Made by a program: the position numbers and the translations under genes. Positions 1 through 64,000 of a DNA stretch of 64,000 nt are shown here, in pieces. The stretch comes from a virus. Numbering within the stretch: the stretch's first letter is position 1; every line of letters starts with the position of its first letter. The notes beneath the pieces are model-generated. The model did no database searches and had not been told where the DNA came from. It was given only the letters and a program-made list of their open reading frames with translations. The stretch is from positions 71,207 to 135,206 of IMG/VR virus record IMGVR_UViG_3300046171_000182, one strand, 5' to 3'.

Positions 1-3
1 CAG

Positions 4-384
4 ATGATTTTATTTAATTTTGTGTTTGATGGAGATAATCCTGTTTTAATGTCAGGATGCCAGAAGATTACAAAGGATGTCGTGAGAGTGTTTTCTCGAT
101 ACTATCATTTTAAAGATTATAGAACTGATGGTTCTAATATGTTTGAGAAGGTAGACGATTTTATGGAATTGCAATATAGTTTAGATTTTTTATCTGGCTA
201 TGCTGGCGTAATATGGACGAGAGATAAATCACCAGGATTTTTTAAAAAGTTAAAAAATGCAAGGGCAGATATATTTAATGATTGGAAAGTTTATCCAGAT
301 AAAGTAAAAATATTATATCCAGATAATTACCAATACGTATTTTATACTGGAGATATTTCTTCACTAACACATCCTACAATATGA
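4..384 (+). CDS. hypothetical protein (may be 5'-truncated by window edge)
   Basis: 126-aa ORF converging on the minus-strand cluster; no motif recognised. Confidence 0.5.
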   Translation: MILFNFVFDGDNPVLMSGCQKITKDVVRVFSRYYHFKDYRTDGSNMFEKVDDFMELQYSLDFLSGYAGVIWTRDKSPGFFKKLKNARADIFNDWKVYPDKVKILYPDNYQYVFYTGDISSLTHPTI

Positions 385-795
385 AGTCTGTCTTCAAATG
401 ATGCATTAACAAACGTGTGTATCTTTCGAGTATCAATTAAATAGTGATTGCCGTCCGCAGGAAGTCTAATCACTTCATCATCGACTACAAAGAAACAATT
501 CTCATTTGTAATAAGAGGAATATGCATTCTTGGCGTAGGATCTTTGTGATAGCTATAACAATACTTTGGTCGGCATATTCATCAACCTGCTTCTGTACAT
601 TTTTAAATCTGACAAAACAGAATTAGTGTACGGTAAATCATATGCAAAGACATTAAAGTCTTCTTCTTTATGATCCAGCTTTGCTAGTTGTCCTTCACCG
701 CTAGTACCTTGATCTGTTATTTGCAAAGACAACTGCTGATTATATTTTGGTAATGATTGTATCTCAAGTAAAATTCGATCTATATCTATATGCAT
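342..795 (-). CDS. Asp/Asn beta-hydroxylase-like 2OG-Fe(II) oxygenase (split by an indel near 570)
   Basis: Joining 553..795 and 342..527 gives R-L-M...Y-H-K-D...RMHIPLITN...HTFVNAS..DRLHIV; same motif set as 7978..8565. Confidence 0.7.
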
Positions 796-1211
796 GCCGT
801 TATCTCTTTTATTCTTAAAGGATTATTTACTATCCAATCAATAACATCTACAGCTTGATCTATAGACATTTTGTCAACATCAGTCCTGTGTGCAGATCTT
901 TCCGTATCTATGTAACCAAAATTTATACAGGTTACATTATAACCTTCAATATAAAGTTGATTGTTGGCTTCTCGCAGCGCTCGTTTCTCTACAGCATACT
1001 TATGCAGGTACGTAAAGTCACTTGCATGACTTCCAATACTTATTACTCTTTTTCCTAAAGACGTAGCTTTATATAGCATTTCAACTTGGTTAAATCCATC
1101 ATGTTTGCAATTTATGAGTATGTCACAATGATCTAGTGAGCCGATGTTGCCGTATTTCCAAGCAAGTACTTTACCCAGACCTCTCCTGGTTCCTGTTATA
1201 TAGTAACTCAT
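786..1211 (-). CDS. short-chain dehydrogenase/reductase-like protein
   Basis: N-terminal ITGTRRGLG Rossmann motif, YxxxK (YAVEK), GYIDT. Confidence 0.65.
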   Translation of the reverse strand: MSYYITGTRRGLGKVLAWKYGNIGSLDHCDILINCKHDGFNQVEMLYKATSLGKRVISIGSHASDFTYLHKYAVEKRALREANNQLYIEGYNVTCINFGYIDTERSAHRTDVDKMSIDQAVDVIDWIVNNPLRIKEITACI

Positions 1212-1773
1212 AAGCCCATTTCTTTTCCCTGCATTGCCAACATTTTCCGCACTCTTTCTCTATAGATGTAATACAACTCATTGTATCCGACAAATCTATT
1301 TTCTCTTGTCTAGCTAGATCAATTATATGATACTTATATAGATGTAGAAAAGGAAGTCTTAGTTTATATTTTTCGGGATCTATATACCATGGCCTTTTTG
1401 GTCTATCTGGTGTATCAAATTCAGGAAAGTATGTTAAAGGCGGAGTATGATTTGTTCCAGCATATATCTCGTCATATTCATATTCTTTAATTATTTGATA
1501 GATAGAGTGCTCTATTCTTGTAGTAGAATCTGTTGTCGGCTCATCGATTATATTTACTTTTTTACCGGTTAGTCGTTCTACTCTTTTATAATTATCAAAG
1601 CCATCCTGTCTGTTAACATTAAAAATATCTACATTAGATACTAAATTTAACAAATTAAACAGTACGAAGCTATCTATACCTCCACTCATAATAATAGCAC
1701 AACGACCTTTAGGATTTATTTCTACAACCCTTTGATCCCATTTTGGGCCGCATATATAATTCATTGTTTTCAT
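1171..1773 (-). CDS. queC: QueC-like PP-loop ATPase (7-cyano-7-deazaguanine synthase family)
   Basis: SGGIDS PP-loop and C-terminal SC..CGKCWQC zinc motif. Confidence 0.6.
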   Translation of the reverse strand: MKTMNYICGPKWDQRVVEINPKGRCAIIMSGGIDSFVLFNLLNLVSNVDIFNVNRQDGFDNYKRVERLTGKKVNIIDEPTTDSTTRIEHSIYQIIKEYEYDEIYAGTNHTPPLTYFPEFDTPDRPKRPWYIDPEKYKLRLPFLHLYKYHIIDLARQEKIDLSDTMSCITSIEKECGKCWQCREKKWAYELLYNRNQERSG

Positions 1774-1836
1774 TGTAAACTATTTTTTAAAAAACCGCAT
1801 TTTTTTATGTACATTACCTTTTAGATAGTGTATAGT
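1757..1836 (+). promoter_or_regulatory. early promoter cassette (IHF-like site + TGTACA-N17-TATAGT)
   Basis: TGTACA 1808-1813, 17-nt spacer, TATAGT 1831-1836; TAATTCATTGTTT at 1757. Confidence 0.7.
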
Positions 1837-1861
1837 GTATATATCAAATGAGGAGATAACC

Positions 1862-2077
1862 ATGTTATTATCAAACGGCGCAATGATCAAGAATGACGTA
1901 ATCGAAGCTTTTAACAAAGCCACTACGAATCCTGAGAATATTAATTCGTCAGGTGGTATTAATTGGAACTTTGTTGACGCTGACCTAAACTTAGAACTTT
2001 CGACGTGGTACACTTCAGAATATCTGTATGAGTGCTTTGAAGTTCTAGTCGATAACTTTTTTGGAGAAACAGTGTAA
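1862..2077 (+). CDS. small early hypothetical protein
   Basis: GAGGAG RBS before ATG 1862, downstream of promoter. Confidence 0.7.
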   Translation: MLLSNGAMIKNDVIEAFNKATTNPENINSSGGINWNFVDADLNLELSTWYTSEYLYECFEVLVDNFFGETV

Positions 2078-2337
2078 TGGAATCATACATTCAAGAAACG
2101 CGTAATGGATTTGAAATGGCTGTAGATGAAGTAGAACGCCTCTATTCCGAGAATGTTAAAGGCGTACAGGAAGAGACTGTGCGGAAAGAGATGAAAGCTT
2201 GGGCTACATCAAGTGGGATGATAACTGCTGAGTATAAAGATATCGTTAGCGCCCATGCTAAGGCTCGCGGTTGGACTCAAGAAGGTTTTACAGGAATGGA
2301 AGTTTGTGATCCCTTTTGGGATTGGCAAGAAGATTAA
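2077..2337 (+). CDS. hypothetical protein
   Basis: TAATG-coupled to upstream ORF. Confidence 0.65.
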   Translation: MESYIQETRNGFEMAVDEVERLYSENVKGVQEETVRKEMKAWATSSGMITAEYKDIVSAHAKARGWTQEGFTGMEVCDPFWDWQED

Positions 2338-2343
2338 TAGTTT

Positions 2344-2420
2344 GGTTCCTTAGCTCAGCTGGATAGAGCAACTGCCTTCTAAGCAGTAGGCCATAGGTTC
2401 GAATCCTATAGGGACCGCCA
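2344..2420 (+). tRNA. tRNA-Arg(TCT)
   Basis: cloverleaf: TAGCTCAGCTGGATAGAGCA D-arm, ACTGC-CTTCTAA-GCAGT anticodon arm, GGTTCGAATCC T-arm, encoded CCA. Confidence 0.95.
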
Positions 2421-2424
2421 ATAC

Positions 2425-2501
2425 ACTCCTCTAGCTCAATTGGTTAGAGCAGAGCGCTCATAACGCTTTGGTTACAGGTTCGAGTCCTGTGGGGAGTACC
2501 A
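2425..2501 (+). tRNA. tRNA with CAT anticodon, probably tRNA-Ile2 (lysidine type) rather than Met
   Basis: GAGCG-CTCATAA-CGCTT anticodon arm, GGTTCGAGTCC, encoded CCA; lacks the initiator GGG/CCC anticodon stem. Confidence 0.85.
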
Positions 2502-2653
2502 GAAAACGCTAGTCGTGAAGAGAAAAGTCTATGATAAGCAAAGATGATATAGAAGCTATGGCCGAAACTAAAGAACAGAAAAAGTTTTGGGATATAGATA
2601 GTGATGGCGAGGACGGCCAGCCTAGCAATTTCGCTAAAGAGCCGTCGAAAAAG

Positions 2654-2873
2654 CCTGACCGCGGTAATCCTACGTAGGGCGGTTTAGGTCGGTATAAGCA
2701 CTGGTACCGTAAACCCAGTCGGTTGTTGCATACGTGAAATGCAAATAAGGGGAGGGGCACTGCAGAAAGCCCCTCCTTCGAAAACTATTTTGATCAGCGT
2801 CCATGTAGAGGGGACCGGGCCTGAAAGCATTTTACTAGTTTTAATAACTAGGGGCGCTGATCAAAATAGTTTT
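2654..2873 (+). ncRNA. candidate structured non-coding RNA(s) downstream of tRNAs
   Basis: GC-rich run of five stem-loops including a 22-bp inverted repeat 2781-2802/2852-2873. Confidence 0.45.
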
Positions 2874-2879
2874 GAGGTT

Positions 2880-3167
2880 ATGATGGTTAATGAAGAAATA
2901 AAAAATAGGATTCGCTTGTCAGTCGCAGCTTACGCTTACGAGTACAAAGACGATCCTGTAATGTCCGATGCTGAGTTTGATGAGTTATCTCAAAAGATTA
3001 ATCCGACTGAGAAGACCGGCAATCGTAAGTTAGACAACTTCTTTAAAAAACATTTCCAACCTGATACTGGCATGTGGGTACGACGTCATCCAGAAAAAAA
3101 CAAGTTGGATTACATCTATAGGAATTATTATGACACGAACAGTACACTATGTGGGGTTCAGGGGTGA
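2880..3167 (+). CDS. stand-alone NAD+-dependent DNA ligase domain Ia-like protein
   Basis: AAYAYEY..DPVMSDAEFDEL resembles LigA Ia motif (YY..D.P..SD.EYD.L); GAGG RBS before ATG 2880. Confidence 0.7.
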   Translation: MMVNEEIKNRIRLSVAAYAYEYKDDPVMSDAEFDELSQKINPTEKTGNRKLDNFFKKHFQPDTGMWVRRHPEKNKLDYIYRNYYDTNSTLCGVQG

Positions 3168-3327
3168 CGAATATGTAAGAGCTCGTAGGATCTTCGGTGG
3201 ACCTATCTACATCCACCTTCATTACGATGAGCGAGTATTCACTGAAGTTGGTGATGATGACGTCGTCATCTTTGGTCCTAAATACCATTTCGTTGATTAT
3301 GTCGACGACGTTTCTAGGCGGGTTTAA
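3130..3327 (+). CDS. hypothetical protein
   Basis: 65-aa ORF. Confidence 0.55.
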   Translation: MTRTVHYVGFRGDEYVRARRIFGGPIYIHLHYDERVFTEVGDDDVVIFGPKYHFVDYVDDVSRRV

Positions 3328-3578
3328 TCGTAGTGCCCGCCTAGCACTGCTACAGTAGAGACTTCTTCATTAAGAATTTCTGCCTCTCTTGCTTTATAAG
3401 CTTGTTCAAATCCGTCTTCGTATTCGGTTAAACACTGCGATTCATTGTTCCATAATCTTTTAAAATAGCTTTCATAGTAACCTTCAACAATGTCGTCCGG
3501 TTCTGTTTTAGGAATAAGATGGCCTTTAACCATCCAAAATAAACGATTGGCTTCTTTGCGTTTCCATGGGCTGCACAT
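3324..3578 (-). CDS. hypothetical protein
   Basis: 84-aa ORF filling the gap, opposite strand. Confidence 0.6.
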   Translation of the reverse strand: MCSPWKRKEANRLFWMVKGHLIPKTEPDDIVEGYYESYFKRLWNNESQCLTEYEDGFEQAYKAREAEILNEEVSTVAVLGGHYD

Positions 3579-3668
3579 ATTGTCACACCTTTTGTTTAAG
3601 ATGTAGATATCTATAAAATGTTAGTGCTAACAAAATGAAAAAAAGTTTAAAAAAACGCAAATTAACTG

Positions 3669-3697
3669 TGTACATATGATAAGTACTGTGCTATAAT
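3669..3697 (+). promoter_or_regulatory. early promoter
   Basis: TTAACTG-TGTACA-N17-TATAAT. Confidence 0.8.
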
Positions 3698-3728
3698 GGT
3701 CTTATCAAATGAATGAGAGGAATCGTTA

Positions 3729-3890
3729 ATGTTATATCTAAAAGACATCATGAAGCTGTTAAACTGCGATATGGAAAAAGCGGAAAAAGTATTTGATAAT
3801 ATGGTGCTTGACTTTTCGCAGTCTACTACAAGACAGTTTAATGCTGAAGTAAAGATGGTTAACGAATTAATGGAACAAGGAGTTATATAA
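3729..3890 (+). CDS. small hypothetical protein (53 aa, below ORF-track cutoff)
   Basis: GAGAGG RBS, MLYLKDIMKLLNCD..., TAATG overlap with next gene. Confidence 0.6.
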   Translation: MLYLKDIMKLLNCDMEKAEKVFDNMVLDFSQSTTRQFNAEVKMVNELMEQGVI

Positions 3891-4840
3891 TGTCACATGA
3901 AGTAGAAACAATGGCTTACGCAGGTGAGCTTCCATGGCACGGTCTTGGAACAGAAGTTAGCAATGAATTAACACCATTGCAAATGATGCAAAAAGCTGGA
4001 GTCGACTGGGAAGTCGAACAGCAAAAAATCGTTACCGAATCTGGTCTCGAAATCAATGACAAGGTTGCTCTTGTCAGAACCTCAGACAATACTTTGCTTG
4101 ACGTGACTGGCAAAGATTGGAAGCCAGTACAAAACCAAGAAGCATTTACTTTCTTCTCAGAGTTTGTTGCTGCTGGTGATATGGAAATGCATACAGCAGG
4201 ATCTTTGAAAGAAGGTCGTAATGTGTGGGCTTTGGCAAAAGTCAAAGAGTCTTTTGATGTGTTCGGTGAAGATCGTGTTGACTCATATCTTCTCTTCTCA
4301 AATCCACATCAGTATGGAAAAGCAGTAGACGTACGGTTTACTCCAATTCGTGTTGTATGTAATAACACATTGACTTTCTCTTTACAGTCTGCTTCTAAAA
4401 ATTCTGTCAAAGTTGGTCACCGTACAGCATTCGATGCTGATACTGTAAAAGAAACTCTTGGTCTTGCATCTGAAAAGTTTGCTAAGTACAAAGAGATGGC
4501 TCAGTTCTTAGGCTCTCGTAAAGTTACCGCAGAGGCTCTTATCCAATATTACAACGATGTGTTTCCAACTACATCTCGTAAAGAAGAGAAAACTCCGGTT
4601 GTAAGCTATGACGACATGTCAAAGGCTGCGAAGATGTGTTACGACGCTCTTGAGGTTCAGCCAGGTGCTCAGTTCGCTGCTGGTACATGGTGGCAGGCAT
4701 TCAACAGTGTGACTTACTACACTGATCACCTACAAGGACGGAACTCAGAGAATCGTCTTCACAATCAGTGGTTTGGTTACAATCAAGCCAAAAAAGTAAC
4801 TGCGGCAGAAAAAGCAGTGGCATACGCCACTGCTGCCTAA
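3890..4840 (+). CDS. DUF932-family phage/plasmid protein
   Basis: M.HEVETMAY....PWHGLG, TAGSLK.GR.VW.LA, FTPIRVVCNNTL, GTWWQAFN.VT. Confidence 0.85.
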   Translation: MSHEVETMAYAGELPWHGLGTEVSNELTPLQMMQKAGVDWEVEQQKIVTESGLEINDKVALVRTSDNTLLDVTGKDWKPVQNQEAFTFFSEFVAAGDMEMHTAGSLKEGRNVWALAKVKESFDVFGEDRVDSYLLFSNPHQYGKAVDVRFTPIRVVCNNTLTFSLQSASKNSVKVGHRTAFDADTVKETLGLASEKFAKYKEMAQFLGSRKVTAEALIQYYNDVFPTTSRKEEKTPVVSYDDMSKAAKMCYDALEVQPGAQFAAGTWWQAFNSVTYYTDHLQGRNSENRLHNQWFGYNQAKKVTAAEKAVAYATAA

Positions 4841-4864
4841 AATTGATAGAAGGAAAAATATATT

Positions 4865-5356
4865 ATGAATACCGTCGAGAAAGATGACGAACAGCCCAAA
4901 AGGCCATGGAAAGAACGAAGAGAAGAAGCAATACAAAAAATTCGTAATTTTGCCAAAGGTTGGGATAGTAAAAATCATTTCTATGCTTATAATTTAACGC
5001 ACGATTTAAAAATGCATAGCTTTATGCAAGAGCAAAAAGACATAAGAAAAGCTCTTGAATATCTAGCAGATAAGCCCGATTATATATTTGAAGATGAAAG
5101 CAAATACCAAATCGTTAAACCGAATAAGCCCGATTATGTATTTGAAGATATATGGGGTCAAAAATGTAGGATTATAATTACAGGAAAAGACTTCAGTTAC
5201 AATAGGGTTGAAGCAGTTGGAAAATCAATGTGGTCAAAAAATGAATCATTTCAATTTCTTTTTGAGCATGTTGATAAAACATATAGGCCACCTCGTGAAA
5301 AGATGCCGGCAAAAATAATTATAATAGATGGGACAACATACAAGATAGCTGCCTAA
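4865..5356 (+). CDS. hypothetical protein with internal KPDY(I/V)FED duplication
   Basis: 163-aa ORF; 26-nt direct repeat at 5070 and 5124. Confidence 0.55.
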   Translation: MNTVEKDDEQPKRPWKERREEAIQKIRNFAKGWDSKNHFYAYNLTHDLKMHSFMQEQKDIRKALEYLADKPDYIFEDESKYQIVKPNKPDYVFEDIWGQKCRIIITGKDFSYNRVEAVGKSMWSKNESFQFLFEHVDKTYRPPREKMPAKIIIIDGTTYKIAA

Positions 5357-5432
5357 AACTTAATATAATCGTTACACAAAAAATAAAAGAAAAGGGTATA
5401 TAGTACATGCCCTTTTTATTTAAGGAAACGCT

Positions 5433-5913
5433 ATGTCAAAATCTAAACTTTGGAAGAAGGTAAAGAAAATGGATCTAGGAAATCCCGTAATTACCGCTCT
5501 CGTTGGACTGGTAATTTTTTACATCGGACTTAAAACTTTCTCAGGAGGTATGAAGTCGATGGGTAACATGGATCATCTGCAATTCTTTTTAGGTAATCCT
5601 ATATACATGTTTATTGGCGGAATAGTCATGACTCTCTTATGGCAATCGTCATCACTATCAACCACTGCGATCATTGCATTAGTTGCTTCACAGGAGCGTT
5701 AACCGCTGCCAGCTGCTATTAGCGTGTACGTGCTCGGAGCAAACATCGGAACAACCGGCACGATCTGGCTAGCTGGACTTCTTTGTATCTGATGGAATGC
5801 CAAAAGGCGATACGCTACGAATTGCAATGGCGCATACAGGAATGAATCTGATGATGGCAGTTATGTTACTACCGTTTGTTAGTCACATAGGAAAGTTTCT
5901 CGGTAAGTTCTAG
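5433..5913 (+). CDS. Na+/phosphate cotransporter family protein (several indels at 5690-5790)
   Basis: GLKTFSGGM..., QSSSLSTT, and in shifted frames VLGANIGTT; hydrophobic helices. Confidence 0.75.
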
Positions 5914-5964
5914 TGATATAAATGATACACTCTAAATTAATGCGGTTAACGCCGCATTTTTTTA

Positions 5965-5993
5965 TGTACATTACCTTTCAACTGTGGTAGTAT
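5965..5993 (+). promoter_or_regulatory. early promoter
   Basis: TGTACA-N17-TAGTAT, preceded by TGCGG/CCGCA hairpin + T-run. Confidence 0.75.
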
Positions 5994-6017
5994 GGTTACA
6001 TGATAAGGAGATCAAAA

Positions 6018-6218
6018 ATGCTTATAGTAAATGACATTCAAGATACAATCACAATGAAGAACAAACTATCTAGTTTGCTTCGTCGCTCAAACACATTTGG
6101 TATGTCGCGACATGACATTCAAATTGAGTTAGATATGATTATCACAGACCTTATGATAAACGAAGCTCGCATTGAGCAAGAGATGCAGGCCGAATGCAAT
6201 TTGCAGGAGGCCGCGTAA
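6018..6218 (+). CDS. small early hypothetical protein
   Basis: AAGGAG RBS before ATG 6018. Confidence 0.65.
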   Translation: MLIVNDIQDTITMKNKLSSLLRRSNTFGMSRHDIQIELDMIITDLMINEARIEQEMQAECNLQEAA

Positions 6219-6466
6219 TGTACACGACCCGGACATCAGATGCTTACATTGCAACTTTTATGGATCGTCAAGATCCACAAATTGCAGACCTTAGATCTTT
6301 TGTATCTAAATGTAACCGAATGTTGAAAGAGGATGGTAAGTACCAGCGGTACTATATCAAACTTCAAGCACGTGGTCATCGGCGAGGCGTTCGCCGGTAC
6401 AACCAGTCACTACCTCTTAAGTATGCTGACAGAGTCGATGCATACATTTATGAGAGACGTGACTAA
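6218..6466 (+). CDS. hypothetical protein
   Basis: GGAGG RBS, TAATG coupling. Confidence 0.65.
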   Translation: MYTTRTSDAYIATFMDRQDPQIADLRSFVSKCNRMLKEDGKYQRYYIKLQARGHRRGVRRYNQSLPLKYADRVDAYIYERRD

Positions 6467-6533
6467 ACGCCAGCTAGTGAGTGGACTCATGGTTAGTCAT
6501 GGCATCTCACTGGCACTTTTTTCTCCCCAACTT

Positions 6534-6560
6534 AAGCAGCTTCGGCTGCTTTCTTTTTTT
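6534..6560 (+). terminator. Rho-independent terminator with cUUCGg loop
   Basis: AAGCAGC-TTCG-GCTGCTT followed by T-tract. Confidence 0.85.
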
Positions 6561-6561
6561 A

Positions 6562-6569
6562 TATAAATA
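6562..6569 (+). promoter_or_regulatory. T4-type late promoter
   Basis: TATAAATA shortly before ATG 6593. Confidence 0.8.
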
Positions 6570-6592
6570 GAGATAAGTTTCTTGGAGTAAAT

Positions 6593-7966
6593 ATGGCTAC
6601 GTTTGCAAAAATGTCTAGGGCGGAATGGGGTAAACCTGTTAGCGGATCAAGAGAAAGCAGAGTCGACGTCTTTATTGATGCAATAAAGGCTGGAGATCCC
6701 GTAAGCGATATTGAAGGAAAAGACGTTCATATTGCTAATACACAAAAAAATATAGATGCAATAAAAAAATACGTATCTGATTCTACATCAGGTTCAACTA
6801 CAACCTTTGATTTAAAATCTGGAGGTACAATAGTTTCGAATCAGATTGGTAAATCTCCATTGTTTGGAGGTCAAGGCGCAGGAGCAGGAGCAACTGGAGA
6901 GACTGCAAAGTTTGAATCATTACAATGTTTGTATATTGCTGCAGTGCTAGGCGAAGGCTCGACACACGAATTTTCACACTATACGATAGAAACTTTAAAA
7001 AAATATAAAGATAAAGTATTTGTAAGTGAACCTTTTGATACGTATGTAGCTATTGATGGATCATGGCATATATCTGGATTTAAAATAGCCAAGAAATTAA
7101 TTAAAGCAGGATACGTAACTACAAGACATACATTGCACCGTGGCGATAAAAAAATGGATTCGTTGTATGCATTAAAAAATAAATTACGTAAAGCTGAAGG
7201 TTTGCCTGCTATTAATCATGATAAATGGAATCCAGGTGATATATGGGCCATGAAAGATCAAGCAACACTATCTGTTAAATTAAATAAGATAAAAACATTT
7301 GGAGAACTAAACGAATTCATTGTTAATAATTTTATGAGTAGAAACGTGATCGGAATCTCTCTTAAAAAAGTAAAAGACAGAGAAACCGTTAAGCTCACTG
7401 ATTACAACGTAGAACAAAAAGCTTTGGATAAACACAAGTTTACAAAAGTTACATTAGAAACTGCTGCGGGTAAAGGCGTATTCTCATCTAAAAATGGAAT
7501 GTTTTTCTTTGATACAATAAGTAAAGCAGATATACGTGCACCAAACTCTTTTGGTGCTTTAAATATGGAACTACAAGGTAAGGGAGCTCGAGGTGGTAGA
7601 ACTGGATATGCACAAATAGTATATTCGGCTGCGGCACATTTAAACAAGACAATGCCTACAAATAAACAACTTGTAAGTCAGGCAAGAATATTAGCAGCTC
7701 CAAATCCTTCAAAAAGTAATAAAGATAGTTTTTATAACCTAGTAAAAGAAGTAAACCCTGAAATTGATAGAGCAACATTTGAGGATGGGCTATCATCTAA
7801 GAAAGGTCAAGCGCATTTTATACACCCATTATTGGGAGCTGCACATCTTGGTGCAGCACTTATGAAAGCAAACACAAGCCAGCGGAATAGCTTTACATCC
7901 GAAATAGTAAATGTTATGGGAGCCAAAACAAACGATTCGTCGGCCTATACAAAGGCATCAGCATAG
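6593..7966 (+). CDS. late-expressed PD-(D/E)XK-fold nuclease-like protein
   Basis: E-helix (KFES), KWNPGDIW and IGISLKK motifs. Confidence 0.55.
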   Translation: MATFAKMSRAEWGKPVSGSRESRVDVFIDAIKAGDPVSDIEGKDVHIANTQKNIDAIKKYVSDSTSGSTTTFDLKSGGTIVSNQIGKSPLFGGQGAGAGATGETAKFESLQCLYIAAVLGEGSTHEFSHYTIETLKKYKDKVFVSEPFDTYVAIDGSWHISGFKIAKKLIKAGYVTTRHTLHRGDKKMDSLYALKNKLRKAEGLPAINHDKWNPGDIWAMKDQATLSVKLNKIKTFGELNEFIVNNFMSRNVIGISLKKVKDRETVKLTDYNVEQKALDKHKFTKVTLETAAGKGVFSSKNGMFFFDTISKADIRAPNSFGALNMELQGKGARGGRTGYAQIVYSAAAHLNKTMPTNKQLVSQARILAAPNPSKSNKDSFYNLVKEVNPEIDRATFEDGLSSKKGQAHFIHPLLGAAHLGAALMKANTSQRNSFTSEIVNVMGAKTNDSSAYTKASA

Positions 7967-7977
7967 AGGATAATAAT

Positions 7978-8565
7978 ATGATATGGATAAGTGAATATGA
8001 ACATATAGAAGAACATGATTTAAATATTGATGTTGATCGCCTATATATGGATTATATTAGATTTACAAAAGAACATGAACATGTAACAGATGATGCACGC
8101 AATATTGATTTTAATGCAGTATGCGTCAATAGAATACCTGGTGATCCTAACTCGGTCACTGGTGGAAATGTCAGAGGTAAGTACTGGACTTATCCAACTG
8201 ACGAAGATAAAGAAGAAGAACGTCTGCCATACGTAGATGAAGCTGCATACACTGAAATTTGTCCGGAATTTGAGGACACATATACTGAAGAAGTATTTAG
8301 TTTATTAAGTTTAAAGTGGAATATTGGTAGACTCAGGTTCTTGATGAAACCCCCCAGATCGTGCCTGTCTTGGCATAGAGATCCAGAGCGGAGAATCCAT
8401 ATTCCACTTTACACCAATAAAGGTTGTAGAATGATTATTGAAGATCGTGCGTATTATATGCGTGCAGATGGTACAGTTTACATTACAGATAATACTGTAT
8501 ATCATAACTTCTTTAATGGCGGTGAGGAAAATAGAGTACATTTAGTCGCAACAAAATTAGAATAA
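7978..8565 (+). CDS. Asp/Asn beta-hydroxylase-like 2OG-Fe(II) oxygenase
   Basis: WHRD (HxD), RIHIPLYTN, HNFFNGG..NRVHLV. Confidence 0.75.
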   Translation: MIWISEYEHIEEHDLNIDVDRLYMDYIRFTKEHEHVTDDARNIDFNAVCVNRIPGDPNSVTGGNVRGKYWTYPTDEDKEEERLPYVDEAAYTEICPEFEDTYTEEVFSLLSLKWNIGRLRFLMKPPRSCLSWHRDPERRIHIPLYTNKGCRMIIEDRAYYMRADGTVYITDNTVYHNFFNGGEENRVHLVATKLE

Positions 8566-8568
8566 CTG

Positions 8569-8597
8569 TGTACATTTAAAAAGAATCGTGGTATAAT
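8569..8597 (+). promoter_or_regulatory. early promoter
   Basis: TAACTG-TGTACA-N17-TATAAT. Confidence 0.8.
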
Positions 8598-8603
8598 AAG
8601 CAT

Positions 8604-9833
8604 ATGGAAAATTTTAAAACACATATAACTGAAAATAAAAACACGCATATGACTCATATCGAAGATAAGGTTATATATGGTGGTGTTAAGGGAACACGAA
8701 ATGCTATTATGGCCTTACGTTCTTTACGAGATATGTTGAAAGGCGAACACGATGGAAACGTATCTGTTAAATGGGATGGTGCTCCTGCTATATTTGCTGG
8801 TATTGATCCTGGTGATGGAAGATTCTTCGTGGCAAAAAAAGGAATCTTTAATAAGAATCCCAAAGTTTATAAAACTCCTGCTGATGTTGATGCTGACACT
8901 AGCGGCGATCTTGCTGATAAGCTTAAAACCGCTTTGTCAGAACTCCCTGCCTTGGGTATCAAAGGTGTCGTGCAAGGCGATTTCTTATATGGACCAGGCG
9001 ATGTAAAAACTAAAAAGATTGCTGGTGACTCTTATGTTACATTTCATCCTAATACTATAGTCTATGCAGTGCCAAGTAACTCAGCTGCAGCTGCAGAGAT
9101 TAAGAAATCTAAAATAGGAATTGTATGGCATACTACATACACTGGTAAAACATTTGAAACTATGAGAGCGTCATATGGTGTAAATGTTTCGAAACTAAAA
9201 AAATCTAAAGGCGTGTGGTCGCAAGATGCAATGCTTAGAGATTTAACCAATATAACTATGAGCAAACGTGATACGGAGGAAGTCAATGAATATCTTTCAC
9301 AAGCTGGTAAAATCTTTAACAAAATCTCAGGAACAACCCTCAGGGAGCTCGAAAAACAGGAAGAGTTACAGAGGCTCATTGAAACGTACAACAACTCCTT
9401 TGTTAGATCGGGTACAGTCATTGGAAATACAAGAGGACATGTATCTGGGCTCATTCGCTTCGTCACGCAAAGATACAAAAAAGAAATAGATAAGCGCAAA
9501 ACCGAAAAAGGTAAAGGTGCACAGCAGCAAAAATTAGATACAATATTGTCATTCTTTAGTATACAAAACAAAAAAAGTTTAGAACAGATGTTTGAACTGC
9601 AAAAAGTTATAGTTTTGGCAAAATTAAAACTTATAAATATACTTAATAAGCTAGCGAAGGTGAAGACCTTCGTAAAGACTCATAATGGATACAAGGTAAC
9701 TGGAGAAGAAGGTTACGTTGCAATTGATAAACTTGGTGGTGATGCTGTTAAGATTGTTGATCGAATGGAATTTTCGTACAACAACTTCAGCAAAGATATA
9801 TTAAAGGGATGGGATAAACCAACGAGGAAGTAA
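8604..9833 (+). CDS. conserved T4-like phage protein (DUF6267-like) with ligase/capping-enzyme nucleotidyltransferase motifs
   Basis: VKWDG (motif I KxDG), QGD (III-like), EEGYV (IV), VKIV (V); N-terminal MENFKTHITE leader. Confidence 0.65.
   Translation: MENFKTHITENKNTHMTHIEDKVIYGGVKGTRNAIMALRSLRDMLKGEHDGNVSVKWDGAPAIFAGIDPGDGRFFVAKKGIFNKNPKVYKTPADVDADTSGDLADKLKTALSELPALGIKGVVQGDFLYGPGDVKTKKIAGDSYVTFHPNTIVYAVPSNSAAAAEIKKSKIGIVWHTTYTGKTFETMRASYGVNVSKLKKSKGVWSQDAMLRDLTNITMSKRDTEEVNEYLSQAGKIFNKISGTTLRELEKQEELQRLIETYNNSFVRSGTVIGNTRGHVSGLIRFVTQRYKKEIDKRKTEKGKGAQQQKLDTILSFFSIQNKKSLEQMFELQKVIVLAKLKLINILNKLAKVKTFVKTHNGYKVTGEEGYVAIDKLGGDAVKIVDRMEFSYNNFSKDILKGWDKPTRK
9632..9639 (+). promoter_or_regulatory. 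late promoter inside the DUF6267-like gene
   Basis: TATAAATA ~200 nt upstream of the basic-protein array. Confidence 0.55.
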
Positions 9834-10367
9834 ATGTATAGTTTTAAAGAACTAATGATATTGCCTGTTGAACCAGGCGAAGACGAGTACTTAAAGTACC
9901 GTGCGATGAAACGTCGCAAGCATATGTATGAAGCTACGATTCCTAATGGCCAAACAGCTATGACGAAGAAGCCTGATCTTACCAATAAAGATAAGAAAAC
10001 TATGGGTAAGATTGCAGATCTCATGAAGCGTGCTAATGAGGACAATGAAGAATCTACAGACGAAGCGCTATCAATGGCGGCTCGTCGTAAGCGTTCTCGC
10101 GATATGCGAAAAAATAAAAACAAATTAAGAATTGCTAGAAACCGCATGAAGAACCGTGTTGCTAATCCTGAGCGGATTAAGAAACGTGCGAAAAAGCAGG
10201 CAATAGATAAAATATATAAAAAGTTGACAAAAGGTATGTCAAGAAAAGATTTAACTCCTGCTAAAAAGGCTGAGCTTGAAAAACGTATTAGTAAAATGAA
10301 ACCAAGAGTAAATCGCATAGCAAAAAAGCTTTTGCCATCAGTAAGAAGAGCTGCACACGGAAAATGA
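9834..10367 (+). CDS. highly basic hypothetical protein, putative internal head protein
   Basis: MYSFKEL leader; very K/R-rich C-terminal module after TDE/ALS. Confidence 0.6.
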   Translation: MYSFKELMILPVEPGEDEYLKYRAMKRRKHMYEATIPNGQTAMTKKPDLTNKDKKTMGKIADLMKRANEDNEESTDEALSMAARRKRSRDMRKNKNKLRIARNRMKNRVANPERIKKRAKKQAIDKIYKKLTKGMSRKDLTPAKKAELEKRISKMKPRVNRIAKKLLPSVRRAAHGK

Positions 10368-11494
10368 TAAATCGGTTTAGTGAATACTTAGTAGAAGAAG
10401 AAAAAATTGGTTATTTGGTCTTTGGCCGAATGAATCCTCCTACTATTGGACATGGTAAATTATTAGATAAGCTCGCCACAACAGCTGGCCGAGCACCTTA
10501 TCGTATCTATCTGTCGCAGTCAAACGATCAAAAAGATAATCCTCTTACGTATTCTGACAAAGTAAAGTATGCACGTAAGATGTTTCCTCGTCACGCAAGA
10601 TCAATTATTATTGATAAAAAAGTCGTAACGCCCTTCCATGCACTATCTGCAATGTATAGTGCAGGATTTAAAAAGGTTATATTAGTTGCAGGATCTGATC
10701 GTGTAAAAGAATATGACTTGCGTCTAAATAAATATAATGGAAAAAAGGGTACTCATGGATTTTATAACTTTGATGGTGGTGTAAAAGTTGTTAGTGCAGG
10801 CCAAAGAGATCCTGATGGAAAAGGTGCAGAAGGCGCATCTGGTACAAAGCAAAGAGGTTATGCAAAGAATAACGACTTTACTGGATTTGCACAAGGATTA
10901 TCTAAAGCTATATCAAACCCTGATGCGAAGAAGATGTTCAACGCTGTACGCAATGGTATGGGGTTAAAAGAAGAGAATGAATTTAAAAGACATATTCAAC
11001 TTAAAACCGTATCAGAAACTAGAGAAGCTTTTATTAAAGGTGAGCTCTTTGAACTCGGGGAACAAGTCATTGTCAAGAAAACATCTGAGGTTGGTAAAAT
11101 CACACTCATCGGATCGAACTACGTCATTGTAGAAACTTCTGATAAGACTACGAGACAGTGGTTAGATGCTGTTGAGAAGATTGTAGAAGAAGCAAAGTAT
11201 GATTATGGAACTGATGCATCAGTAAAGTATATGAAAAAGACTACACCTGGACAGAATGAGAGCACACCTCAAGATTCTGACATTAAGGATCGTGAAGGAT
11301 CGCAGCCTAAAGCGTATCATAAAGGCCTAAAGAAAGCTACAAAGGTAGCAAGAGATCGGCACTTTAAGAAACATGGTAAAAAAGCAGATAACGATCCTAG
11401 TGCATATAAACCAGCACCAGGTGATAAAAAGAATAAAGGTAAAACTAAACAATCGACTTGGACTACTAAGTTTAAGCAGATGTATGGGGATTAA
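10364..11494 (+). CDS. cytidylyltransferase-like (HIGH) nucleotidyltransferase with appended basic modules
   Basis: FGRMNPPTIGH, VAGSDR, SAGQRDPD, ASGTKQR; leader MINRFSEYLVEE. Confidence 0.8.
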   Translation: MINRFSEYLVEEEKIGYLVFGRMNPPTIGHGKLLDKLATTAGRAPYRIYLSQSNDQKDNPLTYSDKVKYARKMFPRHARSIIIDKKVVTPFHALSAMYSAGFKKVILVAGSDRVKEYDLRLNKYNGKKGTHGFYNFDGGVKVVSAGQRDPDGKGAEGASGTKQRGYAKNNDFTGFAQGLSKAISNPDAKKMFNAVRNGMGLKEENEFKRHIQLKTVSETREAFIKGELFELGEQVIVKKTSEVGKITLIGSNYVIVETSDKTTRQWLDAVEKIVEEAKYDYGTDASVKYMKKTTPGQNESTPQDSDIKDREGSQPKAYHKGLKKATKVARDRHFKKHGKKADNDPSAYKPAPGDKKNKGKTKQSTWTTKFKQMYGD

Positions 11495-11734
11495 ATGATA
11501 AACTTCAAAGAATATATCACAGAAGATAAAGCAGGTAGCTCACTTGCCGATAAATCTAAAAAGTCAGGTATCTCTACAGGTACTTTGCGTAAAGTATTTA
11601 ATCGTGGCGTTGCTGCATGGAAAACCGGTCACAGACCTGGCACCACGCCAACTCAGTGGGGACATGCACGAGTCAATGCTTTTATTGTCAAAAAGAAAAA
11701 AGGTGGGCTTAACCATGATAAGGACCTAGCATAA
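11495..11734 (+). CDS. small basic protein (DUF5824-like), putative internal head protein
   Basis: MINFKEYITE leader; KSGIS..L.KV..RG.AAW.TGHRPG..QW..ARV. Confidence 0.7.
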   Translation: MINFKEYITEDKAGSSLADKSKKSGISTGTLRKVFNRGVAAWKTGHRPGTTPTQWGHARVNAFIVKKKKGGLNHDKDLA

Positions 11735-12081
11735 TGAAATCTTTTATTCAAATAAGGCAGGAACTAAATGAATCTCCTTACGGTGATCCATATAGAACTG
11801 TTCAACGAACAAAAGATGCTATGTCTAGTCATACTGCTGCTATAAAAAAACATGATACAGCTATGCAATCTCATATAAACAAAGCTAATGCTGCAGAGAA
11901 AAAGGGTTTAAATACCAAAGCTGATAACCATAGAGAAGCTGCTAATGCACACCACCTTGGAAAAGAAGATCACGATCACGCTAAAAGCTTATTAAAAAAA
12001 CATGGACCAGATCATAATGGATATGAATCAGCTGCAAAAAGTGCACATTCAAGTTCAGATCGTATTCATAAAGATAACTAG
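11734..12081 (+). CDS. His/Ala-rich putative internal head protein
   Basis: MKSFIQIRQELNE leader; repeated HxxAAxxH helices. Confidence 0.6.
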   Translation: MKSFIQIRQELNESPYGDPYRTVQRTKDAMSSHTAAIKKHDTAMQSHINKANAAEKKGLNTKADNHREAANAHHLGKEDHDHAKSLLKKHGPDHNGYESAAKSAHSSSDRIHKDN

Positions 12082-12090
12082 GGGTTAAAA

Positions 12091-13422
12091 ATGAAAACAT
12101 TTAAAGAAATAAGTGAAGCCTCAGGCGTTTCATCAAGCGGTGCACAGCACATGCTTAGTAATGATGCTGAGAAAAAAGCACATTCAGCTCTCATGCAAAA
12201 GAAGCATGGCGTTAAAACAACTTATCATGGCAGCGATGAACTAAAATATCACGGTTCTCAAAAGAATGTAAAGAAAGCTCTTGGTACTCATTATGGCGGT
12301 GATCATGATCATGCAAAAGATGATCATCCACACATTTATAAAGAAAACGTCAAAACCGCTGATAGAAAACCTGAAATCTATACAAAGCCTGATGGAAAAA
12401 AGGGTACACGTATGGTGCCTATGGATAGAGAAGTTATCAAGAAGGAAAAAACTCTTGAATGGCTAAAGGCATCTCTTGCAAGAGAAGCTGCAAAAGTTAA
12501 ACCACGTCAAGATGACATGGAAGAAGCTTACGAAAACACAATGTACTGTAAAAAGTGTGGGTGTGAAAGAGGTAATCCAGATCCTGACTGTTCATGCAAA
12601 ATGGAAAACGCTTCATTGACAGATGCACAATGTTATTCAGAACAATCTAAATGTGGATCTTTACGTAAAGAAGACGTTAACGAGCTAACAATTGCTGATG
12701 TCCAAAAGGCTACTGCGATGGCAAAGAAACGTCAAGCAAAAGAACGTGAAGCCGGAAAGAAAAGTGTATCAACCACTGATCTTGGAGCACGTATGCCTAA
12801 AAAAGAAACATTTGAGCCTCATATGATGTATGATCCAAAAACAGGCAAAGGCTATAAAGCTGAAAAAGAAGCCGATCACCTTCGAATGAAGAAGATGGGA
12901 TACACTCACGACAAACCTAAAAACGAAGGCGTTAAAACATTTGCCGAGATCTCAAAAGGTATGGCAGGCCGTTATATCAAAAAGGCACAAGTAAGTACAG
13001 CAGATGCTGCAAAGAGTACTGAGCGTGGATACGTTGACTCACGCTCGCCTGATCGTGGTATTGCTACAGCAGGAAAAGCTCAGACTAGAAAAGGCATTAA
13101 GACATTTATTAATCGCAATAAGGGTACATCTACTGCTGTTAATAAATTAACTGGTAAAGCTAAAGTACCTGCAAGAGAAAGTAAAGGCATTGACGCAATG
13201 AAGAAGGCTGGTAATGCTAAAGCTGATGCTGAAGCAGCCGACCGTAAGAAAATGAAAAACGAAATTTCAAATAATAAGATGGGCCAATACGTACGTAAAG
13301 CTGGCGCCGATATTGCAAAAAAGGCCGGAGCTGGAGATACCGATAAAGCTAAAGCAAGAGTAAAAGGCGTATCTAAAGCTATGGATAAGATGGACAAGAA
13401 CAGATTGTTTGGAAGGCAGTAA
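12091..13422 (+). CDS. modular basic polyprotein-like putative internal head protein
   Basis: MKTFKEISE leader; short K-rich modules separated by xxE motifs. Confidence 0.7.
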   Translation: MKTFKEISEASGVSSSGAQHMLSNDAEKKAHSALMQKKHGVKTTYHGSDELKYHGSQKNVKKALGTHYGGDHDHAKDDHPHIYKENVKTADRKPEIYTKPDGKKGTRMVPMDREVIKKEKTLEWLKASLAREAAKVKPRQDDMEEAYENTMYCKKCGCERGNPDPDCSCKMENASLTDAQCYSEQSKCGSLRKEDVNELTIADVQKATAMAKKRQAKEREAGKKSVSTTDLGARMPKKETFEPHMMYDPKTGKGYKAEKEADHLRMKKMGYTHDKPKNEGVKTFAEISKGMAGRYIKKAQVSTADAAKSTERGYVDSRSPDRGIATAGKAQTRKGIKTFINRNKGTSTAVNKLTGKAKVPARESKGIDAMKKAGNAKADAEAADRKKMKNEISNNKMGQYVRKAGADIAKKAGAGDTDKAKARVKGVSKAMDKMDKNRLFGRQ

Positions 13423-13835
13423 TGACAACTACACGAGAGCTGTTAGCACAAATATATCAACATAGTCAAGTTGGAACTATGGAAGAAGCTAAAGATCCTG
13501 GCGAATATGATCAGGAAGGTGGAATGGCTAAAGGTCAATTAAAAACAATGATTGATGCTGCTCAAGAGTTGCATGATATGCTAGGTGAAAATGATAACCT
13601 TCCAGAATGGGTACAGTCAAAAATAACAAAGGCTACCGATTATATTGATTCAGTAAGAGATTATATGAAGAGCGAAGTATCTGAAGGTCCGGCACGAGAT
13701 CGTATTCTAAAGCAAATGGATAAAGCTAGTGGTAGAACACAAGCCGATCGTGAAGCTGATGCAAAGAAAGCTGCAGCACGACGTAAGGCTGCAGATAAAG
13801 ACTTAGCCGATTTTAGAAAGAAAATGGGATCATGA
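13422..13835 (+). CDS. conserved phage protein (EGxMAKxQL...LPEWVQSKIT module)
   Basis: recognisable T4-like marine phage module flanked by MEE/VSE sites. Confidence 0.7.
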   Translation: MTTTRELLAQIYQHSQVGTMEEAKDPGEYDQEGGMAKGQLKTMIDAAQELHDMLGENDNLPEWVQSKITKATDYIDSVRDYMKSEVSEGPARDRILKQMDKASGRTQADREADAKKAAARRKAADKDLADFRKKMGS

Positions 13836-14065
13836 TAAAGTTTAAGCAATTCATATCTGAAAAAAAATCAGAGTCTTGGGAAGCAGGATATAAACGTAGA
13901 GTTGTGAAAACTACTGATGCCGATCATAAAGCCGATGGCTATAAATGGAGAATCAAAGGTAAAGAACGTCCTGAGATTTCTATTAAATTATATAAATCTA
14001 AACCAAATCAAGCTGAATTTAACAAGCAGATGAGACGAGTTGCGGGGCACGAGTTCGGTGGATAG
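13832..14065 (+). CDS. small putative internal head protein
   Basis: MIKFKQFISE leader. Confidence 0.7.
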   Translation: MIKFKQFISEKKSESWEAGYKRRVVKTTDADHKADGYKWRIKGKERPEISIKLYKSKPNQAEFNKQMRRVAGHEFGG

Positions 14066-14348
14066 ATTTAAGACTTTCGCAGAAAAAGACTCAAAGGGTC
14101 ATTTTCGTGCAACCGATAAGGGTGCCGGCATGACACAAAAAGGAGTCGATGCTGAGAATAGAAGAACTGGTGGTAACCTAAAGACTGCGGTTACTACTAA
14201 ACCTAGTAAGTTGAAGAAGGGATCCAAAGCTGCTAATAGGCGTAAATCATATTGCGCTCGAAGTGCAGGACAAATGAAAAAGTTTCCAGCTGCCGCTAAA
14301 GATCCTGATAGTAGACTTCGTCAAGCGAGGCGGAGGTGGAATTGTTAG
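14058..14348 (+). CDS. basic protein (DUF6321-like)
   Basis: GTG start MDRFKTFAE; GMT.KG...NLK.AV...RRKSYCARS...RRWNC. Confidence 0.7.
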   Translation: MDRFKTFAEKDSKGHFRATDKGAGMTQKGVDAENRRTGGNLKTAVTTKPSKLKKGSKAANRRKSYCARSAGQMKKFPAAAKDPDSRLRQARRRWNC

Positions 14349-14387
14349 GCTATGCGGCAAACTCTAGAACTAACTACGGAATTGAAA

Positions 14388-14660
14388 ATGACTACTAATG
14401 CTAGACTAGATAGAATTGAAGAGAAGCTCGATAACCTCACCGAGGCTATGATTGCTTTAGCGCGCGCTGAAGAAAAGATCGCCGGTATTAAAGAAGCCCA
14501 AGATAGCGGTTGGGAACGTATGAATCGATTTAGTGAAAAGTTAGATAGTATAGAGAGACAGGTGCAAGACAATGCACAGACTGTTAAAGTAATAAATAAA
14601 CTATTCTGGGTAGCAGTTATAGCTGTGGCCGGATCAATCGCAGCCCAAATGTGGATGTAA
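14388..14660 (+). CDS. coiled-coil protein with C-terminal TM helix
   Basis: RLDRIEEKLD...LARAEEK; hydrophobic C-terminus. Confidence 0.65.
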   Translation: MTTNARLDRIEEKLDNLTEAMIALARAEEKIAGIKEAQDSGWERMNRFSEKLDSIERQVQDNAQTVKVINKLFWVAVIAVAGSIAAQMWM

Positions 14661-14671
14661 AGGAAACTAAA

Positions 14672-15346
14672 ATGAAAACGCAAGACATAAGAAATATGGG
14701 CCTCGCTTTGCAATCGGTCCAAGAGACATTTAACGATGCTCGCCCTGGAACTAAGCAGAATCAAAAAGATTTTGATAAGGCTTCTAAAATGGCAAAGCCA
14801 AAAAGCCAAGTATCTTTGAAACCTATGCCAACATCCTTAGCTAAGAAAATGGCTAAAGACGAAGGTGCTGACAGTTCACCAATGAAAAAAGAAGCATTGA
14901 AAGGTGATCAACATAAACTAGATCACGATAAAGATGGCGACATCGATGGTAAAGATTTTGCTATGCTTCGCAAAAAGAAAAAAGGCGAAAAGTCTGAAGT
15001 AAAACCACGTCAAGAACCTAATACCGAAAATGGAAAAGGTGATGCAGCAATGGAGAAGAAAGAATCTACTCGCTGGCCTGTATACGCTCGTATCATGGAA
15101 AAGCAATCTCATACTGCAGGTGCTACAGCTCCTGAAGAAATGGATTCTAAGGATTCACCTTCTGCAAAGAAAATGAAAAAAGATCATAAGCCTGACGTAA
15201 ATGACATTGAAGCAAAAAGTCATCAAGATGCAGCAGATGCTGGTCGTAAAGGACCAGCTGCAAAAGCCCGCCCAAATGATAACATGAAAGGCGATAAGAA
15301 TATTGTAAACCCAGTAAAAGGAGCAGTGACAAGTGGCAGCAATTAG
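14672..15346 (+). CDS. modular K-rich protein with EF-hand-like module
   Basis: KKE/ALKGDQHKLDHDKDGDIDGKDF. Confidence 0.65.
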   Translation: MKTQDIRNMGLALQSVQETFNDARPGTKQNQKDFDKASKMAKPKSQVSLKPMPTSLAKKMAKDEGADSSPMKKEALKGDQHKLDHDKDGDIDGKDFAMLRKKKKGEKSEVKPRQEPNTENGKGDAAMEKKESTRWPVYARIMEKQSHTAGATAPEEMDSKDSPSAKKMKKDHKPDVNDIEAKSHQDAADAGRKGPAAKARPNDNMKGDKNIVNPVKGAVTSGSN

Positions 15347-15683
15347 TCCTCCAAGTTGGGCGAAGAACGCAATTCCAACCTTAAATGGCTGGAGAGATCC
15401 TCGTACTAATGAATTATTAAAGTCTCAAAATATATCACAAGAAGATATTGATGCCTATTCAGGTGTAGTTGAACAGCACGTTATGAAAAAATCACCAAGG
15501 CCGGAGACTCCACCTATGCCTAAACCAATACAATTAAATGAAGCGCCAGCAAATAATACTTCAATGGAAGCTATGACTAAACTTCAGTTAGAAGCTTTAG
15601 GTAGACAACATGGCGTTGAGTTAGATCGTAGGAAAAGTAAATCTGATTTGATTGACGAATTAAACGAGATAATTTCTGAATAA
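15333..15683 (+). CDS. protein with C-terminal HeH/Rho-N-like domain
   Basis: MTKLQLEALGRQHGVELDRRKSKSDLI. Confidence 0.6.
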   Translation: MAAISPPSWAKNAIPTLNGWRDPRTNELLKSQNISQEDIDAYSGVVEQHVMKKSPRPETPPMPKPIQLNEAPANNTSMEAMTKLQLEALGRQHGVELDRRKSKSDLIDELNEIISE

Positions 15684-15712
15684 ATAGGTGTGAAACTTAT
15701 TTAGGATAGATT

Positions 15713-16078
15713 ATGGAATTTACTGAAGTTACCGAAGAAAATGTACTTCTTTATGCGGCTAAGAATTATAATAATCCTCTGGGTGCAAGTTCAGAGGATT
15801 TTTACGAAGATCTTAAGAGAATAAAATATATTAAGAGATTAGTAAATCGTTATATTGGTTATGGTGAATTGTCAGAAAGATTGATATTAAATCATCTTAT
15901 AGTATTTTTTAATATGTTTGGTATTGAAGCTGGATGCAAAATATTAGAATTAAAATTAGATCCAATGCATTGGCCTGTGGTAAAACCATTTTTAATATTT
16001 TTAAAGTATGTAAAGAATACAGAGTATGCACAATACAGGATGGATGAAGGTATCGTAGAAGCCTTAAGGAAAATTTGA
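15713..16078 (+). CDS. conserved T4-like hypothetical protein
   Basis: YAAKNYNNP...FYEDLKRIKYIKRL...ERLILNH. Confidence 0.75.
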   Translation: MEFTEVTEENVLLYAAKNYNNPLGASSEDFYEDLKRIKYIKRLVNRYIGYGELSERLILNHLIVFFNMFGIEAGCKILELKLDPMHWPVVKPFLIFLKYVKNTEYAQYRMDEGIVEALRKI

Positions 16079-16644
16079 TGGGAATAGTTAAAAGAGCAGC
16101 AGACCTAGTTTATACATTCAGATTTCTCAAACTTCTTGTTACGTCGTTTGATAAAACTGCTGCATTCAAATTAGGCATAATCGACGAAAAAGGTAAGCGT
16201 CTGAAAAAACCTAAAACTCCTGAGGAAAAAGATGCATACACACCATTTAATAGACTAGTGTTTAATGTTAAAAGACTTATACCAGCAGGTAAAGTCGGCT
16301 CTTACGCTTCTGCCCTTTATTTAATAAAAGAACACGGTCAACTATCTGATGAATCAGTAGAAAAAATTATGAAAGAATTAGGATTAAACTCTATAGAATT
16401 TATGTTAGAAGAAAACAGATGGTTTGTTTGTGAAGATAAAATGTTATCTCCTGGAATATATCGTTTACAAAATGATAAGATGATTAATTCTACGTTTGAA
16501 GATATAGTTAAAATGAAAGATAGAATTAGAATAAAAGAAGATTCATATCCTATAGGTGATGTATACGGTATTGACATATATGAAGCTGTTCACATGAATA
16601 CAAATCAAAATATTTACATTTCATCAATGGAGCTTATCAAATGA
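16075..16644 (+). CDS. conserved T4-like hypothetical protein
   Basis: YTFRFLKLL...AFKLGIIDEKGK...AYTPFNRLVFN. Confidence 0.75.
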   Translation: MMGIVKRAADLVYTFRFLKLLVTSFDKTAAFKLGIIDEKGKRLKKPKTPEEKDAYTPFNRLVFNVKRLIPAGKVGSYASALYLIKEHGQLSDESVEKIMKELGLNSIEFMLEENRWFVCEDKMLSPGIYRLQNDKMINSTFEDIVKMKDRIRIKEDSYPIGDVYGIDIYEAVHMNTNQNIYISSMELIK

Positions 16645-16901
16645 AAGAAGCAGGATTATGGGCAAATATATGGGCTAAGCGCCGCGCCGGTAAAAAGATG
16701 AGAAAAAAAGGTGAGGCAGGCGCGCCAACTCCAGATGCTATTAAGAAGGCTCAAGAGATGACAGGCGGAACTACTACTGCATCTGTTGTAGGTGCAGGAG
16801 ATAATCCTTCTGGTACTGTTGTTATAGATAAACGTAGACGTAAGGATAGAGATCCTAGAGTACTAAAACGTTTTAGGACATATACTGGTTCAGATGCTTA
16901 G
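16641..16901 (+). CDS. small basic modular protein
   Basis: MKE/AGLWANI.AKR...KMRK.G..GAPT module followed by AQE/MTGG module. Confidence 0.65.
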   Translation: MKEAGLWANIWAKRRAGKKMRKKGEAGAPTPDAIKKAQEMTGGTTTASVVGAGDNPSGTVVIDKRRRKDRDPRVLKRFRTYTGSDA

Positions 16902-17319
16902 AGTTTATTTATTTTTATTTTTGATTGCTACGTTTAGTGGTATAGGTTACACTGCATATTGGTATTATGAAACATCAGAAGCCGAGAAGGCGCAACTAAG
17001 AAAAAATAATGTTGTGCTACAAGGGGCTACTGAAACGTTAGAAAAAACTGTAGCTGAATTAAGAGACGAAGCTAATAATAATTCTTTGATGATAGTTGAA
17101 CTACAAGAAGCATTACAAAAGTCAGAAGCCGGACTTGATAGGCTTAGAAAAAGATTTAGTCAAATTGATATAACAAGAGAAGCTCTCGAAGATCCGGCGG
17201 ATCTCGAGCGGAGGATTAATCGTGGCGTGGACCGACTCATACAAAATATTTTATCTGATACCTCTCCTTCTATTACTGACGAGTTGCGCGAAGACACCGG
17301 AACCGATAGTAGTAACTGA
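16894..17319 (+). CDS. i-spanin (Rz-like)
   Basis: N-terminal TM helix + long coiled coil; overlaps a lipoprotein gene. Confidence 0.75.
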   Translation: MLRVYLFLFLIATFSGIGYTAYWYYETSEAEKAQLRKNNVVLQGATETLEKTVAELRDEANNNSLMIVELQEALQKSEAGLDRLRKRFSQIDITREALEDPADLERRINRGVDRLIQNILSDTSPSITDELREDTGTDSSN

Positions 17320-17590
17320 GAAAGAATACATTTATCCAACCATTCCTTTACAGGCAGCACCGAAACCGGTTGATATGCCTGACGTTGAGTGGTTTGTTAT
17401 CAATGAAGATAACCTAGAAGAATCTATTGCAAGGATTAAAGAAGCCGGTGGTGTTGCCGCCTTCATGGCTATTACGCCAAAAGGATATGAAAACCTATCA
17501 TTAGGCATATCAGATATACGCAGATATATACTTCAGCAAAAAGAAATTATTGCGTACTATGAGACACAAATTCAAGAAATAAAAAAATAA
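17222..17590 (+). CDS. o-spanin (Rz1-like lipoprotein)
   Basis: lipobox LLLLTSC, Pro-rich segment, overlap with i-spanin. Confidence 0.75.
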   Translation: MAWTDSYKIFYLIPLLLLLTSCAKTPEPIVVTEKEYIYPTIPLQAAPKPVDMPDVEWFVINEDNLEESIARIKEAGGVAAFMAITPKGYENLSLGISDIRRYILQQKEIIAYYETQIQEIKK

Positions 17591-17596
17591 AATAAA

Positions 17597-17631
17597 TACA
17601 ATATGTTGTATTTTTATCACTAAATATGGTA
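17597..17631. promoter_or_regulatory. tandem NrdR-box-like operators
   Basis: TACAATATGTTGTA (17597) and CACTAAATATGGTA (17618), 21 bp apart, upstream of RNR. Confidence 0.6.
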
Positions 17632-17641
17632 CATATTGCTA

Positions 17642-17670
17642 TTTACAAAGATGTGGTTTTGATATATAAT
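17642..17670 (+). promoter_or_regulatory. sigma70-type promoter of RNR gene
   Basis: TTTACA-N17-TATAAT. Confidence 0.7.
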
Positions 17671-17709
17671 ACCACATAAGAGAAAATCATTTATATAAAG
17701 GAAATTGCA

Positions 17710-19926
17710 ATGGCAACAGCTTCTGTTGACACACGTAAACTTTTGTCCGAAACAAAGTTTTACGATAGTTACTCACGCTTTAACGACGATAACGAAAGGT
17801 ACGAAACATGGGAGGAAGCTGTAGATCGTGTGATCGAAATGCACGCAAATCAATACAAAGAAAATGATAACGGATTAAAGTCTTATTTAGAAGAAGCTAG
17901 ACAGGCTTATAAAGAACAAAGAGTGTTAGGTGCTCAACGTGCTCTTCAATTCGGTGGAGACCAATTGCTTAAGCATCAAATGAGAATGTATAACTGTACG
18001 TCTTCATATGCAGATAGGCCATCATTTTTCGGTGAGATTTTCTATATTTTATTATGTGGCGCAGGTGCAGGATTTTCGGTACAAGAGCATCATATTGCTA
18101 GACTTCCAAAGATTACAGCACGAAGCAAGCCTGCAAAAACTCACGTAGTCACAGATGACATTGAAGGATGGGCAACCGCTGTTGATATTCTTATGTCGTC
18201 TTATTTTGCAGATGGTGGTAAATATCCAGACTATGCCGGCCGCAGAGTCTATTTTGATTTGTCAAATATCCGTCCAAAGGGATCTAAAATTTCTGGTGGA
18301 TTTAAAGCTCCAGGCCCTGATGGTCTACGACGTGCTCTTGATAAGATTGAACATCTGTTGCAAGACATCGTAATCGATGCAAAGGAATCAATTGCGTTGC
18401 GTCCAATTAATGTTTATGATATTTGTATGCATACCGCTGATGCTGTACTATCAGGCGGTGTTCGTCGCTCTGCGACTATTTGTCTGTTCTCACCTGACGA
18501 CGAAGAAATGATGTCAGCTAAAACAGGTAATTGGTTTATCGATAATCCACAACGTGGTCGTTCAAATAACTCCGCTGTCATAGTTCGAGACACAACTACA
18601 CCTGAACAGTTCGGCAAGATCATGACAAATGTAAAAGAGTTTGGTGAACCAGGTTTTGTGTTTGTAGAGTCAACTGAGCATACAACTAACCCATGTGTTG
18701 AGATAGGAATGTTCCCGCAGATAGACGGACAGTCTGGATGGCAGGGATGTAATCTTACAGAAATTAACGGTGGTAAATGTGTAACTAAAGAAGATTTCTT
18801 TCTTGCATGCCGCGCTGGTGCGATCTTAGGTACCCTCCAGGCAGGTTACACTGACTTTAAATTCTTACCGGACACAACAAAAGATATTTTTGACCGTGAA
18901 GCTTTGCTTGGCGTATCAATTACAGGATGGATGAATAATCCGGATATTCTATTTAATGCAGAAATACTTGAGGAAGGGGCAAACATTGTCAGACAAGTCA
19001 ACAGAGAAGTTGCAGGAGTTATTGGAATCAACGCAGCGGCTAGAACGACTTGTGTTAAACCAAGCGGCAACGCTTCGGTTCTATTGCAAACTGCTAGCGG
19101 TATTCATGCTGAGCATTCTAGCATGTACATACGTAATGTTCAAATGAATAAAGAGTCTGAGGTTACTCAGGCAATACAAAAAACCAATCCACACATGGTC
19201 GAAGAATCAGTTTGGTCTTCAGGCGGAACTGATGTCGTTGTATCATTTCCTATTTTGCCTAAAGAAGGATCAATGCTTAAAGACGAATTAATCGGAGTAG
19301 ATCATTTAGAACTAGTAAAGAAAGCTCAAGAACATTGGGTGAATGCTGGTACTAACGAAGAGCTATGTGCTGATAAAGGTATTCGACACAATGTATCTAA
19401 TACTATTATTGTAAAGGATTGGGATGAAGTAGAAGATTACGTATTTAAGAATCGTCGCAGCTTTGCTGGTATTTCTTTCTTATCTTCTATGGGCGATAAA
19501 GACTTTAATCAAGCACCAAACACCGGTGTCATCGATGCAAATACCATGGTTGATAAATACGGAACAGCTGCCATCTTTGCAAGTGGCTTAGTTGTTGATG
19601 CACTCAATGCATTTGATAATCTTTGGAATGCTTGTTCTACGGCTCAAGGTATGGGTGAAGATTTATCAGTCGAGTCTACACAAACTGTATTGAAGAAAGA
19701 TTGGATTCGTAGGTTCAACAACTTTGCAAATAATTATTTAGATGGTAATTTAAAGGAAACAGAATATTGCTTGAAGGATTCGTACTTGTTACATAAGTGG
19801 AATAAGATTAACGCTAACTTTAGGGATATTAGTTGGGAACATGATCTGACCGAGAAGAAGTATACTGACGTTGATACGTTAGGTGCGGCAGCTTGTGCAG
19901 GCGGAGCTTGTGAGATAGACTTTTAA
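17710..19926 (+). CDS. nrdJ: class II (adenosylcobalamin-dependent) ribonucleotide reductase
   Basis: YNC, GGVRRSA, TNPCVEI, TCVKPSG, C-terminal CAGGACE; no beta-subunit gene adjacent. Confidence 0.85.
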   Translation: MATASVDTRKLLSETKFYDSYSRFNDDNERYETWEEAVDRVIEMHANQYKENDNGLKSYLEEARQAYKEQRVLGAQRALQFGGDQLLKHQMRMYNCTSSYADRPSFFGEIFYILLCGAGAGFSVQEHHIARLPKITARSKPAKTHVVTDDIEGWATAVDILMSSYFADGGKYPDYAGRRVYFDLSNIRPKGSKISGGFKAPGPDGLRRALDKIEHLLQDIVIDAKESIALRPINVYDICMHTADAVLSGGVRRSATICLFSPDDEEMMSAKTGNWFIDNPQRGRSNNSAVIVRDTTTPEQFGKIMTNVKEFGEPGFVFVESTEHTTNPCVEIGMFPQIDGQSGWQGCNLTEINGGKCVTKEDFFLACRAGAILGTLQAGYTDFKFLPDTTKDIFDREALLGVSITGWMNNPDILFNAEILEEGANIVRQVNREVAGVIGINAAARTTCVKPSGNASVLLQTASGIHAEHSSMYIRNVQMNKESEVTQAIQKTNPHMVEESVWSSGGTDVVVSFPILPKEGSMLKDELIGVDHLELVKKAQEHWVNAGTNEELCADKGIRHNVSNTIIVKDWDEVEDYVFKNRRSFAGISFLSSMGDKDFNQAPNTGVIDANTMVDKYGTAAIFASGLVVDALNAFDNLWNACSTAQGMGEDLSVESTQTVLKKDWIRRFNNFANNYLDGNLKETEYCLKDSYLLHKWNKINANFRDISWEHDLTEKKYTDVDTLGAAACAGGACEIDF

Positions 19927-20069
19927 TGAAAGAAAGAAGTTTTATAGTCGAGTGCAATTATTGTGACATTGAAGCAGAAATATATTGCGAAACCGACATG
20001 GCTGTCGAATTCTGTCCTTTTTGTGGTGAAGAAAATAATGCGCTTGAATTAGACTCAGACGAATACTAA
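19926..20069 (+). CDS. small zinc-ribbon protein
   Basis: CNYC...CPFC, TAATG-coupled to nrdJ. Confidence 0.7.
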   Translation: MKERSFIVECNYCDIEAEIYCETDMAVEFCPFCGEENNALELDSDEY

Positions 20070-20082
20070 GATATATAAACCT

Positions 20083-20487
20083 ATGTGGGTTTATGAAAAC
20101 AAAGACTTTAACCAAACCCCTGATGAATTTCAGGGGTTTGTTTATATGGTAACCGAGAAAGATACCGGTAAAAAATATATCGGCAAAAAATTCTTCTGGA
20201 AGCCAAAAATATTGCCTGTTACTAAATCACGCAAACGTAGAGTCCGCACAAGAGTTGAATCTGATTGGCGTACATATTACGGTTCAAGTAAAGAAGTACA
20301 AAGTTTAGTAGAATCAAAAGGCAAAGACAATTATCAAAGAGAAATATTAAGACTTTGTAAGACTAAGGGTGAATGCTCTTATTACGAAGCCAAACTCCAA
20401 TTTCAATATGATGTATTATTATCTGATGAATATTATAATGAATTTATCGGTTGTAAGATACATGCAAAACATATACGAGATAAATAG
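20083..20487 (+). CDS. GIY-YIG nuclease family protein
   Basis: GFVY...KKYIGKK, YYGSS, YYE, YN. Confidence 0.75.
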   Translation: MWVYENKDFNQTPDEFQGFVYMVTEKDTGKKYIGKKFFWKPKILPVTKSRKRRVRTRVESDWRTYYGSSKEVQSLVESKGKDNYQREILRLCKTKGECSYYEAKLQFQYDVLLSDEYYNEFIGCKIHAKHIRDK

Positions 20488-20502
20488 ATTAATGAGGATG
20501 AT

Positions 20503-20925
20503 ATGGTAAGACCAGTATATGAAGTGATTCGCCGAACTAAGAATCGACGAAACAAAGAAGAAAAAATAAAAGAGTTACAAGAAGGAGAATCTTGGGCTCT
20601 AAAAGATATTTTACGCGGTGCATACGATAGCACAGTAGAATTTAACTTTCCTCAAGGCGATCCGCCTTTTACTCCCAATCAAAAGCACAATGCACCATCA
20701 AATCTTTTAAAAGAACACAAGAGATTTATGTACTTTGTTTCTGGAGGCCCAGGTGATGAGTTACCTACCTACAAACGAGAACGTATTCTATTTGAAATTT
20801 TAGAAGGCGTACATCCAGATGATGCAAAGCTTGTTGTGTCAATGATCAACAAAAAGAAATTAGAAGGCATTTCGAGGCCGGTAATCGAGGAAGCATTTCC
20901 TGGATTATTGCAGGATACATCATGA
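20503..20925 (+). CDS. conserved T4-like hypothetical protein (DUF6433-like)
   Basis: P.G.PPF...KRERILFEILEGVHP.DA...EAFP. Confidence 0.7.
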   Translation: MVRPVYEVIRRTKNRRNKEEKIKELQEGESWALKDILRGAYDSTVEFNFPQGDPPFTPNQKHNAPSNLLKEHKRFMYFVSGGPGDELPTYKRERILFEILEGVHPDDAKLVVSMINKKKLEGISRPVIEEAFPGLLQDTS

Positions 20926-20962
20926 TGGTGTGATTATTTTACTTTTAAGGAGACAATTATAC

Positions 20963-21115
20963 ATGTCAGAAAATCAGCTAGAACGTCTTAGACAAGATTC
21001 GCTTGAACTACAGGAATATGCCCAAAAACTTGAACGGAAAGGCAAGATCTCACTAATGCAAAAAATTCTGGCTAAGCGAAAATATTTAGACAATCGTATA
21101 AAAGAAGCTTCATAG
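20963..21115 (+). CDS. small hypothetical protein
   Basis: AAGGAG RBS before ATG 20963. Confidence 0.6.
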   Translation: MSENQLERLRQDSLELQEYAQKLERKGKISLMQKILAKRKYLDNRIKEAS

Positions 21116-21127
21116 TAAAAAAAGGAG

Positions 21128-21156
21128 TGTACTTCCCCCTTAAGTCGTGGTATAAT
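21128..21156 (+). promoter_or_regulatory. early promoter
   Basis: TGTACT-N17-TATAAT. Confidence 0.75.
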
Positions 21157-21189
21157 AAAGTATCATTACTTAGAGGGGGATAGTATACC

Positions 21190-21756
21190 ATGAATATCTT
21201 TATTCTAGACAAAGATCCAATAGTTGCAGCTCAATGGCAATGCGACAAGCATGTCGTAAAAATGATAGTCGAGTCAGCACAAATGCTTTCAACAGCACAT
21301 CGTATGTTAGATGGTGAAGAGACTAAACGTCCTTCTAAATCTGGTAAACGTATGGTAAAGTATTGGGTACATCCTAACGATCATATGGAAAATACTTTGT
21401 ACAAAGCCGTACACATGGGTCATCCATGTACCATATGGACAATGGAATCTAATAGTAACTATAATTGGCATTATGTTCACTTCAGAGCACTTTGTATCGA
21501 GTATCGGTTTCGCTATGGGAAAACTCACAGTACAGAAACTTTATTGACAGACGTATTACGAGATGCTCCACGTAATATTAATTACGATGAGAATCTAACA
21601 CCATTTGCTCTTGCAATGACACATGAACCACAATGCATTCACGAAGGTGATCCTGTCAGATCTTATCAAGAATATTATCATACAAAACAAGATCGTTTTA
21701 AAATGGTATGGACAAGACGTGAGACTCCGGAGTGGTTTAATGTTTGCGCAGCTTGA
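21190..21756 (+). CDS. pyrimidine-dimer DNA glycosylase (DenV)-like protein
   Basis: MNIFILD.DP..AA...CDKHVVKM..ESAQMLSTAH, HPCT.W, EY..RYGK.H. Confidence 0.7.
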   Translation: MNIFILDKDPIVAAQWQCDKHVVKMIVESAQMLSTAHRMLDGEETKRPSKSGKRMVKYWVHPNDHMENTLYKAVHMGHPCTIWTMESNSNYNWHYVHFRALCIEYRFRYGKTHSTETLLTDVLRDAPRNINYDENLTPFALAMTHEPQCIHEGDPVRSYQEYYHTKQDRFKMVWTRRETPEWFNVCAA

Positions 21757-22027
21757 ATACAAAATATTAGAAGAACTTAAGTTTGGAGACCCAGACAATC
21801 CAGGTACATGGCTAAGACTTGAGGAAAGCGAAAGAGGAACTAAAGTCATTAGGACATGGTCGAATCTTTCTAAACAATGGAACGTCATATATAGATACAA
21901 CGTAGAAGAAAATTGGGAAAAGTGGAAGAGATTATCATGCCGATTTATACAGTCAGAAGAGATAACGAAAAAGCCGAAAAGTCGTGGGAAGTCTCGTGTT
22001 CGTGGAAAGAACTCCAAGACATGTTAG
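21740..22027 (+). CDS. hypothetical protein
   Basis: ATG 21740 with GGAG RBS; 3' end overlaps next gene. Confidence 0.5.
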   Translation: MFAQLEYKILEELKFGDPDNPGTWLRLEESERGTKVIRTWSNLSKQWNVIYRYNVEENWEKWKRLSCRFIQSEEITKKPKSRGKSRVRGKNSKTC

Positions 22028-22173
22028 AAGAGTACAAACTAGTTCAAGTTTTATCTGCTCCTAAAATTGTCGAATCTACCGGTGGAGTTTTATCTAAAAC
22101 ACCTGATAGTTGGAAAGAACATCTTGGTCGCATAAAGAAGGGAGCGGGCAGGAGAAATACTATCCGAACATGA
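21937..22173 (+). CDS. small conserved protein (FmdB-like N-terminus MPIY)
   Basis: MPIYTV...WKEHLGRIKK, typical neighbour of phoH in T4-like phages. Confidence 0.65.
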   Translation: MPIYTVRRDNEKAEKSWEVSCSWKELQDMLEEYKLVQVLSAPKIVESTGGVLSKTPDSWKEHLGRIKKGAGRRNTIRT

Positions 22174-22865
22174 AAAGAAATAAGCAACCAAATAACTCAA
22201 TGACGGTTCGTATTGACGATTTACTAGAGTACGATCCATTAACTGAAACTCAACGAAAAGCCTTTGATTCGTGGGATGATGATAACAATATGGTATTGGC
22301 CGGGTCGGCTGGCACCGGTAAAACATTTGTTGGAATGTATCTTGGTTTAGAAGCAGTCCTAGATCCTAATAGTCTACAAGACAGATTAATTATTATAAGA
22401 TCTATGGTTCCAACAAGAGACATGGGATATTTACCGGGTACTAAGGCTGAAAAAGAGGAAGCATACATTGCTCCATATAAAGCAATTGCCTGTGATCTAT
22501 TTGGTGATAAGGGATCTTGGAGTAAAGCGATATCTTCAGGTAAAATACAATTTGAGTCTACCTCTTTTATTAGAGGAGTAACCGTAGATAATGCTGTGAT
22601 ATTAGTAGATGAAATGCAGAATCTAAACTTTCATGAACTAGATTCCGTTATAACACGCGTAGGTAGAGATTCTCGTATTATATTTAGTGGCGATCATCTA
22701 CAAACAGATTTTAAATATGATGACGATAAACAAGGAATATATAAATTCCTTACTATTGTTGAACAACTAAAGAACTTTGATATAATCAATTTTGGATGGC
22801 AGGATATCGTGCGATCTGATTTTGTGAGAGACTATATAATGACAAAAGAAATGCTTAACCTATAG
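22170..22865 (+). CDS. phoH: PhoH-family ATPase
   Basis: GSAGTGKT, GYLPG, FIRG, VDEMQN, GD..QTD, DIVRS. Confidence 0.92.
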   Translation: MKRNKQPNNSMTVRIDDLLEYDPLTETQRKAFDSWDDDNNMVLAGSAGTGKTFVGMYLGLEAVLDPNSLQDRLIIIRSMVPTRDMGYLPGTKAEKEEAYIAPYKAIACDLFGDKGSWSKAISSGKIQFESTSFIRGVTVDNAVILVDEMQNLNFHELDSVITRVGRDSRIIFSGDHLQTDFKYDDDKQGIYKFLTIVEQLKNFDIINFGWQDIVRSDFVRDYIMTKEMLNL

Positions 22866-22874
22866 GAGGATTAT

Positions 22875-23342
22875 ATGGCATTTAATCTATCAAACCGATC
22901 AAAAGGTAAACTCGAAGGAGTTCATCCTGATATGGTAGCCGTAGTCGAACGTGCAATTGAATTAACTAAAGTCGATTTCGGTGTTACGTACGGAGTACGT
23001 ACTGTAGAAGAACAAGAGAAGCTGGTTGCTGCAGGCAGATCTCAAACAATGAAATCAAAACATCTTGTACAAGATACTGGTTTTTCACATGCTGTCGATG
23101 TTGTAGCATATGATGGATCTGATGTTGTATGGGAACTAAATGTCTATGATGATATTTGTGATGCATTTAAAGAAGCAGCTATTGAAAAAGGTGTAGCAAT
23201 TAAATGGGGAGCAGCATGGTCTGAGGGTGACATTCGTACGTATGAAGGAACAGCCGAAGATGCTATGAATAACTATATTGATCTACGTCGATCTCAAGGA
23301 CGTCGACCGTTTATTGATGGACCTCATTTTGAATTAATGTAA
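22875..23342 (+). CDS. endolysin, M15 L-Ala-D-Glu peptidase family
   Basis: L.GVHP, G.RT.EEQ, SKH...HAVD, WG..W, DGPHFEL. Confidence 0.85.
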   Translation: MAFNLSNRSKGKLEGVHPDMVAVVERAIELTKVDFGVTYGVRTVEEQEKLVAAGRSQTMKSKHLVQDTGFSHAVDVVAYDGSDVVWELNVYDDICDAFKEAAIEKGVAIKWGAAWSEGDIRTYEGTAEDAMNNYIDLRRSQGRRPFIDGPHFELM

Positions 23343-23350
23343 ATTAACTG

Positions 23351-23379
23351 TGTACAAACCCAGTTATATGTGTTAGAAT
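23351..23379 (+). promoter_or_regulatory. early promoter
   Basis: TTAACTG-TGTACA-N17-TAGAAT. Confidence 0.8.
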
Positions 23380-23385
23380 GTTATT

Positions 23386-24066
23386 ATGAATTATATACAT
23401 GAAAAAATTGACTTAGGCTATGAAACTCTCACACGAGAAGATGGCAAGCAGCGCAGATATGTCACTCCCAAAGGCGTGGCATATCCTAGCGTTACAACTG
23501 TAACCTCTATTCTAAATGAAGACAAGATCGCTGCATGGCGAGCTCGTGTTGGTGAAGAAGAAGCTAACAAGATCGGTAGCAAAGCTGCTACTCGTGGTAC
23601 TGCGGTACACAATCTTGTAGAGAAATATCTACAAAACGATCCTGACTATGGCGAAGGCGTAATGCCACACGTCATGCAAAGTCTAACTAACATGAAACCA
23701 ATTCTTGAAAAACGTATGAATGTAATCTACGATCAAGAAGTTCCACTCTATAGCGACTATCTTAAGTTAGCCGGTACTTGTGACTGCGCTTGTAAGTTTG
23801 ACGGTGTTAATAGCATCGTTGATTTTAAGACTTCTCGCTTTCCTAAAAAGAAATCTATGCTTGACCATTATTTCATTCAAGCATGCGCCTACTCAATTAT
23901 GTGGGAAGAACGCACAGGCATGTCAATGCCTAATCTTGTTATTCTTATGGATGTTGATAATGGTAGAGCTCTGACATACAAAGAGCATCGCGATAACTGG
24001 ACAGAGAAGTTACACGAAACGATAGAATTGTTTTATCGAAGACAGAAACAAATGGTACTGTCTTAA
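23386..24066 (+). CDS. PD-(D/E)XK exonuclease
   Basis: YPSVTT, RGTAVH, E.PL.S, AGT.D, VDFKTS, Q..AY. Confidence 0.85.
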   Translation: MNYIHEKIDLGYETLTREDGKQRRYVTPKGVAYPSVTTVTSILNEDKIAAWRARVGEEEANKIGSKAATRGTAVHNLVEKYLQNDPDYGEGVMPHVMQSLTNMKPILEKRMNVIYDQEVPLYSDYLKLAGTCDCACKFDGVNSIVDFKTSRFPKKKSMLDHYFIQACAYSIMWEERTGMSMPNLVILMDVDNGRALTYKEHRDNWTEKLHETIELFYRRQKQMVLS

Positions 24067-24095
24067 ATTATTTTTCCAAAAACCGCAATTAACTG

Positions 24096-24124
24096 TGTAC
24101 ATCTCCTTAGAAGTATGGTATAAG
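24096..24124 (+). promoter_or_regulatory. early promoter
   Basis: TTAACTG-TGTACA-N17-TATAAG. Confidence 0.75.
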
Positions 24125-24148
24125 TGTATTATGATAAGGAGAATACAA

Positions 24149-24385
24149 ATGTTTAGAATTTCAAATTTTTACCAAGAAGCTGACATGACCTGGGAACGGG
24201 CTAAATCCCTGATCGAAAATATGGGTAATGGAGACCTCTTGGCTGGAATGGAAACTATGGATGCTGCATGGGAAGAACACTGCAAAGACGAACACGCATA
24301 TGATGACGATTTTGCAGATAACTATGGCGCTGAAATGAATGCTTTCAATATTGTGTTCAAAACATTTAAACCACTGTTCGCATGA
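24149..24385 (+). CDS. small early hypothetical protein
   Basis: AAGGAG RBS before ATG 24149. Confidence 0.65.
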   Translation: MFRISNFYQEADMTWERAKSLIENMGNGDLLAGMETMDAAWEEHCKDEHAYDDDFADNYGAEMNAFNIVFKTFKPLFA

Positions 24386-24999
24386 AAGGAAAATATATGA
24401 ACAATCTAAATAATCTAAATAAAGTAATCTTAACTGACTGCGATGGTGTTCTCATGAATTGGGAATATGCCATGAACGTCTGGATGCAATCCAAAGGATA
24501 TGAGATTGTAAATGATGGTCAGGAATATTACGATATGGGCGATCGTTATAACCTAAGTCACTATGATAAGAAAATGCTTGTTCGGCATTTTAATGAATCT
24601 GCCGCTATGGGTTTCTTGCCACCTCTTCGAGATGCAATGTATTACGTAGATCTCTTACATCGTAAGCATGGTTATACATTTCATATGATTACATCTCTAT
24701 CTAAAAACGAGCATGCTCAAAAGCTTCGTATTCAAAATACTAAAAAGCTTTTTGGTGATACTGCTTTTACTAAATTTATCTTCGAAGATACTGGTGCTGA
24801 CAAAGACGATGTGCTTGAACCATATCGTGACACTGGTCTTATTTGGATTGAAGACAAACTTGAAAATGCCGAACTTGGCAATGATCTTGGTCTTGAGTCT
24901 ATTGTCGTTGAACATGCACACAATATGCATAATACTACATTCCCAACTTTTGCTAAATGGAAAGACATTTATGAATATATCACTGGCGAGTCTGCTTAA
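24382..24999 (+). CDS. HAD-superfamily 5'(3')-nucleotidase-like protein
   Basis: LTDCDGVL motif I, ITS, K, WIEDK. Confidence 0.8.
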   Translation: MKGKYMNNLNNLNKVILTDCDGVLMNWEYAMNVWMQSKGYEIVNDGQEYYDMGDRYNLSHYDKKMLVRHFNESAAMGFLPPLRDAMYYVDLLHRKHGYTFHMITSLSKNEHAQKLRIQNTKKLFGDTAFTKFIFEDTGADKDDVLEPYRDTGLIWIEDKLENAELGNDLGLESIVVEHAHNMHNTTFPTFAKWKDIYEYITGESA

Positions 25000-25231
25000 T
25001 TTACGCTCTGAGTATGAAGATATTATTAGGCGATATCGCATCCCAGATGAATATAAGGAAGGCGATATACATAGTCTTATGTGGTTCAAGCATAATGGCA
25101 AAGGATCTAACAGACTTCGATCTCGTTTTGAACGTGCTATGAAAATAGCAGATATTATTTTAGAAGAATATGAAAATGAAAAAAAGAGTAATATATCAAG
25201 TATACGTAGGAAAAAGGTCACGACTCTATGA
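24971..25231 (+). CDS. hypothetical protein
   Basis: ATG 24971 fills the gap between flanking genes. Confidence 0.5.
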   Translation: MNISLASLLNLRSEYEDIIRRYRIPDEYKEGDIHSLMWFKHNGKGSNRLRSRFERAMKIADIILEEYENEKKSNISSIRRKKVTTL

Positions 25232-25976
25232 TCACTGCGTAGAATCTGTTAAAGATTATTGTAAAGCTCACAACATAGAACATGTTGTACAAAAACAACC
25301 AATCTTAAAAATTAAACCTGATGTCTTTGCTACTAATCGTAGTAAAGAGTCTTACGAAAAGCATGGCGGATTTCTTCCAATCTTTGAGAAGGAAAACGCC
25401 TTTACTTATTTAAAGACTAATGATCAGGTTGCAATTGTTGATGCTGACATCTGGATACGTCCAGGTGCATCAAACATCTTTGACAAAGTTCCAGAAGAAT
25501 ATGATTTTGGCGGAGTGCTTGAACGTGATATGCCTGTCACTCCACAGTATCTTCGTAAAATAGCAAACTATTCTCGTATGCAATATGGAATGCCAAACAT
25601 TAATCATTTGTTTGATTGGAAGCATAAGAGTGGAGCTGGTGCTGACTTCTATAACATGGGAATGATGGTACTTAATAAAGGATTTAAAGAATATCTTAAA
25701 GGCCAAACTCCTATGCAGTTTCTCATGCGACCAGAATTTAAACCTTTTATTGATGGTACGGGTAATTGGAAATGGTCAACCGATCAAACACTTCTCAATG
25801 TTTTTGTAAAAGAAAGCGGAATGAAAGTAAAAAACCTAACGTTTCATTGGAATGGTTTATTTACTGGAATTGAATTTAATAGAGTTAACGAATGTAATTT
25901 TGTACACTTCTTTCTGAAAGATAAGTTGCCTAACCGTGGTGAAAACGTAGAGGAGCTTATGCAATATGTTACTTGA
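25170..25976 (+). CDS. glycosyltransferase, GT-A (GT8/GT34-like)
   Basis: DADI (DxD), YNMGMMV, DQTLLN, HFF. Confidence 0.75.
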   Translation: MKMKKRVIYQVYVGKRSRLYDHCVESVKDYCKAHNIEHVVQKQPILKIKPDVFATNRSKESYEKHGGFLPIFEKENAFTYLKTNDQVAIVDADIWIRPGASNIFDKVPEEYDFGGVLERDMPVTPQYLRKIANYSRMQYGMPNINHLFDWKHKSGAGADFYNMGMMVLNKGFKEYLKGQTPMQFLMRPEFKPFIDGTGNWKWSTDQTLLNVFVKESGMKVKNLTFHWNGLFTGIEFNRVNECNFVHFFLKDKLPNRGENVEELMQYVT

Positions 25977-26658
25977 TAGTAGGAAAAGAATATTTGTTCA
26001 CATACCAAAAAATGCTGGTATGACAATTAGACATAGTACTTTTTTAAAAGACCGAATACTGGTAAATAATGCTGGAACACACAAGAGTAAGCAATATACT
26101 CAAGAACTTTTAGAAACTATGAATGCCATAGGAGATCATCATGGAATCGAGCACGCTCGTTGGAGAGATCTTAATGTACCGTATAGAGAACAGTACCGGG
26201 CATTTGCTGTTATTCGCAATCCTTGGGATCGTGTTGTATCTCGTTATTTCTTTGCTAAAAAAGTAATTGAAGTAGAGAGAAAGGTAGATCCTAGCTATGC
26301 TGATGTTTCGTCGTTTGAGGCATTTCTAGAAGAACGTCATCGTTGGGGCTCTCAAAAATTTATGTGGCATCGTGCTGTCCGTGGATGGTATCCTGCTCTT
26401 GATCATGTGACTGATGACAATGGAGTTGTTAGGTGTGATATAATTAGATTTGAACATCTAAACGATGATCTAATGTCGTATTTTAATATTCCCATGATGT
26501 CTAGAGCTCGTAATGTTACGGCTTTAAATAAAGGCACATATATGGATGTATATAACGACAAGACAAGACAAATAGTTGCTGATTGGTATGCAAGAGATAT
26601 TGATTGTTTCGGATATGATTTCGATACTGGTCCAACAAAAAACTATTGGGGAATTTGA
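25966..26658 (+). CDS. sulfotransferase (Sulfotransfer_2 family)
   Basis: FVHIPKNAG.TI (5'-PSB), RNPWDRVVS.Y (3'-PB), RFE.L, D...FGY. Confidence 0.85.
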   Translation: MLLDSRKRIFVHIPKNAGMTIRHSTFLKDRILVNNAGTHKSKQYTQELLETMNAIGDHHGIEHARWRDLNVPYREQYRAFAVIRNPWDRVVSRYFFAKKVIEVERKVDPSYADVSSFEAFLEERHRWGSQKFMWHRAVRGWYPALDHVTDDNGVVRCDIIRFEHLNDDLMSYFNIPMMSRARNVTALNKGTYMDVYNDKTRQIVADWYARDIDCFGYDFDTGPTKNYWGI

Positions 26659-26659
26659 T

Positions 26660-27289
26660 ATGAGTGAATTAGGGAAGTTGTTTAACAAGTACGACTGTGA
26701 CAAAACTCAAAAGCATCAATACGAAAAAATATATCAGCCAGTACTAGAAAAACTCAAAGACAAAGAGATTAATATTCTTGAAGTAGGAGTATTCAATGGT
26801 TACAGCACCGAAGCATTTCATGACTATTTGCCAAAAGCAAACTTATATGGAATAGATATTTTTACTAGAACAAAAGCAGAAGATTTGAGTTGCTATACGA
26901 CACGGGATCGTACGCACTTTCTAAGAGCAAGTTCTATTGAGCCGTCAGTCACTCGTCAGTTTATGGCAAAGTTTCCAAATGTAAAGTTTGACATAATTAT
27001 TGATGATGGTTTACATACGCCAGATGCTAATAAACTTACGTTTAGATACTTATCTCCATTATTAAAAGAAGGTGGTCACTTTTTTATAGAAGATGTTTTC
27101 CCTATGGAAAAAATGACTACAAAAGAATTGCAGCATCCTTGGTTAGTTAGACATCCAGATCGATATAATCATCTAGATAACAATGTATTCCTCAAAGAGA
27201 TTGAGAAATCAGGAATGAAAATTATTAGGCACGACAATCGTAAATTGACAGGAGAACCTGACAGCTACATTATAGAGTTAATAAAATGA
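26660..27289 (+). CDS. class I SAM-dependent methyltransferase-like protein
   Basis: DK...H.Y, ILEVGV..G.S, GIDI, FDIIIDDGLH, IED. Confidence 0.8.
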   Translation: MSELGKLFNKYDCDKTQKHQYEKIYQPVLEKLKDKEINILEVGVFNGYSTEAFHDYLPKANLYGIDIFTRTKAEDLSCYTTRDRTHFLRASSIEPSVTRQFMAKFPNVKFDIIIDDGLHTPDANKLTFRYLSPLLKEGGHFFIEDVFPMEKMTTKELQHPWLVRHPDRYNHLDNNVFLKEIEKSGMKIIRHDNRKLTGEPDSYIIELIK

Positions 27290-27987
27290 AAGCCTTTGTA
27301 ATAACACTGGACAGTAATATCACATCAGAAGCTGGCTCGATAGAATGTATTAGATCGTCTCACGGTGTTGGCAACGATTTTGTAGTGACACCATATCGTG
27401 CCATACAATCAAAAGATGCTATGGCGGCTTTGAATCAAGAAGGAATTAAGTGGACCTATCCTTGGTCTCAGCCAAAATTAGACTTTGCGTCTGGATTAAA
27501 ATTATCGCCATATAATACACAAGATAAAGGTAAACGTGTCGGATGTTTTATGAGCCATTATAATTTATGGAAAATGGCAGCAGATAGTACCGATCCAATT
27601 CTAGTATTAGAACACGATGCACTGTTTACAAAGCGATTAGAATATGATACAATATTAGATAACAACTATGGAGTTATTGGTATTAATGATCCCCGCGGAG
27701 CTACTCGTAAGTCTACAGTTTATCATGCGATGATAGGAGAAAGCCGTTGGCCAGTACAGCCAGTTCCTCGCATAGATGATGTAATGATACCACAGGGACT
27801 AGCCGGAAACTCAGCATATATAATTAAACCATGGGCTGCTAAGCATGTGATAAAGAAAGTAAAAGAGATCGGGGCATGGCCTAATGATGCTTTGCTTTGT
27901 TATCAGATATTTGGTATTGCCTTTTTAGGTGTTACAAAGAAATATTATACAAAGGTTCAGGGGCTTCCCTCTACAACTACATTATGA
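27286..27987 (+). CDS. glycosyltransferase family 25-like
   Basis: GCFMSHY.LW, ILVLEHDA, AYII.P.AA, D. Confidence 0.8.
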   Translation: MKAFVITLDSNITSEAGSIECIRSSHGVGNDFVVTPYRAIQSKDAMAALNQEGIKWTYPWSQPKLDFASGLKLSPYNTQDKGKRVGCFMSHYNLWKMAADSTDPILVLEHDALFTKRLEYDTILDNNYGVIGINDPRGATRKSTVYHAMIGESRWPVQPVPRIDDVMIPQGLAGNSAYIIKPWAAKHVIKKVKEIGAWPNDALLCYQIFGIAFLGVTKKYYTKVQGLPSTTTL

Positions 27988-28630
27988 AAAATTATGTAAT
28001 TACAATTATGGATAATGAGAAGTCCATCTCAGTTGCTAATAGATGTATTAAGTCAGGACTATCTACTGGTGGTTTAGAAATAGAACATTGGAAAGCTACT
28101 ACTCCAGCAGATGACCTTGACGATTTTATTAAATCTGAAAATATTAATATATCTGCAATGGACGAAATTTATTCCCGCACATCAAATTGTGTAGCTGCGT
28201 TTATATCTCATTATAAGCTATGGAAGTTATGTGCCGAAGGTAAAGAAGAAGTTACAATCTTTGAACACGACGCGGTTTGCGTAAATAATATTCCAACACA
28301 CATAGTTTACAATGGAGTTATATCTCTCGGTAAACCATCTTATGGGAAATATAAAACTCCTTTGGTCTTTGGAATTAATCCGCTTACTTCAAAACAATAT
28401 TTCCCTGGCGCTCATGCATATAGAATTAAACCAAATGCTGCAAAGATGTTAGTTCAGCAAGCTAAGATTTGAGGCAAGGACCTACTGATGTATTTTTAAA
28501 TTTAAATAGTTTTGCATTCTTACAAGAATTTTATCCATGGCCCGTAGAAGCAAGAGACAGTTTTACTACTATTCAAAGTGAAATTGGATGTAGAGCAAAG
28601 CATAATAAGGTAGAGATCATTGAGGCTTGA
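27984..28630 (+). CDS. glycosyltransferase family 25-like (indels near 28470)
   Basis: SHY.LW, IFEHDA, GAHAY.I.P.AA; shifted frame continues ARPTDVFL. Confidence 0.7.
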
Positions 28631-29265
28631 TTATGATGGATTTATGACTGGTACGGATTCCAAAACAGAATGGATGTTACCATGGTTCATAGAAAACTTT
28701 AAAAAATATAACAGCTCTCATTTGTTAGGTTGTTGACTTTGGCATGTCAGAAGAGATGGCGTCATATGCAAGTAAGCATGCAGATTCACTTGCCGATCTA
28801 AGAGAGCAAAAGAGTAGAGGATGGTTTGCAAAACCACTCTCCATGATGAACTCTCCATTCAGAAAAACATTCTGGTTAGATCTAGATTGTGAAATATTAG
28901 GAGAGATCGATCATATGTTTGAGTTGATTGTTCCAGAAAAGTTAAACATGGTGGCTGATAGACCATGGTCAAAACGATTTAAGACTACAATGTATAATAG
29001 CGGTGTAGTTGGATTTGAAAGTAAGCCAACAATCTTAGCTAAATGGACTGCTGGGTTAACTCCATCTCTACATAGAGGAGATCAAGAAGGTCTGCACGCA
29101 TTACTCGATGATCTTCAAAGACTAATTTTTATTAACGAGATTCCACATAAGTATAATACACTGAGGTTAGATCACTTAGATGGAACTGCTCCAAAAGATA
29201 TATTGATTAATCACTGGACAGGAACAAAGGGCAATACGCATATTCGGAGTTTAATGAATGAGTAA
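28620..29265 (+). CDS. GT-A glycosyltransferase-like protein (indel near 28728)
   Basis: TG.D...W.LPW, DFGMS, WF.KP, WLDLDC (DxD), NSGV, GDQE, HWTG. Confidence 0.65.
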
Positions 29266-29858
29266 AGTAGCACATATTATTGGAAATGGTGATAGCCATA
29301 GATTTTATAAGCCTGCAAAAGGCATTATCATGACATGTAATCTACCACCTATTACAGATCTTAAAAATGTATATGCAACAGCTATTGTTGATTTTAAAAT
29401 GTGCCGTGCCATGGATGAAGGTTCTGTTGATTTACGTGCTTATGACTGGGTTATGGGAGCAAGACCTAAAAAATATACAGAAATGAAATCTGGCTTTTAT
29501 ATGAAATTTGCAAAGTATATTAAAGAATTTTATACTGTTTTACCAAGATACGTTGCTAACTATACAGATTTTAACTGCGGTCCATATGTGTACACATTAT
29601 GTTGCAAATAAATTAAATTGTAATGAGATTCATATGTATGGATTTGATTCTATGTTTGATTTTAATCTTATGAGTACTACTGATTTTGTACTAAATTCAA
29701 ACCGAGATCACTTTAATACTCATAGACTAGCTGAGAACTGGCGACCTATTACAGAAGGTATGTTTAAGGAATTTCCTAATACTCAGTTTGTCGTATATCA
29801 TCAACACGATAGAGCAAAAATAAATCTTCCAGAAAATGTTGAAGTTCGCGTAAGTTAA
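29258..29858 (+). CDS. sialyltransferase/Maf-like sugar-transfer protein (indel near 29581)
   Basis: IIGNG.S, CN, NCGH, I.MYGFD. Confidence 0.5.
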
Positions 29859-29861
29859 CTG

Positions 29862-29890
29862 TGTACATTTGAATTGTTTTGTGTTAGAAT
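29862..29890 (+). promoter_or_regulatory. early promoter
   Basis: TTAACTG-TGTACA-N17-TAGAAT. Confidence 0.8.
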
Positions 29891-29896
29891 CGTTTT

Positions 29897-30313
29897 ATGA
29901 TTATTGAATTTACTGGACATGTGAAAAAAGCAATTCGCGAGGAATCCGAATTAGCTATATGGTTTGCTAAAGAGCAGCTTATGCCCCGTTATAGAAAAAT
30001 AGATATCACCGTAAATTTTGTAAGAAACCTAAGGGCTAAAGAAGGAATTCATGGTGATGTCCTAGATGAGGATGACAGAGAGTATACAATAAGAGTAGAT
30101 TCCAGTCAGGCTAGAAAAGAAATTATAGCCACCATATTACATGAGATGGTTCATGTGTACCAGTATACTACTCGTAAGATGACTCAGCCATGTGGCGATC
30201 GTATAATCTATGAGAAAAAAGCATACCCATGGGATATGGCATATAAAGATAAACCATGGGAAATAGAAGCACACACTTTAGAGCGCGATTTATATGATAA
30301 GTTTTATAAATAA
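29897..30313 (+). CDS. zinc metallopeptidase-like (HExxH) protein
   Basis: LHEMVHVYQ and PWEIEA. Confidence 0.75.
   Translation: MIIEFTGHVKKAIREESELAIWFAKEQLMPRYRKIDITVNFVRNLRAKEGIHGDVLDEDDREYTIRVDSSQARKEIIATILHEMVHVYQYTTRKMTQPCGDRIIYEKKAYPWDMAYKDKPWEIEAHTLERDLYDKFYK
30305..30312 (+). promoter_or_regulatory. late promoter
   Basis: TATAAATA before small ORF at 30343. Confidence 0.55.
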
Positions 30314-30517
30314 TACTGAGTTTAACAACAACAGGATTTTATATGGACGAAGAGGAGAGGCTAATGCCTGACGATCCTTGCGACCATATTACAGATATTA
30401 CAGGATGGATAACATATGACAAAGAAAACCGATCCGGAACCGGAGAGATACTACGAGTGGATGCTGTGGAAAATGCGCCAAGAAGATCTCAAAGAAAAAA
30501 ATATGTCGGATTCGGAC

Positions 30518-30597
30518 TAAGTGATTGATCTGTAACAAAACTATTTTCGCAAAAAACTAAATTAACTGTGTACATTCTCTTTTAGATATGTTATAAA
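30518..30597 (+). promoter_or_regulatory. early promoter cassette with IHF-like site
   Basis: TAAGTGATTGATC at 30518; TGTACA 30569-N17-TATAAA. Confidence 0.75.
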
Positions 30598-30620
30598 GGA
30601 TATATCAAAAGGAGATAAAC

Positions 30621-30878
30621 ATGTCTATACAGAAACTTATCGATCAAACACACTCATATATGCAGACTGCATCAGAAGATCTACGTGGTCTTTACAAAGA
30701 TGATGCAGCTGATTTTGAAGCAGTTCAGTGGTTGATTAATGCTGATGAGATGGATGCTGCAATAGCAAAGATTGATAACATGGACACTGAGCCACGTGAG
30801 CAGATCGTATTGGCTATTGCTGATGAGTACGGTAGTGGATATGTAGAAACTGTAATTGGTTATGAGGTAGCACAATGA
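30621..30878 (+). CDS. small early hypothetical protein
   Basis: AAGGAG RBS. Confidence 0.7.
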   Translation: MSIQKLIDQTHSYMQTASEDLRGLYKDDAADFEAVQWLINADEMDAAIAKIDNMDTEPREQIVLAIADEYGSGYVETVIGYEVAQ

Positions 30879-31276
30879 CTTTTAATTATTCAGACGATTG
30901 TTTTTCAGATCTTCATAAAGATGTTTATGGTTTCCGCCCTCGTGGCACGATCATGGAAGATTGGGATTCTATGGAGCCTGCTCAGAAGCAAGCTTATTGG
31001 GATGAGCTTTGTGCAGAGCTAGAAGCTAATAATATCGCCGAGAAGCAACAGGCAGAAAACGCTGTTGCTAAATTTAAAGCTCGAGTTCAAGATGTGATTG
31101 GTCTTGGTGCTGGTGATCGTACTACAGCTCTTCGTTGGATTACTGGTCAAGAAAAGTTTTATCACGAACAGAGTGTTGAACATTTTGTTTGGGAGCAAGG
31201 TATCTTGTTTACTGACTATGGCAAGCAATTAGTTAAAGACCTTTGTGAAATTGTAAAGTATGAGGAATATGTATAA
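30875..31276 (+). CDS. conserved phage hypothetical protein
   Basis: SDLHKDVYGFRPRG, GAGDR.TALRW. Confidence 0.75.
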   Translation: MTFNYSDDCFSDLHKDVYGFRPRGTIMEDWDSMEPAQKQAYWDELCAELEANNIAEKQQAENAVAKFKARVQDVIGLGAGDRTTALRWITGQEKFYHEQSVEHFVWEQGILFTDYGKQLVKDLCEIVKYEEYV

Positions 31277-31415
31277 TGTGGTACGTTGAAGTAATTGAAA
31301 GCTGGACTAATCAAGATGTTCAGATTTGGGAATGCCTAACAAGGCAGCAGTCTCGTGAAATCCATAGACAGTTTTCACAGAGTGGAGCTGCGATGGTACG
31401 ATCAGGTATTATGCA

Positions 31416-31769
31416 ATGAGTATGCATATGATTAGAGGGGTGCAAGTCCATGGTGTAGGTAAGCGCCGTAAGGCGAAACAAAAATCGCACAAACTATTGA
31501 AGGCTGAAGCCGAACATAACAAGTTTTTAGATAAGCTTGGTGTGGGTAAGTCTAAAGGCGATTACCGCTATGACTTACCCAACTATAAGACAAGTAGCGA
31601 TTTGCCACCTACATCTGATACAATATGTTCCAATGGAATTGTAAAAGAAACTAATAAATATACAGGCAATGAGATAGCTGGAATTGTGGTTACACACAAA
31701 TCTAATCTAATGCCAATTCGTAAAGATAATAAGCAGGCTGCTATTGATGCTGCCAACATGAGAAGATAA
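31416..31769 (+). CDS. conserved T4-like hypothetical protein
   Basis: YTG....GI...HKSNL.P...A.MRR. Confidence 0.7.
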   Translation: MSMHMIRGVQVHGVGKRRKAKQKSHKLLKAEAEHNKFLDKLGVGKSKGDYRYDLPNYKTSSDLPPTSDTICSNGIVKETNKYTGNEIAGIVVTHKSNLMPIRKDNKQAAIDAANMRR

Positions 31770-31920
31770 TGGGTAAGCATTTAAAAACTAAAATAGACTA
31801 TGAGATGATCTATTCTCTTGCAAAGGAAGTAAAGAGACTTGAACCAGATAATTCTGTACTTGAAAAATATCTCTCTATGGATAACTTTGAAGGCGCTGAG
31901 CTTAGAAAGCAGTTAAAAGA

Positions 31921-32166
31921 ATGAAATTTATGATAGTAGTCATAATGCAGTTCCTTCCAGAAAGCGACGCAACTGACTTCTATATATTTACGGAACCTAG
32001 TTTTGGAAGCTACACTGAGTGCTCACTCTTTTTACAAGAACCAGTAAATGCACAGAAGATTGGAATTAAACTTATAGAAGAGTTTGGTTTTAGAATGATT
32101 GAAAATGTGTTTTGTGCACCAGAATCTAAGGTTAATAGATATATCTTAGAACAGGAGATGGCATAG
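31921..32166 (+). CDS. small two-Cys protein with hydrophobic N-terminus
   Basis: F.SY.EC...C. Confidence 0.6.
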   Translation: MKFMIVVIMQFLPESDATDFYIFTEPSFGSYTECSLFLQEPVNAQKIGIKLIEEFGFRMIENVFCAPESKVNRYILEQEMA

Positions 32167-32366
32167 TGTGGGTTTTAGTCTATATCTTTATTAATGGTGG
32201 TGCAGTAGTATCTGCAATAAATGCATCCGGTAACGGGCATAAATACGATAGTATGTATGAGTGTTTCGAAGCAAGAGAAGAACTAGGTAAAACCTTAAGC
32301 GGAAGAGCTGGTTTTTTCAACGTAGGCACTCAAGCAATTTGTGTGCAAGTAGGAGACCCAGCATGA
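32166..32366 (+). CDS. small two-Cys protein with hydrophobic N-terminus
   Basis: YDSMYECF...AIC. Confidence 0.6.
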   Translation: MWVLVYIFINGGAVVSAINASGNGHKYDSMYECFEAREELGKTLSGRAGFFNVGTQAICVQVGDPA

Positions 32367-32554
32367 TTTGGATATTAGTTTGGTTACAGATGATAGTAGG
32401 TGAAGATGTACCTAGTACTATGAGATACTATCATCTCGACACATTTACTAATAAAGAAGAATGTTTAAGGGAATTAAAACAAGCGAGAGTCTTAGTATCT
32501 ACGACAAGTGAAACTATGGATTGTATTATGATTGATCGAAGACAAGGAGGATAA
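32363..32554 (+). CDS. small two-Cys protein with hydrophobic N-terminus
   Basis: MIWILVWL...FTNKEECL...DC. Confidence 0.6.
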   Translation: MIWILVWLQMIVGEDVPSTMRYYHLDTFTNKEECLRELKQARVLVSTTSETMDCIMIDRRQGG

Positions 32555-32555
32555 C

Positions 32556-33059
32556 ATGAAGCTTTTATCAACAGTGGCGTTAGCTGCAATAATCGGATGT
32601 TCGCCAGCAATGGCAGAAACATTTAGGGCAACTATTACAAAGGTAGAACCAAACTGGGGATACCGAGATGTGTCTGTTCCGACTACGCATTGCCAAGATA
32701 TACAAGTTCCGATATACGGAACTGTACAAGGGCAAGGAGCTACTGGTGGTGATGTACTCGGTGGAATGATTCTTGGTGCATTGTTAGGTAAAGGAATATC
32801 AGGTGACGATAACGGAGCTGCAGCTGGTGCTGTTTTAGGCGGAGTTATTTCGGCTGATAAGAAAAGATCTAAAAAGGTTGTAACAGGTTATACAACTGAA
32901 AGACAATGTCAACAAGTCGTTTCTTATGAGACAGAACGTTATCTTAAGAATAATAAAATCTATTTCACATGGAATGGCATTAACGGATCTGCGTATACAT
33001 TTAATAACTATAACGTAGGTACACAGATTCCAATAACAATTAGTATACAGGCAAAGTAA
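32556..33059 (+). CDS. secreted glycine-zipper 2TM protein
   Basis: signal peptide, C..., GMILGALLG..., GAAAGAVLGG, C. Confidence 0.75.
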   Translation: MKLLSTVALAAIIGCSPAMAETFRATITKVEPNWGYRDVSVPTTHCQDIQVPIYGTVQGQGATGGDVLGGMILGALLGKGISGDDNGAAAGAVLGGVISADKKRSKKVVTGYTTERQCQQVVSYETERYLKNNKIYFTWNGINGSAYTFNNYNVGTQIPITISIQAK

Positions 33060-33298
33060 TGTCAGATATATTTGATTTTGGCTTTACCGCCGTAGATGAA
33101 GATGAATTAGAGGCCGTACAGAAAGTATCTGTTGCGGCCGAATCTACTGAAGATAGACTACATAACTTATATAATGCAATTATACCTTTGCTTAATAATT
33201 TAAAACAAAATCCTGAAAAGGATTATATCTTGTGGCCAAACCGATTAGAAAAAGTGGAACAGTTTGAAAGTCATTTGCAATCCATTTATAAAGGATAG
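33059..33298 (+). CDS. conserved T4-like hypothetical protein
   Basis: FDFGFTAVDE...PLLNNL..NPEKDYI.WPNR. Confidence 0.75.
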   Translation: MSDIFDFGFTAVDEDELEAVQKVSVAAESTEDRLHNLYNAIIPLLNNLKQNPEKDYILWPNRLEKVEQFESHLQSIYKG

Positions 33299-33301
33299 AA
33301 T

Positions 33302-33523
33302 ATGAATACATTATTTACTGCACTTTTACTCGTATGCAATCCAAGCTCTGCAGTACCAGACTGCAAAAGCATGGCAAATCCTGCACTTTATGATAATGTA
33401 CAGATATGCCTACAAAGCGTTGCTGAAGGAATACAGGCGTTTGAGGTAAATGGTTTTAAAGTTGTCCGCTATACATGTTATGAATGGACTACTGATCGAG
33501 ATTTAAAATCTCTGGGTCTATAA
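33302..33523 (+). CDS. small Cys-containing protein
   Basis: hydrophobic N-terminus, C..C..YDN..IC...C. Confidence 0.6.
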   Translation: MNTLFTALLLVCNPSSAVPDCKSMANPALYDNVQICLQSVAEGIQAFEVNGFKVVRYTCYEWTTDRDLKSLGL

Positions 33524-33959
33524 CTTTAGCATCAATTAATCTTTGACGGTTCGCAAGGTGCGCTTCTTTGAGCTCCTCTTTTGATTGTCCGTGGTATGGT
33601 ACTCCATAACCCTCTTCAATGAGAATCTGAGTACAGCCAACCTCCGCATCTTTAATATCATAGTATACGTGGAAGTCCCCAAGGATTCTTCCAAATTTGC
33701 CCTTCGCATCTTCTCCACTTTTATCAATTTCTGTTTTAAGGCGCGCTGTCGATCCTATAGGTAAGAGATCTTTAAGTCTTTCTTTTGCTGCGAGTCCGAA
33801 CGCTTTCTCCGTTAAATCACGAGTGCGAGATTCAGGTGTATCAATACCCATCATTCGTACACGTTCTCGGTTTAAGGAGATGCCAAATCCTAAATCTATA
33901 TCCACGTCAACAGTATCGCCGTCAACAACTCTTAATATCTTTGCTTTATATTCATACAT
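33489..33959 (-). CDS. thermonuclease (SNase-like)
   Basis: RVVDGDT, RVR..GIDTPESRT, GKFGRILG. Confidence 0.85.
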   Translation of the reverse strand: MYEYKAKILRVVDGDTVDVDIDLGFGISLNRERVRMMGIDTPESRTRDLTEKAFGLAAKERLKDLLPIGSTARLKTEIDKSGEDAKGKFGRILGDFHVYYDIKDAEVGCTQILIEEGYGVPYHGQSKEELKEAHLANRQRLIDAKVIDPEILNLDQ

Positions 33960-34155
33960 TGTTTCTACCTGTTACGTAACCTGCTACGATGCCAACGACA
34001 CCTACTAATGCGTTATTCAATAAAGCAAGTATGCCTTGATCAAATTCTCCGCCATGTTCTGACGCCATCATAAATTCATCTATTACAATAATCCCCAATA
34101 AAGTCATAAGTCCTACTGCTAATATTAACACGGTAATATCTTTAATATATTTCAT
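33952..34155 (-). CDS. small two-TM membrane protein
   Basis: two hydrophobic helices. Confidence 0.6.
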   Translation of the reverse strand: MKYIKDITVLILAVGLMTLLGIIVIDEFMMASEHGGEFDQGILALLNNALVGVVGIVAGYVTGRNNV

Positions 34156-34511
34156 TAAAATTCCTCTACTACAAATTCACCCCACGCTTGGCCGAATATC
34201 CATATAAAAATTAGTATGAGTGCAGTTGCAATTAATAACGATGGTATGACAATAAACTGCACCCAGCGTGGCTTGCCTTTTACCCAATGAATTATTTTCT
34301 TTACTTTTGTTTTTAGTCCATCTAATATGTATGTGCCTACTGTCCAGCGAATCATTCTCATTATTATTAAAATAGGTGAAGTGATTACGTCAAAGAGTAC
34401 TAGAAATAAATCTACTGCTGCATCGACAATATTGTCAAGGCTAAATACTTTTTTTAGTTTTTCTTTATTAAACGCCAAAGCTCTCTCCGCATCCACAACT
34501 TGCTGTTGCAT
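34155..34511 (-). CDS. membrane protein
   Basis: two hydrophobic segments. Confidence 0.55.
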   Translation of the reverse strand: MQQQVVDAERALAFNKEKLKKVFSLDNIVDAAVDLFLVLFDVITSPILIIMRMIRWTVGTYILDGLKTKVKKIIHWVKGKPRWVQFIVIPSLLIATALILIFIWIFGQAWGEFVVEEF

Positions 34512-34749
34512 TAGGATTAACCACCTTTAAGAACGATCCTCCCAATTCTTCAACATAATCAATTGTGCATCCGAAGATAAACATTTCAGCCATAGGATCT
34601 AACCATAGGTTTTCTATTGTGGGCTCAGCATCTGTTACGCCCCACTCATATTGGAAACCGGCGCATCCACCACCTTTTACTGCGAGAGACACATTTGGTT
34701 TACCAACCTTTTTTAAATAGTCTTTTGCACTATCAGTAACCTGAATCAT
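34468..34749 (-). CDS. iscA: A-type Fe-S carrier protein (IscA/ErpA/HesB family)
   Basis: KGGGCAGFQY, IDY...G..F...NPNA..SCGCGESF. Confidence 0.9.
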   Translation of the reverse strand: MIQVTDSAKDYLKKVGKPNVSLAVKGGGCAGFQYEWGVTDAEPTIENLWLDPMAEMFIFGCTIDYVEELGGSFLKVVNPNATASCGCGESFGV

Positions 34750-34961
34750 TCTTCTACTAATCCTATTGATACCATCTTACCATTAATATCTTGAACTTTC
34801 AATGTACCTTGCGCGCAAGAATATCTTCCCGATTCACCCAGGTTTCTTGCAATTTCTCGTTTAGCTTTCAAGCAATCAGATAGTGAGTCCTTTGGAGTGT
34901 ATTCCTGCGCATCTCCATCTATAAACAAAAATAGCACAAAGCCTTTAAATATCTCTATCAT
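34746..34961 (-). CDS. small two-Cys protein
   Basis: SLSDCLKAKR...YSC. Confidence 0.6.
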   Translation of the reverse strand: MIEIFKGFVLFLFIDGDAQEYTPKDSLSDCLKAKREIARNLGESGRYSCAQGTLKVQDINGKMVSIGLVEE

Positions 34962-34962
34962 G

Positions 34963-35364
34963 CTAATTACTCCCTCTCGCTTTAATAGCGTCGATTCTTT
35001 CTTCTAGTTTACTTATTCGTTTTTCGTAAAAATCTAATGTAAGTTTTTGCTGCTGATCGTACGGTGCATTACCACTTTCAATATCAGTTATCATTTTATC
35101 GAGCTGACCTGATAAGTGTTCTATTAACATAAACTGCTCATTGTCAGCTGGTAACGATCCCATCTCACCACGTGGCCACTTAATTCTAAATTCTGTGTTT
35201 TTTTCTAAATCAGTGTTCATCAATGTGATGTTAGTTTCAACCTGATTTAATCTTTCTATTAAGCCGAAATAAGCCCACGTACCCACTGCTACTGCAGCAA
35301 TGATACTAATGATATTTCGTAATGGTGTTGCAATTACTGTGTCTTCACTTATCTTTGCTGCCAT
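34963..35364 (-). CDS. conserved marine phage membrane-anchored protein
   Basis: TM helix, FRIKWPRGEMGSLPAD.EQFMLIEH. Confidence 0.7.
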   Translation of the reverse strand: MAAKISEDTVIATPLRNIISIIAAVAVGTWAYFGLIERLNQVETNITLMNTDLEKNTEFRIKWPRGEMGSLPADNEQFMLIEHLSGQLDKMITDIESGNAPYDQQQKLTLDFYEKRISKLEERIDAIKARGSN

Positions 35365-35554
35365 TTCGACTCTCTAACACTCTCTTACATTGATCACTAG
35401 CATATGTAGTAAACCAACGAGGAGCAAAAGCATGAATAAAGACGGCGTATGCTGCCTTCTCTAATTGCCATGAAACCCACATCGCATGTTTGAAATGTTG
35501 CCAACGAGTTTCGCCTACATCATCTAGATGCAATTTACATTTTTTACTAAACAT
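35345..35554 (-). CDS. DUF6356-like protein
   Basis: HL..VGET.WQH...A...IHA..P. Confidence 0.65.
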   Translation of the reverse strand: MFSKKCKLHLDDVGETRWQHFKHAMWVSWQLEKAAYAVFIHAFAPRWFTTYASDQCKRVLESRNGSKDK

Positions 35555-35952
35555 TATCTATTATCCACCACTGTTTTCTTTTGTACTGCTGTTACACTGT
35601 TTTTCTTTTGTGCAGTAATAGCTTCCTTGCCATAGAAGGCTGCAACTATCGCTGCGACTGACACAAAGTAAACCGCTGCCATATCACCAAGGATTTCACC
35701 GGCCTGTGTAAGTTTTAACCATATTGCCAATACGACTGAGAAAGGATATAGTAGCATTCCGAATAATGCAAACCATGCCATGTTTCTCTGTGCGTCTTGC
35801 TTCTTGTCTTCATTTTCCATATCAGAACGCATGTCCTGAAGTTCAATCATTCTTTCTTCCATTGCAATCTCTTCATCAGTTATAATTCCATCACCGTCAC
35901 GGTCTAAATGAGCCCATTGGCTCTCTGGTTCTAATTTCTTTGCCGCTGCCAT
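35554..35952 (-). CDS. two-TM protein with EF-hand-like loop (holin candidate)
   Basis: DRDGDGIITDEE, two TM helices, basic C-tail; downstream of late promoter. Confidence 0.55.
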   Translation of the reverse strand: MAAAKKLEPESQWAHLDRDGDGIITDEEIAMEERMIELQDMRSDMENEDKKQDAQRNMAWFALFGMLLYPFSVVLAIWLKLTQAGEILGDMAAVYFVSVAAIVAAFYGKEAITAQKKNSVTAVQKKTVVDNR

Positions 35953-35961
35953 TTAACTCTC

Positions 35962-36444
35962 CTACCACGCTCCGTTTGATTTGCCTAAAAGGTAAACTAT
36001 AAATCCTATTACACCAGACATTGCAAGTGCTAAAGCGATACCCACAAGCCATTCAATAATTAATTGTTTACGCTCTTCAGCTTTATATATCGCTTCTTTT
36101 CGTTCTTTTCTCATTTGCGCTTCTATGTGCACAATCTCTTTCCAAGCCGATGGTCCATAAAATAAACTGATATGAGATCGTAATTCTTCTCTCATCTCTT
36201 TTGCTTTTTGTTTATGTCCCCAAGTCTCCAAAGCCTTTTGTTCAACTTGACTTGCGCCAAATAGTTTTTTAAACATAGGCGGGTTTTCAGCCTGCTTATG
36301 AGAAAAGTCTAAGTCTGACATAGCACCTGCCCACTGATTCAGGGTAGATCCCATATCATGCAAGTCCTTGCCAACAGCAATAGCCTTTTTCAGACCTTTG
36401 TATGCAGCTGTAGCCCCAGCTATAGCCGTTACTGGATCGATCAT
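35962..36444 (-). CDS. conserved hypothetical protein with C-terminal TM helix
   Basis: MIDPVTAIA.A.AA...KK, YG..AW. Confidence 0.7.
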   Translation of the reverse strand: MIDPVTAIAGATAAYKGLKKAIAVGKDLHDMGSTLNQWAGAMSDLDFSHKQAENPPMFKKLFGASQVEQKALETWGHKQKAKEMREELRSHISLFYGPSAWKEIVHIEAQMRKERKEAIYKAEERKQLIIEWLVGIALALAMSGVIGFIVYLLGKSNGAW

Positions 36445-36474
36445 CTCGAGCCCTCGTTACTTTGTTCCTGAAGG

Positions 36475-36486
36475 TATTTATAAATA
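36475..36486. promoter_or_regulatory. overlapping divergent late promoters
   Basis: palindrome TATTTATAAATA holds TATAAATA on both strands between divergent operons. Confidence 0.75.
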
Positions 36487-36507
36487 AAACGTAATTTAGG
36501 ACCTATT

Positions 36508-37446
36508 ATGTTCAAGAAGAAAAACATTATCTTAGCTATCGGGTGTTCTTTTACAGATCCGAACTTTAAGAGTGTGTTAAAGCATTTACCAGATAATAAA
36601 AGAGGCGGTTGGCCTATGTGGCCAGAGTTAATGCAAAGGAAAATAGAAAAAGAAACTGGCGAATCATATGAACTAATAAATTTAGCTAAATCAGGCGTTA
36701 GTAATGATTGGATATTTAATACATTTATAGATGCGTTAGCTAAATATGATACAAGAATAAAAATAGTATTAATTGGTGGAACTCAATGGATGAGAACACA
36801 TGTTGTAGCTTCAGGATCTAATTTTAATCCTCAAGTAAGTGGCGTCAATATCTTTAAGGATAAAGAATGGCGAAATAGCCAAATTTGGAACAAATTTTCG
36901 GAAAATTATGAAAAAGCTATGATACAAATGTGGTATCTTCATTCTAATGAGTTTGGTTTTAAAAATGTAATACATCACAATCTTAGAATTATGTGGACAT
37001 TAATGAATATATGCAAGGATAAAAAAATAAAATTTATTTGGAATCAGATTTTAGAGCCATTCCCTAGTCCACATTTTTGGCGAACAAGATTGTTGAAAGT
37101 GGGTCGTGATGAAGGCTGGGATATCAACGTAAACCTTCAAGCTTGGGAGGAATTAAAAAGCACTTTGAGGTGGAGTCTTAGTGATCAGTTTTTTTCAGAA
37201 ACTGTTTTAAAAAGCCCCTATGCTAAATTTCTCGTAAAACATAAAAAATACTTTTATGGCTTTTCGTGGTCTAACTCAAGCCCTTGGGATGCATGTGGCT
37301 TAGATAGTCATAAAGAAAAAGTAGTTTATCCTGAGACTAAGCCCAATAGAAAAGAAGAAGTAGATTTTCATCCGAATAAATTAGGACAAGAAGAAATCGC
37401 AGAAGAAATGTGGAAAGAATATGGAAATTATTTGGTTAAGAATTAA
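36508..37446 (+). CDS. SGNH-hydrolase-like protein
   Basis: GCSFT, NLA.SG.SN, DFHPN..G. Confidence 0.6.
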   Translation: MFKKKNIILAIGCSFTDPNFKSVLKHLPDNKRGGWPMWPELMQRKIEKETGESYELINLAKSGVSNDWIFNTFIDALAKYDTRIKIVLIGGTQWMRTHVVASGSNFNPQVSGVNIFKDKEWRNSQIWNKFSENYEKAMIQMWYLHSNEFGFKNVIHHNLRIMWTLMNICKDKKIKFIWNQILEPFPSPHFWRTRLLKVGRDEGWDINVNLQAWEELKSTLRWSLSDQFFSETVLKSPYAKFLVKHKKYFYGFSWSNSSPWDACGLDSHKEKVVYPETKPNRKEEVDFHPNKLGQEEIAEEMWKEYGNYLVKN

Positions 37447-37525
37447 AATATGGATTAAAAGTTTCTTTCATAAAGAAAGAAAAACCGATCATACATATGT
37501 GTATGAAGAAAAAGAAGACGAATGA
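37421..37525 (+). CDS. 34-aa small ORF
   Basis: MEIIWLRIKIWIKSFFHKERKTDHTYVYEEKEDE; ATGA overlap with radical SAM gene. Confidence 0.5.
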   Translation: MEIIWLRIKIWIKSFFHKERKTDHTYVYEEKEDE

Positions 37526-38334
37526 AATTTGCGGATCTTGTAAAATCAAATTCTAAAAAATGTAAAGTTTGGTTAGACTTATCAACTTATTGCAATGCCT
37601 CGTGTCCTCAATGCCATCGTACTAATAAAAATGGATTAGGTAAAGTCGAATGGTTACCACTTGTCAAATGGTCGCTAGAAGACTTTGTAAGGCAGTTTCC
37701 TCCAGGATCGATAGATGAAGTGTCTATGTTTGAGATATGTGGCACGTGGGGAGATCCTATAATGAGTAAAGACATCGGTAAGATTGCAAAGTACGTAATG
37801 GATAACTCAGAATCAGAAGTGCATATCAACACAAATGGCGGAATGAGAACTCCAGCTTGGTGGGAAGATCTGGGTAACTATTGTGGTGAAAGATTGACTG
37901 TATATTTTGATATAGATGGGATAAACAACGAGATGCATCAAAAGTATAGAAGAGGTGTAGACTTACAAACAGTATTAGATAACATGGAAGCATTATCATC
38001 TGCAGGTAGTATAGCAAAAGCCTTTACTATACTTTTTAAACATAATCAAAAGCATGTCAAAGATATTAGAGATATGTGTATGATGTATGGTGCAGAACAT
38101 GTTCACGTAATTAAGTCAGATAGATTTTTGACTAGTAATAAATTTGAATTTATAAATGAAGATGGAGAAGAAGATTTACTAGAAGCTATTACAAATTCAT
38201 CTTTAGATAAGATTATTCAAAATCCTTGGATTAACACTGCGTCACAAAATGCGCACAATAGACATAATTTAGATACAATAACTGATAATAAACTCACGGG
38301 CCAACAAGATGACAAAACTGCGTATGAAAGATAA
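37522..38334 (+). CDS. radical SAM protein
   Basis: CNASCPQC (CxxxCxxC), G..GDP, TNGG, IDG, F.HN. Confidence 0.85.
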   Translation: MKFADLVKSNSKKCKVWLDLSTYCNASCPQCHRTNKNGLGKVEWLPLVKWSLEDFVRQFPPGSIDEVSMFEICGTWGDPIMSKDIGKIAKYVMDNSESEVHINTNGGMRTPAWWEDLGNYCGERLTVYFDIDGINNEMHQKYRRGVDLQTVLDNMEALSSAGSIAKAFTILFKHNQKHVKDIRDMCMMYGAEHVHVIKSDRFLTSNKFEFINEDGEEDLLEAITNSSLDKIIQNPWINTASQNAHNRHNLDTITDNKLTGQQDDKTAYER

Positions 38335-38863
38335 AAAACCAAATATAATATGTCGCTGGCTTAACGATGAGAAAATATTAGTAAATCCAGATGGCCAAGT
38401 TTTACCTTGTTGTTATCTAGGCAATCCTGCATATCTATATGAGGCTACAAAACATACAGACAATCCAGGCGGTCGAGCCTTTGCTGAAAATCCCGTGTTA
38501 AAAAAATATGCAGACAACAAAGAACGATATAACTTAAACCATAAAACTTTAAAAGAAATTCTTACATCTGATTGGTTTAATAAAGATCTTCCAGAATCTT
38601 GGGAGTCTTATAAAACAATACCTCATATGTGTCAATTGTTTTGCGATAATGAAATATCTGATACTGTAGAACCTGGAGTTAATGCTGCATTTACGCCAGA
38701 AGATGTAGAAAGTAAAAGATTATCGGATAAACTGCATGAAAGAGATAAAGAGATTTTTGAGAAGGGTGTACGTCATGGATTTTGGAATGTAAAGACAAAA
38801 GAAGAAATAAAAGAAAAATATGAAAAGTACAAACATTTAGAGGATTGGAATGAAAAACTATAA
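38309..38863 (+). CDS. stand-alone SPASM/twitch-like Fe-S domain protein
   Basis: C...VNPDGQVLPCC...C...C. Confidence 0.75.
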   Translation: MTKLRMKDKKPNIICRWLNDEKILVNPDGQVLPCCYLGNPAYLYEATKHTDNPGGRAFAENPVLKKYADNKERYNLNHKTLKEILTSDWFNKDLPESWESYKTIPHMCQLFCDNEISDTVEPGVNAAFTPEDVESKRLSDKLHERDKEIFEKGVRHGFWNVKTKEEIKEKYEKYKHLEDWNEKL

Positions 38864-39488
38864 TGCAAGTGGCGCACTACATAGTACATGGACAAATTTT
38901 CTTTTAATCGATGCTTTAGAAGACGATGAAGCAGTGATATGCTGTGAAGACGTAAAGGTAGCAGAATTATATAAAGAAGTTTATTTGAATCATTTTGATG
39001 CCAAACAATGGTTTAAGAATGCAAAGCTAAAAGATGGAAAGCATCAACATGGTTGGAACACGGAAACCATGAATAAATACGTCTGGAATACAAGTCTCTA
39101 TATTGATAATCTAAAAACCGAAAAAAATACAAATGATACGTTAACGTATTCTATAGCTAAAAAAGATACTAAAGGTGCAAGTTTAGGTGCTTCTTATAAA
39201 GGTGTAGACAATGAAATGCATGATACGATGCAAGAGCTTTTATATAGTCAGCTTAACTTAGGCGATTCACGTAATTTTAAATCAGCCGAAGAACTAAATG
39301 ATAAATTTATAAAACTTTTAAATTGTAAAACTTTTATTGGTACGGAAACCTCATGGTCATTATTAGCAATGCGTTTAGAAATTCCATGTATGCATCTATG
39401 TCAGTTTTGGCCTCATCGCAGTTCAAAGCGTATTACAATAGATAACGCTCGAGTATACGTTGATCCTTATGTAGAAATAGTAAAATGA
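38850..39488 (+). CDS. GT-B (GT9-like) hypothetical protein, paralog of next gene
   Basis: LGDSRNFKSAEEL..K...L....FIG..TSWS.L. Confidence 0.45.
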   Translation: MKNYNASGALHSTWTNFLLIDALEDDEAVICCEDVKVAELYKEVYLNHFDAKQWFKNAKLKDGKHQHGWNTETMNKYVWNTSLYIDNLKTEKNTNDTLTYSIAKKDTKGASLGASYKGVDNEMHDTMQELLYSQLNLGDSRNFKSAEELNDKFIKLLNCKTFIGTETSWSLLAMRLEIPCMHLCQFWPHRSSKRITIDNARVYVDPYVEIVK

Positions 39489-40042
39489 TGGAGTTTGCGA
39501 CAAACCATGCTTTAGGTAAAACATGGAGACAATATCACTACATGAATCACGCATGGCGTACGGGCCATGAGGATGATATGATAATATATTGTTCGCATAT
39601 TGATCAAGCTAAAATTATGTGGGAAGCGTATAAATATTTCTTTGAGGTAAAAGGTGAACCGATTTTCCGAGAAGAAAATTTTGAACACGTTTTAGATTTA
39701 CAAGATTACTATAGAAATCCTACACGAGATGATCTTTTTGATTTATTTAAAACATATCTTAAACCACGGCCATATATAGGAAGTGCATTACCCATAGCTT
39801 ATTCTATTATTGATATGAAAAACAGTGATAAGGGAATCGATAGTAAATCAAAAAATAATATTTTTAAATTTTTAACAGGCACAGATTTAGGCGATACACG
39901 TAATTTTAAATCTGCAGATGAATTAATCTATAAAGTTACGCAGCTGGCATCAGCAGAAACATTTATAGGACCTAATTGCTCATGGTCTTTTTTGTGCCCT
40001 TATTTTGATACAACATGGATTGAACTGAAAAGAGGATTCTAA
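39485..40042 (+). CDS. GT-B (GT9-like) hypothetical protein, paralog of previous gene
   Basis: LGDTRNFKSADEL..K...L....FIG..CSWS.L. Confidence 0.45.
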   Translation: MMEFATNHALGKTWRQYHYMNHAWRTGHEDDMIIYCSHIDQAKIMWEAYKYFFEVKGEPIFREENFEHVLDLQDYYRNPTRDDLFDLFKTYLKPRPYIGSALPIAYSIIDMKNSDKGIDSKSKNNIFKFLTGTDLGDTRNFKSADELIYKVTQLASAETFIGPNCSWSFLCPYFDTTWIELKRGF

Positions 40043-40713
40043 TGAGTACGGCAATAGTAATACCAGCTAGAATGAAATCTACACGATTTCCTGGCAAAGC
40101 ATTAATCGATATGGATAGCCGACCTCTGATCCGTAGAGTATTTGATATATGTCAAACATTTGGTTATGACACATATGTTCTTACAGATAGTCAAGAGATA
40201 GCAGATGTCATTACAAAATTTAATGTGATATGGACAAGTCCTGATTGTACAGATGGAACTGACCGCTGTTTATCTGCAATAGGTGATGAACTGCATTATG
40301 ACAAATATATTAATGTGCAAGGAGATACTGCAGATCCTAATATAGAAGTAGTTAAGGCAATAGAAAAAGCACTAGACGATCATTACGTAATTCAGGCACA
40401 CAAGCCAATGACTGCAAGTGGTCAAGCAGATCCTACAGTTTGTAAAATGGTTCAAACGAATAACATTGTACATTGGTTTGTTCGCAGTGGATTAACATAT
40501 GGTGACTTTGCTTTAGGTTATCATGGTTATACACCAGAAGCAAAAAAGCGTTGGAATACATTTACCCATTATGAAGAAGAAAAGATAGAATCAATTGAAG
40601 CTATGAGATGGATTCAGAACAACGATATGCTTAAAACTGTTAGAGTAGAAGATGATGGAATAGAAATCAATGAACCTAAAGATTATGAGCTCTGGAAAAA
40701 AAATTATAAGTGA
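40042..40713 (+). CDS. kdsB: CMP-Kdo synthetase-like cytidylyltransferase
   Basis: IVIPARMKSTRFPGK.L, GTDR, NVQGD, E..E.IE.MR. Confidence 0.8.
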   Translation: MSTAIVIPARMKSTRFPGKALIDMDSRPLIRRVFDICQTFGYDTYVLTDSQEIADVITKFNVIWTSPDCTDGTDRCLSAIGDELHYDKYINVQGDTADPNIEVVKAIEKALDDHYVIQAHKPMTASGQADPTVCKMVQTNNIVHWFVRSGLTYGDFALGYHGYTPEAKKRWNTFTHYEEEKIESIEAMRWIQNNDMLKTVRVEDDGIEINEPKDYELWKKNYK

Positions 40714-40786
40714 TTGATTTTCAACAAAACTATTTTTGCAAAAAGCGAAATTAACTGTGTACAAACGATTCTGAATAGTGTAGGAT
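40707..40786 (+). promoter_or_regulatory. early promoter cassette with IHF site
   Basis: TAAGTGATTGATT (rc AATCAATCACTTA = WATCAANNNNTTR) at 40707; TGTACA 40758-N17-TAGGAT. Confidence 0.75.
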
Positions 40787-40811
40787 GGTTACATCAAATG
40801 AGGAGATAACC

Positions 40812-41141
40812 ATGCAAGTTACAGTTTATCATAAAGATTTCGATACAAGCAGCTTCACAAAAGTTGCCATTGTTAATGTTCCAAAAGAACATGCTAGCAT
40901 AAAGAAAGCTGCTCTTGAGTATGCTTATCGTTGGACTCAGAATATTGCTGATAGCTGGAGCCATCCTCAAGGCGTTACCGATAAGAACGAGAACGTTGAG
41001 ATTGTTGCCGATCTTCCTGTACATAATGGACGTACTATGGGTCTTCGTTCTTCTATGATGTTTGACCGTATGGATTTTGGCGGTGATGATGTATATGAAG
41101 TTGCAATGTGTGGCTTCGATAGAGTAAAGGAGGCAGCGTAA
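40812..41141 (+). CDS. early hypothetical protein
   Basis: GAGGAG RBS; AY.WTQN...SWS, RSSM..D, GF. Confidence 0.7.
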   Translation: MQVTVYHKDFDTSSFTKVAIVNVPKEHASIKKAALEYAYRWTQNIADSWSHPQGVTDKNENVEIVADLPVHNGRTMGLRSSMMFDRMDFGGDDVYEVAMCGFDRVKEAA

Positions 41142-41214
41142 TGGGTACGTTTATTGGATGTGCAGTGTTCTTCGTAGCACTAGTTCTGGTAACTGCTATC
41201 GTGGAACTCTTCGA

Positions 41215-41481
41215 ATGAAACAAGAAATTTTTACTTACAAAGGAATTGACTATGACGTCACATTTGACAAATCTGAAACAGTCCGCCATGGAGGTCCGTT
41301 CGATCGTGGATCGGCTGACAGTTATTACGGTCGTGGCCTTCGGCCTCATTATTATGTTAACGGCACTGGTACTTCTGAGCGTGTAGAGCAAGACAAAATG
41401 CTTGAAACTGAGATAGCAGAATACTATGCTGGTTTTGAATATAATGAAACTGTTAACCTAGATTGGAAAGATTGGGGATGA
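41215..41481 (+). CDS. conserved phage hypothetical protein
   Basis: RHGGPFDRGSADSYYGR...PHYY. Confidence 0.75.
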   Translation: MKQEIFTYKGIDYDVTFDKSETVRHGGPFDRGSADSYYGRGLRPHYYVNGTGTSERVEQDKMLETEIAEYYAGFEYNETVNLDWKDWG

Positions 41482-41624
41482 TAGAGGTTAACGGTAGAGT
41501 ATTTAAATGTGTTTTTGATGCTATTGAATATAGAGATATTCTTGACGCTCATTACATAGAAGTAGTCTGGAAATATCTCTCCTGCGACTTATAGATATAA
41601 CTATGTTTATAAAGAGTAGTAGAA

Positions 41625-41858
41625 ATGTTTACAAATGAAATTGAATGGGAAGAAACTATAACTACGGTTATGGATGATACTGCAAAGCATGAAGACGTAC
41701 AATTATTTATTGACGATAACGGAGTTTTTATTCGTCAATATAACGAGCGTATGAAATCATATGATTTAATAGAACTAACACATAAAATGCTTCATGAGTT
41801 AGTCGAAGCTATGAAGCATAAAGAAGGTGCTTACATTACTCGGTGGAAACGTGTGTAA
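41625..41858 (+). CDS. hypothetical protein
   Basis: MFTNEIE...IT.MDD...EDV...VFIRQ. Confidence 0.65.
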   Translation: MFTNEIEWEETITTVMDDTAKHEDVQLFIDDNGVFIRQYNERMKSYDLIELTHKMLHELVEAMKHKEGAYITRWKRV

Positions 41859-41896
41859 TATTTTTATCACACCTAAAAACTAAATATATTTAACTG

Positions 41897-41925
41897 TGTA
41901 CATTCGTGTATTTTCAGTGTAGTAT
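41897..41925 (+). promoter_or_regulatory. early promoter
   Basis: TTAACTG-TGTACA-N17-TAGTAT. Confidence 0.8.
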
Positions 41926-41950
41926 AGGATTATAACATGAGGAGAAATGT

Positions 41951-42220
41951 ATGACTAATCAAGAAAAAGCTGACCGTTTAGCAATTATTACTAAAATCGC
42001 TGAAAGACAAAAGCGTGAAAAAGCAACTGCGTTGCGGATGGCTAAACTCAAAGCTCGTTCTAAAACTTTTGCAAAAAGCGCGCCAAAGAAAAAGCGCGAC
42101 TTCATGGAAATACCAAAAGAGTCTAACATGTATCAGTGGACTGATGCTAGTAAGTATGCTAAAGAATACTATGGAGAAACCATGTATGAAACAACCAGAT
42201 ACGACAATGACTGGGATTAA
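41951..42220 (+). CDS. hypothetical protein
   Basis: GAGGAG RBS. Confidence 0.7.
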   Translation: MTNQEKADRLAIITKIAERQKREKATALRMAKLKARSKTFAKSAPKKKRDFMEIPKESNMYQWTDASKYAKEYYGETMYETTRYDNDWD

Positions 42221-42545
42221 TGGAATAGAAGTTGAGTTAATGCTGAATCCGTTAAAGGCTCAGCTTGACAAACTCGAGCAAACCACGACAAACATCAGTA
42301 TCAAGTTAGATTCCTTGATACATGTTACTCTTGCGTGGAATGAAAGTATAGACAATATTAATGAGCATTTACAAGAAAGCATGGGTGTAATTAAAGACCA
42401 TGTTGGTCTCATAGAAGACGATAATGTGCAAATTAATATTGAAGAGTTTATTTTAAAAAGTTCTTATGAAAAAGACGAAGTGGATGAAAAGGTGATACAC
42501 CTGAGTCCTGATTTATTTAATGGAGGCGAAAGCAGTGATAAGTGA
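42207..42545 (+). CDS. hypothetical coiled-coil protein
   Basis: fills the gap between flanking genes. Confidence 0.5.
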   Translation: MTGINGIEVELMLNPLKAQLDKLEQTTTNISIKLDSLIHVTLAWNESIDNINEHLQESMGVIKDHVGLIEDDNVQINIEEFILKSSYEKDEVDEKVIHLSPDLFNGGESSDK

Positions 42546-42801
42546 AATTGAAATGGAGATTACGGTGGACCGTAGTGAGATGATGCAAGAGTTACGTGAT
42601 CGTAACTGTAAAGTTATCTTTCGTAAAGTTGATGGTACTGAACGTACTATGATTTGTACTCTCAATGAGAGTGCGATTGATAATGGAGATACAGCAAAAC
42701 GTGAAGTCAAATCGCGTAACGATAATGTTCTTGCTGTATGGGATGTAGAAAATAAAGGATGGCGATCTTTCCGGATCGACTCTGTTATATCATTTACATA
42801 G
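42520..42801 (+). CDS. WYL_2/SH3-like T4-type protein
   Basis: V.FRKVDGTERTM.CTL...VWDVENKGWRSFR.DSV. Confidence 0.8.
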   Translation: MEAKAVISEIEMEITVDRSEMMQELRDRNCKVIFRKVDGTERTMICTLNESAIDNGDTAKREVKSRNDNVLAVWDVENKGWRSFRIDSVISFT

Positions 42802-42809
42802 TATAAATA
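42802..42809 (+). promoter_or_regulatory. late promoter
   Basis: TATAAATA. Confidence 0.6.
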
Positions 42810-42814
42810 GATAC

Positions 42815-43018
42815 ATGTATATCCCGCTAGAATACGTCTTTGCTGTCGTAACAGTTATTACGGCATATGCAACATACCGTCTCGGCATACGAGATGGCGA
42901 TGACTTTAGAGATGATATAGTCAACTCAACTATTGATTATCTTATTCAAGAAAATATGGTAAAATGGAAACGTCACAGTGACGGCGAGATAGAATTATTT
43001 CCTCTCGACGAAAAATAA
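42815..43018 (+). CDS. small membrane-anchored protein
   Basis: N-terminal TM; TIDYLI. Confidence 0.6.
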   Translation: MYIPLEYVFAVVTVITAYATYRLGIRDGDDFRDDIVNSTIDYLIQENMVKWKRHSDGEIELFPLDEK

Positions 43019-43021
43019 CTG

Positions 43022-43050
43022 TGTACATTTCTGTTTTTTCGTGTTAGAAT
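43022..43050 (+). promoter_or_regulatory. early promoter
   Basis: TAACTG-TGTACA-N17-TAGAAT. Confidence 0.8.
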
Positions 43051-43075
43051 AGTATTATATTATGAGGAGTATATT

Positions 43076-43558
43076 ATGGAACAAGTGAAAAAGATTCGTA
43101 AGAAACGTAAGCCAATGTCAGAAGAGCAGCGAGCAGCTGCAGCTGAACGACTTAAGGTAGCACGAGAAAAACGTATGAAAGCAAATCCGCCTACGTACAA
43201 GAATATACATCCTGCCGTATTAGCTGTACCAGAAGATCAGCCTATGTCTTTAAAGAGTGTACGACAGTGGATTAAAACACAAAAAGATTTGATGTCAGCC
43301 GAGCGTAAAGCTATGCGAGCTGACACAAATAATAAAACTGGTGCCTATAGTAGATTTAATAATCATCAATCATACATTAGAAATCTAGAACGCTATTTGC
43401 GTGATGGCGTATATGCTGATGATTTCTATGGTGAGTATGGAACATCAAAAATCAAATGGCATTGTATAGTTCCTGCCTATGATAAAGATGGTGAAATCAA
43501 ACGTACGCATGGCGTATTCTATGACGATATAGGTACAGTATGGAGCGACTATGATTGA
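43076..43558 (+). CDS. conserved T4-like hypothetical protein
   Basis: RKPMSEEQR.AA.ERL..AR, YL..G...D.FYGE. Confidence 0.75.
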   Translation: MEQVKKIRKKRKPMSEEQRAAAAERLKVAREKRMKANPPTYKNIHPAVLAVPEDQPMSLKSVRQWIKTQKDLMSAERKAMRADTNNKTGAYSRFNNHQSYIRNLERYLRDGVYADDFYGEYGTSKIKWHCIVPAYDKDGEIKRTHGVFYDDIGTVWSDYD

Positions 43559-43781
43559 ATCAAAATTCCTAACTAAATCTAAGTTCAGCGTTCTTATTGA
43601 GAATGCTGTGCTTAAAAAGAAAATGTCATACATGGATGCTGTTCTCGATGTCTGTGATACAAATGACATTGACCCTGAGGATGTAAAGAAATTTATATCC
43701 ACACCAATTCGAGACAAAATAGAAGCCGAAGCAATGAGGCTTAACTTTCTTCCGAAAGGAAACACACTACTTTTTGAATAG
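43551..43781 (+). CDS. 33: late transcription coactivator gp33
   Basis: FS..IE...YMDAV..C...ID.E...IS..I..KIE.EA..LNFL; position upstream of gp32. Confidence 0.85.
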   Translation: MIESKFLTKSKFSVLIENAVLKKKMSYMDAVLDVCDTNDIDPEDVKKFISTPIRDKIEAEAMRLNFLPKGNTLLFE

Positions 43782-43790
43782 GAGAATAAA

Positions 43791-43940
43791 ATGACTACGA
43801 CTCGTGACGAACGTATGGCAAAATCTGCAGCAGCCCGAATCAAACGTAGAGGACTGAAGCAAACCTTACTATCAAAGACCGACAGGTTTTTTACGAGAAT
43901 GAGAAAACTCCGAAGAAAGAAACAAAAGAGTGTACACTAA
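43791..43940 (+). CDS. small basic protein (49 aa)
   Basis: AGGAG RBS; MTTTRDERMAK... Confidence 0.6.
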   Translation: MTTTRDERMAKSAAARIKRRGLKQTLLSKTDRFFTRMRKLRRKKQKSVH

Positions 43941-43959
43941 CGCATGTATAGTGTATAAT
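43931..43959 (+). promoter_or_regulatory. early promoter of gp32
   Basis: TGTACA-N17-TATAAT followed by an unstructured A/T-rich leader. Confidence 0.8.
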
Positions 43960-43996
43960 AATACAGTAATATTTCAGCAAATACAAGGAAAAATAT

Positions 43997-44903
43997 ATGT
44001 CTTTTGCAAATCTAAAACGTAACAAAGATAACATCTCTAAACTCATTAAAGCAGCCGAAGCAACTGGCGGCGGCGGTGAAAAGAAATCTTATGCAGATGA
44101 TCGAATCTGGAAACCAACAGTCGATCAAGCTGGTAACGGTTACGCTATTCTACGATTCCTTCCTGCCCGTGAAGGAGCCGAACTACCTTGGGCAAGATAC
44201 TGGGACCACGGTTTTAAAGGACCAACAGGTCAATGGTATATCGAAAAATCCCTCACATCAATCGGTCAGAACGATCCAGTCGGTGAACTTGAATTCTAGA
44301 CTATGGAATACTGGTATCGAAGAAGACAAAGAGGCTGCACGTCGGCAGAAGCGTCGGTTGCATTATGTAACTAACGTCTATGTTGTATCTGATCCTGCTA
44401 ATCCTGAACGTGAAGGCAAAGTCTTCTTGTATCAGTTTGGCAAGAAAATCCATGACAAGATTATGGATATGATGCAACCAGAATTCGCAGACGAAGATGC
44501 AATTAATCCATTTGATATGTGGGAAGGTGCGGACTTTAAATTAAAGATCCGTAACGTTGAAGGCTATCGTAACTATGATAAGTCTGAGTTTGCAAAACAA
44601 AAACCTCTTTTAGATGGCGATGATGCGCAACTCGAAACGGTTTATGATCAGATGTATGATCTATCTGAATGGACAGATCCTGCAAATTATAAAACGTATG
44701 ATGAATTGAAGACTAAGCTATCTTCTATTCTAGGTGAAGTCGCTGGTATGGGTGCTGCTACTATGGCACAAACTATCCAGATGAATGAACCTGTTGAAGC
44801 TGCTGCTCCTCAACGAATCGAACCAGTCACAGCAGAGAATATCAAAGTCGAAGACGATGATGACACTCTAAGCTATTTTGCTAAATTAGCTGAGGCTGAC
44901 TAA
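43997..44903 (+). CDS. 32: single-stranded DNA-binding protein gp32 (1-nt insertion near 44290)
   Basis: DDRIWKP..D..GNGYA..RFLP, HGFKGP.G.WYIE, GKKI, FD.WEGA.FKLK, acidic C-tail DDTLSYFAKLA. Confidence 0.95.
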
Positions 44904-44907
44904 AAAT

Positions 44908-44937
44908 AAAGGCGGGTGTTTATTACCCGCCTTTTTT
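44908..44937. terminator. bidirectional Rho-independent terminator
   Basis: AAA-GGCGGGT-loop-ACCCGCC-TTTTTT between convergent genes. Confidence 0.85.
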
Positions 44938-44958
44938 AAAATCTTTTGACGCCAACAA

Positions 44959-46626
44959 CTACGGTGGCATATTAACAACTGCACTACCAAAGTCCTGAGT
45001 ATTCCCGACGCTTACTATACTCATATTTCCGCCAAATTTTTGTTCAAGTTTAGATAAGTCATTAAACTGAGTTATGCCACCAGGAAAAGCATTGTATGAG
45101 TTAGAATTTACAAGACCTACATTAGGAGGTTGAGGCCCAATTACTGGAGGGTTTGAAAGATAATTACCATATGCCCTACTAATAAATCGATTTGCAGCGC
45201 CTTGAGTATCGCTCTTAGACATCATACTTAATCGATAGTCTTCCGGAACGCCTGCAGTGTCCAGTAAAAAATTTATTCCCTGGTTAGTTAAATTATTTAA
45301 ATCTGCATAACCGTTTTGGACAAAATCTAATATACCAAGTGTAAACCCTGTTGCCACGTTTGTTCCTGCTGCTACAGGAGCGGGCATGTTAGCTAGCTCA
45401 GGATCTTGAGTTCCTTGATAGGCTTCAAACGCGACCGCAAGTGGTCCTGCTGCTTTTAATAAAATCGTAGCTGACTTTTTCAGAGCGGCACTACTTTTAA
45501 TTGCTTCGGCAGCAATCCGTACCTGAGCTTGTTTCCTCGCCTTTATTATTGCCTCAGCCTTTCCGCCCCCACCGACCGGATCATTTAAAGACCGAAATCT
45601 TCCCTGTGCATCTCTACGAACCGTTGGCTGGCCAAACATAGTTACTTTTCGCCCGGTAGTTGGCGGACTATTTATTGCCTGCATTCGAGCCGCCGCAGCT
45701 GCCGCTGCGTTTACTTTAGGAACGGGGCTTTTTCGTGTAACAACAGGCGGAGGCGGCTTTTTATTTTTAGCATTAGCATCTTTCATTTCATCTACAGGTG
45801 GCGGTGCACCGCCTCTAATAGACTTTATTCCTAATGCTAGGCCTATAGCTGTCGATAAAGCTTTAACTCCCCTACCAATTGGCAATAAGGCTAGTGCTAA
45901 TGCTAAACGTTTTCCGGCAAATCTTAATAAAGCAGGTGCAACTAAGGACAATGCAACTCCTAGCCCGCTTATGAATGTTTCGGATTGTGTATCAATATTA
46001 AGCTCAGTACCTGGAATATTATATACGCCGTCTTTCTTTCCAAACTTTTCATTAATAGCAGCAATTGCGGTATCACCATATGCACCTACAATACCAGCAA
46101 TAGCAAGTCCTAGAGGGCTTTTAACTCCTAATAATCTTGCGCCTATTGCTGTTTGTACACCATCAACTAAGTTTTTCTTTGTTTTCGGCTCTAACTGCTT
46201 ATCATCAAAGTATTCTTTTTCAACATAATCTACTAGAGCGCCTATGGCTTGTTCACCGAATTTAGACATGACTGCAATTGCCGGTGCGAATGATATTAAT
46301 TTACCAGCACCTAATCCGATAGCACCTGCAGCTAAACCCATTCCGGCCAATAGTTTTTGAGCAATTGCGCCGAAGCCAAGGCCTCCACCAAATCCTAAAC
46401 CTTGTGATAGTCCTGCCCTAAAGTTTTGAGGACGTTGAGCTATTACCTTTTTACGTCTTTCTTTTTGTCTTGCTTCAATTTCATCTTCTCTGCTATCTCC
46501 ACTACGTTGCTGTCTGGACAGAAACTCGCCAAAGCGATCTCTAAGACCTGCTGTGGTCTTAGTTCCATCTTCTATTGAAGAAGTTTGATCTCTTAAAGTG
46601 TCATTAATCTGAGCTAATGTTGCCAT
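44959..46626 (-). CDS. tape-measure-like protein (gp29-like)
   Basis: long Ala/Gly/Leu-rich helical protein directly after gp26/gp51-like genes. Confidence 0.6.
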   Translation of the reverse strand: MATLAQINDTLRDQTSSIEDGTKTTAGLRDRFGEFLSRQQRSGDSREDEIEARQKERRKKVIAQRPQNFRAGLSQGLGFGGGLGFGAIAQKLLAGMGLAAGAIGLGAGKLISFAPAIAVMSKFGEQAIGALVDYVEKEYFDDKQLEPKTKKNLVDGVQTAIGARLLGVKSPLGLAIAGIVGAYGDTAIAAINEKFGKKDGVYNIPGTELNIDTQSETFISGLGVALSLVAPALLRFAGKRLALALALLPIGRGVKALSTAIGLALGIKSIRGGAPPPVDEMKDANAKNKKPPPPVVTRKSPVPKVNAAAAAAARMQAINSPPTTGRKVTMFGQPTVRRDAQGRFRSLNDPVGGGGKAEAIIKARKQAQVRIAAEAIKSSAALKKSATILLKAAGPLAVAFEAYQGTQDPELANMPAPVAAGTNVATGFTLGILDFVQNGYADLNNLTNQGINFLLDTAGVPEDYRLSMMSKSDTQGAANRFISRAYGNYLSNPPVIGPQPPNVGLVNSNSYNAFPGGITQFNDLSKLEQKFGGNMSIVSVGNTQDFGSAVVNMPP

Positions 46627-46820
46627 TATAAGTTCCTTACGTTTCTTCTTTTTTGTTCTTCGGCCTGTTCTTTTAGATCTTCAGAAAGCATCGTGATATA
46701 GATCTCCCTCTCCCATGGTAACATTCCTTCAATCTCTGTCAAGGAATATTTGTGATTTTGTATTAACTGATAATTTGTTTCAAAATAGTTAATAAGGTTT
46801 TCATGAGAAAGGTTTATGAG
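46626..46820 (-). CDS. 51: gp51-like baseplate hub assembly frame with no own start codon (probably reached by -1 frameshift)
   Basis: LSHENLINYFETNYQLIQNHKYSLTEIEGMLPWEREIY; TAATG-coupled to tape measure gene. Confidence 0.75.
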   Translation of the reverse strand, partial: LINLSHENLINYFETNYQLIQNHKYSLTEIEGMLPWEREIYITMLSEDLKEQAEEQKRRNVRNL

Positions 46821-47527
46821 AAAAAATCTTGGATACCTCGCAGCGTATGTGTATTATCGTGATTACATGCTGTACATTTAAATTTAATATCGTGCGTTAA
46901 TTGTGGTACAGCATTTACAAATTCCATAATCTTATCAAACTGATCATTTGTAAGAGAGTCTAAAAAGGTTTCTACGTCTTCTTTAGGCTCATCTGCAAAA
47001 TTAAAGTTTTCTTCTTCAGACTGTAAACTATCTAAACAACCCAAAGTCAAATAATATAGAGTCTCTGAATATCCTGCATCTTCTGGTAAGTCACCTTTAA
47101 CCATATGAGAATACATCGGATATTTTAATTTCAATGTATAGTTTTCGTTTAATACTATTTTATTTGCATCAGTCTTTTCTACGTCTAATTCTATTTTATC
47201 TAACTCAACTGTATAGTCATTTGGTATTTCACATTCTGAACAATTTATTGTTATTTTTGATGTCTCACCGGCAGATTTTGCACGAATCCTAGTAAAAATA
47301 TATTCTACATCAAATGTTGCTAAAGAAAGTGGATCGATCGGATCTACTACACATGACTTAATCGTATCTACAATAGATGATAAAATTTGTTTATCGTCTT
47401 GTGACTCTAACGCAATAAGTAATACTTTTTGTTCTTTTACTAAAAATGGTCTATATCTAACTTCCTGTTTTGTTGATGGTATAGTAAGAGAGTACTTAGG
47501 TACCTCGTTCACTGTTGGTAAAGGCAT
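46814..47527 (-). CDS. 26: gp26-like baseplate hub / tail assembly chaperone
   Basis: MPLP...P.Y.L..PS...YRPFLVKEQKVLL.A, FDVEY.F..IRAKS.GE, CxxC pairs, ends G.QDFF. Confidence 0.85.
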   Translation of the reverse strand: MPLPTVNEVPKYSLTIPSTKQEVRYRPFLVKEQKVLLIALESQDDKQILSSIVDTIKSCVVDPIDPLSLATFDVEYIFTRIRAKSAGETSKITINCSECEIPNDYTVELDKIELDVEKTDANKIVLNENYTLKLKYPMYSHMVKGDLPEDAGYSETLYYLTLGCLDSLQSEEENFNFADEPKEDVETFLDSLTNDQFDKIMEFVNAVPQLTHDIKFKCTACNHDNTHTLRGIQDFFS

Positions 47528-48132
47528 TATACAGATCTCCAATCCTTAAATGATAATTGCACGTTCAATTCAACCATTCCACCTGGTTCATTGCTAAATT
47601 CTATAGCGCTCATACTTGTGGGAAACGCTTTTTCTAAAATACAAGTGTATTCAACTTGTGCGTCTTCTAGTCGCTTTTGCAGACTATCAAACTCTGCACT
47701 GTTACTTAATACACCTGATGATAATATTCTTTCAGCTTGGCCAATTACATTTTTTGGCATACTAAGCTGTTGTACTCGTACTTCAAACCCGTATTCATCT
47801 GGGTAATTTAATTCTTTTGTTTCAAAGTTTATTATTTTACTTTGCCAAAACTCAAAGTATTGTTTGATGTCGTAATCATTTGGTACATGAAAAGTTAATG
47901 GCACGTCATCTGTTGCGTATCCATATGCTAACTTATGTTCTTTCATACCAACCATACGTGGACTTGTAAGAATCTGCCTAAAAGGAAGCTGTGCCGATTT
48001 GCATAAAACATTTAATCGCCGAGTAGTAATACCAAATGCGCCTCCGACTGACGGCAAGAATACACGCCATAAAGATGTTCTTGCAAGTCCAGAACCAAAC
48101 TCTCCTTTGAGATCGTCAATGCTATATACCAT
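47527..48132 (-). CDS. tail-tube-fold protein (gp54/gp19-like)
   Basis: LAR...W.V, LC..AQLP, FE.WQ..I, YP.EY, AFP..M. Confidence 0.7.
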   Translation of the reverse strand: MVYSIDDLKGEFGSGLARTSLWRVFLPSVGGAFGITTRRLNVLCKSAQLPFRQILTSPRMVGMKEHKLAYGYATDDVPLTFHVPNDYDIKQYFEFWQSKIINFETKELNYPDEYGFEVRVQQLSMPKNVIGQAERILSSGVLSNSAEFDSLQKRLEDAQVEYTCILEKAFPTSMSAIEFSNEPGGMVELNVQLSFKDWRSV

Positions 48133-48716
48133 TAGATCATTTTCCTTGAATCTCTATATACAGTAGACTTACCTGATTTCTGAAAGTCTGCAGTTGGTAA
48201 GAATGTAGCTATCTCCCACTCAGGAGCTGGTACATATGCAAATCTACTTTTAACGTTTGAATTTAAATAATGTTTGAAGCATGGCTTAAAAAATTTCAAA
48301 CTAGATGCACGTTTTAGTGTATTATATGTTGCTTCGAACTTCGTAGTATCATCAAAATTTTTGTTGTTAGTTATATCCATCAACGCGTCAAGCATCTTTG
48401 CTCTTAATGTTGGTGGAAGATAATGTAAATTCAGACCATAAAAACCACCGGGTGCAGGACCTACAACAACTACTAACGGAAAGCTATCATAATACGGTAG
48501 AGTATCTTTTGTTTTTGGATCATAGAAAAACATATACATGTTTCCTGCAATGCCTTTATTTTTTAACTCTACTGGATCTTCTTTCATGAGTGCACTACGA
48601 CTTACACGTCCCATTGCTGAGGCTTTACGTCTGAACCAATCTATTGATTGTTTTGTTCTTGGTGTAACGCCTGCTCTGAAAGCTTCGAGCTCTAGTTTTT
48701 GAAATATATTTGCCAT
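48132..48716 (-). CDS. 2: DNA end protector gp2
   Basis: MYMFFYDPKTK..LPYYD.FPL, GLNLHYLP, PC.KHYL. Confidence 0.9.
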   Translation of the reverse strand: MANIFQKLELEAFRAGVTPRTKQSIDWFRRKASAMGRVSRSALMKEDPVELKNKGIAGNMYMFFYDPKTKDTLPYYDSFPLVVVVGPAPGGFYGLNLHYLPPTLRAKMLDALMDITNNKNFDDTTKFEATYNTLKRASSLKFFKPCFKHYLNSNVKSRFAYVPAPEWEIATFLPTADFQKSGKSTVYRDSRKMI

Positions 48717-48721
48717 AGCAG

Positions 48722-48729
48722 TATTTATA
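48722..48729 (-). promoter_or_regulatory. late promoter
   Basis: TATAAATA on minus strand just upstream of gp2. Confidence 0.75.
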
Positions 48730-48731
48730 TG

Positions 48732-49214
48732 CTATTTTTTCTTTTTCTTTGGCGGAGGTAGCGGCTTTAGTTTCTTTATTGGTTTAGGCATAATACCCAT
48801 AGTTTGTAGAGTTTTCTCTGTCCAAATCTGAAATTCCCACTTTCTATCCTTGGCATATGACTCTGCAGCTTCCCATTTATTCATATTCTTGACATACGTA
48901 AATGCCTCATTGATATATCGCTTTGTGCGTTTAGATCCGGTTGGCGGTCTTGTTTCTTTATCTGGTTTAATCTCAACCAATAGTATTCTATCTTCAAGTA
49001 CTATTTTAAGGTCAGGGAAGTAGCGGTGATAACGCTTATCACCGTCATAATAATATGGTACAATGACTTCTTCACTGGTCCAAGATTTTACCTTTGGATT
49101 CTCATCACACCATTTAAAGCAGTGTCTTTCCCACATTGATCTAAAAATGATGCTATTATGATCACCACCGTACTTCTTTGGGTTTTTTGGTTTGTATTTA
49201 CCTGAGTATGCCAT
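48732..49214 (-). CDS. 4: head completion nuclease gp4
   Basis: AYSGKY.PKNPKKY.GD, RS.WE, HRYFPD, VEIKP, N..KW.AA. Confidence 0.92.
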   Translation of the reverse strand: MAYSGKYKPKNPKKYGGDHNSIIFRSMWERHCFKWCDENPKVKSWTSEEVIVPYYYDGDKRYHRYFPDLKIVLEDRILLVEIKPDKETRPPTGSKRTKRYINEAFTYVKNMNKWEAAESYAKDRKWEFQIWTEKTLQTMGIMPKPIKKLKPLPPPKKKKK

Positions 49215-49223
49215 TCAATTCCA

Positions 49224-49231
49224 TATAAATA
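49224..49231 (+). promoter_or_regulatory. late promoter
   Basis: TATAAATA upstream of baseplate operon. Confidence 0.75.
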
Positions 49232-49265
49232 GTCTTAAGTTTTTTTAGTATTTATTGGAAAAAAT

Positions 49266-50284
49266 ATGCCTAAATATAGATTCCCTCTCGAAGCGCAAGA
49301 TGATTACAAAGGACGTGTATATTTTACGCAGATCATTGAAATACCTCCAAAGATTAATACCTCTGCGTTTAAGAAAAAACAGATTGCGATTCCAGCAGGT
49401 CCGCCAGGTACTACAATTGATGGTAACGATGTTGATTTACAAGAAAGTTCAGTAGTAGATAACGCATTGGGGCTTTTTTCTGGTAAATTTACTCCTGGAC
49501 AACATTTCGTGGAGAGACCGTAGAATTATATCTTCCTCCAGCTCAAACAATACAAGACGGAGTAGAGTTTGATAATTCTTTTTCTTTTGGTATAGCTGGA
49601 GAAGCAGCAAGACAATCATTATCAAGAGGAGAAAGTTCTATATTAGGTGCTTCAGCTTCTGCGCTTATGGGTACAGGCGGGATCGGCCAAATACTGTCAA
49701 ACCTACAGGATCCAAACATTGCAAGAGTTGCTGCAGCAAAAGTTGGTGCAATGATGCCAGGCGGAAGAGCAGGTGCAGTAACGTCTACAATTGCACAAAC
49801 GGCATTGAATCCAAATATACGAGCAGTATTTAAGTCAGTAAGACCAAGAGAACATTCTTTTAGTTTTAAGTTTTTACCTAGATCAAAAGCAGAAGCAAAA
49901 CAAGTAGAAAATATTATTAAATGGTTTCGTACTGAGTTATATCCTGAATCAATTGATATAGCTGCTGGCGGTCAAAGATTACCGATCGGTTATAAGTTTC
50001 CTAATAAGTTTGGTATTGCTTTAAGATACGGAAGAAAAAACGTTGGTGCGCAATTACTTCCTTGTTATCTACGTGGTATGACTACAAACTATAATGCTAC
50101 TGCTATGTCGTTCTATCGCGATGGACAATACAGTGAAATCGATCTTACGCTTGATATGATAGAATTTAGAACACTAGACAAAGATGATGTTAGATATGGA
50201 TGGAATCTATATGGTAAAAATTATAAAGATTTTTGGGAAGAGTTTATAGCCGAAGTCCGGAACTATGAAGAGGAGAGGCAGTAA
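49266..50284 (+). CDS. 48: baseplate tail-tube cap gp48 (frameshifted near 49510)
   Basis: YRFPL; shifted frame VELYLPP; NP....F.....R...F.FKF.PRS..EA...II.WFR. Confidence 0.75.
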
Positions 50285-51030
50285 TGTCGACATATTTCGA
50301 AAATTTTCCAACTGTCGCATATAAGTTTGGTGTAAATTTACCTGCAGTTGCATATCAAAATTTAACTGCATATGTTGATATTATTGATCAGATAAAAGAT
50401 AATATAGCATTTTACAGAAACTATTACATTCAAGAAGGTGATAGGCCAGATCAATTATCTTTTAGCTTATATGGTACTACAGATTATTATTGGATGTTCT
50501 ATTTACTTAACGATCATATCAAAGAACAAGGCTGGCCTTTAACCTATGACGCATTAAGTACGCTTATAGATAAAGATTTAACACATACTGTTGTTGCAAC
50601 AAAAGATGTGATTTCTAATAAATTTAAAGTTGGGCAATTAGTAACAGGATCTTCCTCTGGTATTTCTGGAATAATCGCACATAGAAACTTAGATCTAGGT
50701 CAACTATATATTAAAGACTTACAAGTTGGATCAGGCAATACTACTTTTGGATCTACAGAAGTTTTAACATCACAAGTCGGTGAAAATGTAGAATCTATTA
50801 CACTTATATCTTCTGCAGCTGAGAAAAACTCGGTAAGATATTATGTAGACGGAGACAATAAGCACTGTGACATAGATCCACACGCTGATAGACCAAACAC
50901 TAAAACGCCAGTAACACACTTAGATTATTATCTTGCAGAAAATGAAAAACTAAAATCGATAAGAGTTATAAAACCTGATGCGGTTCGTGACATATTTAGA
51001 GAATTTCAGGATAAATTTTTAGATGGCTAA
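50284..51030 (+). CDS. 53: baseplate wedge protein gp53
   Basis: YF..FP...Y, GDRPD..S..LYG...YYW...LLN, WP, NE....I..IKP. Confidence 0.85.
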   Translation: MSTYFENFPTVAYKFGVNLPAVAYQNLTAYVDIIDQIKDNIAFYRNYYIQEGDRPDQLSFSLYGTTDYYWMFYLLNDHIKEQGWPLTYDALSTLIDKDLTHTVVATKDVISNKFKVGQLVTGSSSGISGIIAHRNLDLGQLYIKDLQVGSGNTTFGSTEVLTSQVGENVESITLISSAAEKNSVRYYVDGDNKHCDIDPHADRPNTKTPVTHLDYYLAENEKLKSIRVIKPDAVRDIFREFQDKFLDG

Positions 51031-52453
51031 ATCATATACGCCCTTTGATCCTCATGAGTTTGAGATGCGCCGTGCTGTACTATCTACACAGCGCAATGAT
51101 CATACTGTTGATATTACTACAACATTAGTAGAGTTAAATATATTTGAACATATAGAGCGCACGTATCTTACTGGTTTTATTACATATGTTGATACTGGTA
51201 GATCCATAGAAATTATGGACTTTCAGGGTACTGAGTTTTTAGATATAGAATTTGGATTATATACAACTCCTCATAAAGTTTCAAAACGATTTGTCGTAAG
51301 GGAAGTTGTAAGTGTTGTACCTACAACAGATACTACTGATACGGTTACACTTCAAATTATAGATTATGATGGATATTTAAATACACTTATTAATGTAAAT
51401 AAAATGTATGAAGGTAAGCCAAGTCAGATTATCGATAATATTTTAAAAGACTATTTTGAAAATAAAAGAATAATAAGAGCTGGAGATGCTAATCAATTCG
51501 ATTCTTTAGTAGATGAATATACTACTGCGTCAAACCCCAACGCAGACGAGTTAAATTCATATCGTCAATTATCTCAAGAATTACAAGCATCATTCAGATA
51601 TATTGTTCCAAACTTAAACCCATTAGAAGCAATTGAAATGATAAAACGGCGGACAACTGGATTAACTGGTACCCCATTTTTATGTTTTGCATCGATGGCT
51701 GACAATGATTTAAGATTTTATGATTTATATAGCTTATTACAAGAAGCTCCTATTAATGCAGGTGATCCATTTGTTTTTTCTACACAATTATCACAAAGAG
51801 CTCCAACTACTGGTGCAGGACTTGCAAGACAAATAAGTAAAATAAAAAATCCGAAGAATGCTAATACACTAGAGCTAATTCGAAGTGGCGATGTAGGTTC
51901 TTCCTATGAATACGTAGACACTACGCATGGATTAGAATATGCATTTAATTATGATTTAGAAAAAGTTTTATCTAATTTACTTACTTCAAAATCATATCCT
52001 GCAGCAGATACCAGATCTCTATTTAGGAATACGCCTGTTAGTGAAAATCTTGCTGAACGAATTACAAGAGTATCTACAGGAAATATATATGATGACGCTG
52101 TGCACAATTATCACGAAGATATGAGTACACAAAGACATTCTGCAAAAGCGATATCACGATCGGTAAGAAATCTCCTTGGTAAATCTGTATTAGAAATAGA
52201 AGTACCAGGACTTCATGTAATACCACAAGGCGGTAATAAAACATTAGGAAGAATTGTTTCGGTCGTATCTGTCGCAGATGGTGAACAATTTGATGAAGTG
52301 TTTGATAGAAAAAGAACTGGTGATTATATGGTATACACTACGCGGCATACACTAACTCCAAACAATTACTCTGCAGCTTTAAGTCTTGTAAAGATTGCTA
52401 ACTACAGAGGTAATACTCAAATTGGTAATGCTCGTATGGATGGTCCAAGATAA
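51023..52453 (+). CDS. baseplate hub protein (gp27-like)
   Basis: position between gp53 and gp5; IFE.I..., I.VPG, G.Y.V...RH. Confidence 0.6.
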   Translation: MAKSYTPFDPHEFEMRRAVLSTQRNDHTVDITTTLVELNIFEHIERTYLTGFITYVDTGRSIEIMDFQGTEFLDIEFGLYTTPHKVSKRFVVREVVSVVPTTDTTDTVTLQIIDYDGYLNTLINVNKMYEGKPSQIIDNILKDYFENKRIIRAGDANQFDSLVDEYTTASNPNADELNSYRQLSQELQASFRYIVPNLNPLEAIEMIKRRTTGLTGTPFLCFASMADNDLRFYDLYSLLQEAPINAGDPFVFSTQLSQRAPTTGAGLARQISKIKNPKNANTLELIRSGDVGSSYEYVDTTHGLEYAFNYDLEKVLSNLLTSKSYPAADTRSLFRNTPVSENLAERITRVSTGNIYDDAVHNYHEDMSTQRHSAKAISRSVRNLLGKSVLEIEVPGLHVIPQGGNKTLGRIVSVVSVADGEQFDEVFDRKRTGDYMVYTTRHTLTPNNYSAALSLVKIANYRGNTQIGNARMDGPR

Positions 52454-53337
52454 TGGCGGCATATTATGGAGATAACGCTCGGTGGTTTATTGGTGTGGCA
52501 ACTAATAACTTAGATCCATTACTACTTGGCCGAGTGCAGGTCAGGATACTTGGAATCCATTCGCGAAGAACTTTAGATATTCCAGATTATTCGTTACCAT
52601 GGGCAACTGTATTACAGCCAAATACAGCAGGTGGTACATCAGGAATTGGTATGATGCCACAGATTTTACCAGGTGCTCAGGTGTTTGGAATGTTTTTAGA
52701 TGGTGAAATTTCGCAATTGCCATGTATACTAGGCGTTATGCCTAAAATAGAATTACCATCAGAGCAGCAATTGTCAAAACAACAAGACAAAGCAATACAA
52801 TATGATATTGGATATGATGCTGGTGAAATTGATCCACGTGTGGCAAGACATGAAGGACTAACTAATACTGATAATTTTACGACTGTATTAGTAGGAACCG
52901 AAAGAGTAGAACAAGCTTTTAATTTCTTTAAGTCCAGAGGTTTTACAGAAAAGCAATCAGCCGGTATAGTTGGAAATCTTATTGCTGAAACTGGAAAAAA
53001 CCTTCCAGAACATGGGCCAAGAGGAGATGGTGGATCCGCTGCAGGTATTGCGCAGTGGCATCAAGGACGCAGAAAAATTTTTGAACGAGTATATGGTAAA
53101 CCGTGGTGGGATAGCACGTTCACAGATCAGCTAAATTTTATTGTTTGGGAACTAAATAACAGTGACTCGTATTCAGGAAACTTAAATAAAAAGGCAGGAG
53201 CGTTACTAAAACAAACTAATACAGTTGCTATGGCTGCAACAATATTTGATACAAAGTACGAACGTAGCGCCGGTCTTCATACACAAAGAAGAATAAATTA
53301 TGCGCATAATGTATATAACGAATTTGGGAGAGGATAG
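52453..53337 (+). CDS. 5: gp5 N-terminal OB-fold fused to phage tail lysozyme-type domain
   Basis: WFIGV....DP..LGRV.VRI.GIH, LPWA, V.G.FLDG; AGIVGNL.AE, GIAQW, F...YER. Confidence 0.8.
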   Translation: MAAYYGDNARWFIGVATNNLDPLLLGRVQVRILGIHSRRTLDIPDYSLPWATVLQPNTAGGTSGIGMMPQILPGAQVFGMFLDGEISQLPCILGVMPKIELPSEQQLSKQQDKAIQYDIGYDAGEIDPRVARHEGLTNTDNFTTVLVGTERVEQAFNFFKSRGFTEKQSAGIVGNLIAETGKNLPEHGPRGDGGSAAGIAQWHQGRRKIFERVYGKPWWDSTFTDQLNFIVWELNNSDSYSGNLNKKAGALLKQTNTVAMAATIFDTKYERSAGLHTQRRINYAHNVYNEFGRG

Positions 53338-54893
53338 TGACTAGCTTTACTCGATATCAATCTACGCTCTCAACATATAATCAACGATTAGGTACTGCAG
53401 ATTTTCGTAATGCAGCACCTACAGTAGAGGGCGAATATAATTCTAAATATACATCCGGTTTAGGAACAAACGTAGGACAAACGTTAAATGGTTTTCAATC
53501 TGTTACAAAAACAGAAAACTATTCTGGCCAATTTAAAAATGTATTACTGGGATTAGCGCTTGTTAAACTCACTCAAGAAGTTGCGGGTGAAAGCTTATTA
53601 GAAATATTCGATGATGCCTTTGAAGGAATAGGATCTGGTAATGCTAGTGTTAATAATGTATTAACCGCTGCAGGAGCTCTTGCCATTGTGACTGGATCTA
53701 GTCCTGCCGCAGGATTTTTAAAATCATATTATGGCGGTAGTTCGGGTCTTGCTGTTGGTAATCTTTTATCAAAAGCAACCGGTAAAGATGTAACTTCATT
53801 AGTATCAGCTATACAAGGTGTCCATTCAGCAGGAAATGCAAAGCAATTTGTGGCTGCTGGATTGTCTCGATCTCTCGGTGCAGTACTTGCTCCAGTTATT
53901 TCTGATTTTAATTCTAAAGTAGATACAGCAATAGGAACTGCAATTGCTCCGGTTCTACAAGCAGTAATGGATATTAGTGCAGGACCGATAGGAATACTTA
54001 TTGATGAATTAACAGGTAATAAACTAAAAACACTTCAAAATCAAAATATCGTAAGCTTATTATCTCAAGGAAAATACGCAGAAGCAATACTATTAACTTC
54101 AAATAATTCTAGTAGTCCTTACAATCTTATTGAAGAAACTTTACTTGGTATTGATACTAAAGTTTCAACTAGGATTACATATACTGGTTCTAATCAGATT
54201 TCGCCATTTGGTATTGGTCAAAATGATAATAACTGGAAAGGAGAGAAGACTACAACCTGGAAAGATCCGGATGCTCAGACTTCGACAGCTTCGACAACAG
54301 CTCCCGCTAGTGATAGTGCATATAAGTTTACGCGTGTAAATGGTCTAGAAGAATTAGAAGCTGAATTTAGATCTGCGACACGTGATATTACAGAGGTTGT
54401 AGTTCATTGGTCCGCACACTTTTTAAATCAGGATATTGGAGCAGAAGAGATTCATGGCCAACAGAAAAACGACGGCTTCAAAGGCATCGGATATCATTAT
54501 GTAATAAGAAAAGATGGTACTATTGAAAGAGGCCGGCCAATCAATAAGGAAGGGGCGCATGCAAAAGCAAACGGTCACGATAAGTACAGTATTGGTATAG
54601 CATTCGTTGGCGGATACACAGTTAATTCAAATTCTGGATTAGCTAATCCTCCATATGGTAAAGAGTCTCTTAATGATGAACAAATGAAAGCGCTTAAAAT
54701 GTTTTTCAATGCCTTTTATAAAGTATGGCCTGGTGGTCAAGCATGGGGTCATAATGATACTGATCCACAAAATGAACCAGATCCTGGATTTCCAGTTCCT
54801 GAATTTGTAAGATCTAAGTTTGGTAAAGAAAATGTGTCAGCATCTGGTACAGATGCTCCACTCTCTCCGGAACAGATAGCAGGAGGCTCGTAA
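53337..54893 (+). CDS. virion-associated N-acetylmuramoyl-L-alanine amidase (Amidase_2) with long N-terminal region
   Basis: VVVHWS, IGYHYVI..DG.IE.GR, GAH, SIGI.F.GG, GHND, DPGF. Confidence 0.8.
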   Translation: MTSFTRYQSTLSTYNQRLGTADFRNAAPTVEGEYNSKYTSGLGTNVGQTLNGFQSVTKTENYSGQFKNVLLGLALVKLTQEVAGESLLEIFDDAFEGIGSGNASVNNVLTAAGALAIVTGSSPAAGFLKSYYGGSSGLAVGNLLSKATGKDVTSLVSAIQGVHSAGNAKQFVAAGLSRSLGAVLAPVISDFNSKVDTAIGTAIAPVLQAVMDISAGPIGILIDELTGNKLKTLQNQNIVSLLSQGKYAEAILLTSNNSSSPYNLIEETLLGIDTKVSTRITYTGSNQISPFGIGQNDNNWKGEKTTTWKDPDAQTSTASTTAPASDSAYKFTRVNGLEELEAEFRSATRDITEVVVHWSAHFLNQDIGAEEIHGQQKNDGFKGIGYHYVIRKDGTIERGRPINKEGAHAKANGHDKYSIGIAFVGGYTVNSNSGLANPPYGKESLNDEQMKALKMFFNAFYKVWPGGQAWGHNDTDPQNEPDPGFPVPEFVRSKFGKENVSASGTDAPLSPEQIAGGS

Positions 54894-56533
54894 TGACAAC
54901 TGAAAATGACGACGTATTAGATCGACAAAAGAGATTTGGTAATAGAGTATATGATGAAGGTGTTTATCCTACTGGCTATCAAGATCCGTCTGGGGTATAT
55001 CCGCGTTCTCAATATTACTATGAATCTTCGATTAACAAAGCTTCTCGTGGATTGACAAGAAATGATTTATCAACTAATGGTGGTATACCTACATTACAAA
55101 ATAGAAATATTTTAAGTGAATATCAATTAAATAAAGATAGATACGCAAATATACGAGTTACGCAACAAGCAACTAGTGGACTGGATAAAAATGCAGATCC
55201 TGTAGGAATAACCAGTGAGGGTATTCCTGTTGGTGCAATCTCCGGAGAACCAGTATTTAATTATGTTCCACCGCAAGAAGAAGAAAAAAGACGATATTCT
55301 ACATATCCAAACAATCAGGTATGGGAAACGCCGGGTGGACATGTTGTAGAATTAGATGATACTATTACAAATGAACGCATTCTTATTAAACATCAATCTG
55401 GAGCAGGAATAGAAATAAAACCAGATGGCTCAGTATTTGTTAGCAGTACATCTGATGTGTTAATCAGTGCAGGAAACGATCAGCATGTAGTTGTTGAAGG
55501 TAATGCCCATATGACATATCAGGGTGATCTCAATGTTGATGTAGCCGGTGATTATAATCTTAGTGTCGGAGGCAACAAACTACAAATTATTACGGGTGAT
55601 CATATCTCAGAGATAGATGGAGCGCGTAAGGGTAACATTGCACTTCAGGATAACTTAACCGTCAAAGGCCACCAGTATACTACAGTTGTAGAATCAAAAA
55701 CAGATCTAACTCTTGGTGGTTATACGCATGCGGTCAAAGGTGAATTTGAGCAAGCAGTTGAAGGCGAGATGAAGCTCCATGCATCAGGCGCTCAACGAAT
55801 CACGTCACAAGTTAGACAGAATCTAACCTCACCTGATACAAATATTTTTGGAAATAAATTGACGGTTATTGGCGAAGAAGGAACAATCGGCAGTGAAGAA
55901 ACAATTATGTATGCTCGCAACCTTTACGCTGGTCATACACTTTTTGTTGGTGATGGTGCAGGCGGATCTGGTACAATTAATGTTGATACAGTACGTGCTG
56001 TACGCATTGATGTTGAAGGAGATATAACTGCAACGAATAGCATGACTGCTCCAACATTTCATGGAGATCTAGACGGTGCGTCTTCTGTAACACGATCACA
56101 GTCTTATGGCGAAAATGTTACTTCTGGGGGATCAATCAATAACAATCCTACAAATACTACTCCACTTCCAGATGATACAACAGCTACGGCTTTACCTAGT
56201 TCAGACTTTGCGCTTATATATTTAGCTTCTGAATACGGTATACAAGATGTAAAAGTAGATCCAGAAAATGAATTAAAAAAATTAATTAATCAAACTACTT
56301 TGTCTGGTGGAGTAAGCGATAGACCATTGACAATTAGTGAAATAAGATCTAAACTCAGAGATGAAAACAATAAAAATAATGAAGACTTTACAGGAAAACA
56401 AGTGGCAGAAAATAAACTAAATCCAGAAGCTTTAGGAAGTAAATCTATCCCTGCAGAAACAGGTAGAACTGCTAGTAATGATCCAACCGTAGTAGAAAAT
56501 ATTTCTGTTATTGGTCCAGCTGGAGCACGCTAA
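54893..56533 (+). CDS. gp5 C-terminal (beta-helix spike) part
   Basis: DP.G.YP, YP.N.V.ET..GH..E.DDT...ERI...H.SG..E..PDG, V.G repeats. Confidence 0.8.
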   Translation: MTTENDDVLDRQKRFGNRVYDEGVYPTGYQDPSGVYPRSQYYYESSINKASRGLTRNDLSTNGGIPTLQNRNILSEYQLNKDRYANIRVTQQATSGLDKNADPVGITSEGIPVGAISGEPVFNYVPPQEEEKRRYSTYPNNQVWETPGGHVVELDDTITNERILIKHQSGAGIEIKPDGSVFVSSTSDVLISAGNDQHVVVEGNAHMTYQGDLNVDVAGDYNLSVGGNKLQIITGDHISEIDGARKGNIALQDNLTVKGHQYTTVVESKTDLTLGGYTHAVKGEFEQAVEGEMKLHASGAQRITSQVRQNLTSPDTNIFGNKLTVIGEEGTIGSEETIMYARNLYAGHTLFVGDGAGGSGTINVDTVRAVRIDVEGDITATNSMTAPTFHGDLDGASSVTRSQSYGENVTSGGSINNNPTNTTPLPDDTTATALPSSDFALIYLASEYGIQDVKVDPENELKKLINQTTLSGGVSDRPLTISEIRSKLRDENNKNNEDFTGKQVAENKLNPEALGSKSIPAETGRTASNDPTVVENISVIGPAGAR

Positions 56534-57177
56534 TGAGTGATTTTAATTTTTATAATCCATATTACAAACCAAATCCTGGTATTAAAAAGATTGTACCAGA
56601 TCCTTTGTATAACCCAAATAATGCTCCGTTCATATCTTCCGGTACAAAGCTAGCTCGAGGTGTATCAATAGGAAAGTTTTTAGGTGGTGTAGGTGAGAAA
56701 ACAAATATGAATCATATTACTGATGATGCTGAAAGATTACAGATTGCACGTCAGTTTTATTTACAAGCTATGGCAATAAATACAGTCAATACTGATTTAG
56801 GTCAATTTCATCAAAAACGATTAATTGTAGTAGAAGGTCTATACAAAAAAGGCCCGGAAGAAAAACTAGTTACCGGCGGTCTTAATGATTTAGCGACAAA
56901 AGGACGTGTAGTTGTGTATCAATTACTTAATAATGCTGGTATACCTGATCATGCTGCAATGTTTGACTTAGCTGTTTATTGGAAAGATAGTTTGTTATAT
57001 GAGAAAATTATATTAGATTATGACAGATATAATCCTAATAAATCTCTAGAATGCCATGTCATATTACAAATGCCAAAAGTTGATTCCACTTATAAAGGAA
57101 ACTTTACTAAAGCATTAGAAACAAGATATAACGGATCTATACAAACTACTGGCGAACTTATAGAAATACTCGCTTAA
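56533..57177 (+). CDS. conserved baseplate-region protein
   Basis: 214-aa ORF between gp5 and gp25. Confidence 0.6.
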   Translation: MSDFNFYNPYYKPNPGIKKIVPDPLYNPNNAPFISSGTKLARGVSIGKFLGGVGEKTNMNHITDDAERLQIARQFYLQAMAINTVNTDLGQFHQKRLIVVEGLYKKGPEEKLVTGGLNDLATKGRVVVYQLLNNAGIPDHAAMFDLAVYWKDSLLYEKIILDYDRYNPNKSLECHVILQMPKVDSTYKGNFTKALETRYNGSIQTTGELIEILA

Positions 57178-57181
57178 AGAT

Positions 57182-57189
57182 TATAAATA
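57182..57189 (+). promoter_or_regulatory. late promoter
   Basis: TATAAATA. Confidence 0.75.
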
Positions 57190-57211
57190 GTACAAATTAT
57201 TTGGAACGGTC

Positions 57212-57658
57212 ATGGCAACGAATAGAGCATTTGCGGTAGAAGACGGAAACTTATCAACCGGTAGCGTTGTAACTTCTAGATCTAAAAATTACGTAGATAT
57301 AGATCTTTCTTTTAATGCAAAGACAAACGGAGATATATTTAAGAAAGTTGATGCCGCTGCAGTAAAGCAAGCGGTAAAAAATATATTAACGACCGGAACA
57401 GGAGAAAAACCATTCCTACCTAATTTTGGTGGTGGAATTGGTGATGCTCTTTTCGAAAACATGGATGATGGTACATCTTTTGAGATAGAACAAGCTATTA
57501 TTGCTTCTATTAATAACTATGAACCTCGAGCAATAATAGATAAAATAGATATATCAGACAATCCAGATACTAACGCAATAGATGTAACAATTCGATTCGG
57601 TATAGCAAATGTCGGCGAACTTGTTACTGTAACCACATCTTTATCAAGGCTGAGATAA
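57212..57658 (+). CDS. 25: baseplate wedge protein gp25
   Basis: Y.DIDLSF, AVKQAVKN...T..GEKPF.P.FG, YEPR. Confidence 0.92.
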   Translation: MATNRAFAVEDGNLSTGSVVTSRSKNYVDIDLSFNAKTNGDIFKKVDAAAVKQAVKNILTTGTGEKPFLPNFGGGIGDALFENMDDGTSFEIEQAIIASINNYEPRAIIDKIDISDNPDTNAIDVTIRFGIANVGELVTVTTSLSRLR

Positions 57659-57659
57659 T

Positions 57660-59579
57660 ATGGCAACTACGGTACAAAATACTCAATTAGATTTTGATGC
57701 TATCAAAAACTCTTTGAAAACATATCTTGCAAAGCAACCAGAATTTGAAGACTATAACTTTGAAGCGTCAGGTCTTTCTAATATCTTAGATGTACTTGCA
57801 TATAATACACATTATAATGCATTGACTGCCAACTTCGCTTTGAATGAATCATTTCTTACAACTGCACAATTACGTAGTTCGGTCGTGTCTCATGCTGCTA
57901 CTCTGGGTTATGTGCCAAGATCTCGAACTGCATCAAGAGCTGAAGTACAATTAACTATGAATCTTGCTGGCGTTGCAGGTCGACCTAGCTCTATTATAAT
58001 AGGCGCTGGTTATACATTTACTGCTGATGCTGATGATGTAACATATACTTTTCAGACATTAGAAGATTATGCAGCGACAGATGATGGCGAAGGTTTCTAC
58101 CAGTTTCTAAATGAAACTGGCGAAAGTACAATACAAATATTTGAAGGTGTGCAAAAACAAAAAACGTTTTTTGTCGGTGACGTAGGTGAAAGACAGCTTT
58201 ATGTTATCCAAGACGAAACTATGGATACCGGAACTGCTGCAGTTTACGTGTATGAAACTGCATCGAGCTCTTCGTTTATATCTTATAATCCAATTACTAC
58301 TGCTACTAATGTTAATTCTCAATCACGGTATTATCAAATATCAGAAGCCCCGAATGGATATTACGAATTAAATTTTGGTGACGGAATCTCATTTGGTACT
58401 TCTCCGACAGCTGGTAATAAAATCGTAGTTACATATTTGTCTTGTAAAGGAGCTGCAGCCAATAATGCTTCTACATTCGCTCCAGGATCTCAGATAAATG
58501 TTCCGACCGTTGGTAATTATCCTTTAACAGTTACTACAGTTGCTCCATCTGGTGTCGGTGGCCCAAGACAATCGATAGAATCTATTCGACAGAACGCTCC
58601 TATTTCTTTTGCTGCACAACAAAGACTTGTAACAGCCGATGACTATCGTGCAGTAATACAGAGAAATTATTCAACGGTTACAGATGCTATCGCTTGGGGC
58701 GGCGAAGACAACGTGCCTGCAGATTTTGGTAAAGTATATGCATCTCTTGTATTTGAAGATGGTACGACTGAAGCACAGAAGACCGCGGTTAAAAACTCAA
58801 TCATACAAGATGTATCAAATAATCTTTCTATTCTTTCTATTGATACAATATTCGAAGATCCACAAACAACATATCTTGAAGTTGTTTTAACATTTAACTT
58901 TGATCCAAATTTAACTGGACAAACTGTTAAATCGACAGAATCAATTGTTTTCTCAGAAATTCAATCATACGTTAATAATAATTTGAAAAAATTTGGTGGA
59001 ATATTTAGAAGATCTGAGCTGTTAGGAGAGATCGATGATATTAATGATGCCGTTCTTAACTCTCGCGCATCAGTAAAATTACAACAGCGATTTGTTCCAG
59101 ATCTATTACAATCTACATCATATAAGATATACTTTCCTGTAGAATTAGCATCTAGTCCTACAAATTTTGTTATAACTTCTTCTACATTTGTTTTTAATGA
59201 TAAAGTTTGTTTTATTAGAAATGCTTTAAATAATACTAAACTACAGATTGTCAACTCTCTGGGCGCTGTTGAAATCGATAACATTGGATCGTATGAACCA
59301 TTAACTGGTACAGTTAACTTAACTGGATTTGCGCCAACAGGTATTACTGCTGGTACAAATTATATTAAATTAACATGTACTCCAGCTAATGAATCTACGA
59401 TTAAACCATTACGAAGTTATGTTTTAGATTTAGACGAAGGTGCATCATATGCTACAAGTACAGTAGATAGACAACGGACAGAAATTAGTCTTGGAGGCTC
59501 AACTGGTGTGACTTCATCTGCAACAGGTGCATCTAATACGTATGTAAGATCTCCAAGCATACCTTCATCCGGATATTAA
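57660..59579 (+). CDS. 6: baseplate wedge protein gp6
   Basis: LDFD.IK..LK.YL, FEASGLS..LDVLAYNTHY, FGDG, Q.R.VT..DY, WGGE. Confidence 0.95.
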   Translation: MATTVQNTQLDFDAIKNSLKTYLAKQPEFEDYNFEASGLSNILDVLAYNTHYNALTANFALNESFLTTAQLRSSVVSHAATLGYVPRSRTASRAEVQLTMNLAGVAGRPSSIIIGAGYTFTADADDVTYTFQTLEDYAATDDGEGFYQFLNETGESTIQIFEGVQKQKTFFVGDVGERQLYVIQDETMDTGTAAVYVYETASSSSFISYNPITTATNVNSQSRYYQISEAPNGYYELNFGDGISFGTSPTAGNKIVVTYLSCKGAAANNASTFAPGSQINVPTVGNYPLTVTTVAPSGVGGPRQSIESIRQNAPISFAAQQRLVTADDYRAVIQRNYSTVTDAIAWGGEDNVPADFGKVYASLVFEDGTTEAQKTAVKNSIIQDVSNNLSILSIDTIFEDPQTTYLEVVLTFNFDPNLTGQTVKSTESIVFSEIQSYVNNNLKKFGGIFRRSELLGEIDDINDAVLNSRASVKLQQRFVPDLLQSTSYKIYFPVELASSPTNFVITSSTFVFNDKVCFIRNALNNTKLQIVNSLGAVEIDNIGSYEPLTGTVNLTGFAPTGITAGTNYIKLTCTPANESTIKPLRSYVLDLDEGASYATSTVDRQRTEISLGGSTGVTSSATGASNTYVRSPSIPSSGY

Positions 59580-59580
59580 A

Positions 59581-60621
59581 ATGTCTCATCGACCAGACTA
59601 TAATAGAACGAATTTAAATTTACGGGCGTATAGTATTAAAGGTGTATTACCTCAATATTATGCCAGTTCCTATCCAAATCTGATTACCTTTCTAGAAGGT
59701 TATTATGATTACATGGATTCTGATGGAACAATTGACGCCTTACAAGATTTATATAGCTTATATGATTTAGAAGCGACTGACTTAAAATACATTGAGAAGA
59801 TATTTGCATCGATTGCCGATGGCGCTAACTCAACATATTTTGGTGAGCCGCGTGAAGTACTTCGTAACTTTGCAAATTTTTATAGGGTTAAAGGTACAAA
59901 GTATTCTGCAGAAGGATTTTTTCGGGCGTTCTATGGATTAGATGTTGAAATAGAATATCCAAAGAATAATCTTTTTATTGTAAGTGAATCAAAAATAGGA
60001 ACAGAATCGCTTCGTTATATTCAAAACGGTGCTTTATATCAAATATTTTCTGTTCTTATTAAATCATCTATTCCATTAAGTACATGGAGAGAATTATATA
60101 AAAAGTTTGTGCATCCGGCTGGATTCTTTTTAGGTGGCCAAGTTGTTTTAGAATTAACATCGACTAATTCAGAATTTTTAGTAATGCCAGATAATATTGA
60201 TCAGCCGCCATCCCCGCTATTTGCTGAGGGTGTAGCTAATTATACAATACCAAACGGATTAGTAGAAACATTTGGTATTCTTCCGGACGATGGGGATTCA
60301 GATACAGTGGTAGAACGTATTGATCTCAAAGCAAAAGTTGGCGATTATGCAAATATGACAGCTGACGTCTTTGCTGCATCTTACGGTAAAATAGACGATA
60401 CAATGAATATTAACTCGCCGACATTTGATGATTCGGCAAAAGACTTTGCACCATTCTACTCAAACGGAGAAGAAGGACCTTCGAACGATCAGCATGGTGT
60501 GAGAATGAGCAACGATATAGAAAGGTTCGATCAAGCACTCTGGTTCTATGACTCAGCTGCTGGAAATCCACGCTATATGACAATTGGTTATGTCGACTCA
60601 GATTACGTAGAACTTACTTAG
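59581..60621 (+). CDS. baseplate wedge protein (gp7-like)
   Basis: FLE.YY, FY..KGT..S...FFR, W...YK..VHPAG. Confidence 0.7.
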   Translation: MSHRPDYNRTNLNLRAYSIKGVLPQYYASSYPNLITFLEGYYDYMDSDGTIDALQDLYSLYDLEATDLKYIEKIFASIADGANSTYFGEPREVLRNFANFYRVKGTKYSAEGFFRAFYGLDVEIEYPKNNLFIVSESKIGTESLRYIQNGALYQIFSVLIKSSIPLSTWRELYKKFVHPAGFFLGGQVVLELTSTNSEFLVMPDNIDQPPSPLFAEGVANYTIPNGLVETFGILPDDGDSDTVVERIDLKAKVGDYANMTADVFAASYGKIDDTMNINSPTFDDSAKDFAPFYSNGEEGPSNDQHGVRMSNDIERFDQALWFYDSAAGNPRYMTIGYVDSDYVELT

Positions 60622-60630
60622 AGGTAAAAA

Positions 60631-62136
60631 ATGGCAATTACATTACGAAATACTAAAGGGACGGCATTGACCCACGTCGAACTCGATGCCAACTTTACCA
60701 CACTGCAGAGTGCTGACTTAGATTCGGCAGCGGTTACATCTATTGCGCAAGCATTAGATGACGCACAAGGTAATATCTTAGACTCGGCTGCAGTTACTAC
60801 CATTGCAGGTAATATAAATTTAAATACTTTGGCAGGTGATTCAGATATAAATTTTGGAACACACAAAATACTATATTCAAATAACTATGATTCGCTTGGT
60901 GCATTACCGAGTGCGGGTAGTTATCATGGCATGTTTGCTCACGTGCACGGTGAAGCTAAGGCTTATTATGCTCATGGTGGAGCTTGGATAAAACTAGCAG
61001 ACTATGATGATATTGGTACAGCAGGAATTGACTCGGCCAAGACTATTGCTCTTATTGACAGCGCATATGTACAAGCAAGAGAAGGTACTGACAGTATTGG
61101 CGAGTTATCTAACGTTAATATGTCCGGTATTTCAAATAACAAAATCCTTAAATGGGATTCTGACACAGCTAAATTTATTGTTGCTTCTGATGTAAGTGGC
61201 GGTGGAGGCGGTGGAGGTCTGTCATATGCTGACTTTAGTGTATCGGTTGCATCGGCAGGAACAGCTAACTTATCATATAATAATGGTACAGGTGTAACAA
61301 CATATACTCCACCAGATCTTTCTGGCTATCTGACAACCGTATCACAAGGAGATGTAACTGCGCATCAGGCTGCTTTGTCAATTACTGAATCTCAGATTAG
61401 TGATTTTGGTACGTATATTGCTCAAGGTTCATCTCTAGATATGAATGGAGCTGAATTAATAATGGATGCTGATGGCGATACATCATTCCATGCAAATACC
61501 GACGACGAAATTGATATTCGAGTCAAAGGTGCAGATGTTGGTAAGTTTGATTCTGATGGTCTTATTATTAATTCGATTCGAACAAGTACAGCAGGAACGC
61601 CTACGCTTACATCATCATCTAATATTAATATGACGGTCGGTGGATCTGTTACTGTTTCTGGTGGTGGATTCAGGGTTGCAACTTTAACGGGTACTCAACG
61701 TAATGCTTTGGCAGCTGCTAATGGTGAGATCGTTTATAACTCGTCAACAAATAAACTTCAGGCATATGAAAATAGTGCTTGGTCAGATGTTATATCAAGT
61801 GGTAGTAGTACTCCTGGAGCAACATTTACTTTAACATCTAATGGAGCCAGCGATTACGTCTTTGCAGCTGATAGTAGATTCTTTCCAACATCTGCTAATG
61901 ATCCAGTGTTGTATCTACGTCGTGGTGACACATACACCTTTGTAAACAATTCTGGTGGTTCACATCCATTTCAAATTAGAGTAAGTAATGGTGGATCCGC
62001 TTATAGTACTGGTGTTACAAACAACGGTGCAAGCAGTGGAAATATTGTATTCACTGTTCCAATGTCTGCACCTGCAACACTTTATTATCAGTGTACAGCA
62101 CACTCAGGCATGGGTAACACAATCAACATCGTATAG
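60631..62136 (+). CDS. tail fibre/virion structural protein with C-terminal cupredoxin-like domain
   Basis: LR..KG..LT..ELD.NF head; LPSA.SYHGMFAHVH module; HPF...LYYQC..H.GM. Confidence 0.7.
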   Translation: MAITLRNTKGTALTHVELDANFTTLQSADLDSAAVTSIAQALDDAQGNILDSAAVTTIAGNINLNTLAGDSDINFGTHKILYSNNYDSLGALPSAGSYHGMFAHVHGEAKAYYAHGGAWIKLADYDDIGTAGIDSAKTIALIDSAYVQAREGTDSIGELSNVNMSGISNNKILKWDSDTAKFIVASDVSGGGGGGGLSYADFSVSVASAGTANLSYNNGTGVTTYTPPDLSGYLTTVSQGDVTAHQAALSITESQISDFGTYIAQGSSLDMNGAELIMDADGDTSFHANTDDEIDIRVKGADVGKFDSDGLIINSIRTSTAGTPTLTSSSNINMTVGGSVTVSGGGFRVATLTGTQRNALAAANGEIVYNSSTNKLQAYENSAWSDVISSGSSTPGATFTLTSNGASDYVFAADSRFFPTSANDPVLYLRRGDTYTFVNNSGGSHPFQIRVSNGGSAYSTGVTNNGASSGNIVFTVPMSAPATLYYQCTAHSGMGNTINIV

Positions 62137-62143
62137 GTAAGTT

Positions 62144-63650
62144 ATGTCAGAAAAAACATATATCATAGCAATGGAAAAGGGTCAACCTAAAGACCCGCTA
62201 AAAGATGAACTGACAGCTGAGTCTGGTAATGATTATGTTCCAGATCGAACAGTTGATGTTGTTGAACCACGTAATGGTAGCACACGACATTTTGCTATGG
62301 CACTTACAGATGAAGAAGCAACAACTCTAAGAGACGACCCTCGAGTTAATAGTGTTCATGAACCTATTGAGTGGGATGACGATATGTTAGACTTCGAAGT
62401 CAACCACAGAAGTACCTGGCCTCGGTTTAGCAACAATTCCACTCAAAACAATTGGGGACTGTTGAGACATATTGAATCTACTAATGTTTGGGGTTCGAGC
62501 ACAACTAATACAAGAGCTTCTGAATATTATACTGGTCATTTAGATGGTACGGGTGTTGATGTTGTAGTACACGAAGGAGACTCTGCAAGACCAACTCACG
62601 AACAATTTTATGATGCAAGTGGTACTACAAGATATAATCAGCTTCAGTGGAACACATTACCTAACATGAGTGGTGCTAGTACAATCAACTATTCCACTGC
62701 TGCAGGAAATCATGCTACTCATGTTCTTGGGAACCATGGGCGGTTTGACTGTTGGCTGGGCACCTGGTGCACAACTATATAGTTTACCAATTAGCTATAT
62801 TGGTTCTTCACTATATTGGTTTGATGCTGTGAAAGAATTTCATTTGAATAAATCTGTTGATCCTAACACTGGTTATAGAAGACCAACAGTTATGAATATG
62901 AGTTGGGGATATAAAACTAGTTTGTCTAGTATTACTGGAATAAATTATAGAGGCGCTAGTGTAGGAACTTCACCAGGAACTTCTAATGCGATAATTGGTG
63001 ATGGATTGAACAGAGTGAATTGTCCAATATATGGTTTTGAATCTGAAATAGATGAGTTACACGAAGCAGGTATTATTATTACAAAGTCTGGTGGGAATCA
63101 ATATCAAAAACTAGACATTGATGGCGGAACAGATTATAATAACTATATGACTCGATCAGTAGCTACTGGAAACATAGGTGCTGGGAATCCATTATATTAT
63201 AACAGAGGTTCGAGTAACAGAAGTACCGATACAATTGTTGTTGGTAATATGGACAGTAGTTTATATTCTAGTAGTGAAGCTACAGAGGCATCAAGTGAAA
63301 AGGGACCAAGAGTAGATGTATGGGCAGCAGGAACAAATATTGTTAGTGGTGGCACTAGTACTGATACGACGTACCTTAACTATACTGGAACAAGTATGGC
63401 TGCTCCACAGGTAGCAGGAATGTGTGCTCTTCTAGTACAAATGAATCCAGGTATGTCTCCAGCACAGGTTAGAGAATGGGTTATAAATAATGCAAAGACA
63501 GGCCAATTGTATGTCGGTGACACAAACAACGCAACCTACTTTAGCAACAATAGAAATTTACAAGATGGTAATGATAGAATAGCTTATTGGCCTTATAGCG
63601 ACCATAGGCCTATTAATCTCTCCGTCAACACAGAATATGTATCTTTTTAG
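62144..63650 (+). CDS. subtilisin-like S8 serine protease (1-nt insertion near 62730)
   Basis: G.GVDVVV, HATHV.G, NMSWG, GN, VD..A.G, GTSMAAPQVAG. Confidence 0.85.
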
Positions 63651-63651
63651 A

Positions 63652-63659
63652 TATAAATA
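63652..63659 (+). promoter_or_regulatory. late promoter
   Basis: TATAAATA. Confidence 0.75.
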
Positions 63660-63683
63660 GATTAAATATTTTAGAGGTTTACA

Positions 63684-64000
63684 ATGACTCGTCAGAACAT
63701 ATCAACTGGCACATTTGCTAATGATGGAAGTGGTGATACGCTTCGTCAGGCCGGGCAAAAGATTAATGAAAATTTTGTTGAGCTGTATCAAAAACTTGGC
63801 GGAGATAGTAATGCTCTAACAGGTATATTATCCATTGCTAGTAGTGGTATTTCATTTGAAGGTGCAACTGATGATGCTAATGACACAGTTTTAAATGCTG
63901 CAGATCCTACACAAAATAATACTATTAATTTACCAAATGCCTCTGGTAATATTGTACTTGATTCTGCCACACAAACATTACTTAATAAAACACTTACTGG
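63684..64000 (+). CDS. gp9/gp10-like baseplate/fibre protein (runs off window)
   Basis: MTRQNI.TG..ANDG.GDTLR..G.KIN.NF.ELY. Confidence 0.8.
   Translation, partial: MTRQNISTGTFANDGSGDTLRQAGQKINENFVELYQKLGGDSNALTGILSIASSGISFEGATDDANDTVLNAADPTQNNTINLPNASGNIVLDSATQTLLNKTLT

Follow-up and report, generated by a model that had tools for sequence, protein, structure and literature searches.

Here we describe two linked genes of a T4-like marine myophage, kin to Kyanoviridae, one encoding a divergent protein of the ligase fold and the other a HIGH-motif nucleotidyltransferase. Both enzymes start with a T4-type head-loading tag and are therefore, to judge from their sequences, probably injected with the DNA. 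The best explanation, which we hold with about as much confidence as doubt, is that an injected sealing enzyme and an adenylyltransferase work together. The window analysed comprises 64,000 nucleotides of a 135-kb record that is 77% complete, and both open reading frames (ORFs) given in a preliminary description of it were borne out (Table 1).

Table 1 Features of the locus, in coordinates of the window
Feature	Position	Strand	Details
Terminator-like hairpin	6534-6551		Near the 6562 motif
T4-type late-promoter-like motif	6562..6569	+	TATAAATA; 24 nt 5' of the 6593 ORF
Conserved upstream neighbour, 457 aa	6593..7966	+	phrog_1462, E 2.6e-31
2OG-Fe(II) Asp/Arg beta-hydroxylase-like protein, 195 aa	7978..8565	+	PF05118, E 3.3e-11
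Sigma-70-like consensus match	8569..8597	+	TGTACA, 17 nt, TATAAT, with TG; 10/12 positions
DUF6267 protein, 409 aa	8604..9833	+	Pfam PF19782, E 9.1e-102
Leader of DUF6267 protein, aa 1-10	8604..8633	+	MENFKTHITE, ends I-T-E; capsid-targeting-sequence-like
Motif I, K56-W-D-G59	8769..8780	+	Proposed adenylylated lysine; invariant in 99/99
All-helical insert, aa 221-348	9264..9647	+	Predicted secondary structure; contains basic stretch
Motifs IV-V, aa 369-385 (EGYVA...VKIV)	9708..9758	+	E369, G370 and K383 invariant
Lysine/arginine-rich protein, 177 aa	9834..10367	+	phrog_23027; divergent leader-like start MYSFKELMILPVE
HIGH-motif nucleotidyltransferase, 376 aa	10364..11494	+	phrog_3041 E 3.6e-65, phrog_395 E 2.7e-58
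FGRMNPPTIGH (F20-H30)	10421..10453	+	(H/T)xGH signature; invariance in 51 homologues
S159-G-T-K-Q-R164	10838..10855	+	Second HIGH-class signature; S159, K162 and R164 invariant
79-aa ORF, second half of DUF5824	11495..11734	+	PF19141, E 4.8e-18, positions 63-125; leader MINFKEYITE
More ORFs of the same cluster	11734..14065	+	Leaders on 11734-12081, 12091-13422 and 13832-14065

The ligase-like protein matches a single Pfam family above cut-off, DUF6267, of which no mention was found in the literature searched. The family is very widespread, with 2595 representative clusters (50% identity) at E <= 1e-3 and members in 456 phage records, of which 441 bear cyanophage names. When 99 representatives that are 35–60% identical to the query were aligned (mean column identity 38%), only 18 columns proved invariant, including K56, D58, G59, G125, D126, E369, G370 and K383, so the proposed nucleotidyl-accepting lysine is conserved throughout. 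All motifs quoted in the preliminary description are present (V55-K56-W-D-G59, Q124-G-D126, E368-E369-G-Y-V372 and V382-K383-I-V385), and motifs III, IV and V (G125-D126, E369-G370 and K383, respectively) follow motif I in order. Judged by sequence, this ligase-type motif set is more than chance.

The AF2 model of the protein (pLDDT 94.1, pTM 0.91; residues 1–9 of the leader under 50) was compared with known structures. In a wide fold search, every long match was an RNA or DNA ligase (Z 6.6–7.9), and a second comparison again returned ligases (Z 6.1–8.0), with 163–204 residues aligned over both searches; these Z scores are middling, and values under 8 can be common according to the tool's own warning. 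All matches with at least 160 aligned residues are ligases, among them REL1, T4 Rnl2, NgrRnl and Trl1 (VIA, Z 7.4–7.9 over 163–198 residues). Foldseek gave no match in the PDB at E <= 1e-3, its highest-probability ligase rows being DNA ligases (prob 0.51–0.57), and in BFVD a viral RNA ligase (Atu_ph07) was matched at prob 0.97. Profile comparison of the family against ligase families by hhalign found no significant sequence link (Prob 0.6–2.6%), and four of the 99 members touch the Pfam family RNA_lig_T4_1 (PF09511) below its cut-off (best E 6.2e-4). An all-helical insert lies between the N-terminal half of the nucleotidyltransferase (NTase) fold and motifs IV-V; the short helical-bundle structural matches fall within it, and it is shortened in the 295-aa homologue gp87 of cyanophage S-CREM2. 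Beyond K383 the chain runs for only 26 residues, forming one helix, which leaves no OB-fold domain C-terminal to motif V. Motif order, invariance and predicted fold thus agree with the claim of a KxDG ligase fold, and support placing the protein, as a divergent member, in the covalent (lysyl-NMP) nucleotidyltransferase/ligase superfamily.

The best long structural matches are Rnl2/Rnl5-type RNA ligases, namely T4 Rnl2 (2hvq/1s68), Trypanosoma REL1 (1xdn) and Naegleria NgrRnl (5cot/6vt3), which align at Z 7.4–8.0 over 163–196 residues within model residues 9–396 and have the same order KxDG ... EG ... K. The 14-residue spacing of E369 and K383 equals that of E312 and K326 in NgrRnl (numbers from PDB entry titles), which we take to be the corresponding motif residues. 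However, there is no significant sequence similarity to these ligases (PF09414 gave no match), and the 128-residue helical domain lies within the NTase fold instead of being attached at its end. DUF6267 also has features beyond these ligases: an invariant N-terminal HxxHxED, an invariant H176-T177 and the capsid-targeting leader. The T4 Rnl1 (gp63) family has the same invariant pattern (K99xD101G102, E159, E227-G228 and K240), but its motif III residue is Glu where DUF6267 has Asp, its specific N-terminal invariant residues have no counterpart in DUF6267, and hhalign aligns motifs IV-V (EGYVA...K) alone (E369 with E227, K383 with K240), at a non-significant probability of only 0.65%. The ligase domain of Trl1 aligns at Z 7.1–7.5 over 198–204 residues. 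ATP-dependent DNA ligases (T4 gp30, human LIG1 and archaeal enzymes) share the superfamily fold (Z 6.1–6.4, 163–178 residues), but DUF6267 has neither their OB domain nor a match to PF01068.

The second enzyme is composed of a leader (aa 1–11), a catalytic domain (13–204), a small beta-barrel (234–272) and a basic tail that carries the first half of DUF5824. Both phrogs that it matches are annotated 'cytidyltransferase', and Pfam CTP_transf_like scored 16.7 bits, below its 21-bit cut-off. With the AF2 model (pLDDT 80.4), Foldseek returned 78 PDB matches at E <= 1e-3, with PPAT, NadD and NMNAT at prob 1.0, and VIA matched residues 13–204 to the same enzymes at Z 12.2–13.7, bearing out the proposed Rossmann-type HIGH/PPAT-NMNAT fold. 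PPAT (CoaD) scores Z 13.0–13.7 and NadD, NadM and archaeal NMNAT score 12.2–12.9, a tie within 1.5 Z, so that the substrate is not readable from the fold. FGRMNPPTIGH and the SGT motif (S159-G-T161) are present as described, and all of 51 homologues share G21, R22, N24, P25, T27, G29, H30, S159, K162 and R164. The protein thus has the TxGH signature of PPAT and NMNAT together with S159-G-T-K-Q-R164, the SxTxxR-type motif of these enzymes; it differs from them in sequence (12–16% identity or less) and in its beta-barrel, basic tail, DUF5824 and leader.

The two genes are linked. Of 80 related viral contigs, 73 carry the transferase downstream of DUF6267; the seven other loci have less than 1.5 kb of downstream sequence. 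In four of five cyanophages the genes are adjacent; in phage DLP6 one ORF separates them, and in S-CREM2 they are ~65 kb apart. Natural fusions of the two, in either order, occur in 7 of 150 family representatives, and cyanophage S-PM2 encodes one of 591 aa. In a further fusion (P0121), a P-loop kinase (AAA_33/Zeta_toxin) is joined to DUF6267, which recalls the LIG-KIN arrangement of Trl1. The pairing noted in the window therefore recurs across genomes. No chemical tie between the transferase and the ligase-like protein is in evidence.

The surrounding genes form a partly conserved cluster. Between the two enzyme genes lies that of the 177-aa basic protein, which the preliminary description omitted; it occupies this place in 55 of 80 related loci, and its counterpart in C48C1 starts with MLSFKQFVSE. 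Downstream, the 79-aa ORF holds the rest of DUF5824; in P0378 and P0368 this domain directly adjoins the transferase. A DUF6267-transferase-DUF5824 fusion (P0125) has at its C terminus a module resembling the 13832 protein, and the ORF at 13422-13835 has no leader. Upstream, the 457-aa gene precedes DUF6267 in 21 of 80 related loci (tblastn), and its product had no Pfam match and no PDB sequence match. Hypothetical genes of similar size (383–474 aa), known by size and position, are located there in S-WAM1, P-SSM4, S-RIM8 and S-RSM4; DLP6 has a 305-aa ORF in that position. The beta-hydroxylase-like gene, found in 2 of 80 related loci, separates the 457-aa gene from DUF6267 and is an insertion of this lineage.

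An early promoter of its own had been ascribed to the ligase-like gene. A consensus match exists, with the end of its -10 hexamer 6 nt before the ATG, but it is not conserved among 56 relatives: TATAAT occurs within 70 nt upstream of the gene in 8 of them (TATAAATA in 3), and in most the gene abuts the upstream gene. The region holds 36 such consensus sites against 24.3 +/- 4.7 in shuffles. As for TATAAATA, which we take to be the T4 late-promoter consensus, its 12 occurrences in the whole window are not above chance (10.05 in shuffles), and for the copy upstream of the 457-aa gene the intergenic position alone is suggestive.

The leaders are the basis for proposing delivery from the virion. 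Both enzymes here start with leaders of ~10 residues (MINRFSEYLVE in the transferase) that resemble the T4 capsid-targeting sequence MKTYQEFIAE (PMC8442874), a hallmark of the internal proteins IPI-III and Alt, and that end hydrophobic-any-Glu. T4 Alt is cut at ITE-6, and the protease motif is Glu-specific (PMC5694885); a gp21-type prohead protease is encoded in the genome (Peptidase_S77, PF03420, E 1.3e-39, C1:28302-28727). A strict leader pattern was found in 5 of the 445 ORFs of the 135-kb record, four of them within 8604-14065 of the window and the fifth a 58-aa minus-strand ORF. The leader appears to be a separable module, since 55 of 99 DUF6267 sequences retain it and 19 lack it; it also recurs internally in the kinase fusion, directly before the DUF6267 core. 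In the transferase family, conservation of F5 and of E11 reaches at least 90%.

A transferase homologue with a leader (MKNFSSFLTE), S-CREM2 gp154 (34% identity, E 2e-36), was detected by three peptides in CsCl-purified virions in the S-CREM2 proteome study, whose authors also caution that non-structural proteins, where abundant, may be carried along in virion preparations (PMC10665884). The leaderless DUF6267 protein of that phage, gp87, does not appear in the virion-protein table passages of the same source. In five of five cyanomyoviruses checked, DUF6267 has no leader, and the transferase has one in four of the five. Thus, the earlier statement that both proteins bear targeting leaders stands for this phage, with leaders of T4 type, but co-injection is not general, because cyanophage DUF6267 is leaderless and gp87 is not among the virion proteins in those passages.

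We propose the following mechanism. The DUF6267 protein would be adenylylated on K56 and would seal 3'-OH/5'-phosphate breaks in nucleic acid, whether DNA or RNA, with the helical insert standing in for the helical accessory domains that RNA ligases carry. The PPAT/NMNAT-class transferase would act with it, the simplest role being to make or recycle the adenylyl donor of the ligase, for example NAD+ from NMN and ATP. Both enzymes, together with several leader-bearing small basic neighbours, would be incorporated in the core of the prohead late in infection and trimmed by the gp21-type protease after I-T-E10 and L-V-E11, respectively; the trimmed enzymes would stay in the head, be ejected with the DNA and act before any phage gene expression. 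An improbable elaboration is a self-sufficient strand-sealing kit, in which the injected transferase would make the donor (NAD+ or a related dinucleotide) on the spot, the kinase fusion would be an extended version, and the cyanophage form, which has no leader, would also serve as the missing replicative ligase. If so, breaks in the incoming genome could be sealed despite NAD+ or ATP pools emptied by abortive-infection defences.

Other readings were weighed against the proposed joint action of two injected enzymes. DUF6267 might be the missing replicative or repair DNA ligase, an analogue of T4 gp30 that is cytoplasmic during replication, with the leader here a secondary addition; we consider this unlikely, if the strongest of the alternatives. 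Cyanomyoviruses are reported to have no gp30, 'distant homologues not yet identified' being one option (PMC2984593; PMC1079782), and the distribution of DUF6267 is largely complementary to that of PF01068: seven of eight complete DUF6267-bearing genomes have no PF01068, PF01653 is absent from the four of these genomes that were screened for it, and T4, the PF01068 positive control, has no DUF6267. No ligase family was matched in the 135-kb record (PF01068 and PF09414 gave nothing at E <= 1), and the leaderless cyanophage gene sits in the uvsX-gp41-mazG replication block. However, in DLP6 DUF6267 (E 1.4e-119) coexists with a canonical PF01068 ligase (53.2 bits), RNA ligases are the nearest structural matches, the OB domain is missing, the record is only 77% complete, and a 2010 review judged use of the host ligase more probable (PMC2984593). 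That the pair is instead an RNA-repair kit, mending the breaks that host anticodon nucleases make in tRNA or other RNA, as T4 Pnkp and Rnl1 do, strikes us as less likely still. The best fold matches, which are to RNA ligases and include Trl1, a tRNA ligase (Z 7.5 over 198 residues), the four members touching the Rnl1 Pfam family, the kinase fusion and the lack of rnlA and pseT homologues in cyanophages (PMC1079782) speak for it. Against this, no end-healing enzyme was found in the record, with AAA_33 matches elsewhere only sub-threshold. Nor do we know of any RNA-repair pathway with a HIGH-class transferase.

It is similarly doubtful, and if anything slightly more so, that an injected NMNAT restores NAD+ against NAD-depleting defences while the ligase-fold protein transfers AMP in the same small-molecule or protein-AMPylation pathway. 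The matches of the transferase to NadD, NadM and archaeal NMNAT would fit, as would the wider spread of the leader on the transferase than on the ligase-like protein, and the S-CREM2 authors regard the transferase as homologous to NMNAT and as a possible means of increasing NAD+ early in infection (PMC10665884). But PPAT scores equally or slightly better, motifs I, III, IV and V are the set of polynucleotide ligases, and no NAPRTase-family gene (Nampt being the partner in NARP2-type pairing) was found in the record, itself incomplete. The least likely reading is that the N-terminal motif is no packaging signal but an amphipathic start common to late phage proteins, with neither enzyme in the virion. 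The leader is short and missing from some family members, virion evidence comes from a homologue rather than from this phage, and the co-purification warning applies; yet the motif occurs in a single gene cluster only, ends in the Glu motif of the protease (PMC5694885) and recurs internally before the DUF6267 core, and in S-CREM2 the leader-bearing transferase is found in virions, the leaderless DUF6267 protein being absent from the table passages.

Marine T4-like phages are a major cause of death among ocean cyanobacteria and heterotrophs, and for twenty years they have been described as having no DNA ligase, RNA ligase or polynucleotide kinase (PMC2984593; PMC1079782). New here are the leaderless cyanophage DUF6267 (five of five) and the lack of a canonical DNA ligase in DUF6267 genomes (seven of eight, DLP6 excepted). 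The link between a ligase-fold enzyme and an adenylyltransferase opens the missing-ligase gap to direct testing. T4 Alt provides the precedent for enzymes as head cargo, which in this phage would consist of the ligase-like protein and the transferase. If these are truly carried in the head, they would add a new enzyme class to the few phage-injected proteins, such as T4 Alt, IPI and the N4 RNA polymerase.

Here we describe a ligase-fold enzyme paired with a nucleotidyltransferase of the HIGH class, both with targeting leaders, a reading offered in the preliminary description of this region and now supported by folds, linkage and fusions. The underlying observation is confirmed too, with the two ORFs, their invariant motifs and their leaders all in place. 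The genes, encoding a DUF6267 protein (hereafter referred to as the ligase-like protein) and a HIGH-motif protein (the transferase), belong to a run tightly packed on the plus strand from 6593 to 14065. The source is a viral record of 135 kb (completeness estimated at 77%) that includes T4-type baseplate and tail genes and encodes a prohead protease of the gp21 type (PF03420, E 1.3e-39). The nearest named phage is C48C1 (Kyanoviridae), with 67% amino-acid identity for the ligase-like protein; a megablast search of phage records with this region found no match.

Features of the gene run around the ligase-like and transferase genes (window coordinates)
Feature	Position	Strand	Match
phrog_1462 protein, 457 aa	6593-7966	+	PHROG match
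2OG hydroxylase-like protein	7978-8565	+	PF05118
DUF6267 protein, 409 aa	8604-9833	+	Pfam, E 9.1e-102
Basic protein, 177 aa	9834-10367	+	
PHROG 'cytidyltransferase', 376 aa	10364-11494	+	E 3.6e-65
79-aa ORF, DUF5824 second half	11495-11734	+	Pfam
Additional small or lysine-rich ORFs	through 14065	+	

Several further features of the window were recorded. The 457-aa phrog_1462 protein contains a GDIW...ISLKK stretch resembling a PD-(D/E)xK nuclease motif, and its closest named ESM Atlas clusters are the restriction endonucleases HpaII (0.83) and HaeIII (0.82), which we treat as leads only. The gene between it and the DUF6267 gene, for a 2OG-Fe(II) Asp/Arg beta-hydroxylase-like protein, occurs at that position in only two of 80 related loci; in P-SSM4 and S-WAM1, a 2OG oxygenase is located upstream of gp41, within the uvsX-gp41-mazG block. 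In the baseplate block, a 518-aa protein (53337-54893) has an amidase/endolysin domain at its C terminus (phrog_822, E 3.9e-29) and is presumably a tail-associated lysin. GC skew turns negative at 34001-36000 and 44001-48000, where ORFs in blocks such as 44959-49214 run on the minus strand; the window is otherwise plus-strand.

DUF6267 is large, with 2595 representative clusters at E <= 1e-3 in a whole-library HMMER search, and no mention of it, or of 'cytitidyltransferase', was found in the literature searched. In an alignment of 99 full-length representatives (35-60% identity to the ligase-like protein), only 18 columns are invariant. These include the motif residues K56, D58 and G59 (KxDG), G125-D126, E369-G370 and K383, together with H18, G66, K79, N150, Y154, G172, H176, T177, F390 and N394. 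The AlphaFold model built from this alignment (pLDDT 94.1, pTM 0.91; disorder limited to residues 1-9) displays a beta-rich core (approximately residues 50-210 and 350-395) split by an all-helical domain (221-348). The helical insert is variable across the family, because it is far shorter in S-CREM2 gp87 (L087:2391-3278), a leaderless homologue of only 295 aa. Another match, in a 100%-complete relative (G001:C1:38619-39776, locus L022), contains one in-frame TAG, which may be a genuine stop codon or may stem from a sequencing error or boundary effect.

Foldseek against the PDB returned no match to this model at E <= 1e-3; its top-probability ligase hits were archaeal DNA ligases (probability 0.51-0.57). 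In a Foldseek-independent search of 48,161 chains, all matches with more than 160 aligned residues were ligases: REL1 (Z 7.9, 196 residues), T4 Rnl2 (Z 7.7, 163 residues), NgrRnl (Z 7.6, 187 residues), Trl1 (Z 7.5 and 7.1 over 198 and 204 residues, respectively) and archaeal Rnl3 (Z 6.6, 198 residues). The other high-scoring hits were helical bundles of 55-100 residues that match the insert. A second comparison gave Z 8.0 for NgrRnl and 6.1-6.4 for DNA ligase 1, and a BFVD search returned family members and, lower down, a phage RNA ligase at probability 0.97. Because these Z values are middling, the predicted ligase fold is supported by three things jointly: long matches exclusively to ligases, a span covering residues 9-396, and the invariant ligase motif set.

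At the sequence level, the family stands apart. Pfam RNA_lig_T4_1 touched four of the 99 members, all under its cut-off, and hhalign with the DUF6267 alignment gave probabilities of 0.6% for T4 Rnl1, 0.65% for a 31-sequence Rnl1 alignment and 2.6% for the T4 gp30 DNA ligase; the sole stretch paired with the Rnl1 family was EGYVA...K (E369 with E227, K383 with K240). PDB sequence searches with either protein or its profiles yielded nothing or chance matches (ribosomal eS8, aprataxin-like proteins), and the ESM Atlas returned only unnamed viral clusters for DUF6267. As no significant sequence-level link was found, we assign the protein to a new family inside the ligase superfamily, outside Rnl1, Rnl2 and the DNA ligases. 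With just 26 residues after K383, it lacks an OB domain.

In the transferase, the GRxNPxTxGH motif and S159..K162..R164 are invariant across 51 homologues, and its model (pLDDT 80.4; above 90 for most of residues 20-140) matches PPAT, NadD, NadM and archaeal NMNAT over the first 200 residues with a Foldseek probability of 1.0 (78 matches, E <= 1e-3) and Z 12.2-13.7. These folds tie, and the substrate therefore cannot be named. Beyond the catalytic domain, the chain forms a small barrel of five strands (234-272) and then a basic tail holding the first half of DUF5824, a domain divided between this tail and the next, 79-aa ORF (Pfam; 10364-11734), which has acquired a leader of its own. In homologues such as P0378 and P0368, the complete DUF5824 is in one polypeptide with the transferase.

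The two genes are linked. Of 80 related viral contigs (53-83% identity), 73 have a transferase gene downstream on the same strand, and the remaining seven have less than 1.5 kb of sequence beyond the DUF6267 gene. The pair persists in genomes further removed: the genes are adjacent in S-WAM1, P-SSM4, S-RIM8 and S-RSM4, inside the uvsX-gp41-mazG replication block, and separated by one ORF in the Stenotrophomonas phage DLP6; S-CREM2, where they are about 65 kb apart, is the exception. Among the best 150 DUF6267 representatives, seven match the transferase profile (five ligase-transferase fusions, two in reverse order). The isolate S-PM2 has a fused protein of 591 aa (BFVD), and the fusion P0125 joins DUF6267, transferase, DUF5824 and a module resembling the window's 13832 ORF in a single chain. 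Complex prediction for the pair, using residues 12-409 of DUF6267 and 12-280 of the transferase, scored 0.01 (mark 0.32), which speaks neither for nor against binding.

We propose, with about an even chance of being right, a head-packaged strand-sealing enzyme together with an adenylyltransferase that supplies cofactor. A rival is that DUF6267 is the cytoplasmic replicative DNA ligase. According to reviews, cyanomyoviruses have no gp30, rnh, rnlA or pseT homologues (PMC2984593; PMC1079782), and PF01068, PF01653 and PF09414 had no match in the 135-kb record. Across eight complete DUF6267-bearing genomes, PF01068 was not found in seven (G001, C48C1, S-WAM1, S-CREM2, P-SSM4, S-RIM8 and S-RSM4), and the positive control, T4, has PF01068 and not DUF6267; PF01653, checked in four DUF6267-bearing genomes and in T4, was absent from all of them. 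However, DLP6 carries both DUF6267 and a PF01068 ligase, so the complementarity is a tendency, and strict replacement of gp30 by DUF6267 was rejected as a rule. The pair might otherwise be an RNA-repair kit, a rival to be read beside the RNA ligases among the long fold matches. A P-loop kinase is joined to DUF6267 in P0121 (a metagenomic representative, 636 aa); in the phage's own record, AAA_33 kinase matches were sub-threshold and away from the locus. For a third rival, an NAD+ counter-defence module, the NadD, NadM and NMNAT folds are to be set beside the search of the same record for NAPRTase/Nampt, which found none.

The last rival, that neither enzyme is packaged in the virion, turns on the leaders. 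M-x-x-F-K-E-x-[IL]-x-E or a near variant starts six ORFs between 8604 and 14065, and the strict pattern occurs in five of the record's 445 ORFs, four of them in this interval and the fifth a 58-aa antisense ORF. The T4 capsid-targeting sequence is MKTYQEFIAE (PMC8442874), and T4 gp21 cleaves after Glu, with Alt cut at ITE-6 (PMC5694885); the ligase-like protein has I-T-E at residues 8-10. In cyanophage S-CREM2, published virion proteomics lists the 'cytidylyltransferase' gp154 (3 unique peptides) and describes such enzymes as frequent in cyanophage virions, with co-purification possible (PMC10665884). This gp154 is 34% identical to the window transferase (E 2e-36) and starts MKNFSSFLTE. The S-CREM2 DUF6267 homologue, gp87, starts at the core itself, and is not within the block of hypothetical virion proteins examined, in which row 86 is followed directly by row 111. 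The virion-detected gp112 (408 aa) was considered as the DUF6267 homologue and rejected, the homologue being gp87.

Expression timing was also considered. The preliminary description had given the ligase-like gene its own early promoter at 8569, which the relatives do not bear out. The -10 hexamer of this sigma-70-like consensus match ends 6 nt ahead of the ATG; within 70 nt upstream of the gene start, TATAAT occurs in 8 and TATAAATA in 3 of the 56 relatives with that start in hand, most of which lack any spacer. TATAAATA is not above chance across the window (12 versus 10.05). One copy precedes the 6593 gene by 24 nt; this is weak evidence, but would fit with the entire block being expressed late.

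Leaders are present on both proteins in the window phage, C48C1 and DLP6, and on none of five DUF6267 proteins and four of five transferases among the cyanophage proteins examined. By pattern, 55 of the 99 DUF6267 representatives have one, in 19 the conserved core is preceded by fewer than eight residues, and 25 are ambiguous. Judged from these N termini, the leader is a separable module. Between the kinase and the DUF6267 core of P0121 lies a leader-like FTDFITE; if this is a real protein, the head protease could split the fusion into two enzymes.

Follow-up and report, generated by a model that had tools for sequence, protein, structure and literature searches.

The stretch of viral DNA analyzed here (the window; 64,000 nucleotides, positions 71,207 to 135,206 of IMG/VR record IMGVR_UViG_3300046171_000182) belongs to a 135-kb contig of a T4-like marine myophage. 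It contains an open reading frame at 12091..13422 on the plus strand that encodes 443 amino acids, just as the initial annotation described. The same contig encodes a gp21-type prohead protease (contig positions 28230-28892; Peptidase_S77, PF03420, E 1.3e-39) and a major capsid protein match (Gp23, PF07068, E 8.9e-147), with portal and scaffold ORFs adjoining these genes, and the genome thus has the S77 protease and T4-like scaffolding core that accompany internal head proteins bearing a capsid-targeting sequence (CTS). Its own gp23 retains SYLTE/AAPAG (T4: SFLTE/AEIGG; a slash marks a known or putative cleavage site or a junction throughout). The N-terminus of the protease itself is MKLIAEYTE, and MKTLKNLRE/A is read in a small ORF adjoining it.

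The 443-residue ORF is part of an array of leader-bearing genes (Table 1) located between replication and RNR/nucleotide-metabolism genes, not among the head genes. No strong plus-strand terminator was found 3′ of the hairpin at 6534..6569 until about 17600. The window has 12 matches to the T4-type late-promoter motif TATAAATA where 10 are expected, hence no enrichment, and only their positions, not their number, are suggestive; in Methylophilales phage Melnitz (MZ577097), which has a syntenic array in genes _15 to _21, the motif lies immediately 5′ of the first leader-bearing gene. T4 ipI, ipII, and ipIII have early-type hexamers directly upstream and no TATAAATA there. A megablast comparison of the whole region with phage records gave no matches, a Pfam and PHROGs profile search of the 443-residue ORF returned nothing at a meaningful score and no Pfam enzyme domain, and literature searches on DUF6267, DUF5824, and DUF6321 found nothing.

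Table 1. Features of the array and of the 443-residue ORF (window positions; aa, residues of the ORF).
Feature	Position	Strand	Remark
Terminator-like hairpin (6534-6551), then T4-type late-promoter motif TATAAATA (6562-6569)	6534..6569	+	
Sigma-70-like promoter TGTACA-17-TATAAT, TG extension	8569..8597	+	10/12 matches; directly 5′ of the first gene of the array
DUF6267 gene, leader-like MENFKTHITE	8604-9833	+	
Gene with leader-like MYSFKELM..	9834-10367	+	
Cytidylyltransferase-like gene, leader-like MINRFSEYLVEE	10364-11494	+	
DUF5824 gene, leader-like MINFKEYITE	11495-11734	+	
Unit-A paralog gene, leader-like MKSFIQIRQELNE	11734-12081	+	
Leader, aa 1-9, MKTFKEISE, T4-type capsid-targeting sequence, predicted cleavage ISE/A	12091..12117	+	T4 match
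Unit A, aa 10-85, His-rich alpha/beta mini-domain, ends HPHIYKE	12118..12345	+	Paralog: ORF 11734-12081
Unit B, aa 86-119, NVKTADRKPEIYTKPDGKKGTRMVP..., predicted beta-hairpin, ends KKE	12346..12447	+	
Unit C, aa 120-145, helix LEWLKASLAREA...DDMEE	12448..12525	+	
Unit D, aa 146-194, Cys-rich (7 Cys), AYENTMYCKKCGC...SLRKE	12526..12672	+	
Unit E, aa 195-239, DVNE/LTIADVQKATAMAKKRQ... helix, ends MPKKE	12673..12807	+	
Unit F, aa 240-279, TFEPHMMYDPKTGKGYKAEKEADHLRMKKMGYTHDKPKNE (HMMYDPKTG...), most widespread module	12808..12927	+	
Unit G, aa 280-363, degenerate internal leader GVKTFAEISKG at start, ends VPARE	12928..13179	+	
Unit H, aa 364-391, SKGIDAMKKAGNAKADAE...KMKNE	13180..13263	+	
Unit I, aa 392-443 + stop, ISNNKMGQYVRKA..., basic helical hairpin	13264..13422	+	Paralog of unit G head
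Leader-bearing gene MIKFKQFISE	13832-14065	+	Downstream of ORF
Leader-bearing gene, GTG start, MDRFKTFAE	14058-14348	+	Downstream of ORF

The first nine residues of the ORF closely resemble the T4 CTS, with F4, I7 (at P3), and E9 at the key positions. T4 IpI starts MKTFKEF, and IpII and IpIII start MKTYQEFIAE/A (read from AF158101); the ORF leader is one residue shorter than that of IPIII, and BLASTP of the N-termini gives an E value of 0.025. According to the available text of PMC9026906, T4 CTS residues 4 and 7 are required for targeting and residues 8 and 10 for processing, which an Asp at the cleavage position prevents. In the neighboring leaders MINFKEYITE and MIKFKQFISE the residues are spaced as in T4 (aromatic 4, aromatic 7, Ile 8, and Glu 10). 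A strict leader pattern matches only 5 of the 670 ORFs of the genome, every one between 10364 and 14065; across 23 related loci the leader pattern matches 54 of 610 plus-strand ORFs versus 1 of 614 minus-strand ORFs, and the sites are all x-E, with L, I, or V nearly always at P3. This strand bias, the T4 match, and the presence of a leader on units that are encoded as stand-alone genes support the earlier idea of a single targeting leader. Most relatives have MKxFxELxE directly before unit B; among the long relatives, 10 of 89 match the pattern, and a complete 203-kb S77-positive genome (G001) encodes a cytidylyltransferase fusion and a unit-F protein that have no leader. The internal leader copy in unit G is degenerate, with Lys in place of the cleavage Glu (EISKG).

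More than 700 relatives of the ORF were found, and 349 proteins display 76 module architectures in which cassettes are gained or lost, tandemly repeated, placed alone behind their own leader, or occasionally reordered. Units A and G are swapped in P0099 and P0102 at DVNE/, YKE/, and ATE/, a 57-residue stand-alone gene (locus L012) consists of the leader and one unit, and genes in loci L009 and L010 terminate exactly at unit ends. The prediction that modules would recur in other phages, sometimes in other orders and with boundaries at Glu, is borne out by these mosaics, and collinear homologs of a single fold, the opposing outcome, were not seen. Global pairwise alignments were set aside for indel mapping because they force replaced modules to align and so produce noise.

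Unit A is missing in most relatives, with the leader joined straight to unit B, and elsewhere occurs singly, as AA, or as AAA. Folded by itself it is predicted with high confidence (pLDDT 93.3, pTM 0.83); two of its His residues are invariant and four more nearly so. A protein atlas search with unit A returned only unnamed viral clusters (score 0.76), and a KH-like fold was considered and set aside, the resemblance being weak and under the meaningful level (Foldseek E at least 0.13, VIA Z at most 6.1). Unit B (AlphaFold pLDDT 87-91) follows unit F or E in other proteins, and unit C, in a region with a predicted helix at 113-135, directly follows the leader in P0075 and P0074. Relatives of the LBCEGHI type without the unit D block read ...DDMEE/DVQE/LTIAD, and in P0138 and P0141 unit D is located after unit F. 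Unit E has a predicted helix at 201-220. Unit F, which has conserved His and Met residues, occurs in 158 distinct contexts, four tandem copies among them, and its block is missing in LBCDEG relatives. Unit G is basic (net +13) and predicted to be disordered; as a separate gene it starts MKSFKTFAEISKD or MKKFSEISKG, and the DNA at its junction resembles the intergenic spacer and leader at 12076-12105. Unit H is optional between G and I (LBCDEFGI versus LBCDEFGHI), and the L009 gene ends immediately after its ...KMKNE. The unit I region is modeled as helices (376-439). The two EIS...Y.(K/R)KA units (the head of G, and I) had been called paralogous, and their local alignment score of 51 exceeds the maximum of 48 among 500 shuffles (28.4 +/- 5.2).

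Modules are also common to the polyprotein relatives and the neighboring ORFs, which supports the proposal that the latter share the same design. In P0280, a relative of ORF 14651, an HMMYDP cassette is inserted exactly at MEKTE/...KNE/STRWP; the ALKGDQHK unit follows ...TNE/ in P0161; and the KIADLMKRANE unit of ORF 9834 occurs within polyprotein relatives. The downstream leader-bearing genes (13832..14348) are kept in loci L006, L009, L010, L012, and L016. If the ORF product is indeed head cargo, the leader-bearing ligase-like and nucleotidyltransferase neighbors may be injected enzymes as well.

The motifs quoted in the initial annotation are all present in the ORF: ISE9/ASG, YKE85/NVKTAD, MEE145/AYE with CKKCGC...CSC, VNE198/LTIAD, KKE239/TFEPHMMYDPKTG, KNE279/GVKTFAE, ARE363/SKG, and KNE391/ISNNKMGQYVRKA. 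Taken alone, the 'xxE' motif is trivial here, as the ORF contains 30 Glu residues and hydrophobic-x-E is not enriched (7 occurrences versus 5.6 +/- 2.1 in shuffles); the Glu-end pattern is real because it emerges from comparison with relatives. All nine internal unit ends of the ORF, as defined by cassette gains and losses and module anchors, are Glu. In anchored junction contexts of relatives, for which the anchors were selected after the data were seen, Glu occupies P1 in 49 of the 54 distinct internal contexts (Glu background, 7.1%), and Asp does so in none. Glu is kept at junctions that have no leader relic, as in E/AHDPKHV (13/14) and in V-x-E/LTIAD, which precedes LTIADVQKA of unit E in 16 of 16 distinct contexts. 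Likewise, E/N precedes unit B in 6 of 9 distinct internal contexts, E/G(V/L/I)K(T/S)F opens unit G in 7 of 7, and (M/F/V)-(S/D)-E/(I/L)SN precedes unit I in 23 of 23. The unit boundaries as first drawn require one correction: cassettes D and E meet at RKE194/DVNE, and VNE198/L, a conserved V-x-E, lies within the head of unit E. T4 gp21 sites usually follow the consensus L/I-x-E; at most internal junctions P3 is K, T, Q, A, or R, with L, I, or V at the leader sites.

A blind test using the ends of BLAST HSPs was only moderately sharp, with 42% of 361 breakpoints no more than 3 residues away from one of the 10 proposed sites (random positions, 14%) and frequent breakpoints at 314, 12, and 216 falling outside them. 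AlphaFold modeling of the whole chain (pTM 0.28) gives confident islands separated by low pLDDT at 78-88, 185-198, 224-246, and 271-366; the junctions fall in low-pLDDT stretches, so that x-x-Glu sites are predicted to be accessible between folded parts, as in a multi-site S77 substrate. A fold search with the whole model returned only generic helical hairpins (residues 372-443, Z up to 8.7).

Unit F offers a view of the Glu flanks in other lineages. Linkers flanking it are generally acidic, and in the T4-like set its tails bear Glu. A Glu lies within 9 residues in 121 of 124 tails, and 84 of 124 have hydrophobic-x-E. Hydrophobic-x-E is present in 115 of 161 tails in the general set versus 0 of 12 in a group of large virion-type proteins starting MKAEFLKI or MKAQILKI, in which the flanks of unit F are Gly-rich and Glu-free. 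No S77 match was found in the near-complete genome G003 of this group, the single near-complete S77-less genome on which the contrast rests: 16 of 20 contigs with leaderless or Glu-free forms had no S77 match, and all of these other than G003 are 16-56% complete fragments. Among three further records, S77 was found in one (152 kb, complete) and no match was found in two fragments. Unit F also occurs in one protein with a match to a 'virion structural protein' PHROG and in one with a crAss cargo-protein-1 domain; a search for the latter domain gave no match in G003, in G021, or in control genomes. The fusion partners are domains of the nucleotide-metabolism type (kinase, NT5C, nucleotidyltransferase, and HNH), with no portal, MuF, or capsid domain among them. 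In relatives such as P0179 and P0355, unit F is joined to cytidylyltransferase, DUF5824, a Zeta/AAA_33 kinase fold, and HNH.

The ORF product is best explained as a modular precursor that would give rise to internal head (ejection) proteins in a T4-like marine myophage, an interpretation to which we assign a probability of roughly 0.55; it is probably a packaged cargo precursor processed by a protease. The leader would carry the entire chain into the prohead scaffolding core, where a gp21-type protease cutting after Glu would take off the leader at ISE9/A and may cut at some or all of the inter-unit Glu residues. The most confident cuts would be those where P3 is hydrophobic, namely VNE198/L and perhaps YKE85/N, MEE145/A, and FAE286/I. 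Such processing would release the His-rich alpha/beta domain, a Cys-rich knuckle, the HMMYDPKTG unit, and very basic Lys/Ala-rich helices, which could remain with the DNA and enter the host alongside it. With one leader per ORF, units could be added or swapped without a targeting signal of their own. More tentatively, the system may provide multiplexed delivery, one leader serving a set of exchangeable Glu-ended mini-domains from which S77 would release a phage-specific cocktail of small metal-binding and DNA-binding peptides injected with the genome, while fission and fusion (interconversion of stop and Glu codons, and leader gain or loss) would repartition the module pool. The cassette system of processed effectors envisaged at the outset is supported as regards modular recurrence, Glu boundaries, and leader. 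From sequence we infer both cleavage in the head by the prohead protease and an effector role for the pieces; most internal P3 positions lack L, I, or V, and a more distant S77 phage has module proteins without a leader. Literature searches found no virion proteomics bearing on packaging in this phage group, and on a CTS in cyanophages only a T4 review; neither internal proteins nor prohead nor polyprotein comes up in the available text of a paper on pelagimyophages (PMC7029224).

The ORF could instead encode an early, non-virion protein that stays uncut as beads on a string, its small domains acting in the cytoplasm, possibly in metal or nucleic acid binding, beside nucleotidyltransferase, ligase-like, and kinase enzymes. 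The Glu residues would then belong to acidic linkers or unit ends, and the N-terminal motif would have some other use, for instance as a translation start context or a short interaction helix. The sigma-70-like promoter just 5′ of an array set among replication and RNR genes is consistent with such a protein, as are the nucleotide-metabolism enzymes among the fusion partners, the leaderless forms in an S77 phage, the unconserved P3 at junctions, and the acidic linkers around unit F. T4 ip genes, however, are likewise behind early-type promoters, and the leader matches the experimentally defined T4 CTS at key positions and is also on the phage's own protease. Separately encoded units each regain a leader, the P1 residue is Glu in 49 of 54 contexts and Asp in none, and the Glu flanks are gone in the S77-less lineage. 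We consider this explanation rather unlikely.

An accessory, scaffold-like component of the prohead core would also be targeted by the leader and shredded, with its peptides mostly leaving the head and having no function as effectors once the DNA is injected. In T4, processing of the core proteins yields several fragments that are mostly expelled, only small ones being kept, as the available text of PMC9026906 describes; the small ORF beside the protease has a like leader, and many of the units are short and helical or disordered. Assembly components, however, do not usually vary and shuffle so extremely among close relatives, unit A is confidently predicted to fold as a 76-residue domain and has conserved His residues, and the leader is also present on enzymes of the array, all of which make a purely structural role improbable. 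More improbable still is that the junction Glu residues are fossils of fusion between formerly separate leader-bearing genes, TAA or TAG stops having become GAA or GAG and the internal leader copy being a functionless scar. At the internal junction the sequence aac gaa ggc gtt aaa aca ttt does resemble the spacer and leader DNA 5′ of the ORF, which reads aac tag ggg tta aaa atg aaa aca ttt, and genes of relatives end exactly at unit ends. A stop codon could, however, just as well have mutated to one for Lys, Gln, Tyr, Ser, Leu, or Trp, but Glu predominates (49/54) and is kept even where there is no leader relic (13/14 and 16/16, as above); such a history is, moreover, compatible with selection for cleavage sites.

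If the precursor interpretation is correct, abundant marine phages (pelagimyophage- and Melnitz-like) target and process proteins by the logic of T4 and have expanded it into a system of cassettes that comes in hundreds of variants. This would hint at a layer of conflict between phages and hosts of the SAR11 and OM43 types that is as yet unexplored. A sequence rule for virion cargo would follow as well, a leader plus Glu-terminated units, as would design principles for packing several small proteins into T4-type capsids.

The T4 internal proteins, textbook examples of phage proteins injected with DNA, are the closest known counterparts. One of them has a known role, that of blocking a host restriction system, and the ip loci of T-even phages are reportedly hyperplastic, as Repoila et al. 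are said to have described in 1994. IPI, IPII, IPIII, and Alt start with a leader of some 10 residues that has the same key positions and a cleavage site at Glu. Like the present array, the T4 IPs also come from a T4-like genome that encodes an S77 protease and a scaffolding core, have mature parts that are basic, and are encoded by tandem leader-bearing genes of unrelated sequence with an early-type promoter directly upstream. They are single small proteins, however, whereas here nine cassettes are chained under one leader, and packaging is proven for them whereas here it is predicted. BLASTP reveals no homology of the mature part to the T4 IPs (against IPIII, best E 1.4; against IPI, a match at the N-terminus only), and such homology is not strictly defining because the T4 IPs are themselves described in the available text of PMC3012670 as sharing the CTS alone.

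Multi-site cleavage also has precedents. In T4, the core proteins gp22, gp67, and gp68 are precursors of 'internal peptides': gp21 cleaves each of them behind Glu at more than one site, leaving small fragments. Many head proteins of the giant phages phiKZ, 201phi2-1, and SPN3US, inner-body and ejection proteins among them, are cut after Glu, often at multiple sites (both from the available text of PMC9026906). The T4 core proteins are conserved assembly proteins, in contrast to the hypervariable family of autonomous shuffled units here; the giant-phage proteins come from a different lineage without a T4-type leader and are large proteins that the same text does not describe as cassette arrays. 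That text also notes that the S77-related proteases of giant phages have few sequence determinants besides Glu (PMC9026906), and the variable P3 seen here could therefore be accommodated. Polyvalent proteins (Iyer et al. 2017, PMC5512222) similarly place many unrelated domains in one polypeptide and, in the available text, are predicted to be packaged, delivered with DNA, and released by proteolysis, the authors likening them to viral polyproteins. Those have 2-15 mostly enzymatic domains, often with an embedded peptidase (PMC5512222), whereas neither a peptidase domain (Pfam) in the 443-residue ORF nor a virion-gene neighborhood for the array was found. The ORF has instead units of 26-84 residues, Glu-marked junctions, and an S77 protease that presumably acts in trans.

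The 443-residue protein (pI 9.7) that the initial annotation read as a Glu-punctuated chain of mini-modules is confirmed as a multi-unit protein of that kind: the ORF is as stated, all of the quoted motifs are present, and it comprises a nine-residue leader (L) followed by nine units (A-I), with Glu at all nine internal unit ends. The raw count of xxE motifs is little informative, because the protein contains 30 Glu residues and has seven hydrophobic-x-E motifs against 5.6 ± 2.1 in shuffled sequences; the pattern gains reality solely by comparison with relatives.

Word-indexed searches returned 951 proteins of similar length, 319 shorter and 92 longer, and an exhaustive HMMER search (E ≤ 0.001) found 702 representatives, with query coverage from 100% down to 8%. 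With the nine query units as reference, the first 349 proteins (from the similar-length and shorter word-indexed searches and the HMMER search) display 76 distinct unit strings. Close relatives are largely collinear and differ by whole cassettes, as in LBCDEFGI (27 proteins), LBCDEG (9), LBCEGHI (6) and LABCEGHI (5). Distant relatives include tandem copies (FFFF and AAA), a single-unit class of 132 F-only proteins, many of which may be fragments, and altered orders (BFD, FD, EFD, EFBGI and DEB). The clearest reordering distinguishes two related proteins, P0099 and P0102, in which units A and G are swapped, with joints at DVNE/, YKE/ and ATE/ (slashes mark junctions) and the rest collinear. Recurrence of the modules in varied orders is therefore borne out; relatives are mosaics by cassette, tandem and order, collinear full-length homologs with one fold were not found among those annotated, and a modular cassette design of the family is well supported.

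The unit boundaries fall at Glu, as had also been proposed. Because most relatives read MKxFxELxE/NVKTAD, with the leader joined straight to unit B, unit A (residues 10-85, ending HPHIYKE) has been inserted precisely after the leader Glu and ahead of unit B; other absent blocks are unit D (AYEN...LRKE), unit F (TFEPH...KPKNE) and unit H (SKGID...KMKNE). At five conserved anchors, picked post hoc with the data already seen, Glu precedes the next unit in 6/9, 16/16, 13/14, 7/7 and 7/8 distinct upstream contexts (N-terminal ones left out), 49/54 in all, where Glu makes up 7.1% of the residues of the set; the other five contexts have V, V, S, K and A there, and none has Asp. Of 124 distinct tails of unit F (HMMYDPKTG), 121 carry Glu within nine residues and 84 have hydrophobic-x-E, typically P-E-(V/M/I)-x-E, the motif background being 1.9% per residue. 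A blind test using BLAST HSP ends placed 42% of 361 breakpoints within three residues of ten proposed sites, versus 14% at random, an enrichment of only about threefold; the common breakpoints 314, 12 and 216 reflect similarity decaying within units.

Units encoded separately always bear a leader: unit A alone begins MKTFKELRE, unit G alone MKSFKTFAEISKD or MKKFSEISKG, and a 57-aa gene of the related locus L012 consists of MKIIKFKTFAE and one Lys/Asp-rich unit, nothing else. That unit is embedded in a cytidylyltransferase of L026 and in the related protein P0087, and in L009 and L010 the gene stop coincides exactly with a unit end. The internal leader copy KNE/GVKTFAEISKG has the look of a gene start absorbed by fusion; at the DNA level it is similar to the stop, spacer and start that precede the ORF, which has TAG for GAA plus six bases. 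A shared design in adjacent ORFs is supported: units of 9834, 14651 and the tail of 10364 are found inside polyprotein relatives and vice versa, and the array therefore uses one module pool. The L026 polyprotein begins MAKVDDKKYAEFMAK, with a CTS-like KKYAEFM displaced six residues inward and Lys at the cleavage position.

In T4 (AF158101), IpII and IpIII begin MKTYQEFIAE/A and IpI MKTFKEF, and the ORF here begins MKTFKEISE/A; two neighbouring genes (MINFKEYITE and MIKFKQFISE) retain the exact T4 spacing. According to the parts consulted of a T4 review (PMC9026906), the ten N-terminal residues of IPIII are enough for encapsidation; within this capsid-targeting sequence (CTS), positions 4 and 7 are important for targeting and positions 8 and 10 for processing, which an Asp at position 10 prevents. 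Other T-even phages carry different basic proteins with CTS-like leaders. A strict leader pattern matches 5/670 ORFs of the genome, all neighbouring genes, with looser forms starting genes 8604, 9834 and 14058; across 23 related loci it matches 54/610 plus-strand and 1/614 minus-strand ORFs. The phage's own S77 prohead protease starts MKLIAEYTE, the same nine-residue pattern, which fits the CTS-like behaviour suggested for gp21 propeptides (PMC9026906, in part); a small adjoining ORF contains MKTLKNLRE/A, and the gp23 maturation site is kept (SYLTE/AAPAG versus SFLTE/AEIGG in T4). Targeting of the leader-bearing protein to the head is probable (roughly 0.6-0.65). The 14058 gene, listed with a TTG start at 14040, would begin MDRFKTFAE from a GTG at 14058; its relatives start at ATG (MSSVDRFKTF), and it overlaps the end of the preceding leader-bearing gene.

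Features of the array, its surroundings and related loci
Feature	Position	Sequence
Terminator-like hairpin, then TATAAATA	6534-6569	window
Sigma-70-like promoter	8569-8597	window
Array with one module pool	8604 to ~15350	window
DUF6267 (E 9e-102) and cytidylyltransferase-like proteins	8604-11494	window
Strict leader matches	10364 to 14065	window
Polyprotein ORF	12091-13422 (+)	window
Unit A	12118-12345	window
Unit D	12526-12672	window
Leader-type gene	14058-14348	window
Sigma-70-like promoter match, TTTACA-17-TATAAT	17642-17670	window
Class II ribonucleotide reductase	17710-19926	window
S77 prohead protease	28230-28892	source contig, outside window
57-aa gene	2551-2724	L012
Polyprotein	3461-4807	L026
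1274-aa unit-F protein	4479-8303	L083 (G003)

Cleavage at several junctions is plausible, at even odds or slightly under. P3 is nearly always L, I or V at leader sites of the 23 loci; at internal junctions it is mainly K, T, Q, A or R, hydrophobic P3 occurring at V-x-E/LTIAD and many unit-F tails. T4-like sites in the ORF are ISE9 and VNE198, with YKE85, MEE145, YSE184 and FAE286 looser. Giant-phage S77-type proteases cut after Glu with few further determinants (PMC9026906, in part), which leaves room for other junctions without establishing them. Several observations speak against packaging and cleavage: the leader pattern matches only 10/89 long relatives; in the complete, S77-positive genome G001 neither a cytidylyltransferase fusion of 821 aa nor a unit-F protein of 652 aa has a leader; and the domains to which the family is fused are of the kinase, NT5C, nucleotidyltransferase and HNH types, not head domains. 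A single fold is disfavoured by AlphaFold (69-sequence alignment; mean pLDDT 60.7, pTM 0.28), whose model fits independent beads, in line with the module independence proposed: confident islands cover unit A, the unit B hairpin and helices 113-135, 201-220 and 376-439, and junctions lie in low-confidence stretches (78-88, 185-198, 224-246 and 271-366).

Unit A modelled alone is confident (pLDDT 93.3, pTM 0.83), carries six conserved His, two of them invariant and four nearly so, and shows a weak KH-like resemblance, nothing more, in fold searches. Unit D has seven Cys (C-x2-C-x-C...C-x-C) and unit F conserved His and Met; these mini-domains (A, D and F) may make up a metal-binding cargo. The DUF6267 protein carries KWDGAPAIF, a ligase-like KxDG motif, and it and the cytidylyltransferase-like protein have leader-like N-termini; in other phages the two are fused to each other, to DUF5824 and to a Zeta/AAA_33 kinase fold (PHROG profiles 455 and 3041; P0179 and similar proteins). 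Both may be injected enzymes.

Unit F also associates with virion and cargo proteins in other lineages: in phages that are not T4-like it occurs in very large, Gly-rich proteins. The one encoded by G003 (112 kb, 98% complete, with no S77 match) hits a PHROG annotated as 'virion structural protein' (E 3.8e-19), and P0438 combines unit F with a crAss cargo-protein-1 domain (E 8.7e-15); flanks in both are GG-type, not Glu-type. Among 15 G003-type proteins (12 distinct tails) hydrophobic-x-E occurs in 0/12 and any Glu in 1/12, whereas all other unit-F proteins have 115/161 and 156/161, and the Glu flanks therefore lie outside the unit F fold. They are a trait of T4-like context, S77 status having been checked in one genome of the Glu-free group.

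The window covers bases 71207-135206 of a 135-kb IMG/VR virus contig (estimated completeness 77%), with T4-type baseplate and tail proteins in the right half of the window and, upstream of it, terminase, sheath, tube, portal, acidic gp67-like and scaffold-like ORFs, the S77 protease (E 1.3e-39) and Gp23 major capsid protein (E 8.9e-147). Among cultured phages, the closest relatives found were the Methylophilales phages Melnitz (Kyanoviridae), which have a syntenic array of hypothetical genes flanked by a DnaB-like helicase and primase. The sigma-70-like promoter at 8569-8597 lies ahead of the array, and T4 ip genes are likewise preceded by hexamers of this type and lack a late motif; late transcripts could also run through the array from the TATAAATA element behind the terminator-like hairpin. 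The best sigma-70-like promoter match of the region (11/12) directly precedes the ribonucleotide reductase gene.

Exchangeable mini-units that each end in Glu and are strung together behind one leader were not described in the literature searched, including the portions seen of PMC9026906, PMC3012670, PMC7029224 and PMC5512222. Closest in concept are the 'polyvalent proteins' described by Iyer et al. (PMC5512222), which, in the parts consulted, have embedded peptidases and also differ in domain size, domain type and genomic context; the leader-bearing gene array belongs with the T4 internal proteins.
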